Part shown: one piece after another, positions 1-64,000 of the stretch | How positions within the stretch are numbered: the stretch's first letter is position 1 | Layout of the letters: each line of letters starts with the position of its first letter | Assembly: GCA_951406725.2 (NCBI GenBank) | Contig: OX597821.1 | Location: forward strand, 99,138,001 to 99,202,000 | Origin: Octopus vulgaris | Taxonomy: Eukaryota | Direction of reading: 5' to 3' | Length of the DNA: 64,000 nt | The notes under the pieces: generated by a model | The model's database searches: none | Seen by the model: only the letters and a program-made list of their open reading frames with translations | Told to the model about the DNA's origin: nothing | Translations under genes and position numbers: made by a program

Positions 1-345
1 TGCTCACTTATTTTCATCCAAATACGATCTGCTGTCTTTAATTCATTTTTCTCCAAAAGTTTCTGATGTGTCTCTCTTGAGTTGGCCTACCTAATGCATA
101 GTAATGAACGTATATTACTTCTTTATACTCTTCCCGGGTCCATTTGAACTTCTTAATTTTTTTTTTTTTTGTGCTGGCTGCGGTGGTAAACTTTGAGGGC
201 TCGAGTTGGAGCAGTTCCCATTCAAGTGACCATCCAAGTTCGTACTCGGTAAAGAGTTTGTGCCAGTGGATAACTTTTCGACCCCAGGTTGGCTCTCCTC
301 TGAGGGAAACACAGATTGAACCAGGACAAGCGATTTGGTGTACTG
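1..345 (-). mobile_element. 5' part of an R4/Dong-like non-LTR retrotransposon
   Basis: Minus frame KFKWTREEYKEVI..HYYA...FWRK resembles the N-terminus of R4/Dong ORFs; abuts a (TTA)n tract. Confidence 0.45.
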
Positions 346-394
346 TTTCTTATTATTATTACTATTGTTATAATTATTACTATTACTATGAATA

Positions 395-578
395 CGCCGG
401 GTGAAATGCTTAGCGATATTTCACCCGTTTCTACATTCTGAGTTCAAATTCCGCCGAGGTCGACTTGCCTTTCATCCTTTTGCGGTCAATAAAATCAGTA
501 CCTGCTGAGTACTGATGTCGATGTAATCGACTTGCCTCTCCCACCAAAATTTCAGAGCTTGTTCCTTTAGTAGAAAGG
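395..578 (+). mobile_element. tRNA-derived SINE family A (further copies about 2864-3010, 23700-23880 -, 25988-26200, 34858-35090, 45325-45545, 53395-53605 -, 54445-54552)
   Basis: Shared GAGTTCAAATTCCGCCGAGGTCGACTTTGCCTTTCATCCTTT with a B-box, repeated across the window. Confidence 0.85.
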
Positions 579-637
<59 letters not shown>

Positions 638-639
638 TA

Positions 640-2001
640 TGTTTTTCCTTCTTTCTTCAAATTTTCTTCCGTTTCTCGTCGAGTGTTTTCCGTACACCTA
701 GGGCAGAGAAGCTCATTGTATGCATTCCCAGATTACACACGCAAATTCACAGATAAAATATGTATTTAAAAATTGATAAATAAATAACTAAATTCATGGA
801 TGAATGTCGTTTTCACAGCGATAATGCTCTTCTCAGTACATGAACCGTTCCAGTTAATACGATTTTTGCACTTCCTGTAGGGATGGTAAGCCTGGAATCA
901 TTTTCAAATAGGTTTCAGTACCTTTTTTTATTATTCCTAGAGATCCTACAATCACTGGTATTGTAGTCGCCTTGAGATGCCACATTTTTTCAATTTCTAT
1001 TAGCAGGTCTTTATATTTACTAATCTTGTCAAATTCTTTCGCCGCTATATTGTGATCGCAAGGAATATTCATGTCAATTAATAAACACATCTTTTTTGTC
1101 TGATCTTTTATAATAATATCAGGTTTATTAGCTTTTATAGTCTTGTCGGTCTGTACGGGGAAGTCCCATAGAATCGACACATTTTCTCCCTCAGTCACAG
1201 CTTCAGGATGATGTTTATACCATTTGTCGGCAGTTTTGATTTTATAATGCCGACATATTGTCCAGTGTAAATACTGGCCGACTCTGTCATGTCTTGCTTT
1301 ATATTCTACAGGTTGCTAAGACTCTACACCCTGAGATTAGGTGGGTTTCAATCTCATCGTTATAGAATCGGCATTTTGGGTCAGCTCCATTTTTTATCAC
1401 ATTGGCTTGTTAGTTCCGGGTTAATAAGCTTTGGTCTTGAGCAGCTAATATGAAACCTTCACTCTCTGCTTTTAGCCCTGAGCTTCGTAACCATTGGTGC
1501 GTGTGTTTCTTGGTCGACATCAGCTTGTTTGCTACGGGCCACATACTTGCCATGGAGAGGTTTCTGTTCCCAACAGCTAGCTAAATTTTCATGTGCTTTT
1601 GTCTTTGCAATTAATTTTATTTTCTTTGCAGCTGCAGTTAGCGCATTTCCTTCAGCCTGCTCAATCTGATGGGTATCTAAGAGATCAGTAGCGAATTTTT
1701 TGCTCTCTTTGAGAATAGAGTGAAGTTTTTCGGTCTATCATGTTTTTCAACAAGTTTTAGCATCCAATCGTTGGTTGCTTCAAGGTATTTGACCAGTCCG
1801 ATTCTGGTGGTTTTGTATGTAAGTTCAAGCTGGATCAAACCTCGACCTCCCTGAGCTCTGGGAAGGTAAAGGCGATCCATGTCTGCCTTTGGATGGTGCA
1901 TCTTATTACAAGTCAGTAGCTTGCGGATTTTTCTGTCAATTTTCTTTATTTCACTGGTATTCCAGTTAAGCACATTGAAGCTATAAAGAACAACTGGTAC
2001 T
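640..2001 (-). mobile_element. 5'-truncated R4/Dong-clade non-LTR retrotransposon (RT C-terminus, CCHC, RLE endonuclease)
   Basis: IDRKIRKLLT..MHHPKAD..RLYLPR..GGRGL; LWDFPVQTDKTIKANKPDII; KISKYKDL; IPVIVGSLG. Frameshifted; both ends lie in (TTA)n. Confidence 0.85.
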
Positions 2002-2109
2002 GATTATTATTATTATTATTATTATTGCTATTATTATTATTACTATTGTTATTATTATCATCATCATCATTATTATTAGTGTTGTTGTTGTTGTTGTTGT
2101 TGTTGTTTT

Positions 2110-2300
2110 CATATACCCTCAACAATTTAGACTGTTGGAAAAGAAAAGAATCTTAACATTGGGTTACAACAATTGGCCTTAGATGCCAAGAACACTCCTA
2201 TTGGGTTACAACAAGTAACTTTAGATGCCAAGAACCCTCCTAAGTATCCTAGCTGTGCCTAATAACATTGTTTATTGGAGCTGTACTAAACTGGGTTTAT
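2110..2300 (-). mobile_element. 3' end of a second R4/Dong-like family
   Basis: Minus frame LQ.TMLLGTARILRRVLGI*, internal ~43-bp tandem duplication, ends in a microsatellite. Confidence 0.55.
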
Positions 2301-2352
2301 GCCTATTTCCTCTATCCATGCCGCGACTCTTGGCAGTGGATGTGAGGTTCTG

Positions 2353-2831
2353 CCCAGTATATCCATTATGACTATCTGTCTGATAAGAGTACACCAGGCA
2401 CATACATCACAACCATATGTGCACGACATGGGGATCTCATATCAAGATAAACAGTGCATGACCTTGCAGGTGGGGCTCTTCTTCAGGTCAAGTAGCCTAT
2501 ACCGCTCAAAAGGTCCCTGAATAAGGGTTGTTTAAAGATGTTGAACGAAACACCTATGTGAATTATTAAAACCCCAAAGAATTCTTCTCAACACATGGCT
2601 ATGATGCTCTCCACACTATTTCTGCTCATTACCAGAGATGCACATATTGTCGCCACTAAAGAACATGCTCAACTGTTTAAGGTCAAACAACTGACAAACA
2701 AATCTGTAGTATTGAACAGAATATTTGCTGTAGACCATATTTTATACCAAGACAAAACAATGTACATGATGGCGCTGCCAATCAGTTAAGATCAGAAGCC
2801 ATGAGAGCCAGTGCCTGGTACTGCATCAGGG

Positions 2832-2833
<2 letters not shown>
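2353..2833 (-). mobile_element. Non-coding ~540-bp interspersed repeat associated with (TAA)n (copy 1)
   Basis: Reverse complement of the copies at 23908-25029; ends GCCTGGTACTGCATCAGGGCA followed by (TTA)n. Confidence 0.8.
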
Positions 2834-2864
<31 letters not shown>

Positions 2865-3079
2865 GGCAGCGACCGGGCAGAATCGTTAGCCCACCGGGCG
2901 AAATGCTTAGCAGTATATTCTGATTTCCACTGTGGTCGACTTTGCCTTTCATCCTTTAGGGTTCGATGAAATAAGTACCAGTCAAGTGCTGGGGTCGATC
3001 TAATCAACTAGTTCCAAGTACTTAGACGGCATGCCGCGACTCTCAGCTGTGGATGTGAGGTTCTGCGATAACGGCTACT

Positions 3080-3755
3080 GAAATATGAGAGGTGATGAGC
3101 AATTGCAGAAGTCGCTATTCACCAGATTTAGATAGTCTGCCCTATGAATACTATGTACTCATGCCAGATTTGTTTGGCAGACGTTTATCGCAACTGGCAG
3201 CAGAATGGGAGAACTCCGAGTGATGTTAGTCGGGTGTGGTGACACTACTGAAGAAGAACACTGACAGTGGGGACGTACTAGGGAAATTTCGGCTCATAAC
3301 TACTAAACACAGAATTTAAGATTTTGGCCAAGGTGTCAGCAAAGAGGTTGTCTAGTGGGGAAAGCACAGACGTATGCAATCCTAAACATGTCTATCCACG
3401 AAAACCTTCACCTTATGCAATACATCATAGAGAGGGCTGGCTTCAGTTGGGGCCTGATCATTTTGGATCAACCGAAATCATTTGATAGGGTCGACCATCA
3501 CTTCTTGGAAGCTGTCCTTAAGGCAGTTGGTTTCGGACCAGTTTCCAGAGGCTGGATTGCCGCAATGCACAGCGGCATTTGGTCGGTAGTCAAAGTAAAT
3601 GGCCACCTATCGGAACTGTTTTGTATCGCTTGCTTAATCCATCAGGGCTGCCCGCTGTCACTTCTTCTGTATATGCTGATTCTCAAACCACTGCTGCGGA
3701 AGTTGGAACCATTGAGAGGCCTCCCTTTCGAAACTGAATTCGGAAGGGCAGTTGT
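3080..3755 (+). mobile_element. L1/Tx1-clade reverse transcriptase fragment
   Basis: N.EFKILAKV.AKRL, LDQ.KSFDRVDH, VKVNG.LSE.F, QGCPLS.LLY. Confidence 0.8.
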
Positions 3756-4449
3756 ATTTACTAATATATATAAAGGAAGTTTCTACAATTAATGTGTGTA
3801 CTGTAATGTGATTTGAATTACGGAAGCTTACCAGTTTTGCTTTGATCTCATTTGAAAATGAGTGTATAAACTGTTTTCTCCACATGGAATGTGTTGGTTT
3901 ATTTAGTTGACTAGTTATCAGCAAAAGCTGATATTTAAGGAGCAATTCTTGCAGTTGGATAGGTATGGTATATTTAAGTGAATAAATTACTCAGAGACCA
4001 CCCACATAAAAAGCAATTGCCAAATTATTGTTAACACCATCCGAGCGTGGCCGTCAGCCAGCCTCGTCTGGCACCTGTGTCGGTGGCACATAAAAAACAC
4101 CATCCGAGCGTGGCCGTCTGTCAGCCTCGTCCCAGACCCCAGTTGAACCGTCCAACCCATGCTAGCATGGAAAGCGGACGTTAAATGATGATGATGATGA
4201 TGATGAATTGAAAGCAGCATGGATTAAAAAGGCAATACAAAATTATCATGCAGTGAAGCAAGTTTAATCATTCGATGATTATATTAATTATTCCAGAAAA
4301 AAGGGAGACAATTATAAATGCTTCAATCTTTTAAAACCTTTACAGTGCAGTAGCCTTCATTGAACTACCAAAATAGTGATGAAATTCACAACATAGACAT
4401 GCTTTAGTCTTATTAGAACTCATAATTGAAGTACAGATTGATGAAGTCT

Positions 4450-5400
4450 AATGAGATTGGCACATGTTAATCACTGCCTTCCATATTTGCCAGAATAATA
4501 AAAATAATATTAGTTATTCACTAATAGTCATTTCCTAAACTCTTAAATTCCTGTAGTGTTTTCTCTATATAAATCTCCTAATCCTGTTTGAAACTAGATT
4601 TTGATGAAATGCAACTAATCTAGAGATGAATTTGTATTCCAGTAGTCCTGTAACTTGGAAGCTGCATAAACTAGGATCAGAAAAAGTATTCTGAGATATA
4701 TCTTTGCCTTCTCCATTGCAACGAATATGGTGTTATCCTGTTGACATGCATCCTTTGTGGTCTCATAATTCAAACTGATAAAAATTTCTTCAGCAAAAAA
4801 GAAAATACTCAACAAGATTTGCTTTTGAGTTCAAATATTCTGAAGGATTCATCAATGCAATGATCAGTCTTACTCTTGCTCGAATAAATCTTGATATAAA
4901 TTCCAGACACATCACTTATATGTAACAGACAATACTGAAAGATCATTCTGATTATTTTTTTCAAGTCCAAATTATTTTCCATAAATAAATCATTAATAAA
5001 TAATGACAATATTAAATAACATCACCAAATTCTATCTCATCACTTAAAAACTGAGCAAAGCAAATCTGAAGATATTCCCGTGTAAGTCTTTTGACAGGAA
5101 GTTTTTTTCTCAAATGAGGTTGAGCTTTGTTTCTCATACAGAAGAGTGGTCAGTTCCTGTTCCATGGGCCCAAAATAATTTCTTGAAATACAGTTACATA
5201 TTGTTCAAAACTTGATGACATCTGTAGTTACTTCAATAAGCTAACACTAAAGGCCAGGGTTGTTTATAATGCAAAGAGTTTAGATGATACATTGTGTCAC
5301 CTTGTGTGCTTATATGCATGTACCTTAAGATACTGTGGGCAACTAAACCAATTCTTCTGATGCTATGTGAAAGTGAGTTTATACAGTTTAGTTAGGGTGA
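4450..5400 (-). mobile_element. Possible highly decayed tyrosine-recombinase (DIRS/Ngaro/Crypton-like) coding relic
   Basis: Broken frames give LPVKRLT..YL, LLHISDV....I.IY.SKSKTD...F.I....S.SC and GLLEYKF.S, in an order resembling YR domains. Confidence 0.3.
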
Positions 5401-5914
5401 GAGGCTGGAATTGGTATGTAATGTATGGAAAGTTGGACGTATATTGATGTTCAAGGACTTAGTCCACTTGGTAAAGTGGTTGGTGTTAGGAAGGGCATCC
5501 AACAATAAAAACCCTGCCAAAAGACAGTGAAGCCTGGTGCAGTCTTCTACCTAGCCAGTACCTGTCAAACCATCCCACCCATGCCAGCATGGAAAACAGA
5601 CATTAAATAATGATGATGATGATGATGATAGTTCTTATTCTAAATACTCGCGATTTTAATGACTTCAATATGTTAAATAAAGTCTACCTATGAATATGTA
5701 TATAGTTCTTAATAATTTATGCATTTAGTTTTATTTTGTGACTCAATATGTCTTGTTTTATGAGTGTGAAATTTGTTATTTGATAGGTTTTATTTACTAG
5801 TGGTTATTTTATTTATTATATAAGATCAATAAAAGAGTGGTATAACACAGTAATGTAAGGATGCTGGAAAATTTTGGCATAACATTAAATTATTTCTTGT
5901 GGAGCCAAAATTCT

Positions 5915-7245
5915 TACTTCTGCCTTAGCAAAGGCAGAGGTATTGTTTTCAGTTGTGTTTGTTTGGTTGTTTGTCCATGGACAAGATATTTCAAGAAGCA
6001 CTGGATGGATTCAAATGAAACTTTCAGGGATGTCTGGCCTCGTGACTGGCAGAAACCGATTAGATTTTGAGATTGATCCGGTACCGGACAAGGATTCTGG
6101 ATTATTTGTTATATTTATTTCACATGATTACAATCTTAAGCTGACTTTCAAGTCTTTCTCAATTATTTAAGCTGTTTCCAAAGTTTTATTTTTGTTTCTC
6201 TATTATTAATTTTACTCGCGTCGCTATCTTAGTAGAAACTGGTGGATAAAGAAATCAAACTACATAAACAAGCGGCAGCAAAACCGTTCAGCAATTAATA
6301 ACACTAACATATTTTTATAATATATATATATTATATATAGGCGCAGGAGTGGCTGTATGGTAAGTAGCTTGTTTACCAACCACATGGTTCCGGGTTCAGT
6401 CCCACTGCATAGCACCTTGGGCAAGTGTCTTCTACTATAGCCTCGGACCAACCAAAGACTTGTGAGTGGATTTGGTAGAAGAAACTGAAAGAAGACCGTC
6501 GTATATATGTATATATATATATATGTGTGTGTGTGTGTTTGTGTGTCTGTGTTTGTCCCCCTAGCATTGCTTGACAACCAATGCTGGTGTGTTTATGTCC
6601 CCATTACTTAGAGGTTCGGCAAAAGAGACCGATAGAATAAGTCCCGGGGTTGAGTTGCTCGATTAAAGGCTGTGCTCCAGCATGGCCGCAGTCAAATGAC
6701 TGAAACAAGTAAAAGAGTAAAGAGTAAAGAGTATACATTACATATTAACACTTTACAGTACACTCACATATATACATGCATCTATACATTGATCTAAAAC
6801 AACAGGAATACTAAAGGAAGGCCAAAATTTAAGAGAAGAGAAAACCAAAAGGTCTCATGCTATTTGTTTAAAAATTCCTGAGTAGAACTTATTATTATTA
6901 CCTCCGCCTTTGAAACTATTTTGAATGGTAAATTTGTTAACTTTGGCTTGTATTAGATAACGATAAACTATTTATTACTGTTACTAATTTTTCTACAGCC
7001 ACTTTCACATTCCATGACTACCATTAGGATCGATCAGGTACCGAACAAGGATTCTGGATTATTCTTCCATTTTTTTTTTCTTTTTACTTAATTTTTGAGA
7101 GCAGTCAGGCTCGTTTTTAGTATTCCTGTTTGTGAGAGCAGTTGAGTTTATTTCAGATATTCTCATTAAAAAATCATCTCTGGCTAATCGTTGAGAGGAC
7201 ATTGGTGTTGCTTTGGTGGAGGTTTGCACTCTCTGAGTGCTTGTT
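5915..7245 (+). mobile_element. Non-autonomous Helentron/DINE-1-type element, split by later insertions (5915-6115 and 7028-7245)
   Basis: 5' TTAC(T/C)TC(T/C)GCC...GGCAGAGGT hairpin followed by a GTTT microsatellite; 3' GGTGGAGGTTTGCACTCT..GAGTGC hairpin. Confidence 0.55.
6339..6732 (+). mobile_element. tRNA-derived SINE family B with internal (TA/TG)n and (GAGTAAA) tail (further copies about 26689-27065, 27330-27545, 31983-32360 -, 37653-37916, 58551-58784)
   Basis: GTGGCTGTGTGGTAAG A-box, GGTTCAGTCCC B-box, CACCTTGGGCAAG, tail TGACTGAAACAAGTAAAAGAG. Confidence 0.85.
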
Positions 7246-7322
7246 TTAATGTAATGTGAGAGATTGTGTTTGCATTGTCAGTATAGAATCGTCTGTTGAT
7301 CCAAGATATTGAGTTTATATAG

Positions 7323-7703
7323 GAGCACTCCGTCGGTTGCGACGATAAGGGTCCCAGCTGATATGATCAACAGAACAGCTTGCTCGTGATATTAACGTGC
7401 AAGTGGCTGAGCACTCCACAGACACGTGTACCCTTAACGTAGTTCTCGAGGAGATTCAGCATGACATAGAGTGTGACAAGGCTGGCCCTTTGAAATACAG
7501 ATACAAGTGAAACAGGAAGAGAGAGCGAGAGAAAGTTGTGGTGAAAGAGTACAGCAGGGTTCACCACCACCCCCCACCAGAGCCTCGTGAAGCTTTAGGT
7601 GTTTTCGCTCAATAAACACTCACAATGCCCGGTCTGGGAATCGAAACCGCGATCCTCTGACCGCGAGTCCGCTGCCCTAACCACTGGGCCATTGCGCCTC
7701 CAC
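7323..7703 (-). mobile_element. Full-length tRNA-derived SINE with target-site duplication
   Basis: Minus-strand head GGCGCAATGGCCCAGTGGTTAGGG...GGTTTCGATTCCC; 15-bp TSD ATTGAGT(T/A)TATATAG at 7308-7322 and 7704-7718. Confidence 0.88.
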
Positions 7704-7882
7704 ATTGAGTATATATAGACTGAAAAGAATAGTAGATAAAAAAGATCTTTGAGATGCCATTTAGGAACTGTTGAATCTAGGATGTTTTGTTGCTAAATGG
7801 CTCCCTTAACAACCAGACAGATAAATAGAATAAATGAGTGGTACACAGAAATTAAGTAAACACAATAGTTTAACAACAATAT

Positions 7883-7888
7883 TTTATT
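7883..7888 (-). promoter_or_regulatory. Candidate MPC1 polyadenylation signal AATAAA
   Basis: TTTATT on the plus strand, 107-112 nt after the stop codon. Confidence 0.5.
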
Positions 7889-7994
7889 ATTAGATACAGC
7901 AAAACAAATATAAAATCATAATTAGAATATAACAGAAAACAAATTTTCGCTATAAATTATAATTTCAAAATTAAGTTCATAATTACAAAAACTA

Positions 7995-8046
7995 TCAGTC
8001 AGTATTAATCACTTCTTTCTTCTTAGATGACTGGTCTGAAAAGTAG
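7995..8046 (-). CDS. MPC1: MPC1 terminal coding exon (52 nt, [17 protein letters not shown])
   Basis: tttttacag acceptor with matching phase, TGA TAG double stop, AATAAA about 110 nt downstream. Confidence 0.8.
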
Positions 8047-10098
8047 CTGTAAAAATAATAAAAAAATCAAATATTAATTGAAAATATCCCTGCATTTGTT
8101 CTTTTCATTAAAATTAGGAATTTTGTTGTTCATGTCAGCAAAAGTTAGTAATCTGTTTAATTTTTGATAGTTTATACAATTTAAATATAAATTCTCTTTC
8201 CACTAGATGTCTATATTATAAGACTTGTAATTTTTTGACGTGTGTGTGTTTATAGGTCTCTCTTAAAACTGAACCTCTGTCTAAATTAGGGATTTGTTTT
8301 TAGCCAACAATACCATATTTGGTATTATAACATAGCCTGCTTCAATGTGTTTCAATGAAAAGTCCATAAGTTGGTAATAAGATATCATATGCACTGAGCA
8401 ACATCACTTCTAATTTGCTTCAATAATCGAAAAATTCAGTTTACAATCAAACATTTTTTTATTTGATTCAACTGGACAATTGCAACATAATGTTCTCAGA
8501 GTGCCTCATTTACTTTAATGATGAAGTATCAAAATCATATAGAATTGAGTTTAGGTGTAAAATAGGACTTGACATATATGATCAAACCAAATCTTAAATG
8601 ATACTGAGTGCAAACTTTATTAGCAACTATGTGTTACAACAGGACACATATCTTTGCTTTGCAAATGCTGCTTAGTGGATAATAGATTTCACACATATTT
8701 CAAGATTGAGTATTTACTGCTAAAAATAATTCAGTTGTAATGCTTTATCCAACAATTTGCAAATTTAAATATTTAAAAATGCCTTCTCAACCAAACTAGC
8801 ATAGAAAATGGATACTGAACAGAAAAAGAAAGTTTATAAATTCAGTTAAATAAACTAAATTAACCCTTTCGTTACTGTATTTATTTGAGATGCTCTGTGT
8901 TTCTTCGAATTACTTTAAATATAACAAAGAATTAAGTAAAATAACATCGTTATCATTAAGCTAGTGTTAGGGACATAAATTGTGACTAAGGTTTGGTGGA
9001 AGATTTTAATTCAGAACTTTTGAAAACCAGACATTTGTACTAAAGAGCCAGAGCCGGTTTCAGCCGGGTTGGTAACGGAAGGGTTAAAGAAAAAAAACTT
9101 ACAAATGATTGACAAATCTTGTTCCCTGGGTCAGCTGTGCAGAAACATTGGTAAAATGACAAGCAAAGAGAAGAAGATTTCTGGGTTGAACTTTCCAGGC
9201 AAATCTCATAAAAAGTAATGAATAAATTGTAAGAGCTGAAAATAAAAAGTTGTATTTAAATACACAAATGAATATTTCAGTGTATATGTTGTTGAAAGAT
9301 CTTACCTAGTGTTATTTGGATAAAATAATTTTAGTGGTGGTTGTTATTGCTATTTTTCTTGTTGGCAGTAATCCTGAAAGTGATATAATGACTTTTTTTT
9401 CATTTTTCTAACATTCTGATCGTTAATGTCAAGTGTCTTTCAGCAATCAAGAAAGTTTAACCTTTGTTGCTAAGGTGTGCCTTAATTTTTACATTATATT
9501 TTGATAATAATATAGCTTTCATGACCAATTTACTAGTCTTATAAGCATTCTATGTAAGAGAATTGTGTGATCTCAACAAAAGTGTTTTTATTTATCTAAT
9601 TGTTTTATGTAGGGTCTTGTGTCAAAACAGCTTCTTGCTGTAAGCACACAATCAGCTAAAAGAAAATGTGGCACTTAGAACCATACAGTTTTGCAACTTC
9701 CTTGAACTTGTAAACCACATTCATCATTAGATGGTTACTCACAGCTTGTAGCTTCCTGAGAAACTTAACCTGCATATTTTTTAAATATATTATTAATGCT
9801 AATTGATTAGATGTAATGTATTGTTTGATGAGCTTCTGGTTTGATGAGCCTAACTGCATTTGACTCATATAGTATACTTAATGGATGATTTGTTTCTTTT
9901 TACTGGTTGTTGCCATCATCATCATCATCGTTTAACATCCACCTTCCTTGTTGGCATGGGTGGGTGTCACTAATTTAGAAGTATGTTTATTGACTTATTT
10001 CATTAATTTTTCCACTATTTTGATTTTTTGAGGAAAATCTAAAGAATTATGCAGAGTATACATTTTTTAACTGTCATTTTTCACTTGTGTGACATTTA

Positions 10099-10134
<36 letters not shown>

Positions 10135-13100
10135 TCATCATTGTTCGACCGTGGTCGAGACAATGGAATTTACCATGCTACGCCAGACTTCACGGTCCAT
10201 CATGGCATTACGGAGGTCCTGTTGCTGGATGCCTGTATCCCTGGAGATTAAATCAGGGTAGGAGAGTGTGCGCCCTCTGGTATTGCGAGTAGATGGCTTC
10301 CAGAGAAGAGTAGAAATTACTTTTTCAGCTCTACAATAATGTCCAGCAAGCTGGACTCTCCTACCTTTCACAAGAGATGACACAGGTGGTAATTTCCCAT
10401 ATATTTGCATTTTGGTTGGATGGCGCTTCCACGAGAGATTTTGAGCTCTCATAAGGAGGTGAGTGTAGGTTCCATCCAACCGCCTCTCAAGCTTCTTTGA
10501 TAGCGTCCAGGTTTCTGAGCCATGTAGTAGAATTGGTTCGACTGTGGCTTTGAAGATTTCAAGTTTGAAGTCTCTACTTAGATTTGATGACCAGATCTTA
10601 TGCATATATATATATACCATAATGAAGATGCATTATCAAACTGGACTTGTCATAGGAAATGAACAATGCATTTAGATTACTGTGGCAATAACTGGACACT
10701 TTAGTTAGCTGGGTTCAATTTCTACAGAGGGCCTAAAGAGATATTTGCCTGGATTTATTTAATCTCTAATTTTCTTTCCTATTAGATTGTTTTCTGCCAT
10801 TACTGGACCAGTCCAGGACTAACTTAATAGCACCACTTAGAGAGGTTTTATAAGTCATATTTTAGGACACCATGGAGCACTCAGCAAAGAGTTGTTGTAG
10901 GCTGAGACAAATCCAGGCGTTGATAGTTTCTCCTCCTCCTAACCCCAAACTTAATGCAATGTTCCAATGATCTCATCCAATCATTTCATCCAGTGATCTC
11001 ATTAGATCCCAATTACTCTATAAAACCTACTTTCAAACGAAGGGAGAGAATTCGAGAATTCTGCATAAGGGATAGGAAATAAATACTAGCTGACATTAGA
11101 GCCCCTAAACAACAATACTTGTATGAAAAAGTGAATAACATCACATCTAGCCAACTTGAGGCTATCATAAACACCTATTGGATGAACATCAGCAAAGGCA
11201 CAGGATACATGGGACTATTAAATGTAGTTCAAATGTAGAAACAGTAAACTTCCTAAACACATAAATCAGGACCAATTTAAAAATGAGCCCTATTGATTCT
11301 AGTATTAACAGATCTTCTAAAAATTCTTTTGCCTCCAATCTAAAATTCTCAAACCACTACTTCAATGCTTCCCAGGAGATGTTGAAAGCCCCACCAAAGC
11401 CGTCAACAAACAGAGAAATCTCAACCCTTCCATACTTGGAAAGAATAACTATCTTCATAGCTTAGATGTTGTTTTCCTATGCACTTCTAACACCCCCGCC
11501 CTGTTATCAACTTACTAATCAAACACATTGGCTCTTCTCACAACCTTAACTGAGGGTCACCACTCCAGATATCCATGAACTATCATAATGAACAACACTG
11601 TCTTCCTGCTTGAGGGCTCTGTTTACAAATAAATCTTTAGATGCCAGTGGAGTCAAGATTATCAGGTCTACTAGCCATCACATACACGGACCACTTAGAA
11701 TGCAGGGTGCTTGATATTTGTCACTTCTGCACCCTTTTTTCACCAGATATATAGATGACACTTTCATCATAAGACTCTCTTGCAAAGAGACACTCAAATA
11801 TACAAAATAAATAATATTGATGACTACATAAAATTTGAAGTGAAGCACCCTCATAACACTGTTTCATTATCACTGCTTGATTTCAGATCCTAAATGTGCA
11901 TCACAATTCCTCCCTACTCATGAGAGCCAAAACAACCTACATAAGAAATCAGATCCACAAGACATGCAATAAATACAGTGGAGATAAGTTTAAAGTCTCG
12001 CTATCAAACAGACGCAGAATTTAACAACAAAATCAAATGCTTCACTGCATTAGCTTTTCTTCCAGTGCATGATGATATTGATGGTTTTCTTGAACTAACT
12101 GATGATGATCATTTGCCCCAAGTAATTTGTATCATATTTTGAAACTCACTATATAGGAGGAGAACGAGGTCAAGGCGAGCACAACAGGATGCCAATGCAG
12201 CCAACTTTTCCTATTGAATTGTGGAATGTTTTTGAAGGAACCCAGAATAATACGATGAGAACAAACAATATCATAGAAGACTTCCCCAATGCAATGCAAA
12301 GCTCCATACTAATATGCACCCAAATTTGTGGGAACTTATTACGAATTTAAAAAGGGAAGAGACATTAGCGAAAAAGAAAGAGTGCGATTTAGATCAAGGA
12401 GATGCAGTCTCAGTGAAGAAAATATGTATTGATATCAATGAAAGACTTCAGCGGAAAATGCTTCATTACAGTCCGATGCAGAAAGCACTTTATTTATGAA
12501 GCATTGCTTAGATTTGCATACATTTTAAATTACTTTTTGTCAATTTCAAGAGTTTCATATATTTTAAAATAAATTTATACTTTTTTATTTATTTTCTAAT
12601 GTTTGACTCTGAAAAAAGACATGTTAAATATATACATAACTATAGTGAGTGTATGTGTACTTGCTCATGTGCATCTGCATCTAAGTGCTAGACTTGATTC
12701 AATCACTTAGAATCCACACACACGCATGCACGCACACACACACACGTTATTTAGAGATAGCAGTCCCCATCATCACACTATATAAAAGAATTTTATTTTA
12801 ATACTTATTACTCATTTCTAAATTTCTCTGCTACACATATTTCTTGAGATTCTTTTACAGTTCCTTAAGCATGCAATGTTTTACAGGAACACTTCTTAAA
12901 ACATAACCCCAATCGGCAGGCCTCTAAATAACTTTATTATAGTTCAATACCATTATAGTTCAAATGAGTTAAGAAATTACTTTACCCACTTCTTATTGGT
13001 TGAAACAATTATATACCAAGGGGAGAAATTCATCTTTTGTCTTGTGGCAAACTTTCCTACGGCCAAAAATTCTGCGGCAAACTTTCTTAGAACCAAAATT

Positions 13101-16100
13101 ACAAACCCAACACAGAAGCCCTCATATCTAAAATAACAATTTGATAAGATAGCCCAAGCCATGGAGAAGGCCTCATAATGTATATAAAAATCATGCATTC
13201 AGTACGAAGCAAATAATCTGAAACACCTTTCTACAATTAACAACTTAATAAAACTAGTATATGCTGACAGCAAACAACACAAAGTGTATTAACGTAATAA
13301 ACATATATATGCCAGCTCTAATCCCACCAGGTTTACTCATCCCGTACACAACAGCTCAACTCACACCAAATACTATCAGTGGTGGAAATTTCAATGTATA
13401 AATCCAGGTACAAAAACAATAACATAAGGGGTAACTACTTTGTGATTCTACATATTTGGTATCAATTGATAGGCGAATTCTCTCCCTTCTTAAAGCAGAT
13501 AATGCCATAAAATTTATTCACTGGTAAAAGATACAGTAAATGCTTTCTATCACCATTATTATTATTCAATATATCAAATATGGAGAAAGTTCTAACCCAG
13601 AACAACTTACCACCATTCCTTCTCAATTGGTGTCTGCATCTTCTAAATTCAAACACTGTTCATGAACATTTGGAAAATTTCTTGCTAGTATTCCAGATCT
13701 CATGAGTTTCATGATGCATTAGAATTTACTGCAGATTGTGACAAGATTTATTTTCTAAAGGACATTTAGATTAAACCAGTTAATAAGGTTTTGTGAGACA
13801 TCAACTTTATATATAATTTGCAAGCAACATCAAATAGAATCCATAAATCAATTTCAAAAAGTGTCATCATTATAGTATATTTCAGAAGTATCATTGAGTA
13901 TAAGGTTCCAACTACTTGAAAGTAAAATGCTTGACTTAGAAATAGTAGAATAAAAAGCTAGAGTATAAAATTAGCTCAAAAGCTAGCATTCATAACAATA
14001 TTTTTATAAATACTACTACAGCTATAAAGTAGCATGTCAAGCATAAATTATTTTAGCAGTTGCTTCTTCAAAGTGTTTTTATGGAGGGTATACATACAAA
14101 CAGAAAATATCCATCAAGAGATACCATATGCTAAAAGGTTGAGAAAAAAATATTATTTCAGATAATAAACCAATAGCCTAAATATTAATTTCTTCACATT
14201 TATCAAATTCTTTAAATTTTAACAAAGCATTGTTTCTCTTAATGTTCAGAAAGCATTGTTTGACAATAAACCATTCAGAAAAAATATTTCAATGGCATCA
14301 ACAATACATGTAAGTTCCTAAACCACAGGATTTGTAAAGTTGACATTCTATATCTTGGACAGTTATATAAACAGCAGTCAATGCTGAAATCTAATACTTG
14401 GCCAGGAGTTCATGTCTCAAAAACTTTCAGTTAGATTTAGTTCAATAGCTTTGAAGATTCTTAGTGTTGACAAATTTTACTTGCCAGAAGATTCAACTAG
14501 TAATATCATCATCATTAATGTCTGTTAAATGATGATGATGATGTTACTATTTGAATCTTCTGGCAAGCAAAATTTGTCAACATTAGGTATCTTCAAAGCC
14601 ATTGAATTTAAATCTAACTGAAAGTTTTTGAGACATGAACTCCTGGCCAAGTATTAGATTTCAGCAGTGACTGCTGTTTATATAACTATCCAAATTATTC
14701 ATTAATTTGATACAAATGCCAAACCTATTGCTATACTAGCACAAAGGCATTCTATGGACAAGTAAACTGTCATCAGAAAAGAGGTAAACTACTTATTTGA
14801 TCAAAGAAGTTTTCATAGAACCAAATAATTCTCCAAGGAGAGCCCAAGTTGTTGTAACGAAAAATGAAAATTGCAAAAAAATAATTTGTTACTTGATTTT
14901 TCAACCACTGTCAACACTTAATGTATTTTTCTTGTCTATTACTGATGAGTTACTATATTGCAACATTTTTATGCTGTAACTTGGAATGCCAACAGATTGG
15001 GGTACAGACTAGATGTTGAATCAAAGACACTGAAGTTGGCCTAGATTCCGTTGTGGGGTTGCTCATAGCCATATGCAGCAGTTCAAGCGTTTTTGACTCC
15101 TGGATAGTAGCATTCAAGTGTCTCTGAAAGATGAACAAATGAAGTGTATCTAATCACACTAGAACAGTATCTAGGCAAGTAATACACATGTAAAATTTCA
15201 GCCCATTACATCAATTATTCTCAGAGATATTGTGACCTAAAGGTTGCTCCTCATAGTCAGAAATGTGATTTTGAAAAAAACGCAAAAATGCTGGAAATGG
15301 TTGATTTTTCCAACAATGCCCAACTACACAAGGATAATATCCACATATTAGTGAAATATTTGCAGTTCTGTATCGTCTAATAATACCCAGAGGCTTATCC
15401 TTTGCTATTTTTCTGAGATTTTGCTATCTGAAATCTGAGGTGTTAATCTTGCCTTTAAAAAAATGAAAGAAATGCTGAGGACTAAAAGAGATAAAAATAT
15501 GCGTTTTTCTGAATACAACACAAATTCGAATTCATTCTTAATGTGTGACAATATGTTGATGTACGCACAAAGAGTCGTAGTGCCAGCCACACTACAGAAG
15601 TGATTACTAAAGGAATTTCACATTGGTCATCCAGGGATTTCGAGAATGAAATTGTTAATGAGAAGTTATGTATATTGGCCAATAATGGACCGTGATATTG
15701 AAGAACTAGTGAAAGCATACAGAGGTTGTACCCTAGCTGCAAAAGCACCTACCACTAAATGGCAGCCATGGCCAAAAACAGATATTCCATGGTTCAGACT
15801 ACATGCTGATTATGCAGGTCCACTCAAGGGTTTATGTTACCTTGTTGTGGTGGACAGTTTTTCAAAGTGGCCTGAAGTGCATAAGTGTAAAAAGCCAACA
15901 TCTGCAGTTACATTAAGTTTTGTACACAAATTGTTCACCAGATATGGTATTCTTGACACCATTGTGTTCAATAATGGAACTCAATTTACTTCAGATGAGC
16001 TCAGAAAATTTTGTAAAATGTTCATTATTGAACATGTGACCACTCTGTATCATCCTAGGTCAAATGGACAAGGGGAGCATTTGGTTGACATTTCCAAGAG

Positions 16101-19100
16101 GGCCTTAAAAAGGTCAACAACAAAGTAATGGACTACCTTGTACTTCAAACAATTTCTAAGAGTGTACCAAGTAACACCTAATCTGAATACTCCATCTGGA
16201 ATGTTGCCTGAAGAATTGATGTTTGCTAGAAAGGTCAGATCCGTCTTTGATAAGCTAATACCGAGAGAAAATAGGAAAAAGGTGAACAACAAATATACTT
16301 CAACATTTTAAAAGTTAAGTGACAAAGTATTTTTTAAAACCTATAGATATGATAGAGAAAACTGGAAGAATGTTATTCCTGGTAAAAGGAAAAAAGACAT
16401 ATTAACCAACTTAAAAAAAGATTCACAGAAAAAGTCACAAGAAAGGAAATCCCTATGGAAGTATTTCATGACATGTTTGAGGTACCAACACCCAAACAAT
16501 TTGAAACAACATGTTCTAACACCAGAAAATGGAAAAGAACAGAAACACTGGAATTGAACCCTAAGCAAAAGAGATATTAAAACTGAGTGGAGTTTAATTC
16601 TCAAAAGGGGAGACATTAGGGGAAACTAATTCTTAAAAGGGCGAATGTTGTGGAAGGATTCTGATCAGCCCCAAGTGACTGAAAGTGGACTGACACATTG
16701 CTATAAAATAAAGAACTGTCAGCAGTTCATGGTAAAATAGTTCACCAAGGATGAAGCATAAAAATGATTGATATATTCACATTACAATTTGCCAGAATGA
16801 ATAGATATGTTATTGCTTAAATTCTCACTGTTTTGCATGCACATAATGAAAAACCAAAGCTGATAAACTGAATTTGTACATGTTTAATATACAATCAAAC
16901 TGAGTAAACTCAACCCAATTAACTAGCCCTCAACACTCCACAGACATCCCATACATTAAACCTATATTAACTATGTATTAATCAAATCACTAGTGAGTGA
17001 CTGAACTGAGCACTGAAGTTTCCTATAGTTTTAGAATTATTAAATCTTGGTTTATTTATCCTTAGTTAAATCTTTTAAGTTTCAAACGCTTCCTACAAAT
17101 CTCTAAGGCAAGCTGATAAATAAGTATCTTCAACAAAGATGTTACAAGTGAATGGTTTACAGAAACAGACATTTTGAAAGTATCACCATATTTCTATAAT
17201 GATACTGGTTAAGATGAAAAACTCAACAGAACAAATTGATTTAGAAATGCAGAACTTTGTAAGCTTATTTATAAAGTAATATGATATTGCAAATGTAGTG
17301 AGAACTTAATGAAAGTCAAGAAACATAACTACCACATTTAGCAGCTGACTAATTCAGCTATACTGAGATTTAGCATAAAGAAGAATTCACTAATTCATGA
17401 TAAAATTTGGGATTAACAAATGTAATTTACACCATCTTCTATTAGTATATGTTTCACATTTTTTTTTTTTTATATTTCAACTGCAAAACTTAACTGTAAA
17501 TGCCAACACCACTAGTTGAGATTACAATAACCAAACTTATATCTAGAATTTTTTAGATTGATAACAAAAATTAATAAATTCAGTTCAACAATGACTAGGA
17601 CAATTAAAGTAAAATGATCTTAGCAAGAGTTATAACAAAGTTCTTATATAGCTTCAAGAAGCAACAAGAAGAAATAATGCCTACAAGATAACAAGTGTAG
17701 TTATGGTGAATGGGTTTGTAGCCAATTAACCAGGTGAGTTTTTTTATTGAGAATACTTAAGCTTGCTGCAGATATATGCAGAAATACTGAATACACTTGA
17801 GCTTTGTAAAGAACTACGGCCACCAAATGAAATAAATTGTAACAGTATATCTATGCATGTGCATATAATTCTACTACATTTCATTTTGTTGGTATAATCA
17901 ATAGGTGAATAACATGCTGAATAAAATTGGGTTACATAATCAAAATGCAGATAATTTATAAGACATGAAAAAAATCTAAAAGTAAGACTATTTCTTTTGC
18001 TTGATAATTATTGGTTAAAAAAAGGAAACTCTTTAGTTTCTACAGTGTTTGCAATATTTGTCCAGACACTGAAGCAAATAAGGCAAACACACAGAACAAA
18101 AACAATGATACTTAATATTTGAATTAAAAAAATCTTACTATTTCTTAATGATGTGTGCAACATGTTACAGCTTACTCTTCTCAAAACGATAAAAAGATAA
18201 AACATTACTTGAAAACATTCCTTTGAAATGCTACCATAATTAAATAACTACAGAATTTGTAAGTTTCTAGAAATAAGTATTTTATGAAAATATTTCATTA
18301 GAAAAGAAACAAGACATATAACTTTGATAAAGACAAATTATTAATGTCAAACATTATTTTTTTTAAAATATGTCCTTACCAGTTGTCATCTTCCCACTGA
18401 TGAAACCTGGATCTTTTTTAACGTCTGCTATAGCAGCCAGTGGAAGGCCCCAGTTGGCAACTGGAACAATAAAGTAAGATATAATAACAATGTTATGATA
18501 TAGCATAAAATTAGCAATGAACGTCATCATCATCATCATCATTTTGTGTTAGTTTTTCCATGTTGGCATGGGATGAACAAGCTTCTCCAGTGCAGTATCT
18601 TGCTATTTGTTATATTAGTCATTTGTTATATTAGTCATTTGTCATCATCTATTTGTAGAATCCAATTATCCAACATCATAATGCCAAGAAAGAAGTTTCT
18701 ATGTGGTTGCTTGACCTGCTAAAATTAGCTTCCAAATATTCCCCAAATTACACCCTCCTGTCTTAAAAAAAAGGGGCACAGTGGATAACAGAATCCTGGA
18801 CTTACAAGAGATGGGATGATCATATCTGGAAACCCTTTCATCATTGATCAAGAGTAGCCTGGAGGTTACCTTCACTTGGATTGTTTAGCACATCTTTACT
18901 CAACTTCAGACATACTATATATCTGTATAGCACAGTCATCAAACTAGTATGTCATTTCATCTACAACCAATTTTTTTTTTTTATTATAGCTCATCTGTGA
19001 ACCATCATTCTTGCATGTAAATGTTATACATCCACCAGAGCATACTTGCTTCATTTTTCTTTTCCAGCAAGCACACATTTTTCTCATTGAGTGCCTATGT

Positions 19101-21115
19101 TTCTACACGTGGACCATCATACAATCTGCCCTGCACTTAGAGAAAGAGACCCTTTATTTCCTTCAGAATAGTCACCTGAAATTTTCAACCCTACAACTCC
19201 CATTGCAGCCTAATAAGGTCACCTAGGTATTAGAAGCTCTCGATAGTATTCAGTGATCTTTCTGGACAGTTTAAAAAATTCAGTTAATGAGTGCTCTTGC
19301 TACTAACTATTTTTGAATGCTTGTTACACAAACCTTCACAGTATTAGTTTTTATTCAGAGTTACTGCTGTCCTAGATGGATGACCTTCACTACTACTTGT
19401 CTCCTCTGTTCAGAGTACTCAACTTCCTAGATGGATTGCCTTGAATACAGCTTGGTAGTCACATCACTCCATGATGGAGAGAGTAGATTTAGAGAGTTCT
19501 TAGTTACTAAGAGGATGTAAGGGAAATGAGCATAAAACTGTTTCTATTATGAGAGAGGAGGAACTTGTAATGGTAGTCAGAAAATAACAGAGTCTCAATT
19601 CCCAGTTAGCTGAGAATTGAGGCTGTCTTCAATGTAAGTGAGAGAATGTCTTTTTTTCATTTGGACATTTGTTTTAAGAGATAAAGTCTTGTCAGATTCT
19701 AGCAAAATTGTTCAAGAATATTTCATGAACAAACTTGATTAATATTAATTCTGCAGACAGTAATCTAGAATTTTTCTGAGTGAAAGTTCTAAATATAAAC
19801 AATAAATATAAACATTGTTCACTTAGTTAATCTTTCCCATTCAATTCTTGCAGTACTATAACATCTGATCTACACTTTACATCACTCATCAATGACAGAA
19901 ATATGTTTTTCTTCATTTGGACACTCCTTTCATCAACGTTAAAGGTTTTTTGTTTTTGGAAGCTAATGAAAATGTTCGAGAATATTAAACTAAATTATCC
20001 AATACTAAATCAACTCCAGCCTTCAAAAAATTTTTTTTGTAGTCAATATCTATACAATATCACCATCTTTATGCATATTTCATGCAGTTTGTCTTTTCAC
20101 ATGGTGAGAGAAGTTTTTTTTTTGTTTTTAAAAAAAGTAATAGATCTTTGAATGCCTCAACACACTTAGCAGATAGTTTCTGTTATTTAAATGATCTAAG
20201 AAAATATCTAAACAACAGAAACAATCTTAATACATTTAGTGAGCTTTCTAAGCAGTTCATGTACTTCATTTTATGGGTGATTCAGGCCCCAAAGTTTGCT
20301 TAACATGGTTTCTACAGTTGAATGTTCTTCCCAATGCCAACCACTTCACAGGTTTCTTTCATTGTGCTGCTTTTGTGGAACTAGTACTAATGATGTCACC
20401 ATGAAGTTTGCAACACTAAAATTCTCTTTGACTAAATGGGGCTACAGTAGGGAGGGAGATAGGAAATACAGGTGCATAAGAAATTCAGGTGAGATATAAC
20501 AGGAGTGAGATATGACTGGAGATAGGAAATGGGTGTGAGGTGAATATAATGAATGAAGAACAGTGTTGAGGGATGATAAGTAGAGATGATAAGAAAAAGT
20601 AGGTAGGCTTGAGGGGTAGACATAGAGACTGGTGGATAAGGAGTGAGGAGTGACCTATGATACATGAGTTTGGGGAAGATAAGGGAGAGTAAGAAATGAC
20701 TTATAATGCATAAAGGAGAATAATAATAACTATTAAAGTCAGGGAGAGGATGAGAGAAAGAGTGGAAGAAAGAGATGACATATTCAGTAGGCTGCAAAGT
20801 GAGTGGGTAGAGAAGCAGGCATATTACATGAGCAGAGTGAAAAATGTATAGTAGTGAAGAAGGAAAGACTATTTCATGACCCGGGAGTATGATCAATGTA
20901 AAATGTGGATAGAAAGAGAGTAACAAGAATAAAGGCTGGATATCAAGTGAAATTGTTCTGGTAGTGACCTGATTAAGTATGCAGTTCTGCTCACATTTAA
21001 TAACAGCAACACAATACTGAAGGTTAAGAGACGATGGTTAGTGGGAGTGACATGAGGAGGAAATAGGGTTAGAGGAAATTGTGTATGTGTGTGTGTATAC
21101 GTGCATGCATGCATG

Positions 21116-21183
<68 letters not shown>

Positions 21184-24100
21184 CAGTTTCACTGAAATGG
21201 GTGGGTTGACATCTCACCTAATTCTAGTTCTTCACCTGGAGACTTGGAGATCTGGACCAAACCCAACTGGACCTATCTCTAAAGGCGCTGAGTTGCAGGC
21301 CTAACTTTCTTTTGCTGATTTTTGCTCTTGTCACTGCCTCATACTCCCTTAGAGCAGTGCTGATCAGGTCTATGTACCTGGTGTTCAACACTATGGTGGT
21401 GACATGGTTCTCCATGTCCTAGTTCATGTAGAATGCCTCTTAATGCCTCCAGTTTCTGCAGTAGTGGCTCTTGAGTGAGTACATGCAGAAGAGACAGAGA
21501 CAACTTTCACAGACCAAGCACATGACACTGAATGGTTCCAATAGGTAAGAATTTACTCAAACTACCAAACAGACACTGCAGTACATTGCAGCAATCTAGG
21601 CATGGAAGATGGGACCAAAAACAGTTGCCATGAAAACAGCTGTCAAGTATTGGTGGTTGACCCTATCAAAAGCTTTTGATTGATCCAAATTGATCAGAGC
21701 CCCACTCACTCCAGGTTCATTACCCAGCCTCTCTATAATGTATCACATGAGGTGGAACATATTGTGGATAGATCTGCTTGGGATGGTACATATTGCTAAT
21801 CAGTCCCTCAACAAGTGCTAACTTCTTCACTAACACTTATGTCAGAATTTTGAAATCTGCATTTAGTAAAATTATAAGCCTAAAACTATCAATTTGATCC
21901 CCTTAGTAGTGCCATGGCTTTTGGTTCCCAGAACTAGGAATTCTTCCATTCTACAATTTGTGGTAAATATATGCCAAGAGACCTCCAAGCATGTGACATA
22001 TAAATAAAAATTTATATGATGTAGGGTAGACCATCCAAACCAGGAAATTTTCCTCACTCCCACCCCCTGCAGCCAATCCTGTATTTTCATGGTCGTTTTC
22101 AATTTTGCACAACACTGTTTCACTTGCCAAGAGTTGCAATAGACCATCAAAGTAGTTACTGAAGTCCATCCAGTGTTCCAGTTCCCCAATTGTCCCAAAC
22201 AGTTGTATGAGGAGCTGCTGATATACCTCATGCATCTGCTCAAGCTCAAGTAGCATGCACACATTTTGGTCACCAAAGACCAAATCAAGGCTTTGTTGTC
22301 ATGTTGTGCTCCTACCACTTGGACACACTGAGTGGCTTTCATTCTCTTGTGTCCTAGAGAAAAACAACACAGACTTTTTATGCTTAGCAATGAACAATTG
22401 GTTAAGAGCCAATCTTTCTGCAGGCACATCAGATGCTATGCCTGTCCCAAGTGCCTCTTCAAAGTTTCTATTTTCTACTGTTTTCTTCTATCATTACTGC
22501 CTTACTAAACCCAGTTGATTCTATTCTAATCACCTTTTCCGGTACAAACTACCATTTGTTGTTGACAATTGACCCCTATCAATGCCCACTTAACTAATTC
22601 GTTAATTCAGTCTCTGTAAGATTAGAGCACCAGGAGTGATACATTCCACTTCATGTAACTGGGTCCCTGCCTTCAGGGGCCTATCTAGGTTGACTGTACA
22701 AATCACAAATTTGTGGTCTGTGTGGTAGGAAATTTTAAATAGTGAACAACCCATGCCATCTTTAACTACAAATGTATAAAATACTCCATCTAGATATGAC
22801 CTTGATGACCCGATGTGGATTTTCCACGTCCACATAGGTAGATTTGGGAAATTCAGTCAGTACCGTCAAACAATCAGAAATGTCAGAGGAGGCTGAAAAA
22901 GGCTCTTACACTCTTCTTCTCTCAGTTAGCCCTGTACAATCCAAATGTGCATTGATGATGGCATTCCAGTTGCCCACAAGTACTAAATACTGGGACACAC
23001 CGAAAAAAACCCAGATGCCTAAAGAAATCCAGCTGTCTTGCCCCTGTCAGAGCATAAACAGCTACTAGTTGGAAGTGACCCCCTTCGCTACTGTTCCCAT
23101 TCAGGATCATCAACTTACCTTCTGGGTCCACGAAAATGCTCTGTACCATGAGATACCTACCTTTCTGAAATAATACTGCAGTTTCTCCACCCCACCCCTA
23201 TTCCCAATTGACATGAAAATAAACAATCATGTACTCCCTGAAAATGAGTATTTCACTTTGGCTGCACCACATCTGAGGTCACTGAGCAGGTGGTCCTGTT
23301 TCCAAGACAACCCAGCATTCCCATTGCTTATTCTAAATAGGGTTATGTTAGGCAACAGAGGAGGAGGGTGAAAAGAATCTGTGGAGGAACAGATGTTTCA
23401 TTCCTCATATAGCAGAGTATTTTCCAAAATCAGTTCTTTTGTTCCAAGAGCCATCATCTCCTTTGATTTGAGAAACCATGTTTTTTTGTTTTAAAATATT
23501 GAATTTTGCCAATTTAAGTTCCTAAATTCATGAATATTTCACAGAGCCAGCTCACTGTAGAGAAAGCAAGTCGGTTTATTAAATTTGATAGTACAAGAAT
23601 ACAAATAACAATCTTTGAAACAACAAAATTAAACAAAACTCATAAATTTTGGACAGGTGTCGTTCCTTTCCTCCTCTTCCTCCTCTAACAACAACGATTT
23701 CAAATTTTGGCACAAGGCCAGCAATTTCGAAGGAAGGGATAAGTTGATTACATCATTCTATTGACCCCAAAAGAATGAAAGGCAAAGTAGACCTAAGTGG
23801 AATTTGAACTCAGATTGCAAAGACAGATGAAATACCACTAAGCATTTTGCCCGATGTGCTAATGGTTTTGACAGTTCACAACCGAATGATGATGATGATA
23901 ATAATAATGCCCTGATGCAGTACCAGGCAGTGGCTCTCGTGGCGTCTGATCTTAATTGATAGGAAGTGTTAACATGTACATGCTTTGTCTTGGTGTAAAA
24001 GATGGGCTACAGCAAATATTCTATTCAATACTACAGATTTGCTTGTCAGTTGTTTAACCTTAACCAGTTGACCATGTCCCTTGGTGGCTGACAGTATATG

Positions 24101-24456
24101 CATCTCTGATCATGTGCAGGAGTAGTGGGGAAGCATCAAAGCCACATGTTAGGAGGAATTCTTTGGGACTTGAATAATTCCCCTCTGGAAACATGAGTGT
24201 TTCATTCATCATCCTTAAACAACCCTTCCTCATGGACTTTTTGAGTGGGATGGGCTACTTGACCTAAGAAAATTCTAACTGGTTCCATCTGCAAGATCAT
24301 GTACTGTTCATCTTGATATGAGGTCACCATCTTGTGTACATATGGTCATGATGCATATGCCTGGTGCACCTTTATCAGATAGGTGGCCATGATGGATATA
24401 TTGGGCTCCAAATGTTTGTACCCATGTTGCTTTGATGTCATGCACCACTCTCTCTC

Positions 24457-24489
<33 letters not shown>

Positions 24490-27400
24490 GCCCTGATGCA
24501 GTACCAGGCAGTGGCTTTCATGGCTTCTCATCTTAACTGATTGGAAGTGTTATCATGTACTTTGTGTTGTCTTGGTATAACAGATGGGCTACAGTAAATC
24601 TTCTGCTCAATACCACAGATTTGCTTGTCAGTTGTTTGATCATAACCAGCTGAGCATATTCCTTAGTGACTGACAATATGTGCATCTCTGATCACGAGCA
24701 GAGGTAGTGGGGGAACATCATAACCATGTGTTGAAAGGAATTCTTTGGGGTCTGGATAATTCATCTTTGGAAACATGGGTGTTTCATTCAACATCCTTAA
24801 CCAACCCTTATGTGTGAGATAGACTACTCGACCTGTAGAAAATTTTAACTGAGCCCTATCTGCAAAGTCATGCACTGTTAATCTTGATATGAGATCACTA
24901 TGTCGTGTATATATGATTGCAATGCATGTGCCAGGTGTACCCTTATCAGACAGATAGTCGTGATGGGTTTGCTGGGTTTCGTATATTTACCCCAGTGTTA
25001 CTTTGATGGCATGCACTGCTCTCTCACTCAAAAATGAGGAGGAGGAGTGGGGGAAGAGGGAGAGGAGGGGGAGAAGAAGAAGAAGAAGAAGAAGAAGAAG
25101 AAGAATAGGATTATGACATTGGTACTTGGGTGTTGAATGTCATCATCATCATCTTCATTTAACATATATTGTCCATGCTGGCATGGATTGGACAGTTTGA
25201 CTGGGCTGGCACACTAGAAGGCTGTGCCATGCTCCAGTCTGATTTGGCATGGTTTTCTATGGCTGGATGCCCTTCTTAATGCCAACCACTCCAAGAGTAT
25301 AATGGGTACTTTTACATGCCACCAGCATGGGTGCCATTTGCATGACACTGGTATCTGCCACAACTGTGATTTTGCTCAGCTTTATAGGCCTCCTTTTCAA
25401 GCATGACATAATGCCAAAGGTCTTGTTCATTGCCTCTTTGAGGCCTAACACTCAAAAGGAAGTCAGCCACTCTGACTCCATGGAGTCCAACATAGTGAAC
25501 AACCAATTAATCAAAGCTGTGTGGAAAGAGACCCTGTGAGACCTGACAACAGGCAGCTGTCTGCTTTCACAGAATCAACCTGAGCAAACAAGACTGAGTG
25601 CTCTGAGAATAAAATAATAATAATAATAAATTCTCTGAAGAAATATCAGGCATTGGCTCCCATGGCTTCTGGTCTTAACTGATTGGAAGTGCTAACATGC
25701 ACATGTTTTGTCTTGGTGTAAGATGGACTACAGCAAGTATTTTGTTCAATATCACAGATTTGCTTGTCAGTTGCTTCACCTTAACCAGCATGTCCTTTAG
25801 TGGCTGACAATATATGCATGTTTGATCATGAGCAGGAGTAGTGAGAAGAGCATCACAGCTAGGTATTGAGAGGAATCGTTTGGCATTTGCATGATTCACC
25901 TTGGAAACAAGGGTGTTTCATTCATCATACTTAAACAACCCTTATTTTGGGACCTTTTGAGTGGGACTATTATCATTTAATGCCATAAGGTGGTGAGCTG
26001 GCAGAATCATTAACATATTGGACAAAATGCTTAGCAGCAATTCGTCCGTCTTTGCATTCTGGGTTCAAATTCTGTTATGGTCAACTTTTGCTTTTCATCT
26101 TTTGGGGAGCGATAAAATAAGTACCAGTCATTCACTGAACTTGATATAATTGACTAGGGCCCTCAATACAAAGTTTCAGGCTTTATGCATATAGTAAAAA
26201 AATTATTATTTAATGTCATTCCTGCTTGCATGAGTTATTCATTTCTATATTAAATATTAATAGAATAAACTTACCTGGTCCCCAAAAGTGCTACAAAAGA
26301 AAGAAAAAAAATTCCTGAATAGATATTAAAATGATTTTAAGTGGTAGAAACAATGCAGAACTTTTTGAGAAATTTATATTCAAAAATGACAACTACTTGA
26401 ATATGAAATAATTAATAAGAGTCTAATAAAAGCATTTTATACATGTATAATCATATTTATAAACTAAAAAATAAAAATAAAGATATTTTGAACATATGTT
26501 ATATCAAAACAGTCTCTGAAAACATTCTAAAAAAATGTTTAAGCATACTGAAGAAAAGAAAAAGCAATATCTGTAAGATGGCAAGGAATTGAACATTCTC
26601 TAAACTTATAAATAACAATGAATATCATCAGTTTAGTAGACACAAATTATGAAGCTACATGCTGCCATTGAACAAACTATTCAAAAAGATGGTGGCTGTG
26701 TGGTAAGTAGCTTGTTTACCAACCACATGGTTCCGGGTTCAGTCCCACTGCGTAGCACCTCAGGCAAGTGTCTTCTACTATAGCCTCGGGCCAACCAAAG
26801 CCTTGTGAGTGGATTTGGTAGACGGAAACTGAAAGAAGCCTGTCGTATATATGTATATATATCTGTGTGTGTTTGTCCTCCTAGCATTGCTTGAGAACCG
26901 ATGCTGGTGTGTTTATGTCCCCATTACCTAGCAGTTCGGCAAAAGAGACCGATAGAATAAGTACTGGGCTTACAAGAGAATAAGTACCGGGGTCAAGTTG
27001 CTTGATTAAAGGCGGTGCTCCAGCATGGCCTCAGTCAAATGACTGAAACAAGTAAAAGAGAAAGAGATATCCCCCCAGAAAACAAAAGAAAGTTGAGAAA
27101 ATGATAAAACACAACTCCTTATTCAGCCACCTCCCTGGCACTCACTTTTTCACCTGACCCCTATCATGCTATTTTTTTGACAACTTCTCTTCTACATTTT
27201 AATTCCTCTCACATCATATATCTCCTATACTGCTCATACCATTGCACTCTAGTTGTTTTCTCTCCCTTTATCTCCCTGCGTCTGCCCCTCAATATCATCC
27301 CACATTTTTTTATAATTTGTAATTTTGCATTTGTGTTTGTGTCTGTATTTGTCTCCCCACCACCATCAATTGACAACCGATGTTGGTGTGTTTGCATCCC

Positions 27401-27860
27401 CGTAACTTAGCTGTTCGGCAGAAGTGACTGATACAATAAGTATCAGGCTTACAAGGAATAAGTCCAGGGGTTGATTTCTTCAACTAAAAGGTGGTGTTCT
27501 AGCATGGTCACGGTCAAATGACTGAAACAAGTAAAAGAATAAAAAAATACCAGAAGAACGTTCCATACCACTAAACCAAGAAGGTTTTTTTAATATGTAT
27601 GATGTATTTTAAGGCTAAATTGTAAGTCTATTTACATTTGCATAGCCAAGATATTTTGGTTGGATTATATAGTTATTGGTTTTACACATCTTTCTATATT
27701 CTGTAACTGTCACAATATAGAAACATTTCTCATGGCACCAGTACACAATTTACAGATACTTACATCTTTTGTGTTTTCCATGAAGTTTTCACGGAGTCAA
27801 CTAGTTACTATTATTTACATAAGTGTAAAATTCAGCATAAGTGTAAAATTATCAAATAAT

Positions 27861-27925
<65 letters not shown>

Positions 27926-30900
27926 ACTGTCCTTTTCAGCAGACCTTTTGTTCATTTGGCAGACCTGGTGGGAGTGAGAGTATAAGCAGAGATGATTGTT
28001 GCTGTGCTATTCTGCAAAACTAGTCTAAGCTTAAGTACCCTATCACATACTCTGACTACTTCAATCACTTTATTTACCCATTTCTCTGCTAGAAGTATGT
28101 CAACACCTCCTAGCCCATCACTGTTGCCCTCCCAGAAGAGTTTATACCTATGCCTTTTACCAATGAGGAACCTGGCTGAAGCTCCCCTTCCACTGAACTT
28201 CTTGGATGCAGCACGCATCAACACATCTCCTTTCAAGCATATCAACAATCTCACTAGACATACCTTTCAATGTGCCTACATTGACAGTACCAACTCTGAG
28301 GGAATGTATGGGGAGGAGGAACTGTGGCTATCAGCATCCAAAAAGAAGATTGTAATGAGCATTTGCCAACAGACATGTCATAGCAGTTGTCCTCGCATTT
28401 AATCCACCATCATTCATGTTACACTTGCTACCTCCATTGGAAGTGGGTGCTATATCAGCACTACTTACAGCAGTGTTAGTACAGATACCAGTAAATACAT
28501 ATATTGGTTAACTGATTAATTATTATCACTGCCATTGGTTGTGGATGCCATATACTGGCAGTAGTACAAAGCAATGTTAATATAAATGCACATAACATTT
28601 GGATGTCTAACTGCAGATAGGCATCCAAATGCACCTGGAACATCCAATGCCAAGTTCTAATAAACTGCAATGGTGATATATATATATATGTAGGAACTAA
28701 ATATTTATGCTGGTGCTTGCCTTAATTTTCACTATATAATATACATATATAATTATTCACAAGGAGATTGGAGTGAGTAAGTTATTTTATTACATAAATT
28801 TACAATTGTTTCTTTGACATTTGATCTCAATAGTATTGCAATATTATTATATAATTGTTGCAACTATAGATTCTTGAGATATCAATATACTGATACAATC
28901 GATCATTGACTCTTATATTATGTATAAAATCCATTGGTTTATGTCACAATTCAAATAGGATGCAGAAGAGAGGTAAAAAAGAACAACTCAATAGAAATAA
29001 TGTTTTGTCACCAGAAGATATATAAATCATTTGGCTTGCTAAAACTCAGTGCTTTCTTTAATCATTTTCTTTAAAGAAAAAAAGAGAAGAAAAACAAATC
29101 TATTTCATCAGCCATTAAGAAACTGTAGACATAGTCCTGTACCATTATCACAACGTGATAAAGGTGTGTGTGTGTGTGAGAGGGAGGCAGACACCTAAAT
29201 ACATGTCAACAAAGAGGCCAAATGTCAACCCCCACTACATACAGACCCCCCCCCACTGGACAAAAGACAAAGATAACATTAATGTATTAAAGTGCATGCC
29301 TTACTTACAAAGGAGAGGAAGAAAAAAGAGGTAAACAGAAATTTTGTTTGCTTTTTTCAACAAAGTTATCGTCATTTAACATCTGCTTTCCATGCTGGCA
29401 TGGGTTAGATGGTTTAACTGAAACTGGTAGGCTGTAGGGCTACACCAGGTTCAAATCTGATCTTGTATGGTTTCAACACCAACCACTCCACAAGTGTAAT
29501 GTGTGCTTTTTACGTGCCACTCACATGAGACCAGCATCAGCCATGACCATGATTTCACTTGGCTTGACAGGTCTTCTCAAGCATGGCATATCACCAAAGG
29601 TCTTGGTCACCTATCATTGCCTCCATGAGGCCCAATGTTCAAAAAACAATAGCATAGGTTCTGTTTGTTTGGTTTTTTTTTTAATACCACAAATATATTA
29701 CAATATATTTAGTCTTTTTGAGGTGGTGTTAGCAGTGAGTTGACTATGCTTTAACTGAGGAGATTTAATAGGGTTGAAACATGCCAGGACTTTTCACTCC
29801 GCTACAGCATATCTCCATTTAATTTTGGTCGTCAATTAAAAGTATGGGAGTTCCTTCCCTTGTCCCTTTTGAGAATAGCTTTCATTAATCCTAATTTGTA
29901 ACTTGTACTTCCCTATATTTTCATTAAAAAGAAAGCAGTCCTTCCCTATATTTTCATTAAAAAGAAAGCAGTCTTGTGAAATTTTCCATTATTAAAGCAT
30001 ATTTAGTTTACTCAATATGAATTCAATTGAAAACATTTTATATTTCAAACATCACAATCTCACAAGTATGTCTTTAAAAAGATTGATTCAGATCTAAGTC
30101 TTTGAAAATAAATTTACTTGTTAAATTAGCTGATTTGATTAATTAATAGTACATCATTACATTCTATGTACTGTTTTTCTTCTAATCTTGCAACAATTTT
30201 CCTTAATCACATATCTCACTTTAAGTTCTGACTTTTCAATATCTGACCAATTCTTTCTCAAAGTGGCCAGTAACAAATCTGATTAGTTGTCCGAAGCACC
30301 AGTAACCATAATAATATTCTTGTTTTAGTAATAATTCTTCAAGCAAAGTCTTTTATCTGGAATATGAATAAGTTTCCTTGCTTGCTAAATATTATGATGC
30401 ATACAAACTTCAGTTGCAATAAATGGTGCAATATTAAACTGACTCAAAAATTCTTTGTGAAAACATTCTGAAACTATACATAACTATCAATAGTCTAAGT
30501 CTTCTTTGATAAAGAAAAAGCTCAGAGAAAATTTCTTAATAGCTTATGAATAATAAAAAGTATGTTTATAATTTTCAAAATAGAGCTGCATATCATAAGT
30601 TTTCAGATATATCCAAAACATTTATCCTGAAAAATTAAAATTAAATATACATTGGCAATAGATAACAGAATAATTGAGGATGATGTTCTAGTACAACACA
30701 TTTCTTTTATAGTGTTTTACATAGAAATAAAATGACAGAGTAATGTGGAAGTGTAATATCAATAAATGTTAAAACATGGCCACAGCTCATGAGCTGAAAC
30801 TAGAATCAATCAATCATTCCCTAGAATACTGTGTAATAAGTATTTTATAAGATGTTCAAAGAATTAGGTTAATTGATCAAAACAATGGAAAATATGCACA

Positions 30901-32172
30901 ATACTGAAGAGTTTTAAATGACAACATATGAAATCAACTAATCTCCTTCAAAGTACCTCATAAACATCCAAAAATGGTAGAGATGTCAAATCTCCAGATA
31001 GTATGCTTACAGCAAAGAATGGATACTTGTAGCTAGATTACCGTTTAAAAAGTATTAAAATCAGGTTATTAACAGAAATATTTGATTGAAATATTGAAAA
31101 TACTCACAGTACTGTTGACCATTTAACAACATCATATGAAAAAGAAAATAAACACTATGTTAAAGAAAATAAAGGAAATTATCAAACAAATCATCATCAT
31201 CATCATCATCGTTTAACGTCCGTTCTCCATGCTAGCATGGGTTGGACGGTTCGACCGGGGATCTGGGAAGCCAGAAGGCTGCACCAGGCTCCAGTCTTAT
31301 CTGGCAATGTTTCTACAGCTGGATGCCCTTCCTAACGCCAACCACTCCGTGAGTGTAGTGGATGCTTTTTACGTGCCACCTGCACAGGTGCCAGGCGAGG
31401 CTGGCAACGGCCAGGGTCGGATTGGTGCTAGAATTTAGTATTGTTGAGAAATTTCTAACAAAGAATGGACTCTCTATCAGTGGCATGCAAAGAAGCTGAA
31501 CCACTCCCATACTACCCACTTCAGAAAAATTCTAAGCATTAAGTGGTAAGAAAAAATTCTTACCACAGAAGTACTCTTTCATGTTGAACTGTCCAGCATG
31601 CACACAATCTTGATGCAGTCACATCTGCACAGGATAGGTCATGTGGTTTGCATGCTAGATCATTGGCTCCTAAAGAAACTTTTGAGTCTGATGTTTCTGA
31701 GGAGGCTCAAAGATATGCTACAAAGATGGGTAACATTCTAGTATTAATTATTCTACCATATTAGAATATAATAATCATTTCCATATAAGATGGTTAAGAT
31801 GTATAAATAAATATAACTTTTGTAGTGGAAGATTATAACATGATTTATAGTAAAATTGTTTCTTTAAGATTGTTTTTCAGTACATTACTCATATTGAGTA
31901 ATTAACATGTGTAACTGTTGGTCCATAGATCAACTTGTGTGTGTGTGTGTATGTATGCACGTGCGCACACACACACGCACAGACTGCAGCCATGCTGGGG
32001 CACCACCTTGAAGGGTTTTAGCCAAACAAATCAACACCAGGACTTATTTCTTAAGCCTAATACTTATTCTACTGGGCTCTTTTGCTGAACCATTAAGTTA
32101 CAGGGATGTAAACACAGCAACACCAGTTGTCAAGTGGGGGACAAACACGGACACAAAGATATACACACATAG

Positions 32173-32211
<39 letters not shown>

Positions 32212-34805
32212 CACACACACACACACGGCAAGTATCTTTTAGTTTCCATGTACCAAATCTACTCATAAAGCTTTGATCAGCCCAAGGCTATAGTAAAAGA
32301 TACTTGCCCAAGGTACCATGTAGTTGGGAAGCTAGCTTCTTACCACACAGCCATGCCTGAACCTACATATATTTTGGACAACACCTGAGCACACATATTA
32401 CAACCTTCATATCTCCCTTTTCTTTACTCTACCATCACATTTATGCTCTGATCCTTGTTACTTGTAAGTATACCTGGCACTTAACCATCTTTCTCCTGCT
32501 CTCTCTTACACTTTTGTTGTTTCCCACTCTCTCTCTCACTCTTCTCTTGCTCTTTCCTCTGGCAACTGAGTAGCCACATATCTCCTCTACAGCAGCATAC
32601 CTATTTCTGCCCTCATTCTTGGTTGCTTTCTCTTTTTCTCTCTCTCTCTCTCTCTTGCTGGGTAACCATGTACCTCCTCTATACCAAGACACCTATTTCT
32701 GCCTCCCTCTAACCTTTCATCATCTGACACAAGTTCCCCTCCTCAAATGCTCCTGCCCCTCTCATAATTCCTTTTCTTGTGAGTTACTCAGTGACCCTGC
32801 CAGTTCTGGTGCTATGTAAAAAGCATCCAGTCTTTACTGTAAAGTGGTTGGCATTTGGAAGGACATCCAGCTGTAAAAATCAGGCCAAAACTAACCTTGC
32901 CTGTGCTAGTGCCACGTGAAAAGCACTGAGTCCACTCTGTGTAGTAGTTGGTGTTAGGAAGGGCATCCAACCATAAATACACTGCCAAAACAGAGTAGAA
33001 CAGGTTAGTTTTTCTACCTGTGATACGTCCTACCCATGCATGCATGGTATATGGATCTTAAACAATGATGATGATGATAATAATATATACACACACACCA
33101 CACATGCATATAATATGTATATTACATGGAAAAATGCGAGCAAGAGAAATTATATTCTTAAGACTATATATCTGGAAAAGTACAGGACATGTTATTACAT
33201 GTGGAAAAGATCAGGCAAGTTTTTACAACTGGTAAAGTACAAACAAGAAAATTTTTACTTAAAATATTGCAGCTAAGGATAAGAATTTCAAAACAAATAT
33301 TTAGATTTAGAAAATGTTAGCTTTTACTAAAACTGAAAAATTTTATCACAAGTTATTACTTCTATTTGTTATTACTTGTTACTAGGTTCTTTGAAAGAAA
33401 GCAAGCAAAATGTATACCAAAACAAGAATGAAGAAAATGAAGAAATGGTACACAATTACAAATACAAACAACAGGACATTAACAACAGGTGTCTTTCGAC
33501 TAAGGATGAATTAAATTAAGCCAGTGTGTGTGGAAGTGAAGCCTTACAGCAGGAACATTAGATATGAAAGTCATGGGAAGGAATAGGAGATGCTACACGG
33601 ATGGTAGTCAAACCAAGAAAGGTCAGGCTATGTGGAACACTGATCATGTGGAATGAAAGGAAAGAGGTAGGGGTCAGAGGGATAGAAGAATCTTTTTTAG
33701 CCAACATATAACTGGTCTGAAAGAGAGAAAATAATTATAACAGTTGCAATATGGTTGAAATTGTTGCAGTTGGTCAGACAACTAGAGTATCAGGTTACAA
33801 GACAACAAATGAAAGGATAAGTCAAACAAAAAACAGACAGACTAGCAAGCAGATAGGTAGAGATGACAATGTGTGTAGAATAACAATGAGGTAGTCAGGC
33901 TAATAGATAAGAAATGGTTAAATAAACTTTGTTTTCAGGCAGGTGGTAAATATTTAAGTGCTAACTCTGGCGTTTTATATAGACTGTCAGTGAAAAATTG
34001 AATAGCCTTTATAAAATATAAAAGACACACATATATACACATTCACTAGTGTACACACACACACATAGGTTAATATTTTATCATATATAGAAAACAGTAT
34101 GTGAATATGTATGTGCATGTGAATATGTATGTGCATGTCTATACCTGCATATCTAAAATGCCCTTAATTCGAAGAAATTATTTGTCAGTCATTCATTGCA
34201 TAAATTGATTTTGTTTATTTTTTGTTCTGTGGCAGAGTCGATGCATTTGTAAAATGTAAATATTATAAAGTTTAGTGACTCCATTCTGGCACATATTGCT
34301 ATATGGCCACTTAATGGAATTTTCCTTGTTTTTCCATCATCTGTTGATTATGTACGCTCATTCTTCTATGTAGCAATAATCTTGTTAGTCTGATGTAATT
34401 TTGTAAACATCCACAGTATGTTAGAAGTGGTATTCTGATACAGTCAGATTTAGAGCGTTTACAAGCTTTGTTATTGCGTAGCTTGAACAGACCATAGAAA
34501 TGGCTAGTTTTGCATCTGAAATTGCTTAAATAGCCAAATCCTTTAGGTTTCTTTTGGTGTACGACCTTTCAAGTATAAGAACCTGATCACTGAGCTGCAT
34601 TCAACTGCTGCCACTGTTATAACACCTTAGTCCACTTCAGCAGTTATAAAAGACAAACAAATACTAGTGGAAAGCTGCAATTTAGAATGTGACATGTAGA
34701 GACATTTATGATTATACCTGTACAAGTTCTGTTACCTGCAATAACTGGAAGTGGGTCAGGGGAAATCTTCAATGACCACCCCTCGTGTGTGTGTGTGTGT
34801 ATGTA

Positions 34806-34841
<36 letters not shown>

Positions 34842-35142
34842 CGTATATATACATACACGGTAGCGAGCTGGTAGAAACGTTAGCACGCCGGGCAAAATGC
34901 TTGGCGGTATTTCGTCTGCCGCTACGTTCTGAGTTCAAATTCTGCCAAGGTCAACTTTGCCTTTCATCCTTTCAGGGTCAATTAAATAAGTACCAGTTAC
35001 GCACTGGGGTCGATATAATCAACTTAATCCATTTGTCTGTCCTTGTTTGTTCCCTCTATGTGTAGCCCCTTGTGGGCAGTAAAGAAATAAGATACATATG
35101 CATACACATACAAATATATACATACATATATACACCTATACA

Positions 35143-35174
<32 letters not shown>

Positions 35175-37609
35175 GTGTGTGTGTGTACTGTTGAATGATG
35201 GTAAGATCAACAAAAAAAACTCCATTTTGAGAGATATTATTTAATAAACACAGTATGTTTTTCTGCTAGCCCCTTGATAATATTTTCGCATTTGATTCCC
35301 AATTCTAACAATTTTTATATTTTGCGTCTAATTATTTCTTTGTATAATAGTGCTCACTTGCTTAATGAATATTGCTTTCATTATTTTATCACACCCATAA
35401 TCTCTCTTTATTAAAAAAAGCATCACGGTAGTCCAACAACAGAGGGAGAAGCAATTTGTCAAGTTTTACCTTCCCCTCAAAGCAACATAAAGATTACAAT
35501 TCAACAGCCCATCTGTAAGCTTTGCAGTGTGTGTGCGAGAGAGAGTGGGGAGAGAAAACATTGCAATCAATGAATGAAATAAACATGAAATGAAAAAATT
35601 GTATAAATAAAAGGGCATTACTATAGATGTATACACCCCCAACTTTGTTGCTTCATAACATCCAGAAAAATGGATACTTTTTAACAAAATTTTCTACAAA
35701 TACTGCTTAGATGTTGTGGCTTCAGAGTGTATAGGGGTTTATGGGAAAGAATTTTTGCAAGGAAGTGGCGAGAGGAGTTTCAGAAAATTCACATGCTCTA
35801 ACTTTTTTCCCTCATAACATTCAGGGAGATGGGTATCTTTTGATGAAAATTATACAAATCCCTTTCAAACAGCATAGATTACGATTATAAAGAAATTTGT
35901 GAGGAAAATTTTTCAGGGATTTTCCCCATTTTTCTTTTTAAGCTACAACCTTCGAAATGATGGGGTTGGTGGGGTGGGGGCTATCTTTGTATTAGGTCAT
36001 CAAGTATGAAATTTGTAGAAAAGAAGTTTGCTAATGTTTTATAAATACAAGGAATAGTTTTATTCATCAAAGTATGCACCCATATTGTCAATACACTTTT
36101 GCCATTTCAGCAGTAGCTTGTCATGCCTGGAACTGTAAAAGCCTGGCAATCTAGAATCACTAAAACCTTGGAAGGCCTGTTTTACAGCATCATCATTATC
36201 ATCATCATCATCGTCATTTAACGTCCATTTTCCGCGCTAGCACGGGTTGGACAGTTCAACCGGGGTCTGGGAAGCCAGGGGCTGCACCAGGCTCCAGTCT
36301 GATCTAGCAGAGTTTCTACAGCTGGATGCCCTTCCTAACGCCAAAAATTAGTAGGTTCCAGCGAGTAGGTTCCATCGTCAGAATAAAATTATTTTCCTAT
36401 CAAATACTTATCCAAATTCTGGAAGAAGTGGTAGTCAGTGGGAGTAAGATCAGGTGAGTATGGTGGATGATGGAGAACTTCCAACACCAACTCCTGTAGT
36501 TTTGCCAATGTCATTTTTGTGACGTGTGGTCTGGCATTGTCTTGCAATAAAATAGGAGTGAATCTGTTGACTAATTGAGGCTGTTTTTGACTAAGTTTCT
36601 GCATCATTTGGTCTAGTTGGCTGCAGCGTACTTCAGCCATGATTGATGAGCCAGGTTTAATGAAATCATAATGGATCACACCTGTGCCAGAACACCAAAC
36701 ACACACCATCAGCTTCTTTTGATGAATTTTGCTTTTGGACTGTGTTTTGATTGCTCATCTTTGTCCAACCATTGTGCTGAACGTATACGATTGTTGTATT
36801 GGATCCATTTCTCATCATATGTTACAATTCGATTCAAAAATGATTAATTTTTGTGATGAGAAAGAAGCATACTGCAGATTTCCAAATGTTGCTGTTTCTG
36901 ATTTTCATTGAGTTCATGTGGAACCTACTTATCCAACTTTTTCACTTTACCAATTTGAACTAGGTGAGTCAATATTGTTTGCTTGCTAATACCAAACAAC
37001 AATGATAATTCACAGGCACTTTGAGATGGATCTGACTCAACGGTGTCTTTCAGTTTGTTGTTATCCATCTTTGTTTCTGGGCAACCACATTACTCATTTG
37101 TAAGGTCAAAGTTACCAGAATGAAATTTTGCAAACCAATTTGATACTGTCTGCTGTGTAATAACATTAGAATGAAATACTCCATTAATATTCCGAGCTGT
37201 TTGTGATATTGTATTTCCAAGAAGGAACTTATATTTCAAAACTATACGAATTTCTGACTTATCATCCATCTCTAAACAAAAATAGCAAAAAACGATTTAT
37301 AAATACTTTATAAAGCACAAAATGAGTTAGAAGAAAGCAGACCTTTCCGTTGTCACTGCCTGATATTTATGATTGATCTTTCAAAATATTTTCTTTCTCA
37401 ACTTACTCAAGATCTTTTGTTGTTTATAAATGGGAGAGAGATACATAGAGAAAGATAGAGAGTAAGAGTCCGAGAGAAAGGAAGAGTAAGAGAGTGGGAA
37501 AGTGAGAGAGATACAAAGAGGGAGAATGTGGTGATAAACAACAGAAAGGAAGCAACAGAAAGTAACAACCACACTCTTACCCGCACATAGAGTGGGTCAC
37601 CGTAAGCTA

Positions 37610-37656
<47 letters not shown>

Positions 37657-40600
37657 ACTGCGTGGCATCTTGGGTAAGTGTCTTCTGCTATAGCCCTGGG
37701 CCAACCAATGCCTTGTGAGTGGATTTGGTAGACGGAAACTGAAAGAAGCCTGTCGCATATATGTATATATATATGTATGTGTGTGTGTGTTTGTGTGTCT
37801 GTGTTTGTCCCCCTAGCATTGCCTGACAACCGATGCTGGTGTGTTTACGTCCCCGTCACTTAGCAGTTCAGCAAAAGAGACTAAATGACTGAAACAAGTA
37901 AAAGAGTAAAAGAGTATGCAAATATTTTTCCATATAAATATTTGCCTTGTTCTGTGTATATCAGTTTATTGATTACCACTGATCAGACTCATATTGATAA
38001 AATGAAAACATACAGCTTTCAATGAACATTGTTCAAATTTGCAAATTCTTTTAATGTTAGTTGAGTGATTTTTGTTGATTAATATGTATTTTCATCAATG
38101 TTTATTATTAAAAATATAAGGATATTCTAAAAGAAAAATAGTTATAAAATACTTAAAAGAAGTTTAAACGTCAATATATTATTACGAACACTTTTTATAT
38201 AGAAAGCATATGCTTGAAACTGTAATGTCATTAATATTCTACTGATACATTCCTTACATCTTTGAAATTATGCTATAACACCTTAGATCCAACTTCTATG
38301 GATTTTTTTTTTTAGTTGCAATGTTGATATGTAACACCACCAAGAACTGCACTATGAAGACTAGGGAACTATATATAGAACATCCCAGAAGCCCTCAGTG
38401 AATTCTATATGGCTGACTGACAGCATAGAAATAGGTGAAGCTTATTTCTCTGTCTCTTAAAGTACAATTAAGATGCTCTTCAGTAGACTAAATCTAATTC
38501 TTGTTCTTATATAGTTCAGAACATCAGAGTATCTTTCATTTTGTTTCTCAGCAATTAAGAGAGCAATCCCCTTGTGATGCTTACTAGCTTCCTCTCCCAT
38601 CTCTCCTGATGTAGACATGACTATAGAAATGAAGAGCCCTTTTCTATTTGGAGCACCAAGTCATTTTCTTCTTCCATTCATGTCTTGCATAAACCCAAGA
38701 CAAAGTCTTGTTTATATATGTAGGTGCATTTGGATGCATAACACTGATGTTCAACAATGATTTTTTCAAGGGGACCCCAAACTCCAATTCCAGACAACAT
38801 CTAACCATCATTTTTCAGCAGTATTGCAATTTCTCATCACGTTTGTGTCTAGTGGGAAGAGTTTGGTTTTCACCTTCACACCATTACACATCTTTCGCAT
38901 CAATACTACCTCAAAGACCCAAACACAATTATGTCTCATGGACACAAATCCACCCCGCTTTCTGCATGAGAGGGCATGGTCAATGTTGTTTTAGAGTCAC
39001 ACTGGCAGTAAATTTGTGTTTGGGATTTTCCATCAGTACCTGTAATTTTTACTCCTGTACCAGCAAAGATTTCATTTGCCCTTGGTTTAAATCAATCTCT
39101 TACAATTAACAAAATTTTCAGAGTAACGGGATAGGCCATATTTAGGACCAGTAGTGCAAAGTTCATTCCACCATTCTGTTTAGTATTAATTAAAATCATT
39201 TCTGTCTTGCAGTGCAAATATTTAAATATCACATAATACATGTTTCTTATTACAATTAATTCACTGTACATATGTAAATACATATGTATTGAAACAATAA
39301 ATATATGGAAATGCAAAACATTGTTGGGTCATTCATTCATGTTTTAGTACCCAGCTTCCTACCTCTACCGTCTCTTCTACCTAAGTACCATAACCAACCC
39401 AACAAAATGTTTCTTATGTGATATGTTAACAAATTCAGAACTTCTTGAAGCTTTTGATTCAATCAAATGTTAACGGAATTTGATAATAATATAGGCAATA
39501 AAATTTCTCACGGTTTTAAATTATGACTAATGACTACTATGAATAAATGAATAGGGATGGAACTTTTGATACACAAAATGCACTAGAGAAGTATTGTTTT
39601 ACTTCGTTTTGGTATCTGGTTTGCAAAATTCTTTATATGAATTCATGTGTTGAAACAAATTTTGTTGAGTCTAAAGAGATTCATTATGCCAATATAATTA
39701 AAACACATACCGGTTCAATTCTACTCATTTATTAAATATCTGATTGTTTTGTTTTTGTTTGTCAAAGCTCTTACATAACCTCTTGCAATCTTTGTCATTG
39801 AAAATGGTAGCAAGAAGCAACAAAAGAGCTTTGACAAAAACAAAACAATCGGATATTTGATAAATGAGTGAAATTGAACCAGTGTGTATGTTAATTATAT
39901 TGGGATAATGACCCCACAGCACGAAATATTGGTTTGTTCTCAAGAAAAATAAGGTTCTTAAGAAATGCTTGCTTTGGGGTGGGAGGTCAGTTAAACTCCG
40001 ACATGAAAAATATAAAATTTAAAAAAAAAACAAGAAAGCTGGTTCCATAGACTCGCATGGAATCGTACATGATAATGCTTAAAACATACATCCAGAGAAA
40101 TTTAGTTGCTAGTGCAGTTTCCAACTCGGAAACTCTAGCAATGTCTATTTTCTTTCGGATTTCCTTTACAAAAAGAAAAATATCATTCAGACTTCACAAA
40201 TCCATATTAATCAGGTACCTTACAGATTAACCTTATTACCTTCACACGCATAATCAATGTCAAGGCCACAATTCGCGCAAACAACGGTCACTGACAAGTA
40301 GTTTCCCTTTCAGCACCTATAAGCCAAAAACATTGCTATAAAACTTTTCCAGTCCGACCTGCCTCCAAAATAGCCAATTCCAGGACTAAGGCGTCTGTAT
40401 CTTTTATTATGATGCTTATGCTTCTTTACACTTTTATTTATTTAACTTAGTAATGCCAAAATAAAAGAATAAATAAACTCTTTTTACTATGAGGTAAGAT
40501 CTATCAGCGCTCTTTTAGTTTCGCTGCCCCAAACGAACAAGAAATGTCCAGGAGAAGCTTTACACCACTAATTCTTATTTGTTCTACCTGTATACTTTCC

Positions 40601-41566
40601 ACTCATACTTCTGCATATAGCTTTCTGTCTAATTTGACTGAACGTTCCAGTTTATTAACTTGCGTTCTATTTTGTGTCCAAGCGCTGAATACAAACGCAA
40701 ACGGACTCGTAATATCCCAATTGTAGCATGCTACACATCAAAGTCGAATGAAGGGCACGGTTTTTGTGTCTTTTTGATTAACTGATCTACCACCGAACAG
40801 ATACAAAGAAGCACTGGTGTGCACTTTACTGGGTCACAATCATGAAGATGATATCATCAAATCTTTTAAAAAACCGGTTTGCCAAAAAACCTATGTCACA
40901 TGCAGGGAGAAGTTTTTTGAAGAGTGATTACCAACGATTTTGATGGTAGTAAGATTTGTTCAAAATACGTTAACAGGAAAAACATACATGACAGGAAGAG
41001 ATTTTAACGATTAAAAAAAAAGGTTGGATTTCTAACGATTTTTCACTTTCATAGTGGAGCGGGTGAAAAATTTACAATATGTGTGTGTGTGAGTGTATAT
41101 CGGGAGATACAAGTTTCTCAAACTTTTAGAGAGTAAGAGAGGATGAACGTTCAGGAGCTCATCAAATTGATATTTTTGACTACACTGAAAATTGTCGAAT
41201 TAGTAATGCAACATCAAAAATACCACCAGAATAAAATATGAAAATTCGCGCACTAGCTCCAGAGAAAACTTATTTGTACACTAATATATCAGTATGTTTT
41301 GCTTTGAGATGACAACTCGGTACAACCAATAATTAATTATAGAGGCACAAAGGCTCCAAGACCAAAATTAAAAGCATATTTTCAGTTACAAATATCAAGC
41401 TTTTATAGATTATATGTAGCTTCTTATCAAAGGCCCAAAAGCTTATTTCAACATATATCCATTGCAATAATATTTTATGTAATATATATTCTCACCTGCA
41501 TAAGTATTCTTTGAATTCTTTACTTTTCAATGAAGTAAGCAACCGCTGAACGAGGACATTAGCCAT
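7995..41566 (-). CDS. MPC1: Mitochondrial pyruvate carrier 1, 6 coding exons, 118 aa: join(41566-41496,31111-31108,26290-26275,18460-18380,9235-9103,8046-7995)
   Basis: Manual splicing gives [118 protein letters not shown]. It contains the MPC1 hallmarks [14 protein letters not shown] and [17 protein letters not shown]. All introns are GT-AG and phases are consistent (71+4+16+81+133+52=357 nt). Confidence 0.96.
8864..9083. mobile_element. piggyBac-type MITE (220 bp)
   Basis: TTAA duplications at 8860-8863 and 9084-9087; TIRs CCCTTTCGTTAC / GTAACGGAAGGG. Confidence 0.8.
9103..9235 (-). CDS. MPC1: MPC1 coding exon 5 (133 nt)
   Basis: ttttcag acceptor, gtaagt donor; encodes [44 protein letters not shown]. 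Confidence 0.97.
10130..10600 (-). mobile_element. RTE-clade LINE 3' fragment
   Basis: [30 protein letters not shown], (GAT)n tail, inserted in (TA)n. Confidence 0.85.
11150..11990 (+). mobile_element. Decayed Penelope-like RT fragment
   Basis: [23 protein letters not shown]....LSLLDF. Confidence 0.6.
12000..13095 (+). mobile_element. MULE (Mutator-like) transposase C-terminal fragment with terminal repeats
   Basis: [39 protein letters not shown]; short GGCAAACTTT-type subterminal repeats at about 13040-13093. Confidence 0.75.
14355..14693. repeat. Fold-back inverted duplication, ~160-bp arms, about 90% identical
   Basis: Arms read directly; centre is CATCATCATCATTAATGTCTGTTAAATGATGATGATG. 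Confidence 0.9.
14700..16700 (+). mobile_element. Gypsy LTR retrotransposon remnants (RT start at 14700-14950; integrase at 15590-16300; polypurine tract near 16603-16645)
   Basis: IEP..SP.RAQVVV; [53 protein letters not shown]; AAAAGGGGAG. Confidence 0.8.
18380..18460 (-). CDS. MPC1: MPC1 coding exon 4 (81 nt, [27 protein letters not shown])
   Basis: ttccag acceptor, gtaag donor, conserved ANWGLP motif. Confidence 0.96.
21115..21179. repeat. (CA)n microsatellite
   Basis: About 30 uninterrupted CA units. Confidence 0.95.
21620..23330 (-). mobile_element. Decayed L1/Tx1-clade element (APE endonuclease to RT)
   Basis: Fragments [45 protein letters not shown] in broken frames. Confidence 0.7.
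23908..25029 (+). mobile_element. Two tandem copies of the TAA-associated ~540-bp repeat (23908-24456, 24489-25029)
   Basis: Each copy starts TGCCCTGATGCAGTACCAGGCAGTGGCT after (TAA)n; copies are separated by (TAA)~10. Confidence 0.85.
25646..25967 (+). mobile_element. Partial fourth copy of the TAA-associated repeat
   Basis: Diverged match to 23908-24250, preceded by (TAA)n. Confidence 0.7.
26275..26290 (-). CDS. MPC1: MPC1 16-nt microexon (HFWGP+G)
   Basis: Minus strand reads tttctttcttttgtag|CACTTTTGGGGACCAG|gtaagt. Confidence 0.95.
27864..27922. repeat. (TA)n microsatellite (others near 10102, 32180, 34810, 35149, 37611, 45563)
   Basis: Read directly from the sequence. Confidence 0.95.
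27945..28300 (-). mobile_element. RTE-clade APE endonuclease fragment
   Basis: [38 protein letters not shown]....TIISAY. Confidence 0.75.
31108..31111 (-). CDS. MPC1: MPC1 4-nt microexon (TACT)
   Basis: Minus strand reads ...ggtcaacag|TACT|gtgagta. It supplies exactly the 4 nt needed to complete Ser-Thr between exon 1 and the HFWGP exon. Confidence 0.85.
34330..34787 (-). mobile_element. Mariner-type element, 5' end
   Basis: Minus-strand terminus CACGAGGGGTGGTC and an N-terminal HTH-like frame [14 protein letters not shown]. Confidence 0.5.
36030..37330 (-). mobile_element. Decayed mariner transposase interrupted by a SINE
   Basis: [37 protein letters not shown]; upstream WVPHEL motif. Confidence 0.88.
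38400..39070 (-). mobile_element. Decayed CRE-clade-like non-LTR retrotransposon, RLE C-terminus
   Basis: Broken frames give [70 protein letters not shown]. Confidence 0.65.
39681..39911. repeat. Inverted repeat, ~90-bp arms, ~50-bp spacer (MITE-like)
   Basis: TCATTATGCCAATATAATTAA...GTCAAAGCTCTT / AAGAGCTTTGAC...TTAATTATATTGGGATAATGA. Confidence 0.8.
41496..41566 (-). CDS. MPC1: MPC1 coding exon 1 (71 nt, [23 protein letters not shown]+AG)
   Basis: ATG at 41566-41564 in AACATGG context; donor AG|GTGAG; resembles the MPC1 N-terminus (SK.F..YL.S). Confidence 0.93.
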
Positions 41567-41714
41567 GTTTGGTGCTTGTCATTAAGAGACGTTCGCAAGA
41601 GTTATCGCCCTTCAACATCCCATCTCAGTTAATTAGCATTTTTCATTTTTTTTTTTTAATAACGTTGTTGGTGGTAAAAAAAATTAGATTGAAAGATATA
41701 ACAAACATATATTG

Positions 41715-42116
41715 GGATCTTTTCGGTTTGACCGGCAGTTTTTTAAAAATAATTTCCACGTAACTAAACACTTTTAAACTTTGTATACTGGTAGGATGTG
41801 TTTTTTAAAACATCTTTTTCTCTTGGCTTTATTGAGAAAATTCTATGGTTTGTAAGATATTTGTTGGGTTTTTTTCTTCAATTTCTGCAATTTCAACCAA
41901 TCAATGACATCTGTTGAGGTGAAAACATTCTGTGCCGTATGAATATGTCCCTCGTTTAAGAAATAGATTGGGTTTATTTACATTTCTGTAGAAAAAAAAG
42001 ATACCCTAACCCTAAAACAGATTGAAATGCAATAGATTGATACTAGGGTCATAGTTATGGGTGACAATTTCATATGACACCGCTAGAAAAAACTGCCGTT
42101 CAAACCGAAAAGATCC
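41715..42116. mobile_element. MITE with GGATCTTTTC termini and 8-bp TSD
   Basis: TIR GGATCTTTTCGGTTTGA.CGGCAGTTTTTT; TSD ATATATTG / ATATTTTG; internal CCCTAACCCTAA. Confidence 0.85.
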
Positions 42117-42145
42117 ATATTTTGAGGTAGAAACTATTGGAATTT

Positions 42146-42679
42146 GGGTCTTTTCCCTTTGAACGGCAATTTAACTAAACACTTTGAAACTTTGGATACT
42201 GGTAGAATGTGTTACATAGAACAGGGTTTACTCTTAACGTTTTTGACAAAATTATGTATTTTAGAAGTTATTTTGTGTTAAAGTTGTAGTATTTGGGTAA
42301 TTTTAACCAATCAATGATGTGTATCCAGCTGAAGAAAATTACTGCTACTGTTTGCAAACAACAACTTCTGGGTCTATTGAGAACACTATGAATGTTCGAC
42401 AACAGAGAAATTTAAACTGAAAATCTCTCCAAACAAAATCCTTCTTTAATAACCAGAGATGTCTTTATAGCAGCATAGGTTTGCTGTATGAGGGTTGATT
42501 TGAGGCTAAATAACAACAAAATTATTACTGAGACAGACCAACAACGGAGCCTCTATGTAGTTGCATGACCCGCTAGAAAAACTAACCAAACTTTTTTTAT
42601 GTACAGAACAGAAAAACCTCTATCCGAAGTTTCAAAGTGTTTAGTTAAAAAAAATTTAGCCATCAAATTGAGTAGATCC
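42146..42679. mobile_element. Related, more decayed MITE
   Basis: GGGTCTTTTCCCTTTGAACGGCA start, inverted TAACTAAACACTTTGAAACTT block, GATCC end. Confidence 0.6.
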
Positions 42680-42689
42680 TAGTAGCTGT

Positions 42690-44480
42690 GTGTGGAGGCA
42701 AAGATCTTCAGCATTGTTTCCAAACGGCTGTGTGCCTACCTGGATCAGAGCACCTACATCGATACATCTGTCCTGAAGGGTGGCATTTCAGGAATGCCAG
42801 GCTGTCTGGAGCATACCAGTAACACAGCTGATTCGAGAGGCAAGAGAGAACAGGGATAACCTGTCTGTGCTGTGGTTTGACCTGGCAAATGCATTTGGTT
42901 CCATTCCACACAAGCTGGTTCACTTCACATTAACAAAACATCATGTCCCCAGCAAGTGTAGAGACTTCATTTCTGATTACTACACCAATTTCAGGATAAG
43001 GTCTCTTCGGGAACAATAACATCATGCTGGCACAAGGTGGAAATTGGCATCATCACAGGGTGCACTATCTCTGTGACACTATTTTCCCTAGCCATGAACA
43101 TGCTTACCAAGTCTGCTGAGCCAGAGTGCAGAGAGTTCCTATCAAAATCCAGACAAAAGCAACCACTCATTAGGGCGTTCATGGATGACCTCACAGTCAT
43201 GACACAATCAGCCCTAGGCTGCCAGTGAATTCTACAGGGACTCGAAAAGGTGATGGAGTGGGCTCAGATGCATTTCAAACCAACCAAATCAAGATCTATG
43301 GTGCTGAGGAAAGGGAAGATGGAGGACAAGTTCCGGTTTAACATCTCAGGAACAGCCATTCCAACAATCACAGAGAAGTCAAGAGTAGTCACATGAGGCA
43401 GAGCTGGGCTAGGCTCCTTTCCAACTCCCCAAATGAACCAGCAAGAAGGAAGGGCGCCGCCTTGTTCAGGAGCTGAGAGCTGCAATGAAGGAAATGAGAA
43501 CATGCAACGCAGTGGGAATGAAGCAACAGGGAGCTTGGACAAGATGGGAGAATGAGGTTGAGAGGAAAGTGACCTGGGCTGAGCTGTGGAAAGCTGAGCC
43601 TCACTGCATTAAATTCCTCATCCAGGCAGTGTACAATGTGCTGCCAAGCCCATCAAACCTTCACTCATGGGGCACACCAGAGACAATAGCATGCATGCTG
43701 TGTTCCAAGAGAAGAACCCAGGAACACATCCTTAGCTGCTACACAGGGGCACTTGGAGAAGGACGGTCCTGCTGGAGGCATGACCAAGTCCTTAAGACAA
43801 TCACTGAAGCCATCAGTGCAGAACTTGTGTGGGCAAAGTGGTTCCGACCCTCCAAGAAAACCATCGCCTTCGTCAGAGCTGGAGATTAGCCAACCCCTGC
43901 CAGAAAAACATCGGCAGGCATCCTAACATCTGCAAGAAACTGGTAGTTTGTAGTGGATCTTGAGTGCCAGCTGAATTCCCCAGGCTATATTGTGGTCACC
44001 ACCCTGCAACCAGACATTGTCCTCGTGTCTGAGTCCACCAAGCAAGTGGTGTTGCTGGAGCTGACTGTCTCTTGGGAAGATCACCTGGAAGAAGCTTTCA
44101 AGAGAAAGCTCTCCAAGTATGCGGGTCCGGTCAGTGACTGCCAGCGGGCTGGCTGAGGAGTGAGGTGTCTCCCAGTGGAAGTTGGATGCAGGGGTTTTGC
44201 AGCCTGTTCCCTGACCAGAGCCTTCAGCAGTTTGGGCACCGAGGGAGTGAGAAGGAGGAAGGCCATCTGCAGTGCCACTGATGCGGCAAGGAGGGCCTCA
44301 AGATGGCTGTGGATCAAAAGAGGAGAGTCATGGGGTGGGTAGTTGGCCATCTGTACACAAGGTGTGGTCTGATCAGCCCCAGCTGGGTTACCTGGAGGAG
44401 GGTGTATGATGTTGAAAGACCCAAAACACTCAATGATACCAGGCACCTCACTGAAGATGTGTCCAGATGCATCAGTCATT
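42690..44480 (+). mobile_element. 5'-truncated HERO-like (R2/NeSL group) RLE non-LTR retrotransposon
   Basis: GISGMPGCLEH, WFDLANAFGSIPH, GIITGCTIS, RAFMDDLT, C..C....EHILSC, RHDQVL, PDIVL.SE....LLELTV.WE, KLSKY, PVEVGCRGF. Confidence 0.85.
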
Positions 44481-44574
44481 GATGTATGCATGCAATATAT
44501 ATATTTTTTTTTTTTCTAGTTTCAATTCAGAGCTGCGGCCATGCTGATGCACCGCCATTTTGTGCTACACTGTT

Positions 44575-44765
44575 ATTGCGATGAACCTTGTCTAATATGT
44601 GGCACTTCGTGAAGAATGGAGTTTGATACAGCTACTCTCATTTGCACCTCTTGCCATGAGGTAGGTTCATCTGGGACTCTTGACAGGAAGATGTCCAGTT
44701 TTGATTTAAAAACTACTACATCTACTTTGTGCAAGTTCCTCAGACTCTTTGGAAGAATATTAACA
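44575..44765 (-). mobile_element. CR1/L2-type 3' fragment
   Basis: LPKSLRNL......FKSKLD.FLS.VPDEP. Confidence 0.6.
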
Positions 44766-44842
44766 AAATGAAGTTGTAAGTTATCGCACAAGTGGAAATA
44801 TATATGAAAGAAAGTTTGAAAATGCAATTTTAAAGATGTTTA

Positions 44843-44890
44843 TTCACTTGACCGGTTTCACTTTTTTAGAGAAAGATTGTCAAAAGTAAA
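44843..44890 (-). ncRNA. Degenerate minimal type I hammerhead ribozyme motif with U3-A8 core
   Basis: Minus strand: UUUACUU | UUGACAA | weak helix II | GAA | ACCGGU | C17 | AAGUGAA, overlapping an AAUAAA. Confidence 0.5.
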
Positions 44891-45558
44891 ATGTAAAGCT
44901 TTATATATGCTTTGTTGTGTTAAGTACTGATTGTCACAAAAGTATTAAAATACATATATACGTATACTCATTCTTTGATAATAATAAGAAAATATTAAAA
45001 ACAGTTTACAAGAAAATATTTAAGAAAATATTCAACAAAAAGTATTAGGAGTTCAATAAAAATCATGTTTGTTTGGTAGTATATATACACAGAAAGAGAT
45101 ATATTTAAGAGTTTACAAAGAATTTGAGAGGAACAAACCTGTCTTCCTAGCATTTTTTATTTTGTGTGTAGCTAAGGAATGTTTGCTATTTTAAGGGATT
45201 GTCCCTTAAAATAGATAGATAGATGAATAACTAAACTTGCATATGTGTATATGCATCTGTGTATACATACATGTGTGTGTATATATGCATACATAAATTA
45301 TAGGTATGTATATATATATATAAAAGGCAGCGAGCTGGCAGAACTGTTAGCACGCCGGGCGAAATAGGTAGCCGTATTTCGTTTGCCGTTACGTTCTGAG
45401 TTCAAATTCTGCCGAGATCGACTTTGCCTTTCATCCTTTCGGGGTCGATAAATTAAGTACCAGTTATGCACAGGGGTCGATGTAATCGACTTAATTCATT
45501 TGTTTGTCCCCTCTATGTTTAGATCCTTGTGGGTAATAAAGAAACATATATATATAGT

Positions 45559-45603
<45 letters not shown>

Positions 45604-45604
45604 C

Positions 45605-48600
45605 CACTACAGTACAGCACTCGCAGAAGTGGCAGACCATAAGGGGGAGAGTGAGTTGTCCCTTCCATCTGAGACTGGGGTGGAGCCATGGCAGGTGCAA
45701 GCAAAGCCTTAGCCTCTCATGCCAGGGATACAGTGGAGACATCTACGATAGAATGCTGGATAACCAACAAGGTAGAGCCGTCCTAGCCCAATGGCTTGAA
45801 GGTTTGTACAACCAAGCAGAAGATCTGTATCATCAGACAATAGTTGGGCATCAACTAGCAAGTGAGCTGCTATTGTGGGGTAGCCCCATTGTTGACCTTA
45901 CTTGTTGTGCTCTTATACGTCACTTGGTACATGGCATGGTGGCCCAGAGAGGCAATTCGATAGGGGGACAACACAAACTGCCTTACTCATTGTCCAAGGC
46001 ATTTTGTTCAGAAAAGTGGGAAGCCCTGTGATGATGGAGTGAATGTAACGGTAGTAGGTGCAAGTAGTTGGAAGCTTCTAGCAAGAAATCTGCATACAGG
46101 TGACTCATGCCTGATGGTCACAATCAATGCTGAACTTTGAGCACCAATCAGCTGAGGCAGTAGTATGAGTGTCTGGGTAGCCCTTTTCAGGGAGTACTGC
46201 CCACCCTGGAAGGGAAGCCCTACAAAAGGTGGGGTAAAGAGATCAGGATCAAAGGGCAGAGCCAGTTGTAGGAGGAGGGTTACACCTGGTTTATGAAAAA
46301 GAGATGCAGGAATGGTTTTTGCTGTTGACATGACCACCAAAAGGTTACCTTTCCTCCCATTGGCCATCTCAGAGAGGATGATGATCATATGAATACCAAC
46401 CATGAATAACTGATACATGACTTTCATTAACACATATGCTCCAACAATGACCTACCCAAAGGAGAAAGAAGCATCCTATCAAGAGCTGATAAGGATTGTA
46501 GGCAAGGTAGCTCACCAAGATATATTGCTAATTATAGGCAACTTCAATGCCAAAATGGGATTGTGAGATCTGTGCAGGCCTCATTGGCAAGAACAAAAAG
46601 AACTCCAATGGAGACCTCCTGCTGAACGTCTGTGCGCAGCAAGAGCTTTTTGTCACCAATTTACTCTTTGATCAGCCCAACAAGAATCATTTCACATGGA
46701 AACACACTTGGTCTGACCTCAATTATTTGCTGGACTACATCGTTACCTGGAAGGCTGGATTGCAGGAGATCCTGTGCACAAATACTGAAGTGACCACTAC
46801 TTTTTGAGGAGTCAAAGACTCAGGATCCACTCTATGCTGAAGAAAGACCCTAACCAGCAAAAAGTCAGAGTAGCTTAACATCAGCCAGTTACCAAATGCA
46901 GAACACTGTCAGAGGCTGATTACTGTGATTAAGAGTATGGCAGTCCACTCAAATGGGCTGAATGTCATCACAGAGCATTAGCAGGCATTAAAGAAAGCTA
47001 AGGAGATCCTAGGGCCCTCTCAGCATAAAACATTTGACTGATTCTGGGAATACAGAGAGGAGATCCAGAAGTCACTAGACAAAAATCAATGTCTGCACCA
47101 GTGACATCTGCAGAACTCAGAGAAGGGCAGGGTCACTTTTTCTGAAATCAAGTCCCAAGTTCAGAGGGAAGTGAGATTGCTGAAGAACAACTGGTGGCAA
47201 GCAAACACAACTATCTTGAGCTGTGTACGGTACTGAAGGCCATCTATGGACCCAGGAGCAATACAATGGCATCATACAAGCCAGCAGATAGGAGCAAACT
47301 TCAGGAGATAGAGCTAGATGGAAGGAACATTTCTGTAACTTGCTCAATCAGCAAGGATCTGTCCAATAAATGGCTAGAGTGGTACCGGAGACAAAAATGA
47401 CCTTTGCCATAAGATCACTTTGCAGGAGCTGGAGAAAGCCTTTGAAGGCAAGTTGCAAAGCACCAGGCTTGGGTGGCATTCTTTCACACATGCTCAAGAA
47501 AGGTGGTCAAAAATTTCACACTTAGCTGTTGATGCTGTACAACACTTGTCTTTGTAATGAGTGTGAACCCCAAAACTTCAAGGACACTCTGATAGTCACC
47601 ATTTACAAAAAGAAGATGGGAAAAAAGCAGTGTGTGGGAATTTCTCTGTTGGCCACTGCTGGTTAGTGAAAATCATTCTCAAACAGCTGGGAAACATCTC
47701 AGAGTAGATCTTACCAGATAGTCAATATGGCTTGAAACCATGGAGATCAACCACAGACAGGATCTTCACACTGTGACAGCTAGAGGAGAAAGCAGCAGAG
47801 GAACACCAACCCCTCTTTGTGGTGTTTGTGTATTTTGCCAAGGCATTTGATACAGTGGACCAAGAAATTCTTTGGAAAGTGTCAGAGACTTATGGATGCC
47901 CTGAGAAGCTTGTCAACATCATCAAACAATTCCACATAGGAATGAAACAACTAGTTTCAGTTGGAAATTTAGTGAAGCATTTGCAGTCAACAGTGAAGTA
48001 GGAGTGTGTGAATGTCATTGCACTCTTCTCTTTACTTTGTAGTTATGCTTGGTACCATGAGGGTCAATCTGCACAAGGGGGATTTTCAGCTGTACCAAAA
48101 CAGATGGAAAGCTCTTCAACTTGGCCTGTCTTTGAACCTCCATCAAAACCAGGGAAATGTGACAAAGAACTGCTCTAAGCAGACAACTCAGAGCCTGTGG
48201 CCAATAACATTGAAGACATACAACACATTGTGACCCAGTTTTCTTATGCAGCAGACAGTTTGATCACAAGATCAATACTTTGAAAACTGAGCTGCTCTAC
48301 CAGCTTCCACCAAGATGTCCTAATAGATCAAGAGAGCCCAAACCAGTGACAGTACATGGAGAACCCTTAAAGTACACCAAGGCCTTTACCTATCTTGGCA
48401 GCACAGTGGCTCATACTAACTCATCTGACCTCAAAGTTGAGAGGCAAATGCAATCTGCCACAAAGACTTTTGGTTCTCTCGAGAAGCATCTATGGAGCTG
48501 CCATGACACAAAAACAAAGGTATACAATGCTGCAGACTCCCTTGCCTCATCTTTGCTATTGAATGCATGGCTTTCTACTGCAGGCACATCAATGCCCTGA

Positions 48601-49020
48601 AGAGAGTCTGATTTCATCATCTGCACTCCATCTTGCTAATCAGATGTAGAGGTCCTGCACTGTACTAGCAGTTAACATCAAGACCCTCATTACCTCATTG
48701 CAGCTGTACAGGGTGGGACATGCTTGCAGGATGGAGGGCAACAGGCTTCAAAAGCAGTTTTCTATGCTAGACTGTGTCAGGGCAGATGGACCCATAGTGA
48801 CCAGAAGTTGAGATACAAGGATATGCTGAAGAACTCTGGCATCCCACCAGACAGGAAGGGGAAGGCCCTGTGGCGCAATAAGTGGCATAGATTGCTGAAA
48901 CTCATAATTCCAGCCATTGCAGAGAAACAACAGAGAGAATACGAAAGAGCATGAGAGGAGTCACATCTCTGTTGCATGAAGTAAATTCACCAGTAGCAGG
49001 CCTTGTAGCCCACAAGCAAG
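45605..49020 (+). mobile_element. Near-full-length but decayed RTE (BovB-like) LINE
   Basis: ISERMM, NTYAPTM, LIIGNFNAK, ISLLATAG, FAKAFDTVD..LWK....GCPEK, FTYLGS, QKLRYKD; many stops and frameshifts. Confidence 0.8.
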
Positions 49021-49099
49021 ATGATTACTGAACAGGAACAGTTACCACTGACCTACAACAGACAGCTGAATATATGAATATATATTTGCACACATAAGA

Positions 49100-49385
49100 G
49101 AACCATTCAAACGTGGCCGTAGCCAGCACCGCATCGACTGGCCTCCGTGCTGGTGGCACGTAACAAACACCATCCGATCGTGGCTGTTGCCAGCCTCCGT
49201 GCCGGTGGCACGTAAAAAGCACCCACTACACTCTCGGAGTGGTTGGCGTTAGGAAGGGCATCCAGCTGTAGAAACACTGCCAGATCTGACTGGCCTGGTG
49301 CAGCCTTCTGGCTTCCTAGACCCCAGTTGAACCGTCCAACCCATGCTAGCATGGAAAGCGGACGTTAAACGATGATGATGATGAA
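49100..49385 (+). mobile_element. SINE family C with (GAT)n tail (further copies about 4030-4205, 5465-5630, 25141-25460 -, 29368-29640 -, 31191-31430 -, 32800-33080, 36200-36343 -, 55030-55295, 62860-63020)
   Basis: Shared GTGGTTGGCGTTAGGAAGGGCATCCAGCTGTA...CAACCCATGCTAGCATGGAAAGCGGACGTTAAAC(GAT)n. Confidence 0.85.
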
Positions 49386-50501
49386 CCTTTCACTCAATTT
49401 CCTTCCTCCTCAAGACACCTTCTACCACCTCACTAACTGCAGCTCTTCTTTCATACCATTGACTTTACTTACTACCTAGAACCATTTTACTTGTTAGTAT
49501 TAATGGATGAAGAGATAGCTGTTTTCTTCACCCACTTTCATTGATCCCATCCCCTACTGAGTTAGCAAATTATCATTCATTATTCTCCTCATGCACAACA
49601 CCTGTCACCTTCTTTTGCACCTACTCAACCTACATGCCATCCTTCTCTTGTCCTCCTGTCTACTGTTTTATCATTGCTATTCCAATGCTCTGTACTATCA
49701 GGCATTTACTTCTCACTTCATTTCTGGTCCCTGTGCCCCACTCATTTCTACCAACCTCGTACATTGAAGGTCTAATCTAACACCTCATCACCATTATTTT
49801 ATCACTTTCCAACTCCAGTCAATCACTCCCATCCTTTCTTAAAATGTAAGTAGTTCCTCTACATCACTCTGCTCTAGCCCCTTCTCTCATACTTTTACCC
49901 CTCTTTCCCTAACAAAGTTGCCCCCTCAGGGTTCCATAGTCTTGCATGCATAGCAGCCTCACTAGTTTTGGTGGCATGAAAAAAAGACCTCGTACGTGTT
50001 GTGGGGTGGTTGGCATTAGGATGGGAATCCAGATGTAAAAATCGCCAATGGATCACAATGCAATCCTTGGGTTCGTTCAGTTCTGTTAAACTGCGCAATC
50101 TCTGCCACCATGGAAAATGGAGGTTAAATTATGATGGTGATAATGATAATTCTACATATAAAATTGTAGCAGAATAAGTTAAGAGTAAAACAGTTTTATT
50201 TAAATTCCAATTTATTATATTAACTTGATGCACTACATATAATTTCACACAAGAATATATGTAAGAAATAATGTATACAATATATCATATATGTTATTAT
50301 AGTATAATGAAATATACATTTCTCAGGTATTTACTCACAATGTCAAATAAATCAACTGTATGTTTTATCTTTTCTGGAAACATTGTCAGGAGGAATTTAT
50401 ACAAGTATTGCAAAAGACTATTTCAATTAAAAATATCACAATGGAAAGTTATCTCACCAAAGCAGATACAGCTGTGGTTATATGAAATAGTGTTATATTG
50501 T

Positions 50502-50754
50502 CAATGTGAGGTATACTTGCCATCTCAATATGGCTAGCCACTAAGGGTGGGTGTTACTGTAGCTTGTAGCCCCAGGAGAACATCGTCTCCAGCTGGCTTT
50601 AGGCACACTTTCTGTGCCCTTATGCAAATACCATAAGGGCATGGAAAGTGTGCCTAAAGCCAGCTGGAGACGATGTTCTCCTGGGGCTACAAGCTACAGT
50701 AACACCCACCCTTAGTGGCTAGCCATATTGAGATGGCAAGTATACCTCATATTG
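50502..50754. repeat. Near-perfect palindrome, 123-bp arms, 7-nt loop, 3 mismatches
   Basis: Arms 50502-50624 and 50632-50754; loop CAAATAC. Confidence 0.95.
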
Positions 50755-50878
50755 TCGTACAGTTACTGTTTACATCTCGTTCAGAGATTTATTATTGTTA
50801 TATTGTCTTTTCTCTGTAAATCATTTATGACTATATCAGATTTCTTTCTTCATACAATGACTCCTGACATTGATAAAG

Positions 50879-51826
50879 TTACTCATCTGTATTAATACAT
50901 ACATGTGTAGTTAAATGGCTTTTTTGAGAGAATGGTTTGCCACAGATATCACAGTGATATGGTTTCTCTCCTGTATGAATACGTTTGTGTATAGTTAAGT
51001 GATCATTTTGAGAAAAGGTTTTACCACAAATATCACACTGATACGGTTTCTCGCCCGTATGAATCCTCTTGTGAGTAGTTAAAGTATTTCCATGAGAAAA
51101 CGATTTGCCACAGATATGACAGTGATATGGTTTCTCTCCTGTATGAATACGTTTGTGTATAGATAAGTGATCGTTTTGGGAGAAAGATTTACCACAGACA
51201 TAACAGTGGTATGGCTTCTCCCCTGTGTGAATGCGTTTGTGAGTAGTTAAGTTACATTTTGCAGAGAATGATTTACCACAGACACCACAGTGATATGGTT
51301 TTTCTCCTGTATGAATGCGTTTGTGAGGAGCTAAGTTACCGGAGTCAGAGAATGATTTACCACAGATATCACATTGATATGGTTTCTCTCCTGTATGAAT
51401 ACGTGTGTGAGTAGTTAAGTCACTATTACCAGAGAATGATTTACCACAGATATCACAGTGAAATGGCTTCTCTCCTGTATGAATATGTTTGTGATTAGTT
51501 AACTCATTATTTTGAGAAAATGATTTTCTACAGATATCACAACAATATGGTTTTTCTCCTGTATGAGTACGTCTGTGCTTAGTTAGATGATCATTTTGAG
51601 AGAATGATTTACCACAGGTATCACAGTGATATGGCCTCTCGCCTGTGTGAATACTTCTGTGTTTTGTTAAGTTGCTACTTGCAGAGAAAGATTTACCACA
51701 GATATCACAGTGATATGGCTTCTCTCCTGTATGAATACGTTTGTGAGTGGTCAGGTTACCTTTCTGAGAGAATGACTTTTCACAGATATCACAGTGGTAT
51801 TGTGTTTTACCTATTTCATTTGACAT
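50879..51826 (-). CDS. Tandem C2H2 zinc-finger protein, 315 aa, 10 intact fingers plus 1 degenerate, no effector domain visible
   Basis: Repeated [16 protein letters not shown] with TGEKP linkers. CDS lies in a single exon; splice acceptor ttgtttatttcag at 52077-52076. Confidence 0.93.
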
Positions 51827-52699
51827 CTTTTTGGGAAAGAAATATGTCGACCCTTGAAATTTTTCACAGTATTCATTTTCCCATAATTTTTCTTTTCTCG
51901 CTTCAATATATAGATATTTCTATTTTTTGCTTTTATATTTATTCCAAATAAATATTTCTAGATATATTTCCATCAACTTTTATCAGTGTCAATATCTCAA
52001 GTTGTTGCAATTTTTGTAGTAAATCTGATCATGTTGAAGTTAAATTATACTTTTAATCGAATGCCATCTCATATTCTGAAATAAACAAGAAACATCATAA
52101 GATTAGAAGATATTTAAAAAGTAGAAATTCAACAGTGAGCATTTGACTACATTTTTATATTGATAAATTGTAGATATAAACATTTACCTTAACAACTGAA
52201 CTTCACTTTTCCAGTCTTATTACAGAGAAATATAGCTGAATCTAACGATAAGTATAGAACTGAAGGATAACATTTACAAATGGTCTTCCTTACATCTCAA
52301 CATGATGAATAAATCACTAGCTGTCAATATTGACTACTACACGTATGATATCAACAAGAAAATAATCACATAGAAACAAAATACACAGAAAAGAAGGCTA
52401 TAAATTAACTCAAAGGAGTGAGTCATAGCGATGAAAACAGATACACTGTTCCACAAGTTCATCAATGGGTTATATATATATATAGAAATGCCTCAGTGAA
52501 TGTGTGTTGCATCAGTACAATGTGGGGATGAAAGTATACTGTTTATAGGAACTAATAGAATTGGTTTATTCATTTTTATATTCCATCACCTTAACATGAC
52601 ATGCCTATAGAGATTCTATAAAGAGATAAATCTTTTCTGTTGCTGTCACAGTTTTTATGGGATATAGTCTAGTCACCTGTATAGTTAATCAGGTTGTCC

Positions 52700-53190
52700 G
52701 CAAGTGAGTCATACCCAATGACTGGTGTGGAAGCAGTACAGTCAACTGTTATGAAGGTAAAAGGGATGCCTTAGACAGAAATGATTACAGTGGTATCATT
52801 GTTGGACCAGGTGATGAAAGTTGGAGAGGGTCATAGATCAACTAATAAGAAAGAGCTAGTCTAGATGTGATGCAGTCTGGTTTTGTGCCAGATGTTATAT
52901 TCCTGGTAAGGTAGCTGCAGAAGTACTTAGCCAAAAATAAACCTCTGTACTTAGGTCTTGTTGACAGAAAATAAACTTCATTAAATGCCTGGGGAGATAC
53001 TTAGGAGTAGCAGAGCACTTCCGTTACCTAGGTGACCGAGTCAGCAGTAGAGGTAGATGCTCTGAAAGCATAACTGTTAGAATAAGAATAAGTTGTGTAA
53101 TGTTCAGAGAGCTTCTACCTTTGTTGGTAACAAAGGGCCTCACCGTCAAAGTGAAAGGTAGATTGTATGATGCCTGTGTGCAAACAATAG
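52700..53190 (+). mobile_element. RTE RT fragments
   Basis: YSGI.LLDQVMK, LDVMQSGFVP, YLAKNKPLYL..VD, KGRLYDACV. Confidence 0.6.
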
Positions 53191-53194
53191 ACAA

Positions 53195-54675
53195 ACTCTC
53201 TGACCCATACTAAATGATGATGAATTTTATTGCTGTTGTTTTCAAATTTGGTGTGCTGATGTAGTTCTGAATGCTGATTACAGAAATGAAACTCATTTTT
53301 GTTAATAGTTTTTAAAGTTTTGGGTAATTTTAGCCAACTGAGAGCCACAGACATATTAGGTATAGTCTGCTCAAACTATTACAACCATCTGTATTCTTTT
53401 CCACTCTAGGCACAAGGCCCAAAATTTTCGGGGAGGAGCACCAGTCGATTACATCGACCCCAGTATGAAACTAATACTTAATTTATTGACCCCTGAAAGG
53501 ATGAAAGGCAAAGTCAACCTCACTGGAATTTGAACACAGAACGTAAAGATAGATGAAATACCGCTAAGCATTTCACCCGGCATGCTAACGTTTCTGCCAG
53601 CTGGCCCCTTTTACAACCATGTGTATTTTCTGAGCCACTGCACAGCTGTTGATTACAACAGCTATGTTCATGAAATATGGGCGTAGGACTTGCTCTGCAA
53701 CCCAGTTCAAATAAGTGGTCCTGGGAAGATTGTTGAGTTAGACAAAACAGTCTTCTCAAGATGTAAATATGTGGAAAGGTGTTACCTGAACAATGAGTTT
53801 CTGGAGGAGTGTGCTGCAAAGCCAGACAATTTTTTTCTTTATGCAATGCCATGTTGAATTCACAACACACTAGAGGAATGCATACGTCAGGCAATTCTTC
53901 CAGGTATCACAATTTTCAGTGACTTGTGGAGAGCCTACTCTCATTTTCCTGAAATTGATGGTTATAATTTTCGGCATAGAACAGTGAACCAAATGCTGAA
54001 TTTATTTACTCCAAAGATGGTACCCACATGCAACAAGTGGAAAGCACATAGGCCATTGTAAAAGGAGCAAATAAATGCTGTGGAACCCCCCTTTCTATGG
54101 TCAACTCGTATCTCTGTGAGTTTATGTGACGCATGAGAAACTGTAATTTGTTTGAGAAACTCCTAGAGTGCATTTCAAACTTTTGTTTTCGTTTTTTTTT
54201 TTGCTACAAAAAATGTATTTATTTCTTTACTAAAAATAACAAAAAAATGTATTGTTTACATGAACTGAACAACAGTAATATAATGTAGTTTGTTTTTTTG
54301 TAATTTTTCGCTAAATAAAATTTCATTGAGGATTTTTCCTTTTTATATTGCCTGTTCCAAAAATTCGCATGACTATTCCTTTAAACGTATTAAACCTGCA
54401 AAACTTCATACGACATTCATGGAGGTAATATATTACTTTCATTAAGGTAGCAAACTGGGCAAAATGCTTAGCGGCATTTCATCCATTTTCACGTTCTGAG
54501 TTCAAATTCCACCAAGGTCGACTTAGTTTTTTATCCTTTTGGGATCAATAAAATTTTTCTAAATTTTTTTTTTCCGGAACAAATGAATAACATCAGATTC
54601 AGCATGAAAAATTACATCAATACATCAAATTTTCACTTAATTTCAAAATTTCAAAAAGTGTGACAGAAAAGATCC
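53195..54675 (+). mobile_element. Decayed Merlin (IS1595/ISXO2-like) DNA transposon with SINE insertions
   Basis: GPGKIVELD...FS..KY..G.....V.GG, ILPG.TIFSDLWRAY, HRTVN, DGTH.Q.VE, SYLCEFM; right end GAAAAGATCC. Confidence 0.75.
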
Positions 54676-55514
54676 AGGAGTTCTGTTGTTTTTTTATCGT
54701 CAGATGAGAACTGTGGGTTTGGTATAAAAAAAAAAAAAGAATAGTCTGGTGGGCTCAATAACAGCTGTATTGGTTGCACATATGGTCGTGTATCCGGGAA
54801 TGATGATGATTGGAATAACAATGCTGAACTCTCTTATATTACCTGGCTGAACAGGTATATAATGGCTAGTCTGCTATGTCTGTATCAACATTTAATGGCA
54901 ACGCTTTTTAATACAGCATTCCATCTAAATCACTTATTGTTCTGAAAGATGATGATATTGTCACATCTGTTGATACCGGCAAGGCTAAGACATGATACAG
55001 GGCCAAGCATATGCGCTGTTGCGAGCCTCGCCTGGCCTCTGTGCCGGTGGCACGTAAAAAAGCACCAACTGATCGTGGCCGATGCCAGCCTCCTCTAGCC
55101 CCTGTGCTGGTGGCACGTAAAAAGCACCCACTACACTCACGGAGTGGTTGGCGTTAGGAAGGGCATCCAGCTGTAGAAACATTGCCAGATCTGACCGGGC
55201 CTGGTGCAGCCTTCGGGCTTCCCAGATCCCCGGTCGAACCGTCCAACCCATGCTAGCATGGAAAGCGGACGTTAAACGATGATGATGATGATGTTTGACT
55301 TTCTAACATGAATAAAAAAAAAATGGGGCATTCACCACATTGTTATTAAGCTAATAACATACTACCTTCTCTGAAGTCTACAGATTTAGGCTGCAGCTAC
55401 ACCATCATATTGTGTAGGATTAGCTGTTACGGCACTGTAATGGTATTAGCTCCTGACAGATAATTCCGTGGTAGTACCGCTGTTACAGTACATCATAGTG
55501 GATGATAACAATCT

Positions 55515-55779
55515 TGTTTGTAAGCCATTTAAGAAACACACAAAAGCCGTTCGATTCACTTCAACATTTAAGTTTAATTTGTCAAAATATTTTTGTCAGT
55601 GAACAGGTCGCGGATTTTAGCGACGAAAATATTTTGACAAATTAAACTTAAATGTTGAAGTGAATCGAACGGCTTTTGTGTGTTTCTTAAATGGCTTACA
55701 AACACCTTCCACGCTGCAATTGTTTTCGTTCCAGCACACGATCTCAGATCAAATCACTTGCTATGCAAGTACATCTCCG
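55515..55779 (+). mobile_element. Short Penelope-like insertion: inverted pseudo-LTR pair plus tail
   Basis: Perfect 79-bp inverted arms (55515-55593 / 55626-55704), 75-nt tail, flanking direct repeat TAACAATCTTGTT (55506-55518 / 55780-55792), central hammerhead motif. Confidence 0.6.
55592..55641 (+). ncRNA. Minimal type I hammerhead ribozyme motif (Penelope-type) with G3-C8 core swap
   Basis: UUUGUCA | GUGAACA | G | GUCGC-ggauuuua-GCGAC | GAA | AAUAUU (palindromic helix III) | U17 | UGACAAA. Confidence 0.65.
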
Positions 55780-56104
55780 TAACAATCTTGTTGCTCTCTA
55801 GAAGCATTATTCATAGCCGTATCACTAAATTAAAGATCAAACATTATTTTCATAGATTCTACAATAAAAAGAAGCGTTATGATGATGAACAAAGAGAAAC
55901 AGCATTAATAGCAAAAATAATTCGTATAAATTTACTTCAGTTAATAACGACAGCTGAAATGATACAAAATGTGTTGGTCCCCCTGTTACTTTAATTAATG
56001 TTTAAGAAATGTTGTAGTTTCTTTACAGATATTGTAGGTAGATGTAAAGATAATATGGGAGACAGAAAGATAAAGAAGTGTATTCTGTGTAAAAGTGATA
56101 AATA

Positions 56105-56400
56105 CTTACTGTAGTTTTTATTGTTCAATAATAATAAAAAATATGACGAAATTAAATATTTCCAGAATAAAAACGGAAGTCGGATTATTGGAGATATACA
56201 ATCAGGGGATGTAACTCTCGCTTTTTTTTTTTTTTGAGATTTATTAAGAGAGGAGTGTGTGTGTGTGTTACAGAGCTAATACAAAAATTATTTCCTGAAT
56301 TAACATGACCTAGGTTCCTGGATAATATCTGGAATGGTGAAAATGCCACGTTTAATTATTGGGCGGATTTTTAGACCAGGAAGTCCTCATAAGTTGGATT
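56105..56400 (-). promoter_or_regulatory. Candidate non-coding first exon and promoter of the ZNF gene at 50879-51826
   Basis: Minus-strand donor CA|GTAAGT at 56109, ETS-type CGGAAGT at 56174-56180, GGGCGG at about 56361 and CAGGAAGT at about 56378. Motif-based inference only. Confidence 0.4.
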
Positions 56401-56548
56401 TTCTCCGTTTTGATTGGAAATTTTCCAATTTTTTTTTTTTTTTACCATGGAGTCATCACACACCCTCTCACCAACCCTCTCTAGACCGATTTTGGCCAAT
56501 TTTATTTTTGCACTACGCACTTAAAAACTACGGAAGAAATCTTTCTAG

Positions 56549-57328
56549 GGATCTTTTCCTTTTGAACGGCAGTTTTCAACACAATTTCTAGTTAACTAAA
56601 CACTTTTAAATTTCGTATACTGGTAGAATGTGTCAAAATAAAACATTTTTTTTCTCTTGGCTTTCTTGAGAAAATTGTAGTTTGTAAGTTTAACGTAGTT
56701 TAATTTTTCGAATTTTAACCAATCCTATGGCCTCTATTGAGCTAAAATCATTTGCTGCGTCTAAAACTGAGACAACATCAAGTCACTAACCCTAACTCTA
56801 ACCCTCACTCTAACCTTAACCCTAACCCTAAATTTTAGCCATTCGTTTTTTTTTTCTTAATTGTTAAATTAATTTAATTGTTACGCGTGTATCTAAAATT
56901 ATTCGTTTTGTTTTTGTTTTGAGTTTTTGCTTTCGTTTTTTTTTTTCTTAATTGTTAAATTAAAATTATTTTCCATTGCTTTCGTTTTAGCCTTTCGTCT
57001 TTTTTTTCTTAATTGTTATCCTTAAATTAATTTAACAATTAAAAAAAAAAAACGAAAGGCTAAAATTTAGGGTTAGGGTTAAGGTTAGGGTTAGTGACAG
57101 GATGTTGTCTGTTTTAGACGCAGCAAATGATTTTAGCTCAATAGAGGCCATAGGATTGGTTAAAATTCGAAAAATTAAACTACGTTAAACTTACAAATTA
57201 CAATTTTCTCAAGAAAGCCAAGAGAAAAAAATGTTTTATTTTGACACATTCTACCAGTATATGAAGTTTAAAAGTGTTTAATTAACTAGAAATTGTGTTG
57301 AAAACTGCCGTTCAAAAGGAAAAGATCC
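56549..57328. mobile_element. 780-bp foldback element with ~300-bp TIRs containing telomeric repeats, perfect 8-bp TSD
   Basis: TSD CTTTCTAG at 56541-56548 and 57329-57336; termini GGATCTTTTCCTTTTGAACGGCAG; CCCTAA-like tract at 56786-56831 and TTAGGG-like tract at 57067-57094. Confidence 0.92.
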
Positions 57329-57857
57329 CTTTCTAGTTAAAAAAATTGAAAATATTTTCAGATGAAAAGGTGTGTGATTTAAGGGTGATTTGGCTGGTGT
57401 TTCTAGCACATCCCACAACTACTTAACTCGTTTCACACATGTATCGATGTTTTTCAATATTTTTCTCCCCATAAACACATTCCTTTGGAATGTGAGGCCG
57501 TGTGTCTGTGTGTGTGTAAGAAAATAAAAGGGTGGACCTGGCGCACTGCCACCCCTCCCCCAATCCAACCTTTCCGATTTTTTTTTCATCAAATTCTTAT
57601 TTTCGATGACAAAGATTCCAAATATACAAAAAACACAAATTTTTATTTTCACCCCCGCCAATTTTTAACTTTTTAACTTTTTTTCGAAATTTTCTTTTTC
57701 AATCCACGTGGAAAAATACGAAGATTACGAGTAAAGTCTTCCTTCCCCGCACCATTTTCTCCCAAATTTGTTTATTTTTGTAATTTCTGGAAAATTGCCA
57801 AAAGTTGGCATTGTGAAATTTTTTCCCCAAACTTCTATTTTGACATTTTTCCCCAAC

Positions 57858-57926
57858 ACTAACCCTAAAACCCTAACTCTAAAACCCTTATCCTAACCCT
57901 AACCCTAAAACCCTAACCGTAACTGT
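57858..57926. repeat. Degenerate interstitial telomere-like (CCCTAA/CCCTAAAA)n tract
   Basis: CTAACCCTAAAACCCTAACTCTAAAACCCTTATCCTAACCCTAACCCTAAAACCCTAACC. Confidence 0.7.
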
Positions 57927-58244
57927 AAGTTCAGAAATGTCTTGAAATTTTTGTCCGAATAATGATGTCCGTATTTTTCCGCATATTTAGCAAGAAAAAA
58001 ATTCTTAAAAAAAATTTTACAAAGATTTTTGGAAATTTTTTCAGAATCATAATCTCTATTTTTCCACATAATTTTTTTTTTTTAATTGTGAAAAAAGTTA
58101 AAAGTGAAGGAAATGGGGTGAGGGTGTGGTAATTTAGAAATGTCGACTTTTGCCAATTTTTTTTTTTGCAGATTCATATTCTCCGTAGGCGAAAGGTGGG
58201 GTTTGTGTTGTAAAAATTAATTTTTTTTAAAGGGTGGTGGTGGT

Positions 58245-58500
58245 GGGTGGGGCGGAAGTCTTGCCAATTACGAACATGGGGAAAAAATTTAATTTGAAAT
58301 TTTCTATGAAAAACTCCAAAATTGATCCACACCCACCTTGCAATCTCGTCCCACTGTTTTGTCCGTTTGCGCATGCGTAGATTTATAGTACAACAGCAGA
58401 AGGATCACGGCATGTGAAGCTCTCACCACGAAACTTGGTATGCTAAAAATAACAGCTAAACGTCTGGAGAATTTTTGTGTTTGTGTTTGCGCAAGCGCAA
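58245..58500. promoter_or_regulatory. Cluster of housekeeping promoter-like motifs
   Basis: GGGCGGAAGT at about 58250, TGCGCATGCG (NRF1-type) at 58368-58377, TGCGCAAGCGCA at 58488-58499. Confidence 0.3.
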
Positions 58501-58783
58501 CAATTTCTACAGCTTATCTGAATGAACAGAGAAAGTACACAGAAACATTACACTTTTACTTGTTTCAGTTATTTTCACTGTGGCCATGCTGGAACACTGT
58601 CTTTTAGTCGAAGAAATCAATCCCTGGACTTATATTTTGTAAGCCTTGTACTTATTCTAGCGGTCTCTTTTGTTGGATTGCTAAGTTATGGGGACGTAAA
58701 CACACCAACATCGGTTGTCAAGCGATGGTGGAGGGACAAACACACAAATATATACATATACAGGCGCAGGACTGGTTGTGTGG

Positions 58784-61430
58784 TAATAATAATAATAATA
58801 ATGAAATTATTGTATACAGTGCTCAGGTGCACCACAATTTGTCAGAAAGTGCGTATAAAGTATATGCAGTAATGTACAAATGTCTGGAAAGCGAACAATG
58901 TATGAGTCAGATACATGCTTGCGTGTGTATGGAGGGGAGAAAATCAGGTGTAGTGTTGGCGAATCTCAGAAAGCATGGAAGTTTTGAAGGATGCAGTGCT
59001 CCGACAACTAACAACTGATGCCGGCAGTTTGTTCCATGCTTCAGCAACTCTCAGCGTGAAAAAATGTTTCCTAAAGTCATGGGAGCTGTGCTGTTTTCTG
59101 ACTTTGTACATATGTCCACAGGTGTTAGACAGGTGGAGTTTGAAAAGGTGCTCAGAGTTATTGTTTGTAAGATGGTTAATAATTTTATGGGTGTCTGCCA
59201 AGTCAGCTGCCAGACGTCAGAGTTTCAATGTGTCCATGCCCAGGGAAGTAAGGCGTTCAGAATATGGCAAATGCCTGATGGAGGGTATTCTTTTGGTTGC
59301 ACGTCACTGAACGGCTTCCAGACGATTAATATCCTGGGCAAGATAGGGGTTCCAGACCGGTGATGCAAATTCCAGGTGAGGTCTTACCATAGCTATATAA
59401 AGCCGCAGATAGATAGCCGGAGAGCGGCTCACAAAGGACTTGGTGAGTGATGCCAAGACACCCTCAGCCTTCTTGGCAATTTTAGCGATGTGCTTTGTCC
59501 AATACAAATCGCTGTCGACAATAAAACCCAGGGCATGTTCACATGAAGACTTTTTGAGATTAGTGTTGTGGAGGGAGTAAGTGGACGCTGGGTTTCTCCT
59601 CCCAAAATGCATGGTGGTACATTTGTCCACAGCCAGCTTGAGTTGCCAGTCCATGATCCACTGCTGCATTGTGTCCAGGTCTGCTTGCAATAGAGATCTA
59701 TAGTGTACAGGATCTGACCTCTTTATTTCAAGGTACAGCTTGATGTCATCTGCATATTTCAGCACTGTGGCATTCTTTAAGTTGGCATCTATGTCATTAA
59801 CATATGCAACAAATAAAAGGGGGCCAAGAACAGATCCCTGTGGTACACCAGATGTCATCTCATAGGGCAAAGAGTGCAGTCCTAGAACTGTGACAACCTC
59901 TTTTCGGCCGAAAATAAAGGACTTCAACCAGTTATGGAGTTCATCTCTTATGCCCAACGCAGAGAGTTTCACCATAAGTCTTTTGTGTGGCACAGAGTTA
60001 AAAGCCTTAGGAAAGTCCAGGTAAACAACATCCACCCAGGATCCGCGATCAGTGATTTGGGTAACGGTCCTCAAGAAACTCGATGAGTTGATTACAGCAG
60101 CTGGAGTTAAGAATAAATCCAAATTGTGACGGCTGGATGAGGCTGTGAGACTTCCAGAAGTTCCAGAGGGTTTTCCTGACACAGGATTCTATCAGTTTGG
60201 CAATGCAGCTAGTAAGACTAACAGGGCGATAGTTGACAGGCGATGTGTGGTCACCTTTTTTGAACAGAGGGATAACACTGGCAGTTTTCCACTGCTCTGG
60301 AGTAACACCATTGTCAAGACAGAATTGGAAGAATAGAGAAAGTTGGCTTAGAAGTACCCACCACATTTGAGAAGTAGGTATGTAACACCATCGAGACCAG
60401 GAAAGGCATAGTTACATTTATTCTTAAGGTGGCGTTGTAGCATTGCTGGTGTAAATTTCATAGTAGTTATAGAGTCGGTATCAGAGGTGATGGAGATGGA
60501 ACATTTTGATCTTCGACAGTAAAGATGCCTGCATAGTATCCAGCAATGATTTCTGCACATTCTTTGGGATTGCCAGTAATCTGTCCTGTGTGGGGATTGC
60601 AAAGGGGACCAACTGGAGAGCGAGGTCTCTGCTTTGAATGTACATACTTCCAGAACACTTTGCTATCAGGGTTGGTTGCTATGCGCTGTTCGAATTCAAG
60701 CACTGCCTTTTTTATCACCTGCTTGAGATGGTTGGCTGATCTATTGCGCTTTTTCCTGTTGATCTCTGATTTGTGCAATTTGTATTCCTGTTCAGCATTA
60801 TGGCGTTCTTTTCTGGCAAGTCGGACTGTCGCAGTCTCCCAAATTGCACTATTGGGTGTTTTTTTTTGTGCTTGCGTGGTACTGATGCTGCACATGCTGC
60901 CCATATTGAATTCAGAATGTTCTGAAGTATAGTGTTCACATCTTCAGAGGCATAAAATTCGAGCCAGTTTGGGCGTCACAGCTAGGTACAATAAGAGTCC
61001 CAGTCTGCTTTATTCCAGTCAAAGCGGGCAGTTTGAAGATGGTTGTGGTTTTTGTTACACCGATACTCCGATGACAATTACCTCATGAGTGGTTGATTCA
61101 GGGACTTCCTCGATGCGTCGAGGTTACATAAGAGCTATGGGTAAATTGCTGAGCAAGGCACTCCGATACGGCCCCTCATTGTGAGATTTTGCATATACGC
61201 TTGTTTTGATACCTGCATTCAACCCATCTATTTCGGAAGGAATTTTCGAGTTTTGTGCATAGATGACAGATGTGATTTGCCGGGCAACGCTCCATTTTAG
61301 GACAGCGACCAGTTTTGTCGCACAGCTCATCCACGGATGATACCGTGGCAGTTTTGTTCTGTCTGCCCATCCGTACCATAGTACAAAGGTAAACAAAGAA
61401 AAAAAAAATGACGTGAAGATATAGCACACC
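58784..61430 (-). mobile_element. CR1-group LINE: ORF2 RT, a probable PHD-finger ORF1 start, large internal deletion, (ATT)n tail
   Basis: NYRPVSLTS, QFGF, YLDF.KAF.SVPH, SGVPQGSVLGP, KYADD, RPHLEFAS.VW, AWNKLP; CHLC..WVEC..KTSV.AK at about 61130-61380. Confidence 0.88.
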
Positions 61431-61434
61431 TATT

Positions 61435-61876
61435 AGGGAGATAAATAAGATGTTTTATTTTTTGTCATTGTTGTTAACTGTTTCCGCTTTCCTCATTGTA
61501 TGCGTGTATACAACAAGATACAATTATATGTGCAATCAAGAGATGTAAGGAGTCAATTGTTGGAGTGTCTATAATGTGCGCACATGTTAGGGAGATATAT
61601 AAGATCTTTTTTTTTGTTAACTGTTCCCACTTTCCTCATAGTATGTGTGAATAAAAAAAAATAATAATTATATGTACAATCAAGAGATGTAAGGAGTCAA
61701 TGGTTGGTGTGTTTATAATGTGCGCACTTGTTAAGGAGATAAATAAATAAGATCTTTTTTTTGTTGTTAACTGCTCCTGCTTTCCTCATTGTATGTGTGA
61801 ATGAAAAAAAAAACAATTATATGTACAATCAAGAGATGTAAGGAGTCAATGGTTGGTGTGTTTATAATGTGCACAC
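61435..61876. repeat. Tandem repeat, 3 units of ~144-154 bp, adjoining the CR1 5' end
   Basis: Units start at about 61435, 61589 and 61733 and share CAATCAAGAGATGTAAGGAGTCAAT. Confidence 0.9.
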
Positions 61877-63242
61877 GATACTCACTGCAATGCCTCAGCA
61901 AAGAAGAAAGTATGATTTAAATTCGCTTTGTGTATATATTCGTGTGTGGTGCATGCTGATATATAAAACTGTGTGTGTAGTTTTTCTAGAATTCAGGATG
62001 TACTTCAATTATCTTTATGAAGTAGAATGGTGTGGTTGCTATACATGGTAACACAGAGATTTACGACAAGGAGACACACAATTATTTTCTTTTTGTAGAA
62101 TCATTAAAAGTACTGTTTCATTATCCAAGGAATGTGTTGTGTACTTATTAAGTTTTGTCAGAGGGAAATACCAGGTTTTCAGGTAAGTCTCTCAACCTGT
62201 CATTACTTGTCTGCTTCTTAGCACAGTGGCCATATTATGATAAACCTTATTTAAAAGAATTAAAAGAAAGAAAAAAACTAAGAAAAAGGACAGTTAAATG
62301 TGTCTGTTGTTGAATCGTTTTATAGTTCTCATGAATTGGAAGATCTTATTTATGGTTGGTGGATCCTTGAAAATAAACTGTACCTCCAACTTTGGTAGCT
62401 TTACAAAACCCATTTTAAAAATATTTTCTCACAGACTGGTAATTTCAGTATTGAACATTTCATATCATAAAGGTGATTCTATACCACCTGTGTGTCGATA
62501 ACCAGCTGGAAAAGATGTTTTCCTGGGGCTAAAATAACAGTAATATCGTCCTTTATAGGACTGCCACACATTCTGTTGGCATATAAACTTTACTATTCAG
62601 TACTGTTACTGTATATCTCTCGCTCAGAAATTTAAAACAAATTGTTTTTCTCTATATATATTTTCTAATCACTGTTACAAAATATGTGATACCTGATGTT
62701 TTTATTTTGTTTATGTTGATTGTAGTTTAAAAACCTGCATTTGTGACACTTTATCGTCTATGATTTCTCGAACAAACAGATGGAAAAGCATAGGTTTCCT
62801 TACAACCTCCCAAATGTTAATTCTATGAGAAAATGCACCCAGGATACTGTGAAATTATTGGTAGTGGGAAGGACATCTGTCCATAGAAACTAAATCAAAA
62901 TGACATGTACAAGTGTCAGTCTATGATAGCAGTGACTCTCAATAAGAACTGACTTGACCATGATGATCCTTCCAACCCATGCCAGGTTGGAAAGTAGATG
63001 TAAGATGCTGACAATGATGAGTATTCTGAAATAATGACTTTATTAGATTATCACAGTAGTAAGTTATGTCATCATAGTTGTGGTTATATAGTTTGGGAGG
63101 TTGTTATTATACTGTTACTTCTTTCTAGTGTCAATACATTTAAGGTTATATAATTCTTCATAGAATTTATGGTATTAATATGTTTATTGGACTGTATGAA
63201 TATACAGGAGTCATTAAGTGATGTCTTTAAGAGAATATATTA

Positions 63243-64000
63243 CTACATATCACAGGAATATAACTTCTCTTCCATATGAATGTGTTTGTGTTTATTTAAG
63301 TTACTATTAACATTGAATGATTTACCACAGACATCACAGTGATATGGTTTTTCACCTGTATGAATTCGAACATGTTTATTTAAGACATCACTAACAGAGA
63401 ATGATTTACCACAGATATCACAGTGATATGGTTTCTCCCCAGTATGAATACGTCTGTGTTTAGTTAAATCTCCCTTTCCAGAGAATGATTTAGTACAGAT
63501 ATCACATTGATATGGCTTTTCTCCTGTATGGGTACGTTTGTGTTTAGTTACATCACTATTTTGCGAGAATGATTTACCACAGATATCACAATGATATGGT
63601 TTCTCTCCTGTATGAGTACGTTTGTGAATAATTAAGTGACTTTTCTGAGAGAATGATTTACTACAGATATCACAGCCATATGGTTTCTCTCCTGTATGAG
63701 TGTGTTTGTGAATAACTAAGTGAATTCTTTGAAAGAACGATATGCCACAGATATCACATTGAAATGGTTTCTCACCTGTATGAATATATTTGTGTTTAGT
63801 TAAATTACTTCCTTCAGAGAATGATTTACCGCAGATATCACAGTGATATGGCCTCTCACCTGTATGAGTATGTTTGTGTCTAGTTAAGCTGCTTCCTCTG
63901 GAGAATGATTTACCACATATATCACACTGATATGTATTTTCTCCTGTATGCATTTGTTTGTGAATAGTGAAGTGACTTCTTAAAGAGAATGATTTATCAC
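63243..64000 (-). CDS. Second tandem C2H2 zinc-finger protein, 5' end outside the window (at least 8 complete fingers)
   Basis: Frame is open to the window edge (DKSFSLRSHFTIHKQMHTGENT...). TGEKP-linked fingers; stop at 63245-63243. Confidence 0.93.
   Translation of the reverse strand, partial: DKSFSLRSHFTIHKQMHTGENTYQCDICGKSFSRGSSLTRHKHTHTGERPYHCDICGKSFSEGSNLTKHKYIHTGEKPFQCDICGISFFQRIHLVIHKHTHTGEKPYGCDICSKSFSQKSHLIIHKRTHTGEKPYHCDICGKSFSQNSDVTKHKRTHTGEKPYQCDICTKSFSGKGDLTKHRRIHTGEKPYHCDICGKSFSVSDVLNKHVRIHTGEKPYHCDVCGKSFNVNSNLNKHKHIHMEEKLYSCDM

Follow-up and report, generated by a model that had tools for sequence, protein, structure and literature searches.

Tandem 4-nt and 16-nt microexons of octopus MPC1 and their likely inheritance from the animal-fungal ancestor

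Background

The octopus MPC1 gene raises the question of how a short, conserved stretch of protein is assembled from two consecutive exons of 4 and 16 nt, neither of which can be left out without loss of the reading frame, when the introns around them are 5-10 kb long. It also raises the questions of how old such an arrangement is and whether it serves as a control point. We are describing the gene as found in a 64,000-nt stretch of Octopus vulgaris DNA, referred to below as the window, together with the intron positions of its counterparts in other lineages.

The human gene offers a comparison. According to the sections of Koh, Shin and Kim 2023 (PMC9929638) drawn on here, human MPC1 exon 2 is a constitutive microexon of 4 nt, without detectable skipping in several cell lines, cycloheximide treatment included. 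In the same sections, 67 nt of the upstream intron and a 6-nt donor are reported to suffice for its splicing. The pyrimidine tract spans -67 to -43 and the main branch points lie near -68 and -64; the distal tract is needed, and even an exon of zero nucleotides is still spliced, in two steps. The comparison between species given there covers mammals only, as stated in the legend of Fig. S1.

Our reading, to which we assign a probability of about 0.8, is that octopus MPC1 mRNA contains tandem exons of 4 and 16 nt which are likely constitutive and which likely go back, together with the three introns around them, to the common ancestor of animals and fungi.

Results

The MPC1 gene lies on the minus strand of the window and comprises six coding-bearing exons with a frame of 118 aa. 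The coding part of exon 1 (41496..41566, 71 nt) starts with an ATG in a strong context and ends with AG, followed by the phase-2 donor GTGAGA inside a Ser codon. Intron 1 (31112..41495, 10,384 nt, GT..AG) leads to the 4-nt microexon, exon 2 (31108..31111), which has a CAG acceptor and a GTGAGT donor and supplies the last base of Ser24 and the whole of Thr25. After intron 2 (26291..31107, 4,817 nt, phase 0) comes the 16-nt microexon, exon 3 (26275..26290), with a TAG acceptor and a GTAAGT donor, encoding His-Phe-Trp-Gly-Pro and the first base of Val. Intron 3 (18461..26274, 7,814 nt, phase 1), called here the 16/81 intron, separates it from the 81-nt exon 4 (18380..18460). Exon 5 (9103..9235, 133 nt) matches the Pfam profile PF03650 (MPC) with an E value of 2.4e-12 and has a single match in the 2.8-Gb genome, while exon 6 (7869..8046) carries the end of the frame (the stop ends at 7995) and the 3' UTR as far as the contigs reach.

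The 118-aa model is identical at 117 of 118 positions to P0253 (labelled O. sinensis) and at 109 of 118 to P0257 (labelled O. bimaculoides), both of which are annotations and not RNA evidence of their own. P0253 matches human MPC1 with an E value of 2.1e-41 and MPC2 with one of about 2e-06. Judged by these similarities the gene is octopus MPC1, nearer to MPC1 than to MPC2, and pyruvate transport as a heterodimer with MPC2 is assumed from orthology.

Spliced RNA was looked for in contigs from 4 of the 24 listed runs, placed on 7800-26400. One contig of run X1, a run marked as RNA by guess and whose joints coincide with intron ends, departs from the genome exactly at the start of exon 4. Its next 30 letters spell out what is left of the 16-nt exon, then the 4 nt, then the 3' end of exon 1, with one synonymous difference from the prediction. 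The succession of exon 1, TACT, the 16-nt exon and exon 4, which the initial annotation had set as the test for cDNA, is thus read as predicted, and splice sites, frame and contig letters together bear out its two microexons between introns of 10,384, 4,817 and 7,814 nt. This contig shows the 4-nt and 16-nt exons included together in spliced octopus RNA. The junction comes from one contig of one run, among 24 of 1,371 loose-end rows, and contigs lose rare forms; the term constitutive is carried over from the human exon and likely applies to the octopus exons as well. Further downstream, the junction of exons 5 and 6 is listed in all four runs and that of exons 4 and 5 in three.

The expectation that automated annotation would mis-model the gene proved justified. 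The octopus cluster comprises seven proteins, five of them with an incorrect N-terminus and two with the correct 118 aa. Neither of the two models labelled O. vulgaris is right: in P0160 the N-terminus is intron 3 read as coding sequence, identical at every letter to the window, and P0252 leaves out the 4 nt. Elsewhere, public models break just before Val-Ala-Asn-Trp-Gly in Mortierellaceae, a tick, a bivalve and corals, and in Patella, Glandiceps and Spirometra a wrong residue pair replaces Ser-Thr. Public MPC1 proteins with a wrong N-terminus, broken at these junctions, thus occur in octopods, limpets, a bivalve, a tick, a hemichordate, tapeworms, corals and fungi, and the tandem microexons explain the mis-modelling of MPC1 in many genomes.

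Metagenome contigs were scanned for the 16-nt exon with both its splice sites, a search in which only the split state is detectable and which gives no frequency. It yielded 85 loci, many of them repeats of one species. Exon 4 follows in register downstream in 53 of them, and a 4-nt Ser/Thr site with a consensus donor lies upstream in 55, three of which have the 4 nt joined directly to exon 1. The pattern of the 4-nt site had no match when the same 132,266 bases were read in reverse complement, nor in 128,945 downstream bases. Loci with neither exon 4 nor the 4-nt site (18 of the 85) were excluded as either chance matches or cases of short flanks. Exon 1, both microexons, exon 4 and all three introns were found at 27 loci, of which 26 (20 distinct) read cleanly with the same phases; the remaining one, L013, has its exon 1 cut by the contig end and was left out of the clean count.

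Several of these loci can be assigned to named groups. Over 76 aa, L058 matches an Orbicella protein at 98.6% identity, and in the tree it falls with the stony corals (100/94). L068 holds the whole gene, with introns of 198, 405 and 83 nt, and is 98.6% identical to Entomortierella parvispora; it is the only fungal locus that combines all four exons with a near-identical named protein. L036, identical at 100% over 76 aa to Mortierella alpina, has the 4-nt site, the 16-nt exon and exon 4. The annelid-like loci, whose introns are longer, group with the leech Helobdella at 100/93 and carry both microexons and exon 4, exon 1 not being found on the contig. The full layout is also present in an AT-rich group (introns of 46-69 nt) and in two GC-rich groups (L015/L031 and L016/L033). 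The tree, built from 76 columns and 70 rows, resolves only close groups, and the position of L015, L031, L016 and L076 beside a chytrid (93/43) was not relied on. Introns around the pair range from about 50 nt in some species through 90-2,000 nt in corals to 5-10 kb in the octopus. For a neighbour of the AT-rich group Rotifera came third, which is a lead only.

Skipping of the 4 nt, the 16 nt or both (20 nt) breaks the frame, as had been proposed, with computed products of 39, 35 and 37 aa, respectively. In each form the stop lies 171-181 nt above the last junction, so NMD is expected if the vertebrate rule holds in molluscs. Skipping of the 4 nt also brings the ATG at 41501 into frame, which gives a protein of 95 aa identical to the O. 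vulgaris-labelled P0252. These properties would suit regulated skipping that, by way of NMD, reduces the import of pyruvate into mitochondria; skipping of the 4-nt exon would alternatively produce a 95-aa carrier from the internal ATG. Such a function would also explain why the pair has been kept in distant lineages; similar starts are annotated in O. bimaculoides, Argonauta and a spider. We consider such regulation unlikely. In the parts of PMC9929638 used here the human exon showed no skipping in several cell lines, with or without cycloheximide, and within 70 nt of the octopus 4-nt acceptor there is no UGC, the mark of eMIC/SRRM4 microexons according to the consulted part of PMC8797185. The internal ATG requires a Cys codon preceded by an A and is therefore not common to the Met-Ser lineages, and the introns have been lost in several lineages. 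Exon 1 was joined directly to the 16-nt exon in none of the 85 loci, a weak point, as only about four of them look RNA-derived. Models of 95 aa are the expected product of an aligner unable to place 4 nt and, since the first ATG has a strong context, we read them as annotation artefacts.

The initial annotation's suggestion of an NMD switch is therefore left unsupported, and no skipped form came up here, in what was a weak test. Most skipping would be a splicing mistake, removed because of its premature stop, and the function of the MPC1 microexons is most likely ordinary. It is correspondingly improbable that the pair has been held since the animal-fungal ancestor as a built-in control point at which conditional skipping stops or shortens the carrier; if true, it would be among the oldest known splicing switches, would act at a central gate of metabolism and would predate the machinery of neural microexons.

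Turning to the age of the likely constitutive pair, the same three intron positions are shown in octopus, coral and Mortierellaceae DNA. Three introns within 20 coding bases, in the same phases in a mollusc, in corals and in fungi, point to a likely origin of the 4+16 pair in the opisthokont ancestor, in a comparison confined to opisthokonts. Intron positions shared by animals and fungi are common. The view that the 4-nt exon is an ancient bilaterian microexon consequently stands as to its antiquity and falls as to its limit, corals and fungi also carrying the exon. A lineage-specific gain of the 16/81 intron is refuted, since coral, annelid-like and Mortierellaceae loci have the intron at an identical phase, while the alternative given with it, a loss in vertebrates, fits the human gene without the intron and the coral and fungal loci with it.

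That human exon 3 is unsplit, as the initial annotation had stated, follows from the primers in the consulted part of PMC9929638, which start at the His codon and include Asn-Trp-Gly within this one exon. The human state is thus likely a partial loss, with the 4-nt exon kept and intron 3 gone. Other lineages may have lost both introns 2 and 3: in P0016, P0138 and P0233, open reading frames which read through intron 4, the stretch from Ser to Gly is unbroken. Losses are visible only in such indirect form, through human primers and read-through frames. Human exon 3 is 97 nt long. L076 has no intron 1, which is either lost or already spliced.

Independent insertion at a favoured site, in the octopus and in other lineages, of the 16/81 intron and possibly of the others would account for the CAG/G-like protosplice letters before the octopus site, for the human gene without this intron and for the frames with an unsplit stretch. 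We regard it as highly unlikely, because the three close introns occur together and in the same phases in coral, Mortierellaceae, octopus and at least two further groups, the positions of introns 4 and 5 also match in several loci, and one and the same Val codon is the point at which mis-predicted models break off in a bivalve, a tick, corals and several fungi.

As for the placement of the tiny exons themselves, the pattern YAG-YACN-GTRAG has one site in the 15,205 nt that separate exon 1 from the 16-nt exon, where 300 third-order Markov simulations give 0.013. The shorter AG-TACT-GY would be expected 0.38 times by chance in this 15.2-kb interval, and 0.003 times with a YAG acceptor and a GTRAG donor, against one site observed; the proposed position of the 4-nt exon is this single site, and its donor matches the consensus. 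The 16-nt exon is the sole match to CAYTTYTGGGG on both strands of the window. A second TACT site, at 19855, was rejected, as it lies downstream of the 16-nt exon and has a GC donor. We give almost no credence to the idea that the 4 nt derive from elsewhere or that the assembly misses a single exon of 20 or 101 nt: four letters cannot be mapped by themselves and their bare pattern may arise by chance, but the interval holds just one such site, with a consensus donor, the window is free of N, exon 5 matches the genome once, and other species clearly have this layout with short introns.

The acceptor of the 4-nt exon has a distal pyrimidine-rich region (31139..31181, minus strand, -70 to -28) with a candidate branch motif at about -51. 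Pyrimidines make up 14 of 17 positions at -44 to -28 as against 11 of 24 at -27 to -4, so the displacement of the tract noted in the initial annotation is real, and no AG occurs from -43 to -3. In the 16-nt exon the pyrimidine tract is close to the AG, and the only TGC within 70 nt of the acceptor is at -67. The pyrimidine fraction at -10 to -4 of the 4-nt exon acceptor is 0.43 in the octopus and 0.98 in coral loci, whose intron 1 is 87 nt long; the profile is flat (0.55-0.69) in annelid-like loci with longer introns, and GC-rich loci with short introns have no clear tract. Two long-intron cases, the octopus and the published human exon, suggest that a set-back tract may arise as introns lengthen.

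Discussion

Octopus exon 2 is the counterpart of human exon 2, in agreement with the 4-nt second exon that the initial annotation gives for vertebrate MPC1: judged by the part of PMC9929638 used here, both are 4 nt long, have canonical AG/GT sites, fall at Ser/Thr codons and have their pyrimidine tract far from the AG. They differ in that the human gene has no second microexon, while the octopus has the 16-nt exon 3, and in the TGTCTG repeat of the human acceptor (PMC9929638, consulted part), which is absent from the octopus one. The human 4-nt exon was thus already known; the tandem 16-nt exon and the spread from fungi to animals were not found in the literature. Our search returned one paper on an MPC1 microexon and none on the 16-nt exon or on occurrence outside mammals, although subscription papers, splicing databases and closed supplements may list them. 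In the accessible portion of a bioRxiv preprint that includes the octopus (10.64898/2026.09.05.749416) MPC1 is not mentioned.

A similar tandem arrangement was described in plants, where a peptidase M1 gene has adjacent conserved microexons of 5 and 12 nt (PMC8831610, PMC9915684, in the portions consulted). As in MPC1, two adjacent microexons of non-3n length have long been conserved and are often missed by annotation. The plant pair, however, belongs to another gene and kingdom and is reported to have been gained by splitting in streptophytes, while in MPC1 the pair is apparently ancestral, with losses later on. The examined text of the plant microexon paper and six supplementary files contained no mention of MPC1.

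Neural microexons of the eMIC/SRRM4 type are tissue-regulated, have UGC near the 3' splice site, are of bilaterian origin and are poorly shared between phyla, according to the consulted part of PMC8797185. The MPC1 pair resembles them in its very short exons, in the long zone free of AG and in the set-back branch region, which in the octopus is a candidate one. Unlike them it shifts the frame, has no UGC near the AG and, being common to corals and fungi, is not of bilaterian origin. Exclusion of the MPC1 microexons would abolish the protein.

The human MPC1 microexon, so far compared within mammals, is now extended to corals and fungi. Across introns from about 50 nt to 10 kb the pair forms a natural series in which it can be asked how a 4-nt exon survives when recognition shifts from introns to exons, and whether growing introns always bring a set-back pyrimidine tract such as the human one.

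In species with short introns splice sites can be paired across introns and exon length matters little. With introns of 50-200 nt the spliceosome would pair the sites across each intron, and tiny exons would cost nothing. Once the octopus introns had grown to 5-10 kb, the exon itself would have to be the unit of recognition. For the 4-nt exon the likely solution resembles that of its human counterpart, with a consensus donor and with a branch point and pyrimidine tract placed 30-70 nt back; this set-back tract and candidate branch point would keep the factors at the two ends of the exon from colliding. The 16-nt exon would depend on its strong ordinary acceptor and GTAAGT donor. Joining of exon 1 to the 4 nt as the first step is a plausible order, which would remove the problem of size. 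In three coral-type contigs exactly intron 1 is missing and intron 2 is kept (L066 is otherwise 99.9% identical to L029). We infer that they represent partly spliced RNA, a pattern which fits the joining of exon 1 to the 4 nt first. In the coral contig L075 intron 4 is missing and introns 1-3 are kept, so the order of removal is not strictly 5' to 3'.

Start codons and protein models

Near the 3' end of MPC1 exon 1 an ATG is located on the minus strand (window positions 41501-41499), which is out of frame in MPC1. Skipping of the 4-nt exon brings this ATG into frame, and the resulting product is a 95-aa MPC1 identical to P0252, a public protein model labelled O. vulgaris. The corresponding start was also noticed in models from O. 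bimaculoides, Argonauta and Caerostris. Three vertebrate-like MPC1 models (P0094, P0096 and P0148) carry an N-terminus resembling exon 1 in the frame expected of a model lacking the 4-nt exon, and these N-termini are probably an annotation error arising from its omission.

Possible alternative donors and first exons

On the minus strand, a segment some 125-155 nt downstream of the 4-nt exon (30983-30950) has a GT donor at its end. It resembles the N-terminus of P0255, the model of isoform X1 from O. bimaculoides, with agreement at 7 of 9 residues (E 0.28), and could represent either an alternative first exon or a cryptic donor. Another segment of the minus strand, 14333-13611, lies inside intron 4 and is covered by a contig of the public sequencing run X3 at a depth of 12.5, as compared with 286 for the main exons. 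The coverage by this contig stops at a GTAAGT donor, and the contig itself continues for 29 more letters. The segment agrees at 35 of 37 positions with the start of the protein model P0002 from O. bimaculoides, with a stop present in the window copy, and it is possibly a minor alternative first exon.

Sequence differences and intron content

Relative to the window, the sequencing run X1 shows synonymous changes from A to G (coding strand) at 18426 and in the last codons of exon 1, which may represent either an allele or RNA editing.

Among the metagenome loci, four coral-type contigs (L030, L066, L067 and L075) each lack exactly one MPC1 intron while keeping the others, intron 1 being absent in three and intron 4 in one; these are likely partly spliced RNA. 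In the Mortierellaceae loci L018, L036 and L068 intron 4 is absent, with exons 4 and 5 fused, and the microexon introns are retained.

Neighbouring elements

In the AT-rich group of loci with short introns, a myeloid leukemia factor (Mlf1IP) gene (L044:3645-4019 and L005, minus strand) neighbours MPC1 in a tail-to-tail arrangement. In the window, the minus strand at 800-2000 holds a broken reading frame whose appearance, judged by eye, suggests the 3'-terminal part of a non-LTR retrotransposon.

Follow-up and report, generated by a model that had tools for sequence, protein, structure and literature searches.

A hammerhead-like motif with a G3-C8 core in a probable Penelope-like insertion of Octopus vulgaris

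The insertion and its surroundings

The stretch of DNA considered here, referred to below as the window, comprises 64,000 nucleotides of contig OX597821.1 of Octopus vulgaris and carries LINE and ZNF remnants, as in an animal genome. A ZNF frame with 346 stop-free codons and 11 C2H2 zinc fingers occupies positions 50879-51919 of the minus strand, and the insertion that is the subject of this work lies 3.6 kb from this exon. Some 220 bp to the left of the insertion, there is a SINE-like repeat (55015-55290) that contains a duplication of 46 nt and terminates in (GAT)n.

The insertion is bounded by a 13-bp direct repeat, TAACAATCTTGTT, with copies at 55506-55518 and 55780-55792, and contains two inverted arms (55515-55593 and 55626-55704) that are identical in 79 of 79 bp and separated by a 32-nt spacer; if one T.G mismatch is allowed, the pairing of the arms reaches 83 bp. 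A 75-nt tail (55705-55779) is found on one side only, where it separates the right arm from the flanking repeat. The left arm overlaps the direct repeat by its outer 4 bp, and, because the family ends at 55782, TAA belongs to both the element and the repeat. An earlier, sequence-only reading had described identical 79-bp inverted arms, a 75-nt tail and a 13-bp flanking repeat, and all of its coordinates were reproduced; its view that the insertion is young is likewise upheld by the perfect arms and repeat and by the apparent absence of the insertion in two of four organisms (see below). The 64-kb window contains only one copy of the element. The parts of the insertion are as follows:

55506-55518, plus strand: left copy of the target-site duplication, 13 bp; the final four bases, TGTT, double as the outer end of the inverted arm and show microhomology to AACA at 55701-55704
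55515-55593, minus strand: inverted, 5'-truncated partial copy, the reverse complement of 55626-55704 (79/79 bp), confined to this locus
55591-55782, plus strand: 3' portion of a repeat family with a very high copy number (from Logan contigs), probably a Penelope-like pLTR and tail
55691-55782, plus strand: ATG-started frame, open through the 3' end of the element; possibly the start of a putative ORF of the element
55705-55782, plus strand: tail, present in the direct copy only; the family has 3' ends at 55782 and also at 55778 and 55720-55724
55780-55792, plus strand: right copy of the target-site duplication; it starts with TAA, which is at the same time the 3' end of the family

The hammerhead-like motif

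At the apex of the palindrome lies a motif that resembles a small self-cleaving ribozyme of the hammerhead type and consists of the following parts:

55592-55641, plus strand: minimal type I hammerhead-like motif with a G3-C8 core (sequence, descriptor and folding)
55599-55606, plus strand: core G3 U4 G5 A6 A7 C8 A9, with an extra G between positions 9 and 10.1 (sequence)
55607-55624, plus strand: helix II (5 bp, G10.1-C11.1) and loop II, which has 8 nt here and a different, 9-nt form in a second subfamily
55625-55634, plus strand: G12 A13 A14, palindromic loopless helix III AAUAUU, and U17; predicted cut after 55634

Helix I has 7 bp (55592-98 with 55635-41), G3, C8 and the extra G are at 55599, 55604 and 55606, respectively, and the strands of helix II (55607-11 and 55620-24) are closed by G10.1-C11.1 (55607/55624), followed by GAA (55625-27), AAUAUU (55628-33) and U17 (55634). 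The literal core C3 U4 G5 A6 N7 G8 A9 is not matched, with G3 and C8 found instead; positions 3 and 8 are Watson-Crick complementary, and U4, G5, A6 and A9 are intact. The extra nucleotide following A9 and the G10.1-C11.1 closure of helix II are both present, as are G12 A13 A14 A15.1, the palindromic helix III and U16.1 H17, all at 55625-55634. Hence the earlier claim that 55592-55641 folds as a minimal type I hammerhead except for its core stands, all other conserved positions being in place.

Could such a motif have arisen by chance? A PLE-type descriptor (any Watson-Crick 3-8 pair, palindromic helix III, G10.1-C11.1), which was composed after the motif had been seen, was applied to 20,000 dinucleotide-shuffled versions of the 192-nt element and matched 1 of them, compared to 6 for a looser descriptor and 0 for a descriptor of the motif as observed. 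The PLE-type descriptor found no site in 30 shuffled windows, and its sole match in the real window is 55592-55641. The isolated 50-mer of the motif folds with -14.7 kcal/mol (z = -3.4). Judged by these data, 55592-55641 is a real hammerhead-type motif, far beyond chance expectation. The looser descriptor has a second match in the real window, at 19188 on the minus strand, with a U3-A8-like core, a helix II of 7 bp and a helix III that is not palindromic; this match is probably accidental. In Rfam, the motif had no match at the gathering threshold and no hammerhead family came up to E=10; the element gave only sub-threshold matches to generic hairpins. Scans with motif patterns gave 22 loci and 1 locus in viral contigs and 1 locus in metagenome contigs, all of them chance matches limited to the pattern itself, and 0 matches in two scans of prokaryotic genome contigs, one of which used a pattern one position longer than the form in the window and so does not bear on that form.

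The minimal hammerheads (min-HHRs) of PLE pLTRs are characterized by an extra nucleotide after A9, by G10.1-C11.1 and by a palindromic helix III (PMC4209133), and 24 of the 56 PLE representatives, as counted here from the same paper, have U17. The octopus motif is like the min-HHRs of metazoan PLEs in being type I, in having GAAA, a loopless palindromic helix III and an NUH site with U17, and metazoan PLE min-HHRs, too, are mostly found in single truncated copies and in high number (PMC4209133). The major difference is position 3, which is G here, as opposed to 53 C3, 3 U3 and 0 G3 among the 56 representatives (our count from Fig. S3 of PMC4209133). In addition, the extra nucleotide is G here, whereas the PLE min-HHR consensus is H (although G occurs), and helix I has 7 bp compared to the typical 4-5 (PMC4209133). 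Natural U3-A8 hammerheads have been published (Perreault 2011, PMC3088659; Cercyon of S. mansoni, PMC4209133). As in these, both partners of the 3-8 tertiary pair differ in a compensatory way in the G3-C8 core, which CUGANGA descriptors fail to detect; unlike in U3-A8, the purine and the pyrimidine are swapped instead of forming a transition pair. G3-C8 is shared by a large repeat family, but to speak of a "non-canonical ribozyme family" overstates the case: the core differs by a base-pair swap that works partly in engineered hammerheads and parallels the natural U3-A8.

Among individual elements, a close parallel in layout is PAc (Poseidon, Anolis), in which the hammerhead is likewise positioned shortly upstream of the internal RT initiation sites that define the tail, although its core is naturally C3-G8, unlike the G3-C8 here (PMC11167929). 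The PLEs described in octopus (Craig 2021, PMC8557442) show tandem and inverted insertions, a tail and a preference for (TA)n; the core of Hydra-1_Obim is the canonical ctgaagag, and Naiads are without canonical hammerheads (PMC8557442). The 13-14-nt strings of the motif had no match in the accessible text of the PMC8557442 supplement, where line breaks could hide one. Neither a natural G3-C8 hammerhead nor the motif of this family was found in the accessible parts of the literature, including PMC6765202, PMC6155905, PMC10085705 and PMC8967140; Lunse 2017, which reportedly describes about 150,000 small PLE-linked variants, and Przybilski & Hammann 2007 may cover G3-C8. The corresponding parts of PMC11300833, PMC13282606 and 10.64898/2026.07.22.740005 yielded no natural G3-C8 hammerhead either.

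The repeat family in Logan contigs

The 419-nt stretch 55572-55990, or part of it, was present in 20 of the 24 listed runs, which represent four organisms and one metatranscriptome with a small share; Logan contigs of one run from each of the four organisms (X1, X6, X8, X13) were aligned to this stretch. Between 5,591 and 15,592 contigs per run aligned, nearly all of them on the element, and the summed depth relative to the flank was 10,132-44,518x on the core bin and 81,123-353,354x at the peak, ratios that are not copy numbers. In the arm-side bin 55572-85, the depth was only 6-79x the flank, as compared to >10,000x on the motif. Loose ends were found before 55591 and behind 55782 in all four runs. 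To the left of 55591, 77, 42, 59 and 54 contigs, respectively, carry a common 14-nt motif that is unlike the inverted arm, although the overall agreement of the loose ends upstream of this point is only about 0.5. This common extension of the family contigs past 55591 shows that the 5' strand of helix I is part of the native element and that the palindrome is confined to this locus.

A second subfamily is recognized by 81, 59, 79 and 55 contigs that break at 55619 and continue with a different, 9-nt loop II. The consensus of their loose ends keeps helix II, G3 and C8 in all four runs, with U4 misread in one; the median length of these ends is 12-16 nt, and C8 and G3 are 16 and 21 nt away, so that a minority of the ends reach the core. 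A large repeat family carries the motif, and both of its loop-II subfamilies have G3 and C8; every part of the motif, including helix I, is encoded by the family.

Within the motif, only one listed variant exceeds 7%, namely, A55637G (7-17%), by which a U-A pair in helix I becomes U.G, and no variant of at least 2% is listed at 55626-55636. Positions 55592-55614 are also without listed variants, which is likely to be an edge effect because CpG decay is unlisted there as well; this silence is not counted as conservation. Across the copies, then, one sees changes of loop II with the helices kept, one U-A to U.G replacement and no two-sided change, in a region that is subject to near-edge mapping bias. 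Among the loose ends listed for the four runs, there was no C3-G8 relative, with the proviso that mapping to a reference that is itself G3-C8, close to the native edge, is biased towards contigs with this core, and no pile-up of 5' ends at 55635.

The main 3' end of the family, at 55782, is sharp and is supported by 196, 140, 217 and 165 contigs; the sequences that follow it are AT-rich but heterogeneous and have no poly(A) in common. Other 3' ends are at 55778 and at 55720-24, the latter with TA-rich continuations. The ends at 55720-55724, about 60 nt short of the main one (25 contigs in X6, 22 in X8), represent tailless copies, possibly targeted to (TA)n. Back-joints of partial tandems, in one contig each, connect 55779 to 55619, 55715 to 55591, and 55636 to 55589. 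As for the locus itself, contigs of X1 and X6 cross the junction between the element and the flank, whereas those of X8 and X13 align from 55794 on, with 250 and 61 unaligned bases leftward, which suggests that the insertion is absent in the latter two organisms.

Nature of the element, possible cleavage and insertion

PLEs typically show an inverted, 5'-truncated copy together with a tail on one side only (PMC8557442), and such an arrangement, a 5'-truncated copy with an adjoining inverted copy and a single tail, is found here. The element also has the defined 3' end without poly(A) and the nearby hammerhead that are typical of PLEs, the motif being about 150 nt from the tailed end. The tail, in contrast, measures 60-78 nt, as compared to the 30-40 bp described for PLEs (PMC8557442). 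Peptide searches with the frames of the 192-nt element fragment revealed no link to an RT/GIY-YIG ORF, protein searches with the element frames found no match among proteins near their length or longer, and Pfam and the Atlas had no match for these frames, including 55691-55782. Three matches of the element frames among representative proteins were to unrelated repetitive proteins. In the 55691-55782 frame, the common family variants at 55699 and 55753 are synonymous, and those at 55731 and 55752 are not; its ATG is reminiscent of PAc, the tail of which lies in the start of an ORF, although this is a hint only (PMC11167929). We infer that the element is quite probably Penelope-like.

According to folding calculations, the native segment forms helices I and II with a probability p of about 0.7-1.0. 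Once the left arm is added, helix I drops to p=0, and adopting the hammerhead fold comes at a cost of 17.4 kcal/mol. The predicted outcome for this copy is therefore inactivity, and the competition foreseen in the sequence-only reading is decided, in these calculations, in favour of the long hairpin by ~17 kcal/mol. In the monomer, a G3.U17 pair extends helix I (p=0.67, 1.3 kcal/mol), and with C17 in place of U17, the G3-C17 pair would be far more stable (p=0.98, 3.5 kcal/mol). The modelled nested double-hammerhead dimer comes to -28.8 kcal/mol, as compared to -30.8 for two monomers, relative to which it is 2 kcal/mol less stable, and -32.7 for the cofold minimum. It can be envisaged that the G3-C8 core would retain the Watson-Crick tertiary contact by which the 2'-OH of nucleotide 8 is held in position, and that U17 would avoid the Watson-Crick G3-C17 trap, leaving the weaker G3.U17 wobble; the possible G3.N17 trap mirrors the C3-G17 trap. 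The motif would probably self-cleave weakly after U17 in the RNA of the parent element, either as a dimer or with the help of a protein. Activity is favoured by the engineered C3G/G8C change, which partly rescues the hammerhead of PAc, a PLE ribozyme that needs its protein (PMC11167929), and by the existence of natural U3-A8 variants. Against it speak the G3.U17 pairing and the unfavourable dimer, a G3-C8 variant with C17 that was reported to be less active (PMC3884650), and the PLE min-HHRs, which are barely active in vitro even with the canonical core (PMC4209133). In view of the modelling and these analogies, it appears reasonably likely that the family motif retains residual activity. By its sequence, the feature is a real PLE-type minimal hammerhead form that fails only the literal C3/G8 consensus, and for the locus as a whole we lean slightly towards a high-copy, likely PLE insertion with a family-encoded G3-C8 hammerhead that would probably cleave weakly in the parent RNA and would be inactive here.

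The alternative that deserves most attention, unlikely as it seems to us, is that the motif of this PLE family is derived from a hammerhead but catalytically dead, G3-C8 having been fixed in the founder and the fold persisting by hitchhiking or as a structure that binds a protein or pauses the RT. Hammerhead activity is dispensable for PLE insertion in vitro, where hammerhead mutants left insertion unimpaired (PMC11167929), and the Naiad PLEs thrive without canonical hammerheads (PMC8557442); the G3.U17 trap and the unfavourable dimer point in the same direction, as do the origin of the copy at 55591-55782 from an uncleaved RNA and the location of both cDNA truncation points, 55591 and 55626, at helix boundaries. 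Drift, however, would hardly produce two exactly complementary core changes with the other conserved positions intact, and the divergence of the subfamilies within the motif is restricted to loop II and a pairing-compatible site. It is distinctly less probable that the hammerhead variant is real but its carrier is not the end of an autonomous PLE, being instead a PLE derivative that is not autonomous, an element of the retrozyme kind, or some other SINE or LINE that had acquired the motif. Such a carrier would account for the failure of peptide searches to link an ORF and for the upstream loose-end agreement of about one half, and animal retrozymes have been proposed to be derivatives of PLE pLTRs (10.64898/2026.07.22.740005); yet 5' truncation also predicts poor upstream agreement, the motif is of the minimal PLE type and not of the canonical retrozyme type, and what is seen is a single dispersed copy with a target duplication, an inversion, a tail and a 3' end that lacks a shared poly(A) or simple repeat. 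The head-to-tail tandem monomers expected of a non-LTR retrozyme are not found in the window, where the copy is single.

The other two explanations do away with either the ribozyme or the retroelement. An ordinary repeat hairpin that happens to resemble a hammerhead would go with the lack of an Rfam hammerhead match up to E=10, and the post hoc composition of the descriptor leaves some room for it, but we regard it as very improbable given the results with shuffled elements and windows and given that the PLE-specific extras are present in the expected place, about 150 nt from the tailed 3' end. A MITE or fold-back DNA transposon, with the 190-bp palindrome as its unit, is brought to mind by the perfect 79-bp arms and by the sub-threshold Rfam matches to hairpin miRNA families; it is, however, largely refuted and retains almost no credibility, as the tail separates the right arm from the direct repeat and as family contigs run natively past 55591, so that the left arm is not common to the family. 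The native upstream contigs, together with the low depth of the arm-side bin relative to the motif, imply that the palindrome is not the unit.

The preferred reading, a family-encoded hammerhead with residual activity, could be carried one step further, namely, to an active natural G3-C8 hammerhead that has become fixed in a PLE family ranking among the most abundant of this genome, is present in thousands to tens of thousands of copies and has gone undescribed, being invisible to CUGANGA/UUGANAA descriptors; this proposition is tentative, and we are somewhat more inclined to doubt it than to accept it. If it were true, some PLE clades scored as hammerhead-less may carry swapped cores, with position 17 held to non-C; the prediction is a coupling whereby G3 excludes C17. 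If the motif cleaves, it would provide a natural high-copy test of the 3-8 tertiary pair, in an orientation that we have not found reported from nature, and hammerhead censuses, along with "no hammerhead" calls for PLEs, would be descriptor-biased. The catalytic mechanism of hammerheads and the classification of PLEs would stay unchanged.

The sequence of the locus further allows one to propose how the palindrome arose. The direct repeat ends in TGTT, four bases that can pair with AACA at 55701-04, where the inverted arm begins. Accordingly read, the target would have been nicked at two staggered positions 13 nt apart; the bottom-strand end would prime on the UAA of the RNA at 55780-82 and be extended to 55591, the top-strand end, TGTT, would prime internally on AACA at 55701-04 and be extended to 55626, and the two cDNAs would join at TTT (55591-93), yielding a palindrome with the tail on one side. 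Priming of RT by the two target strands, each at a short microhomology, is the best explanation of the palindrome. The insertion spans both sides of the cleavage site, and therefore the template RNA was uncleaved, as were, likewise, the templates of PAc insertions (PMC11167929). In vitro, a PLE protein cleaves both strands and extends them, with internal initiation (PMC11167929); RT on PAc starts at a site that is non-homologous to the cut DNA, whereas at this locus there are 3-4-nt microhomologies at both primed ends. In that case, the locus would document at the level of single bases the way in which two-strand priming can give rise to PLE palindromes that are tailed on one side.

Several other fold-back structures are found in the window. 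A near-perfect, MITE-like palindrome (50502-50754; 123-bp arms, 98%, 7-nt spacer) lies about 125 bp downstream of the minus-strand ZNF ORF and might be a dsRNA or editing substrate in a 3' UTR. Long imperfect palindromes are also present at 14350-14698 (arms of about 170 bp) and 39681-39911 (78-bp arms). A fold-back element of about 790 bp (56547-57330) has inverted arms of 95-97% identity and inward-pointing internal (TAACCC)-like repeats, and further repeats of this kind occur at about 57860-57920.
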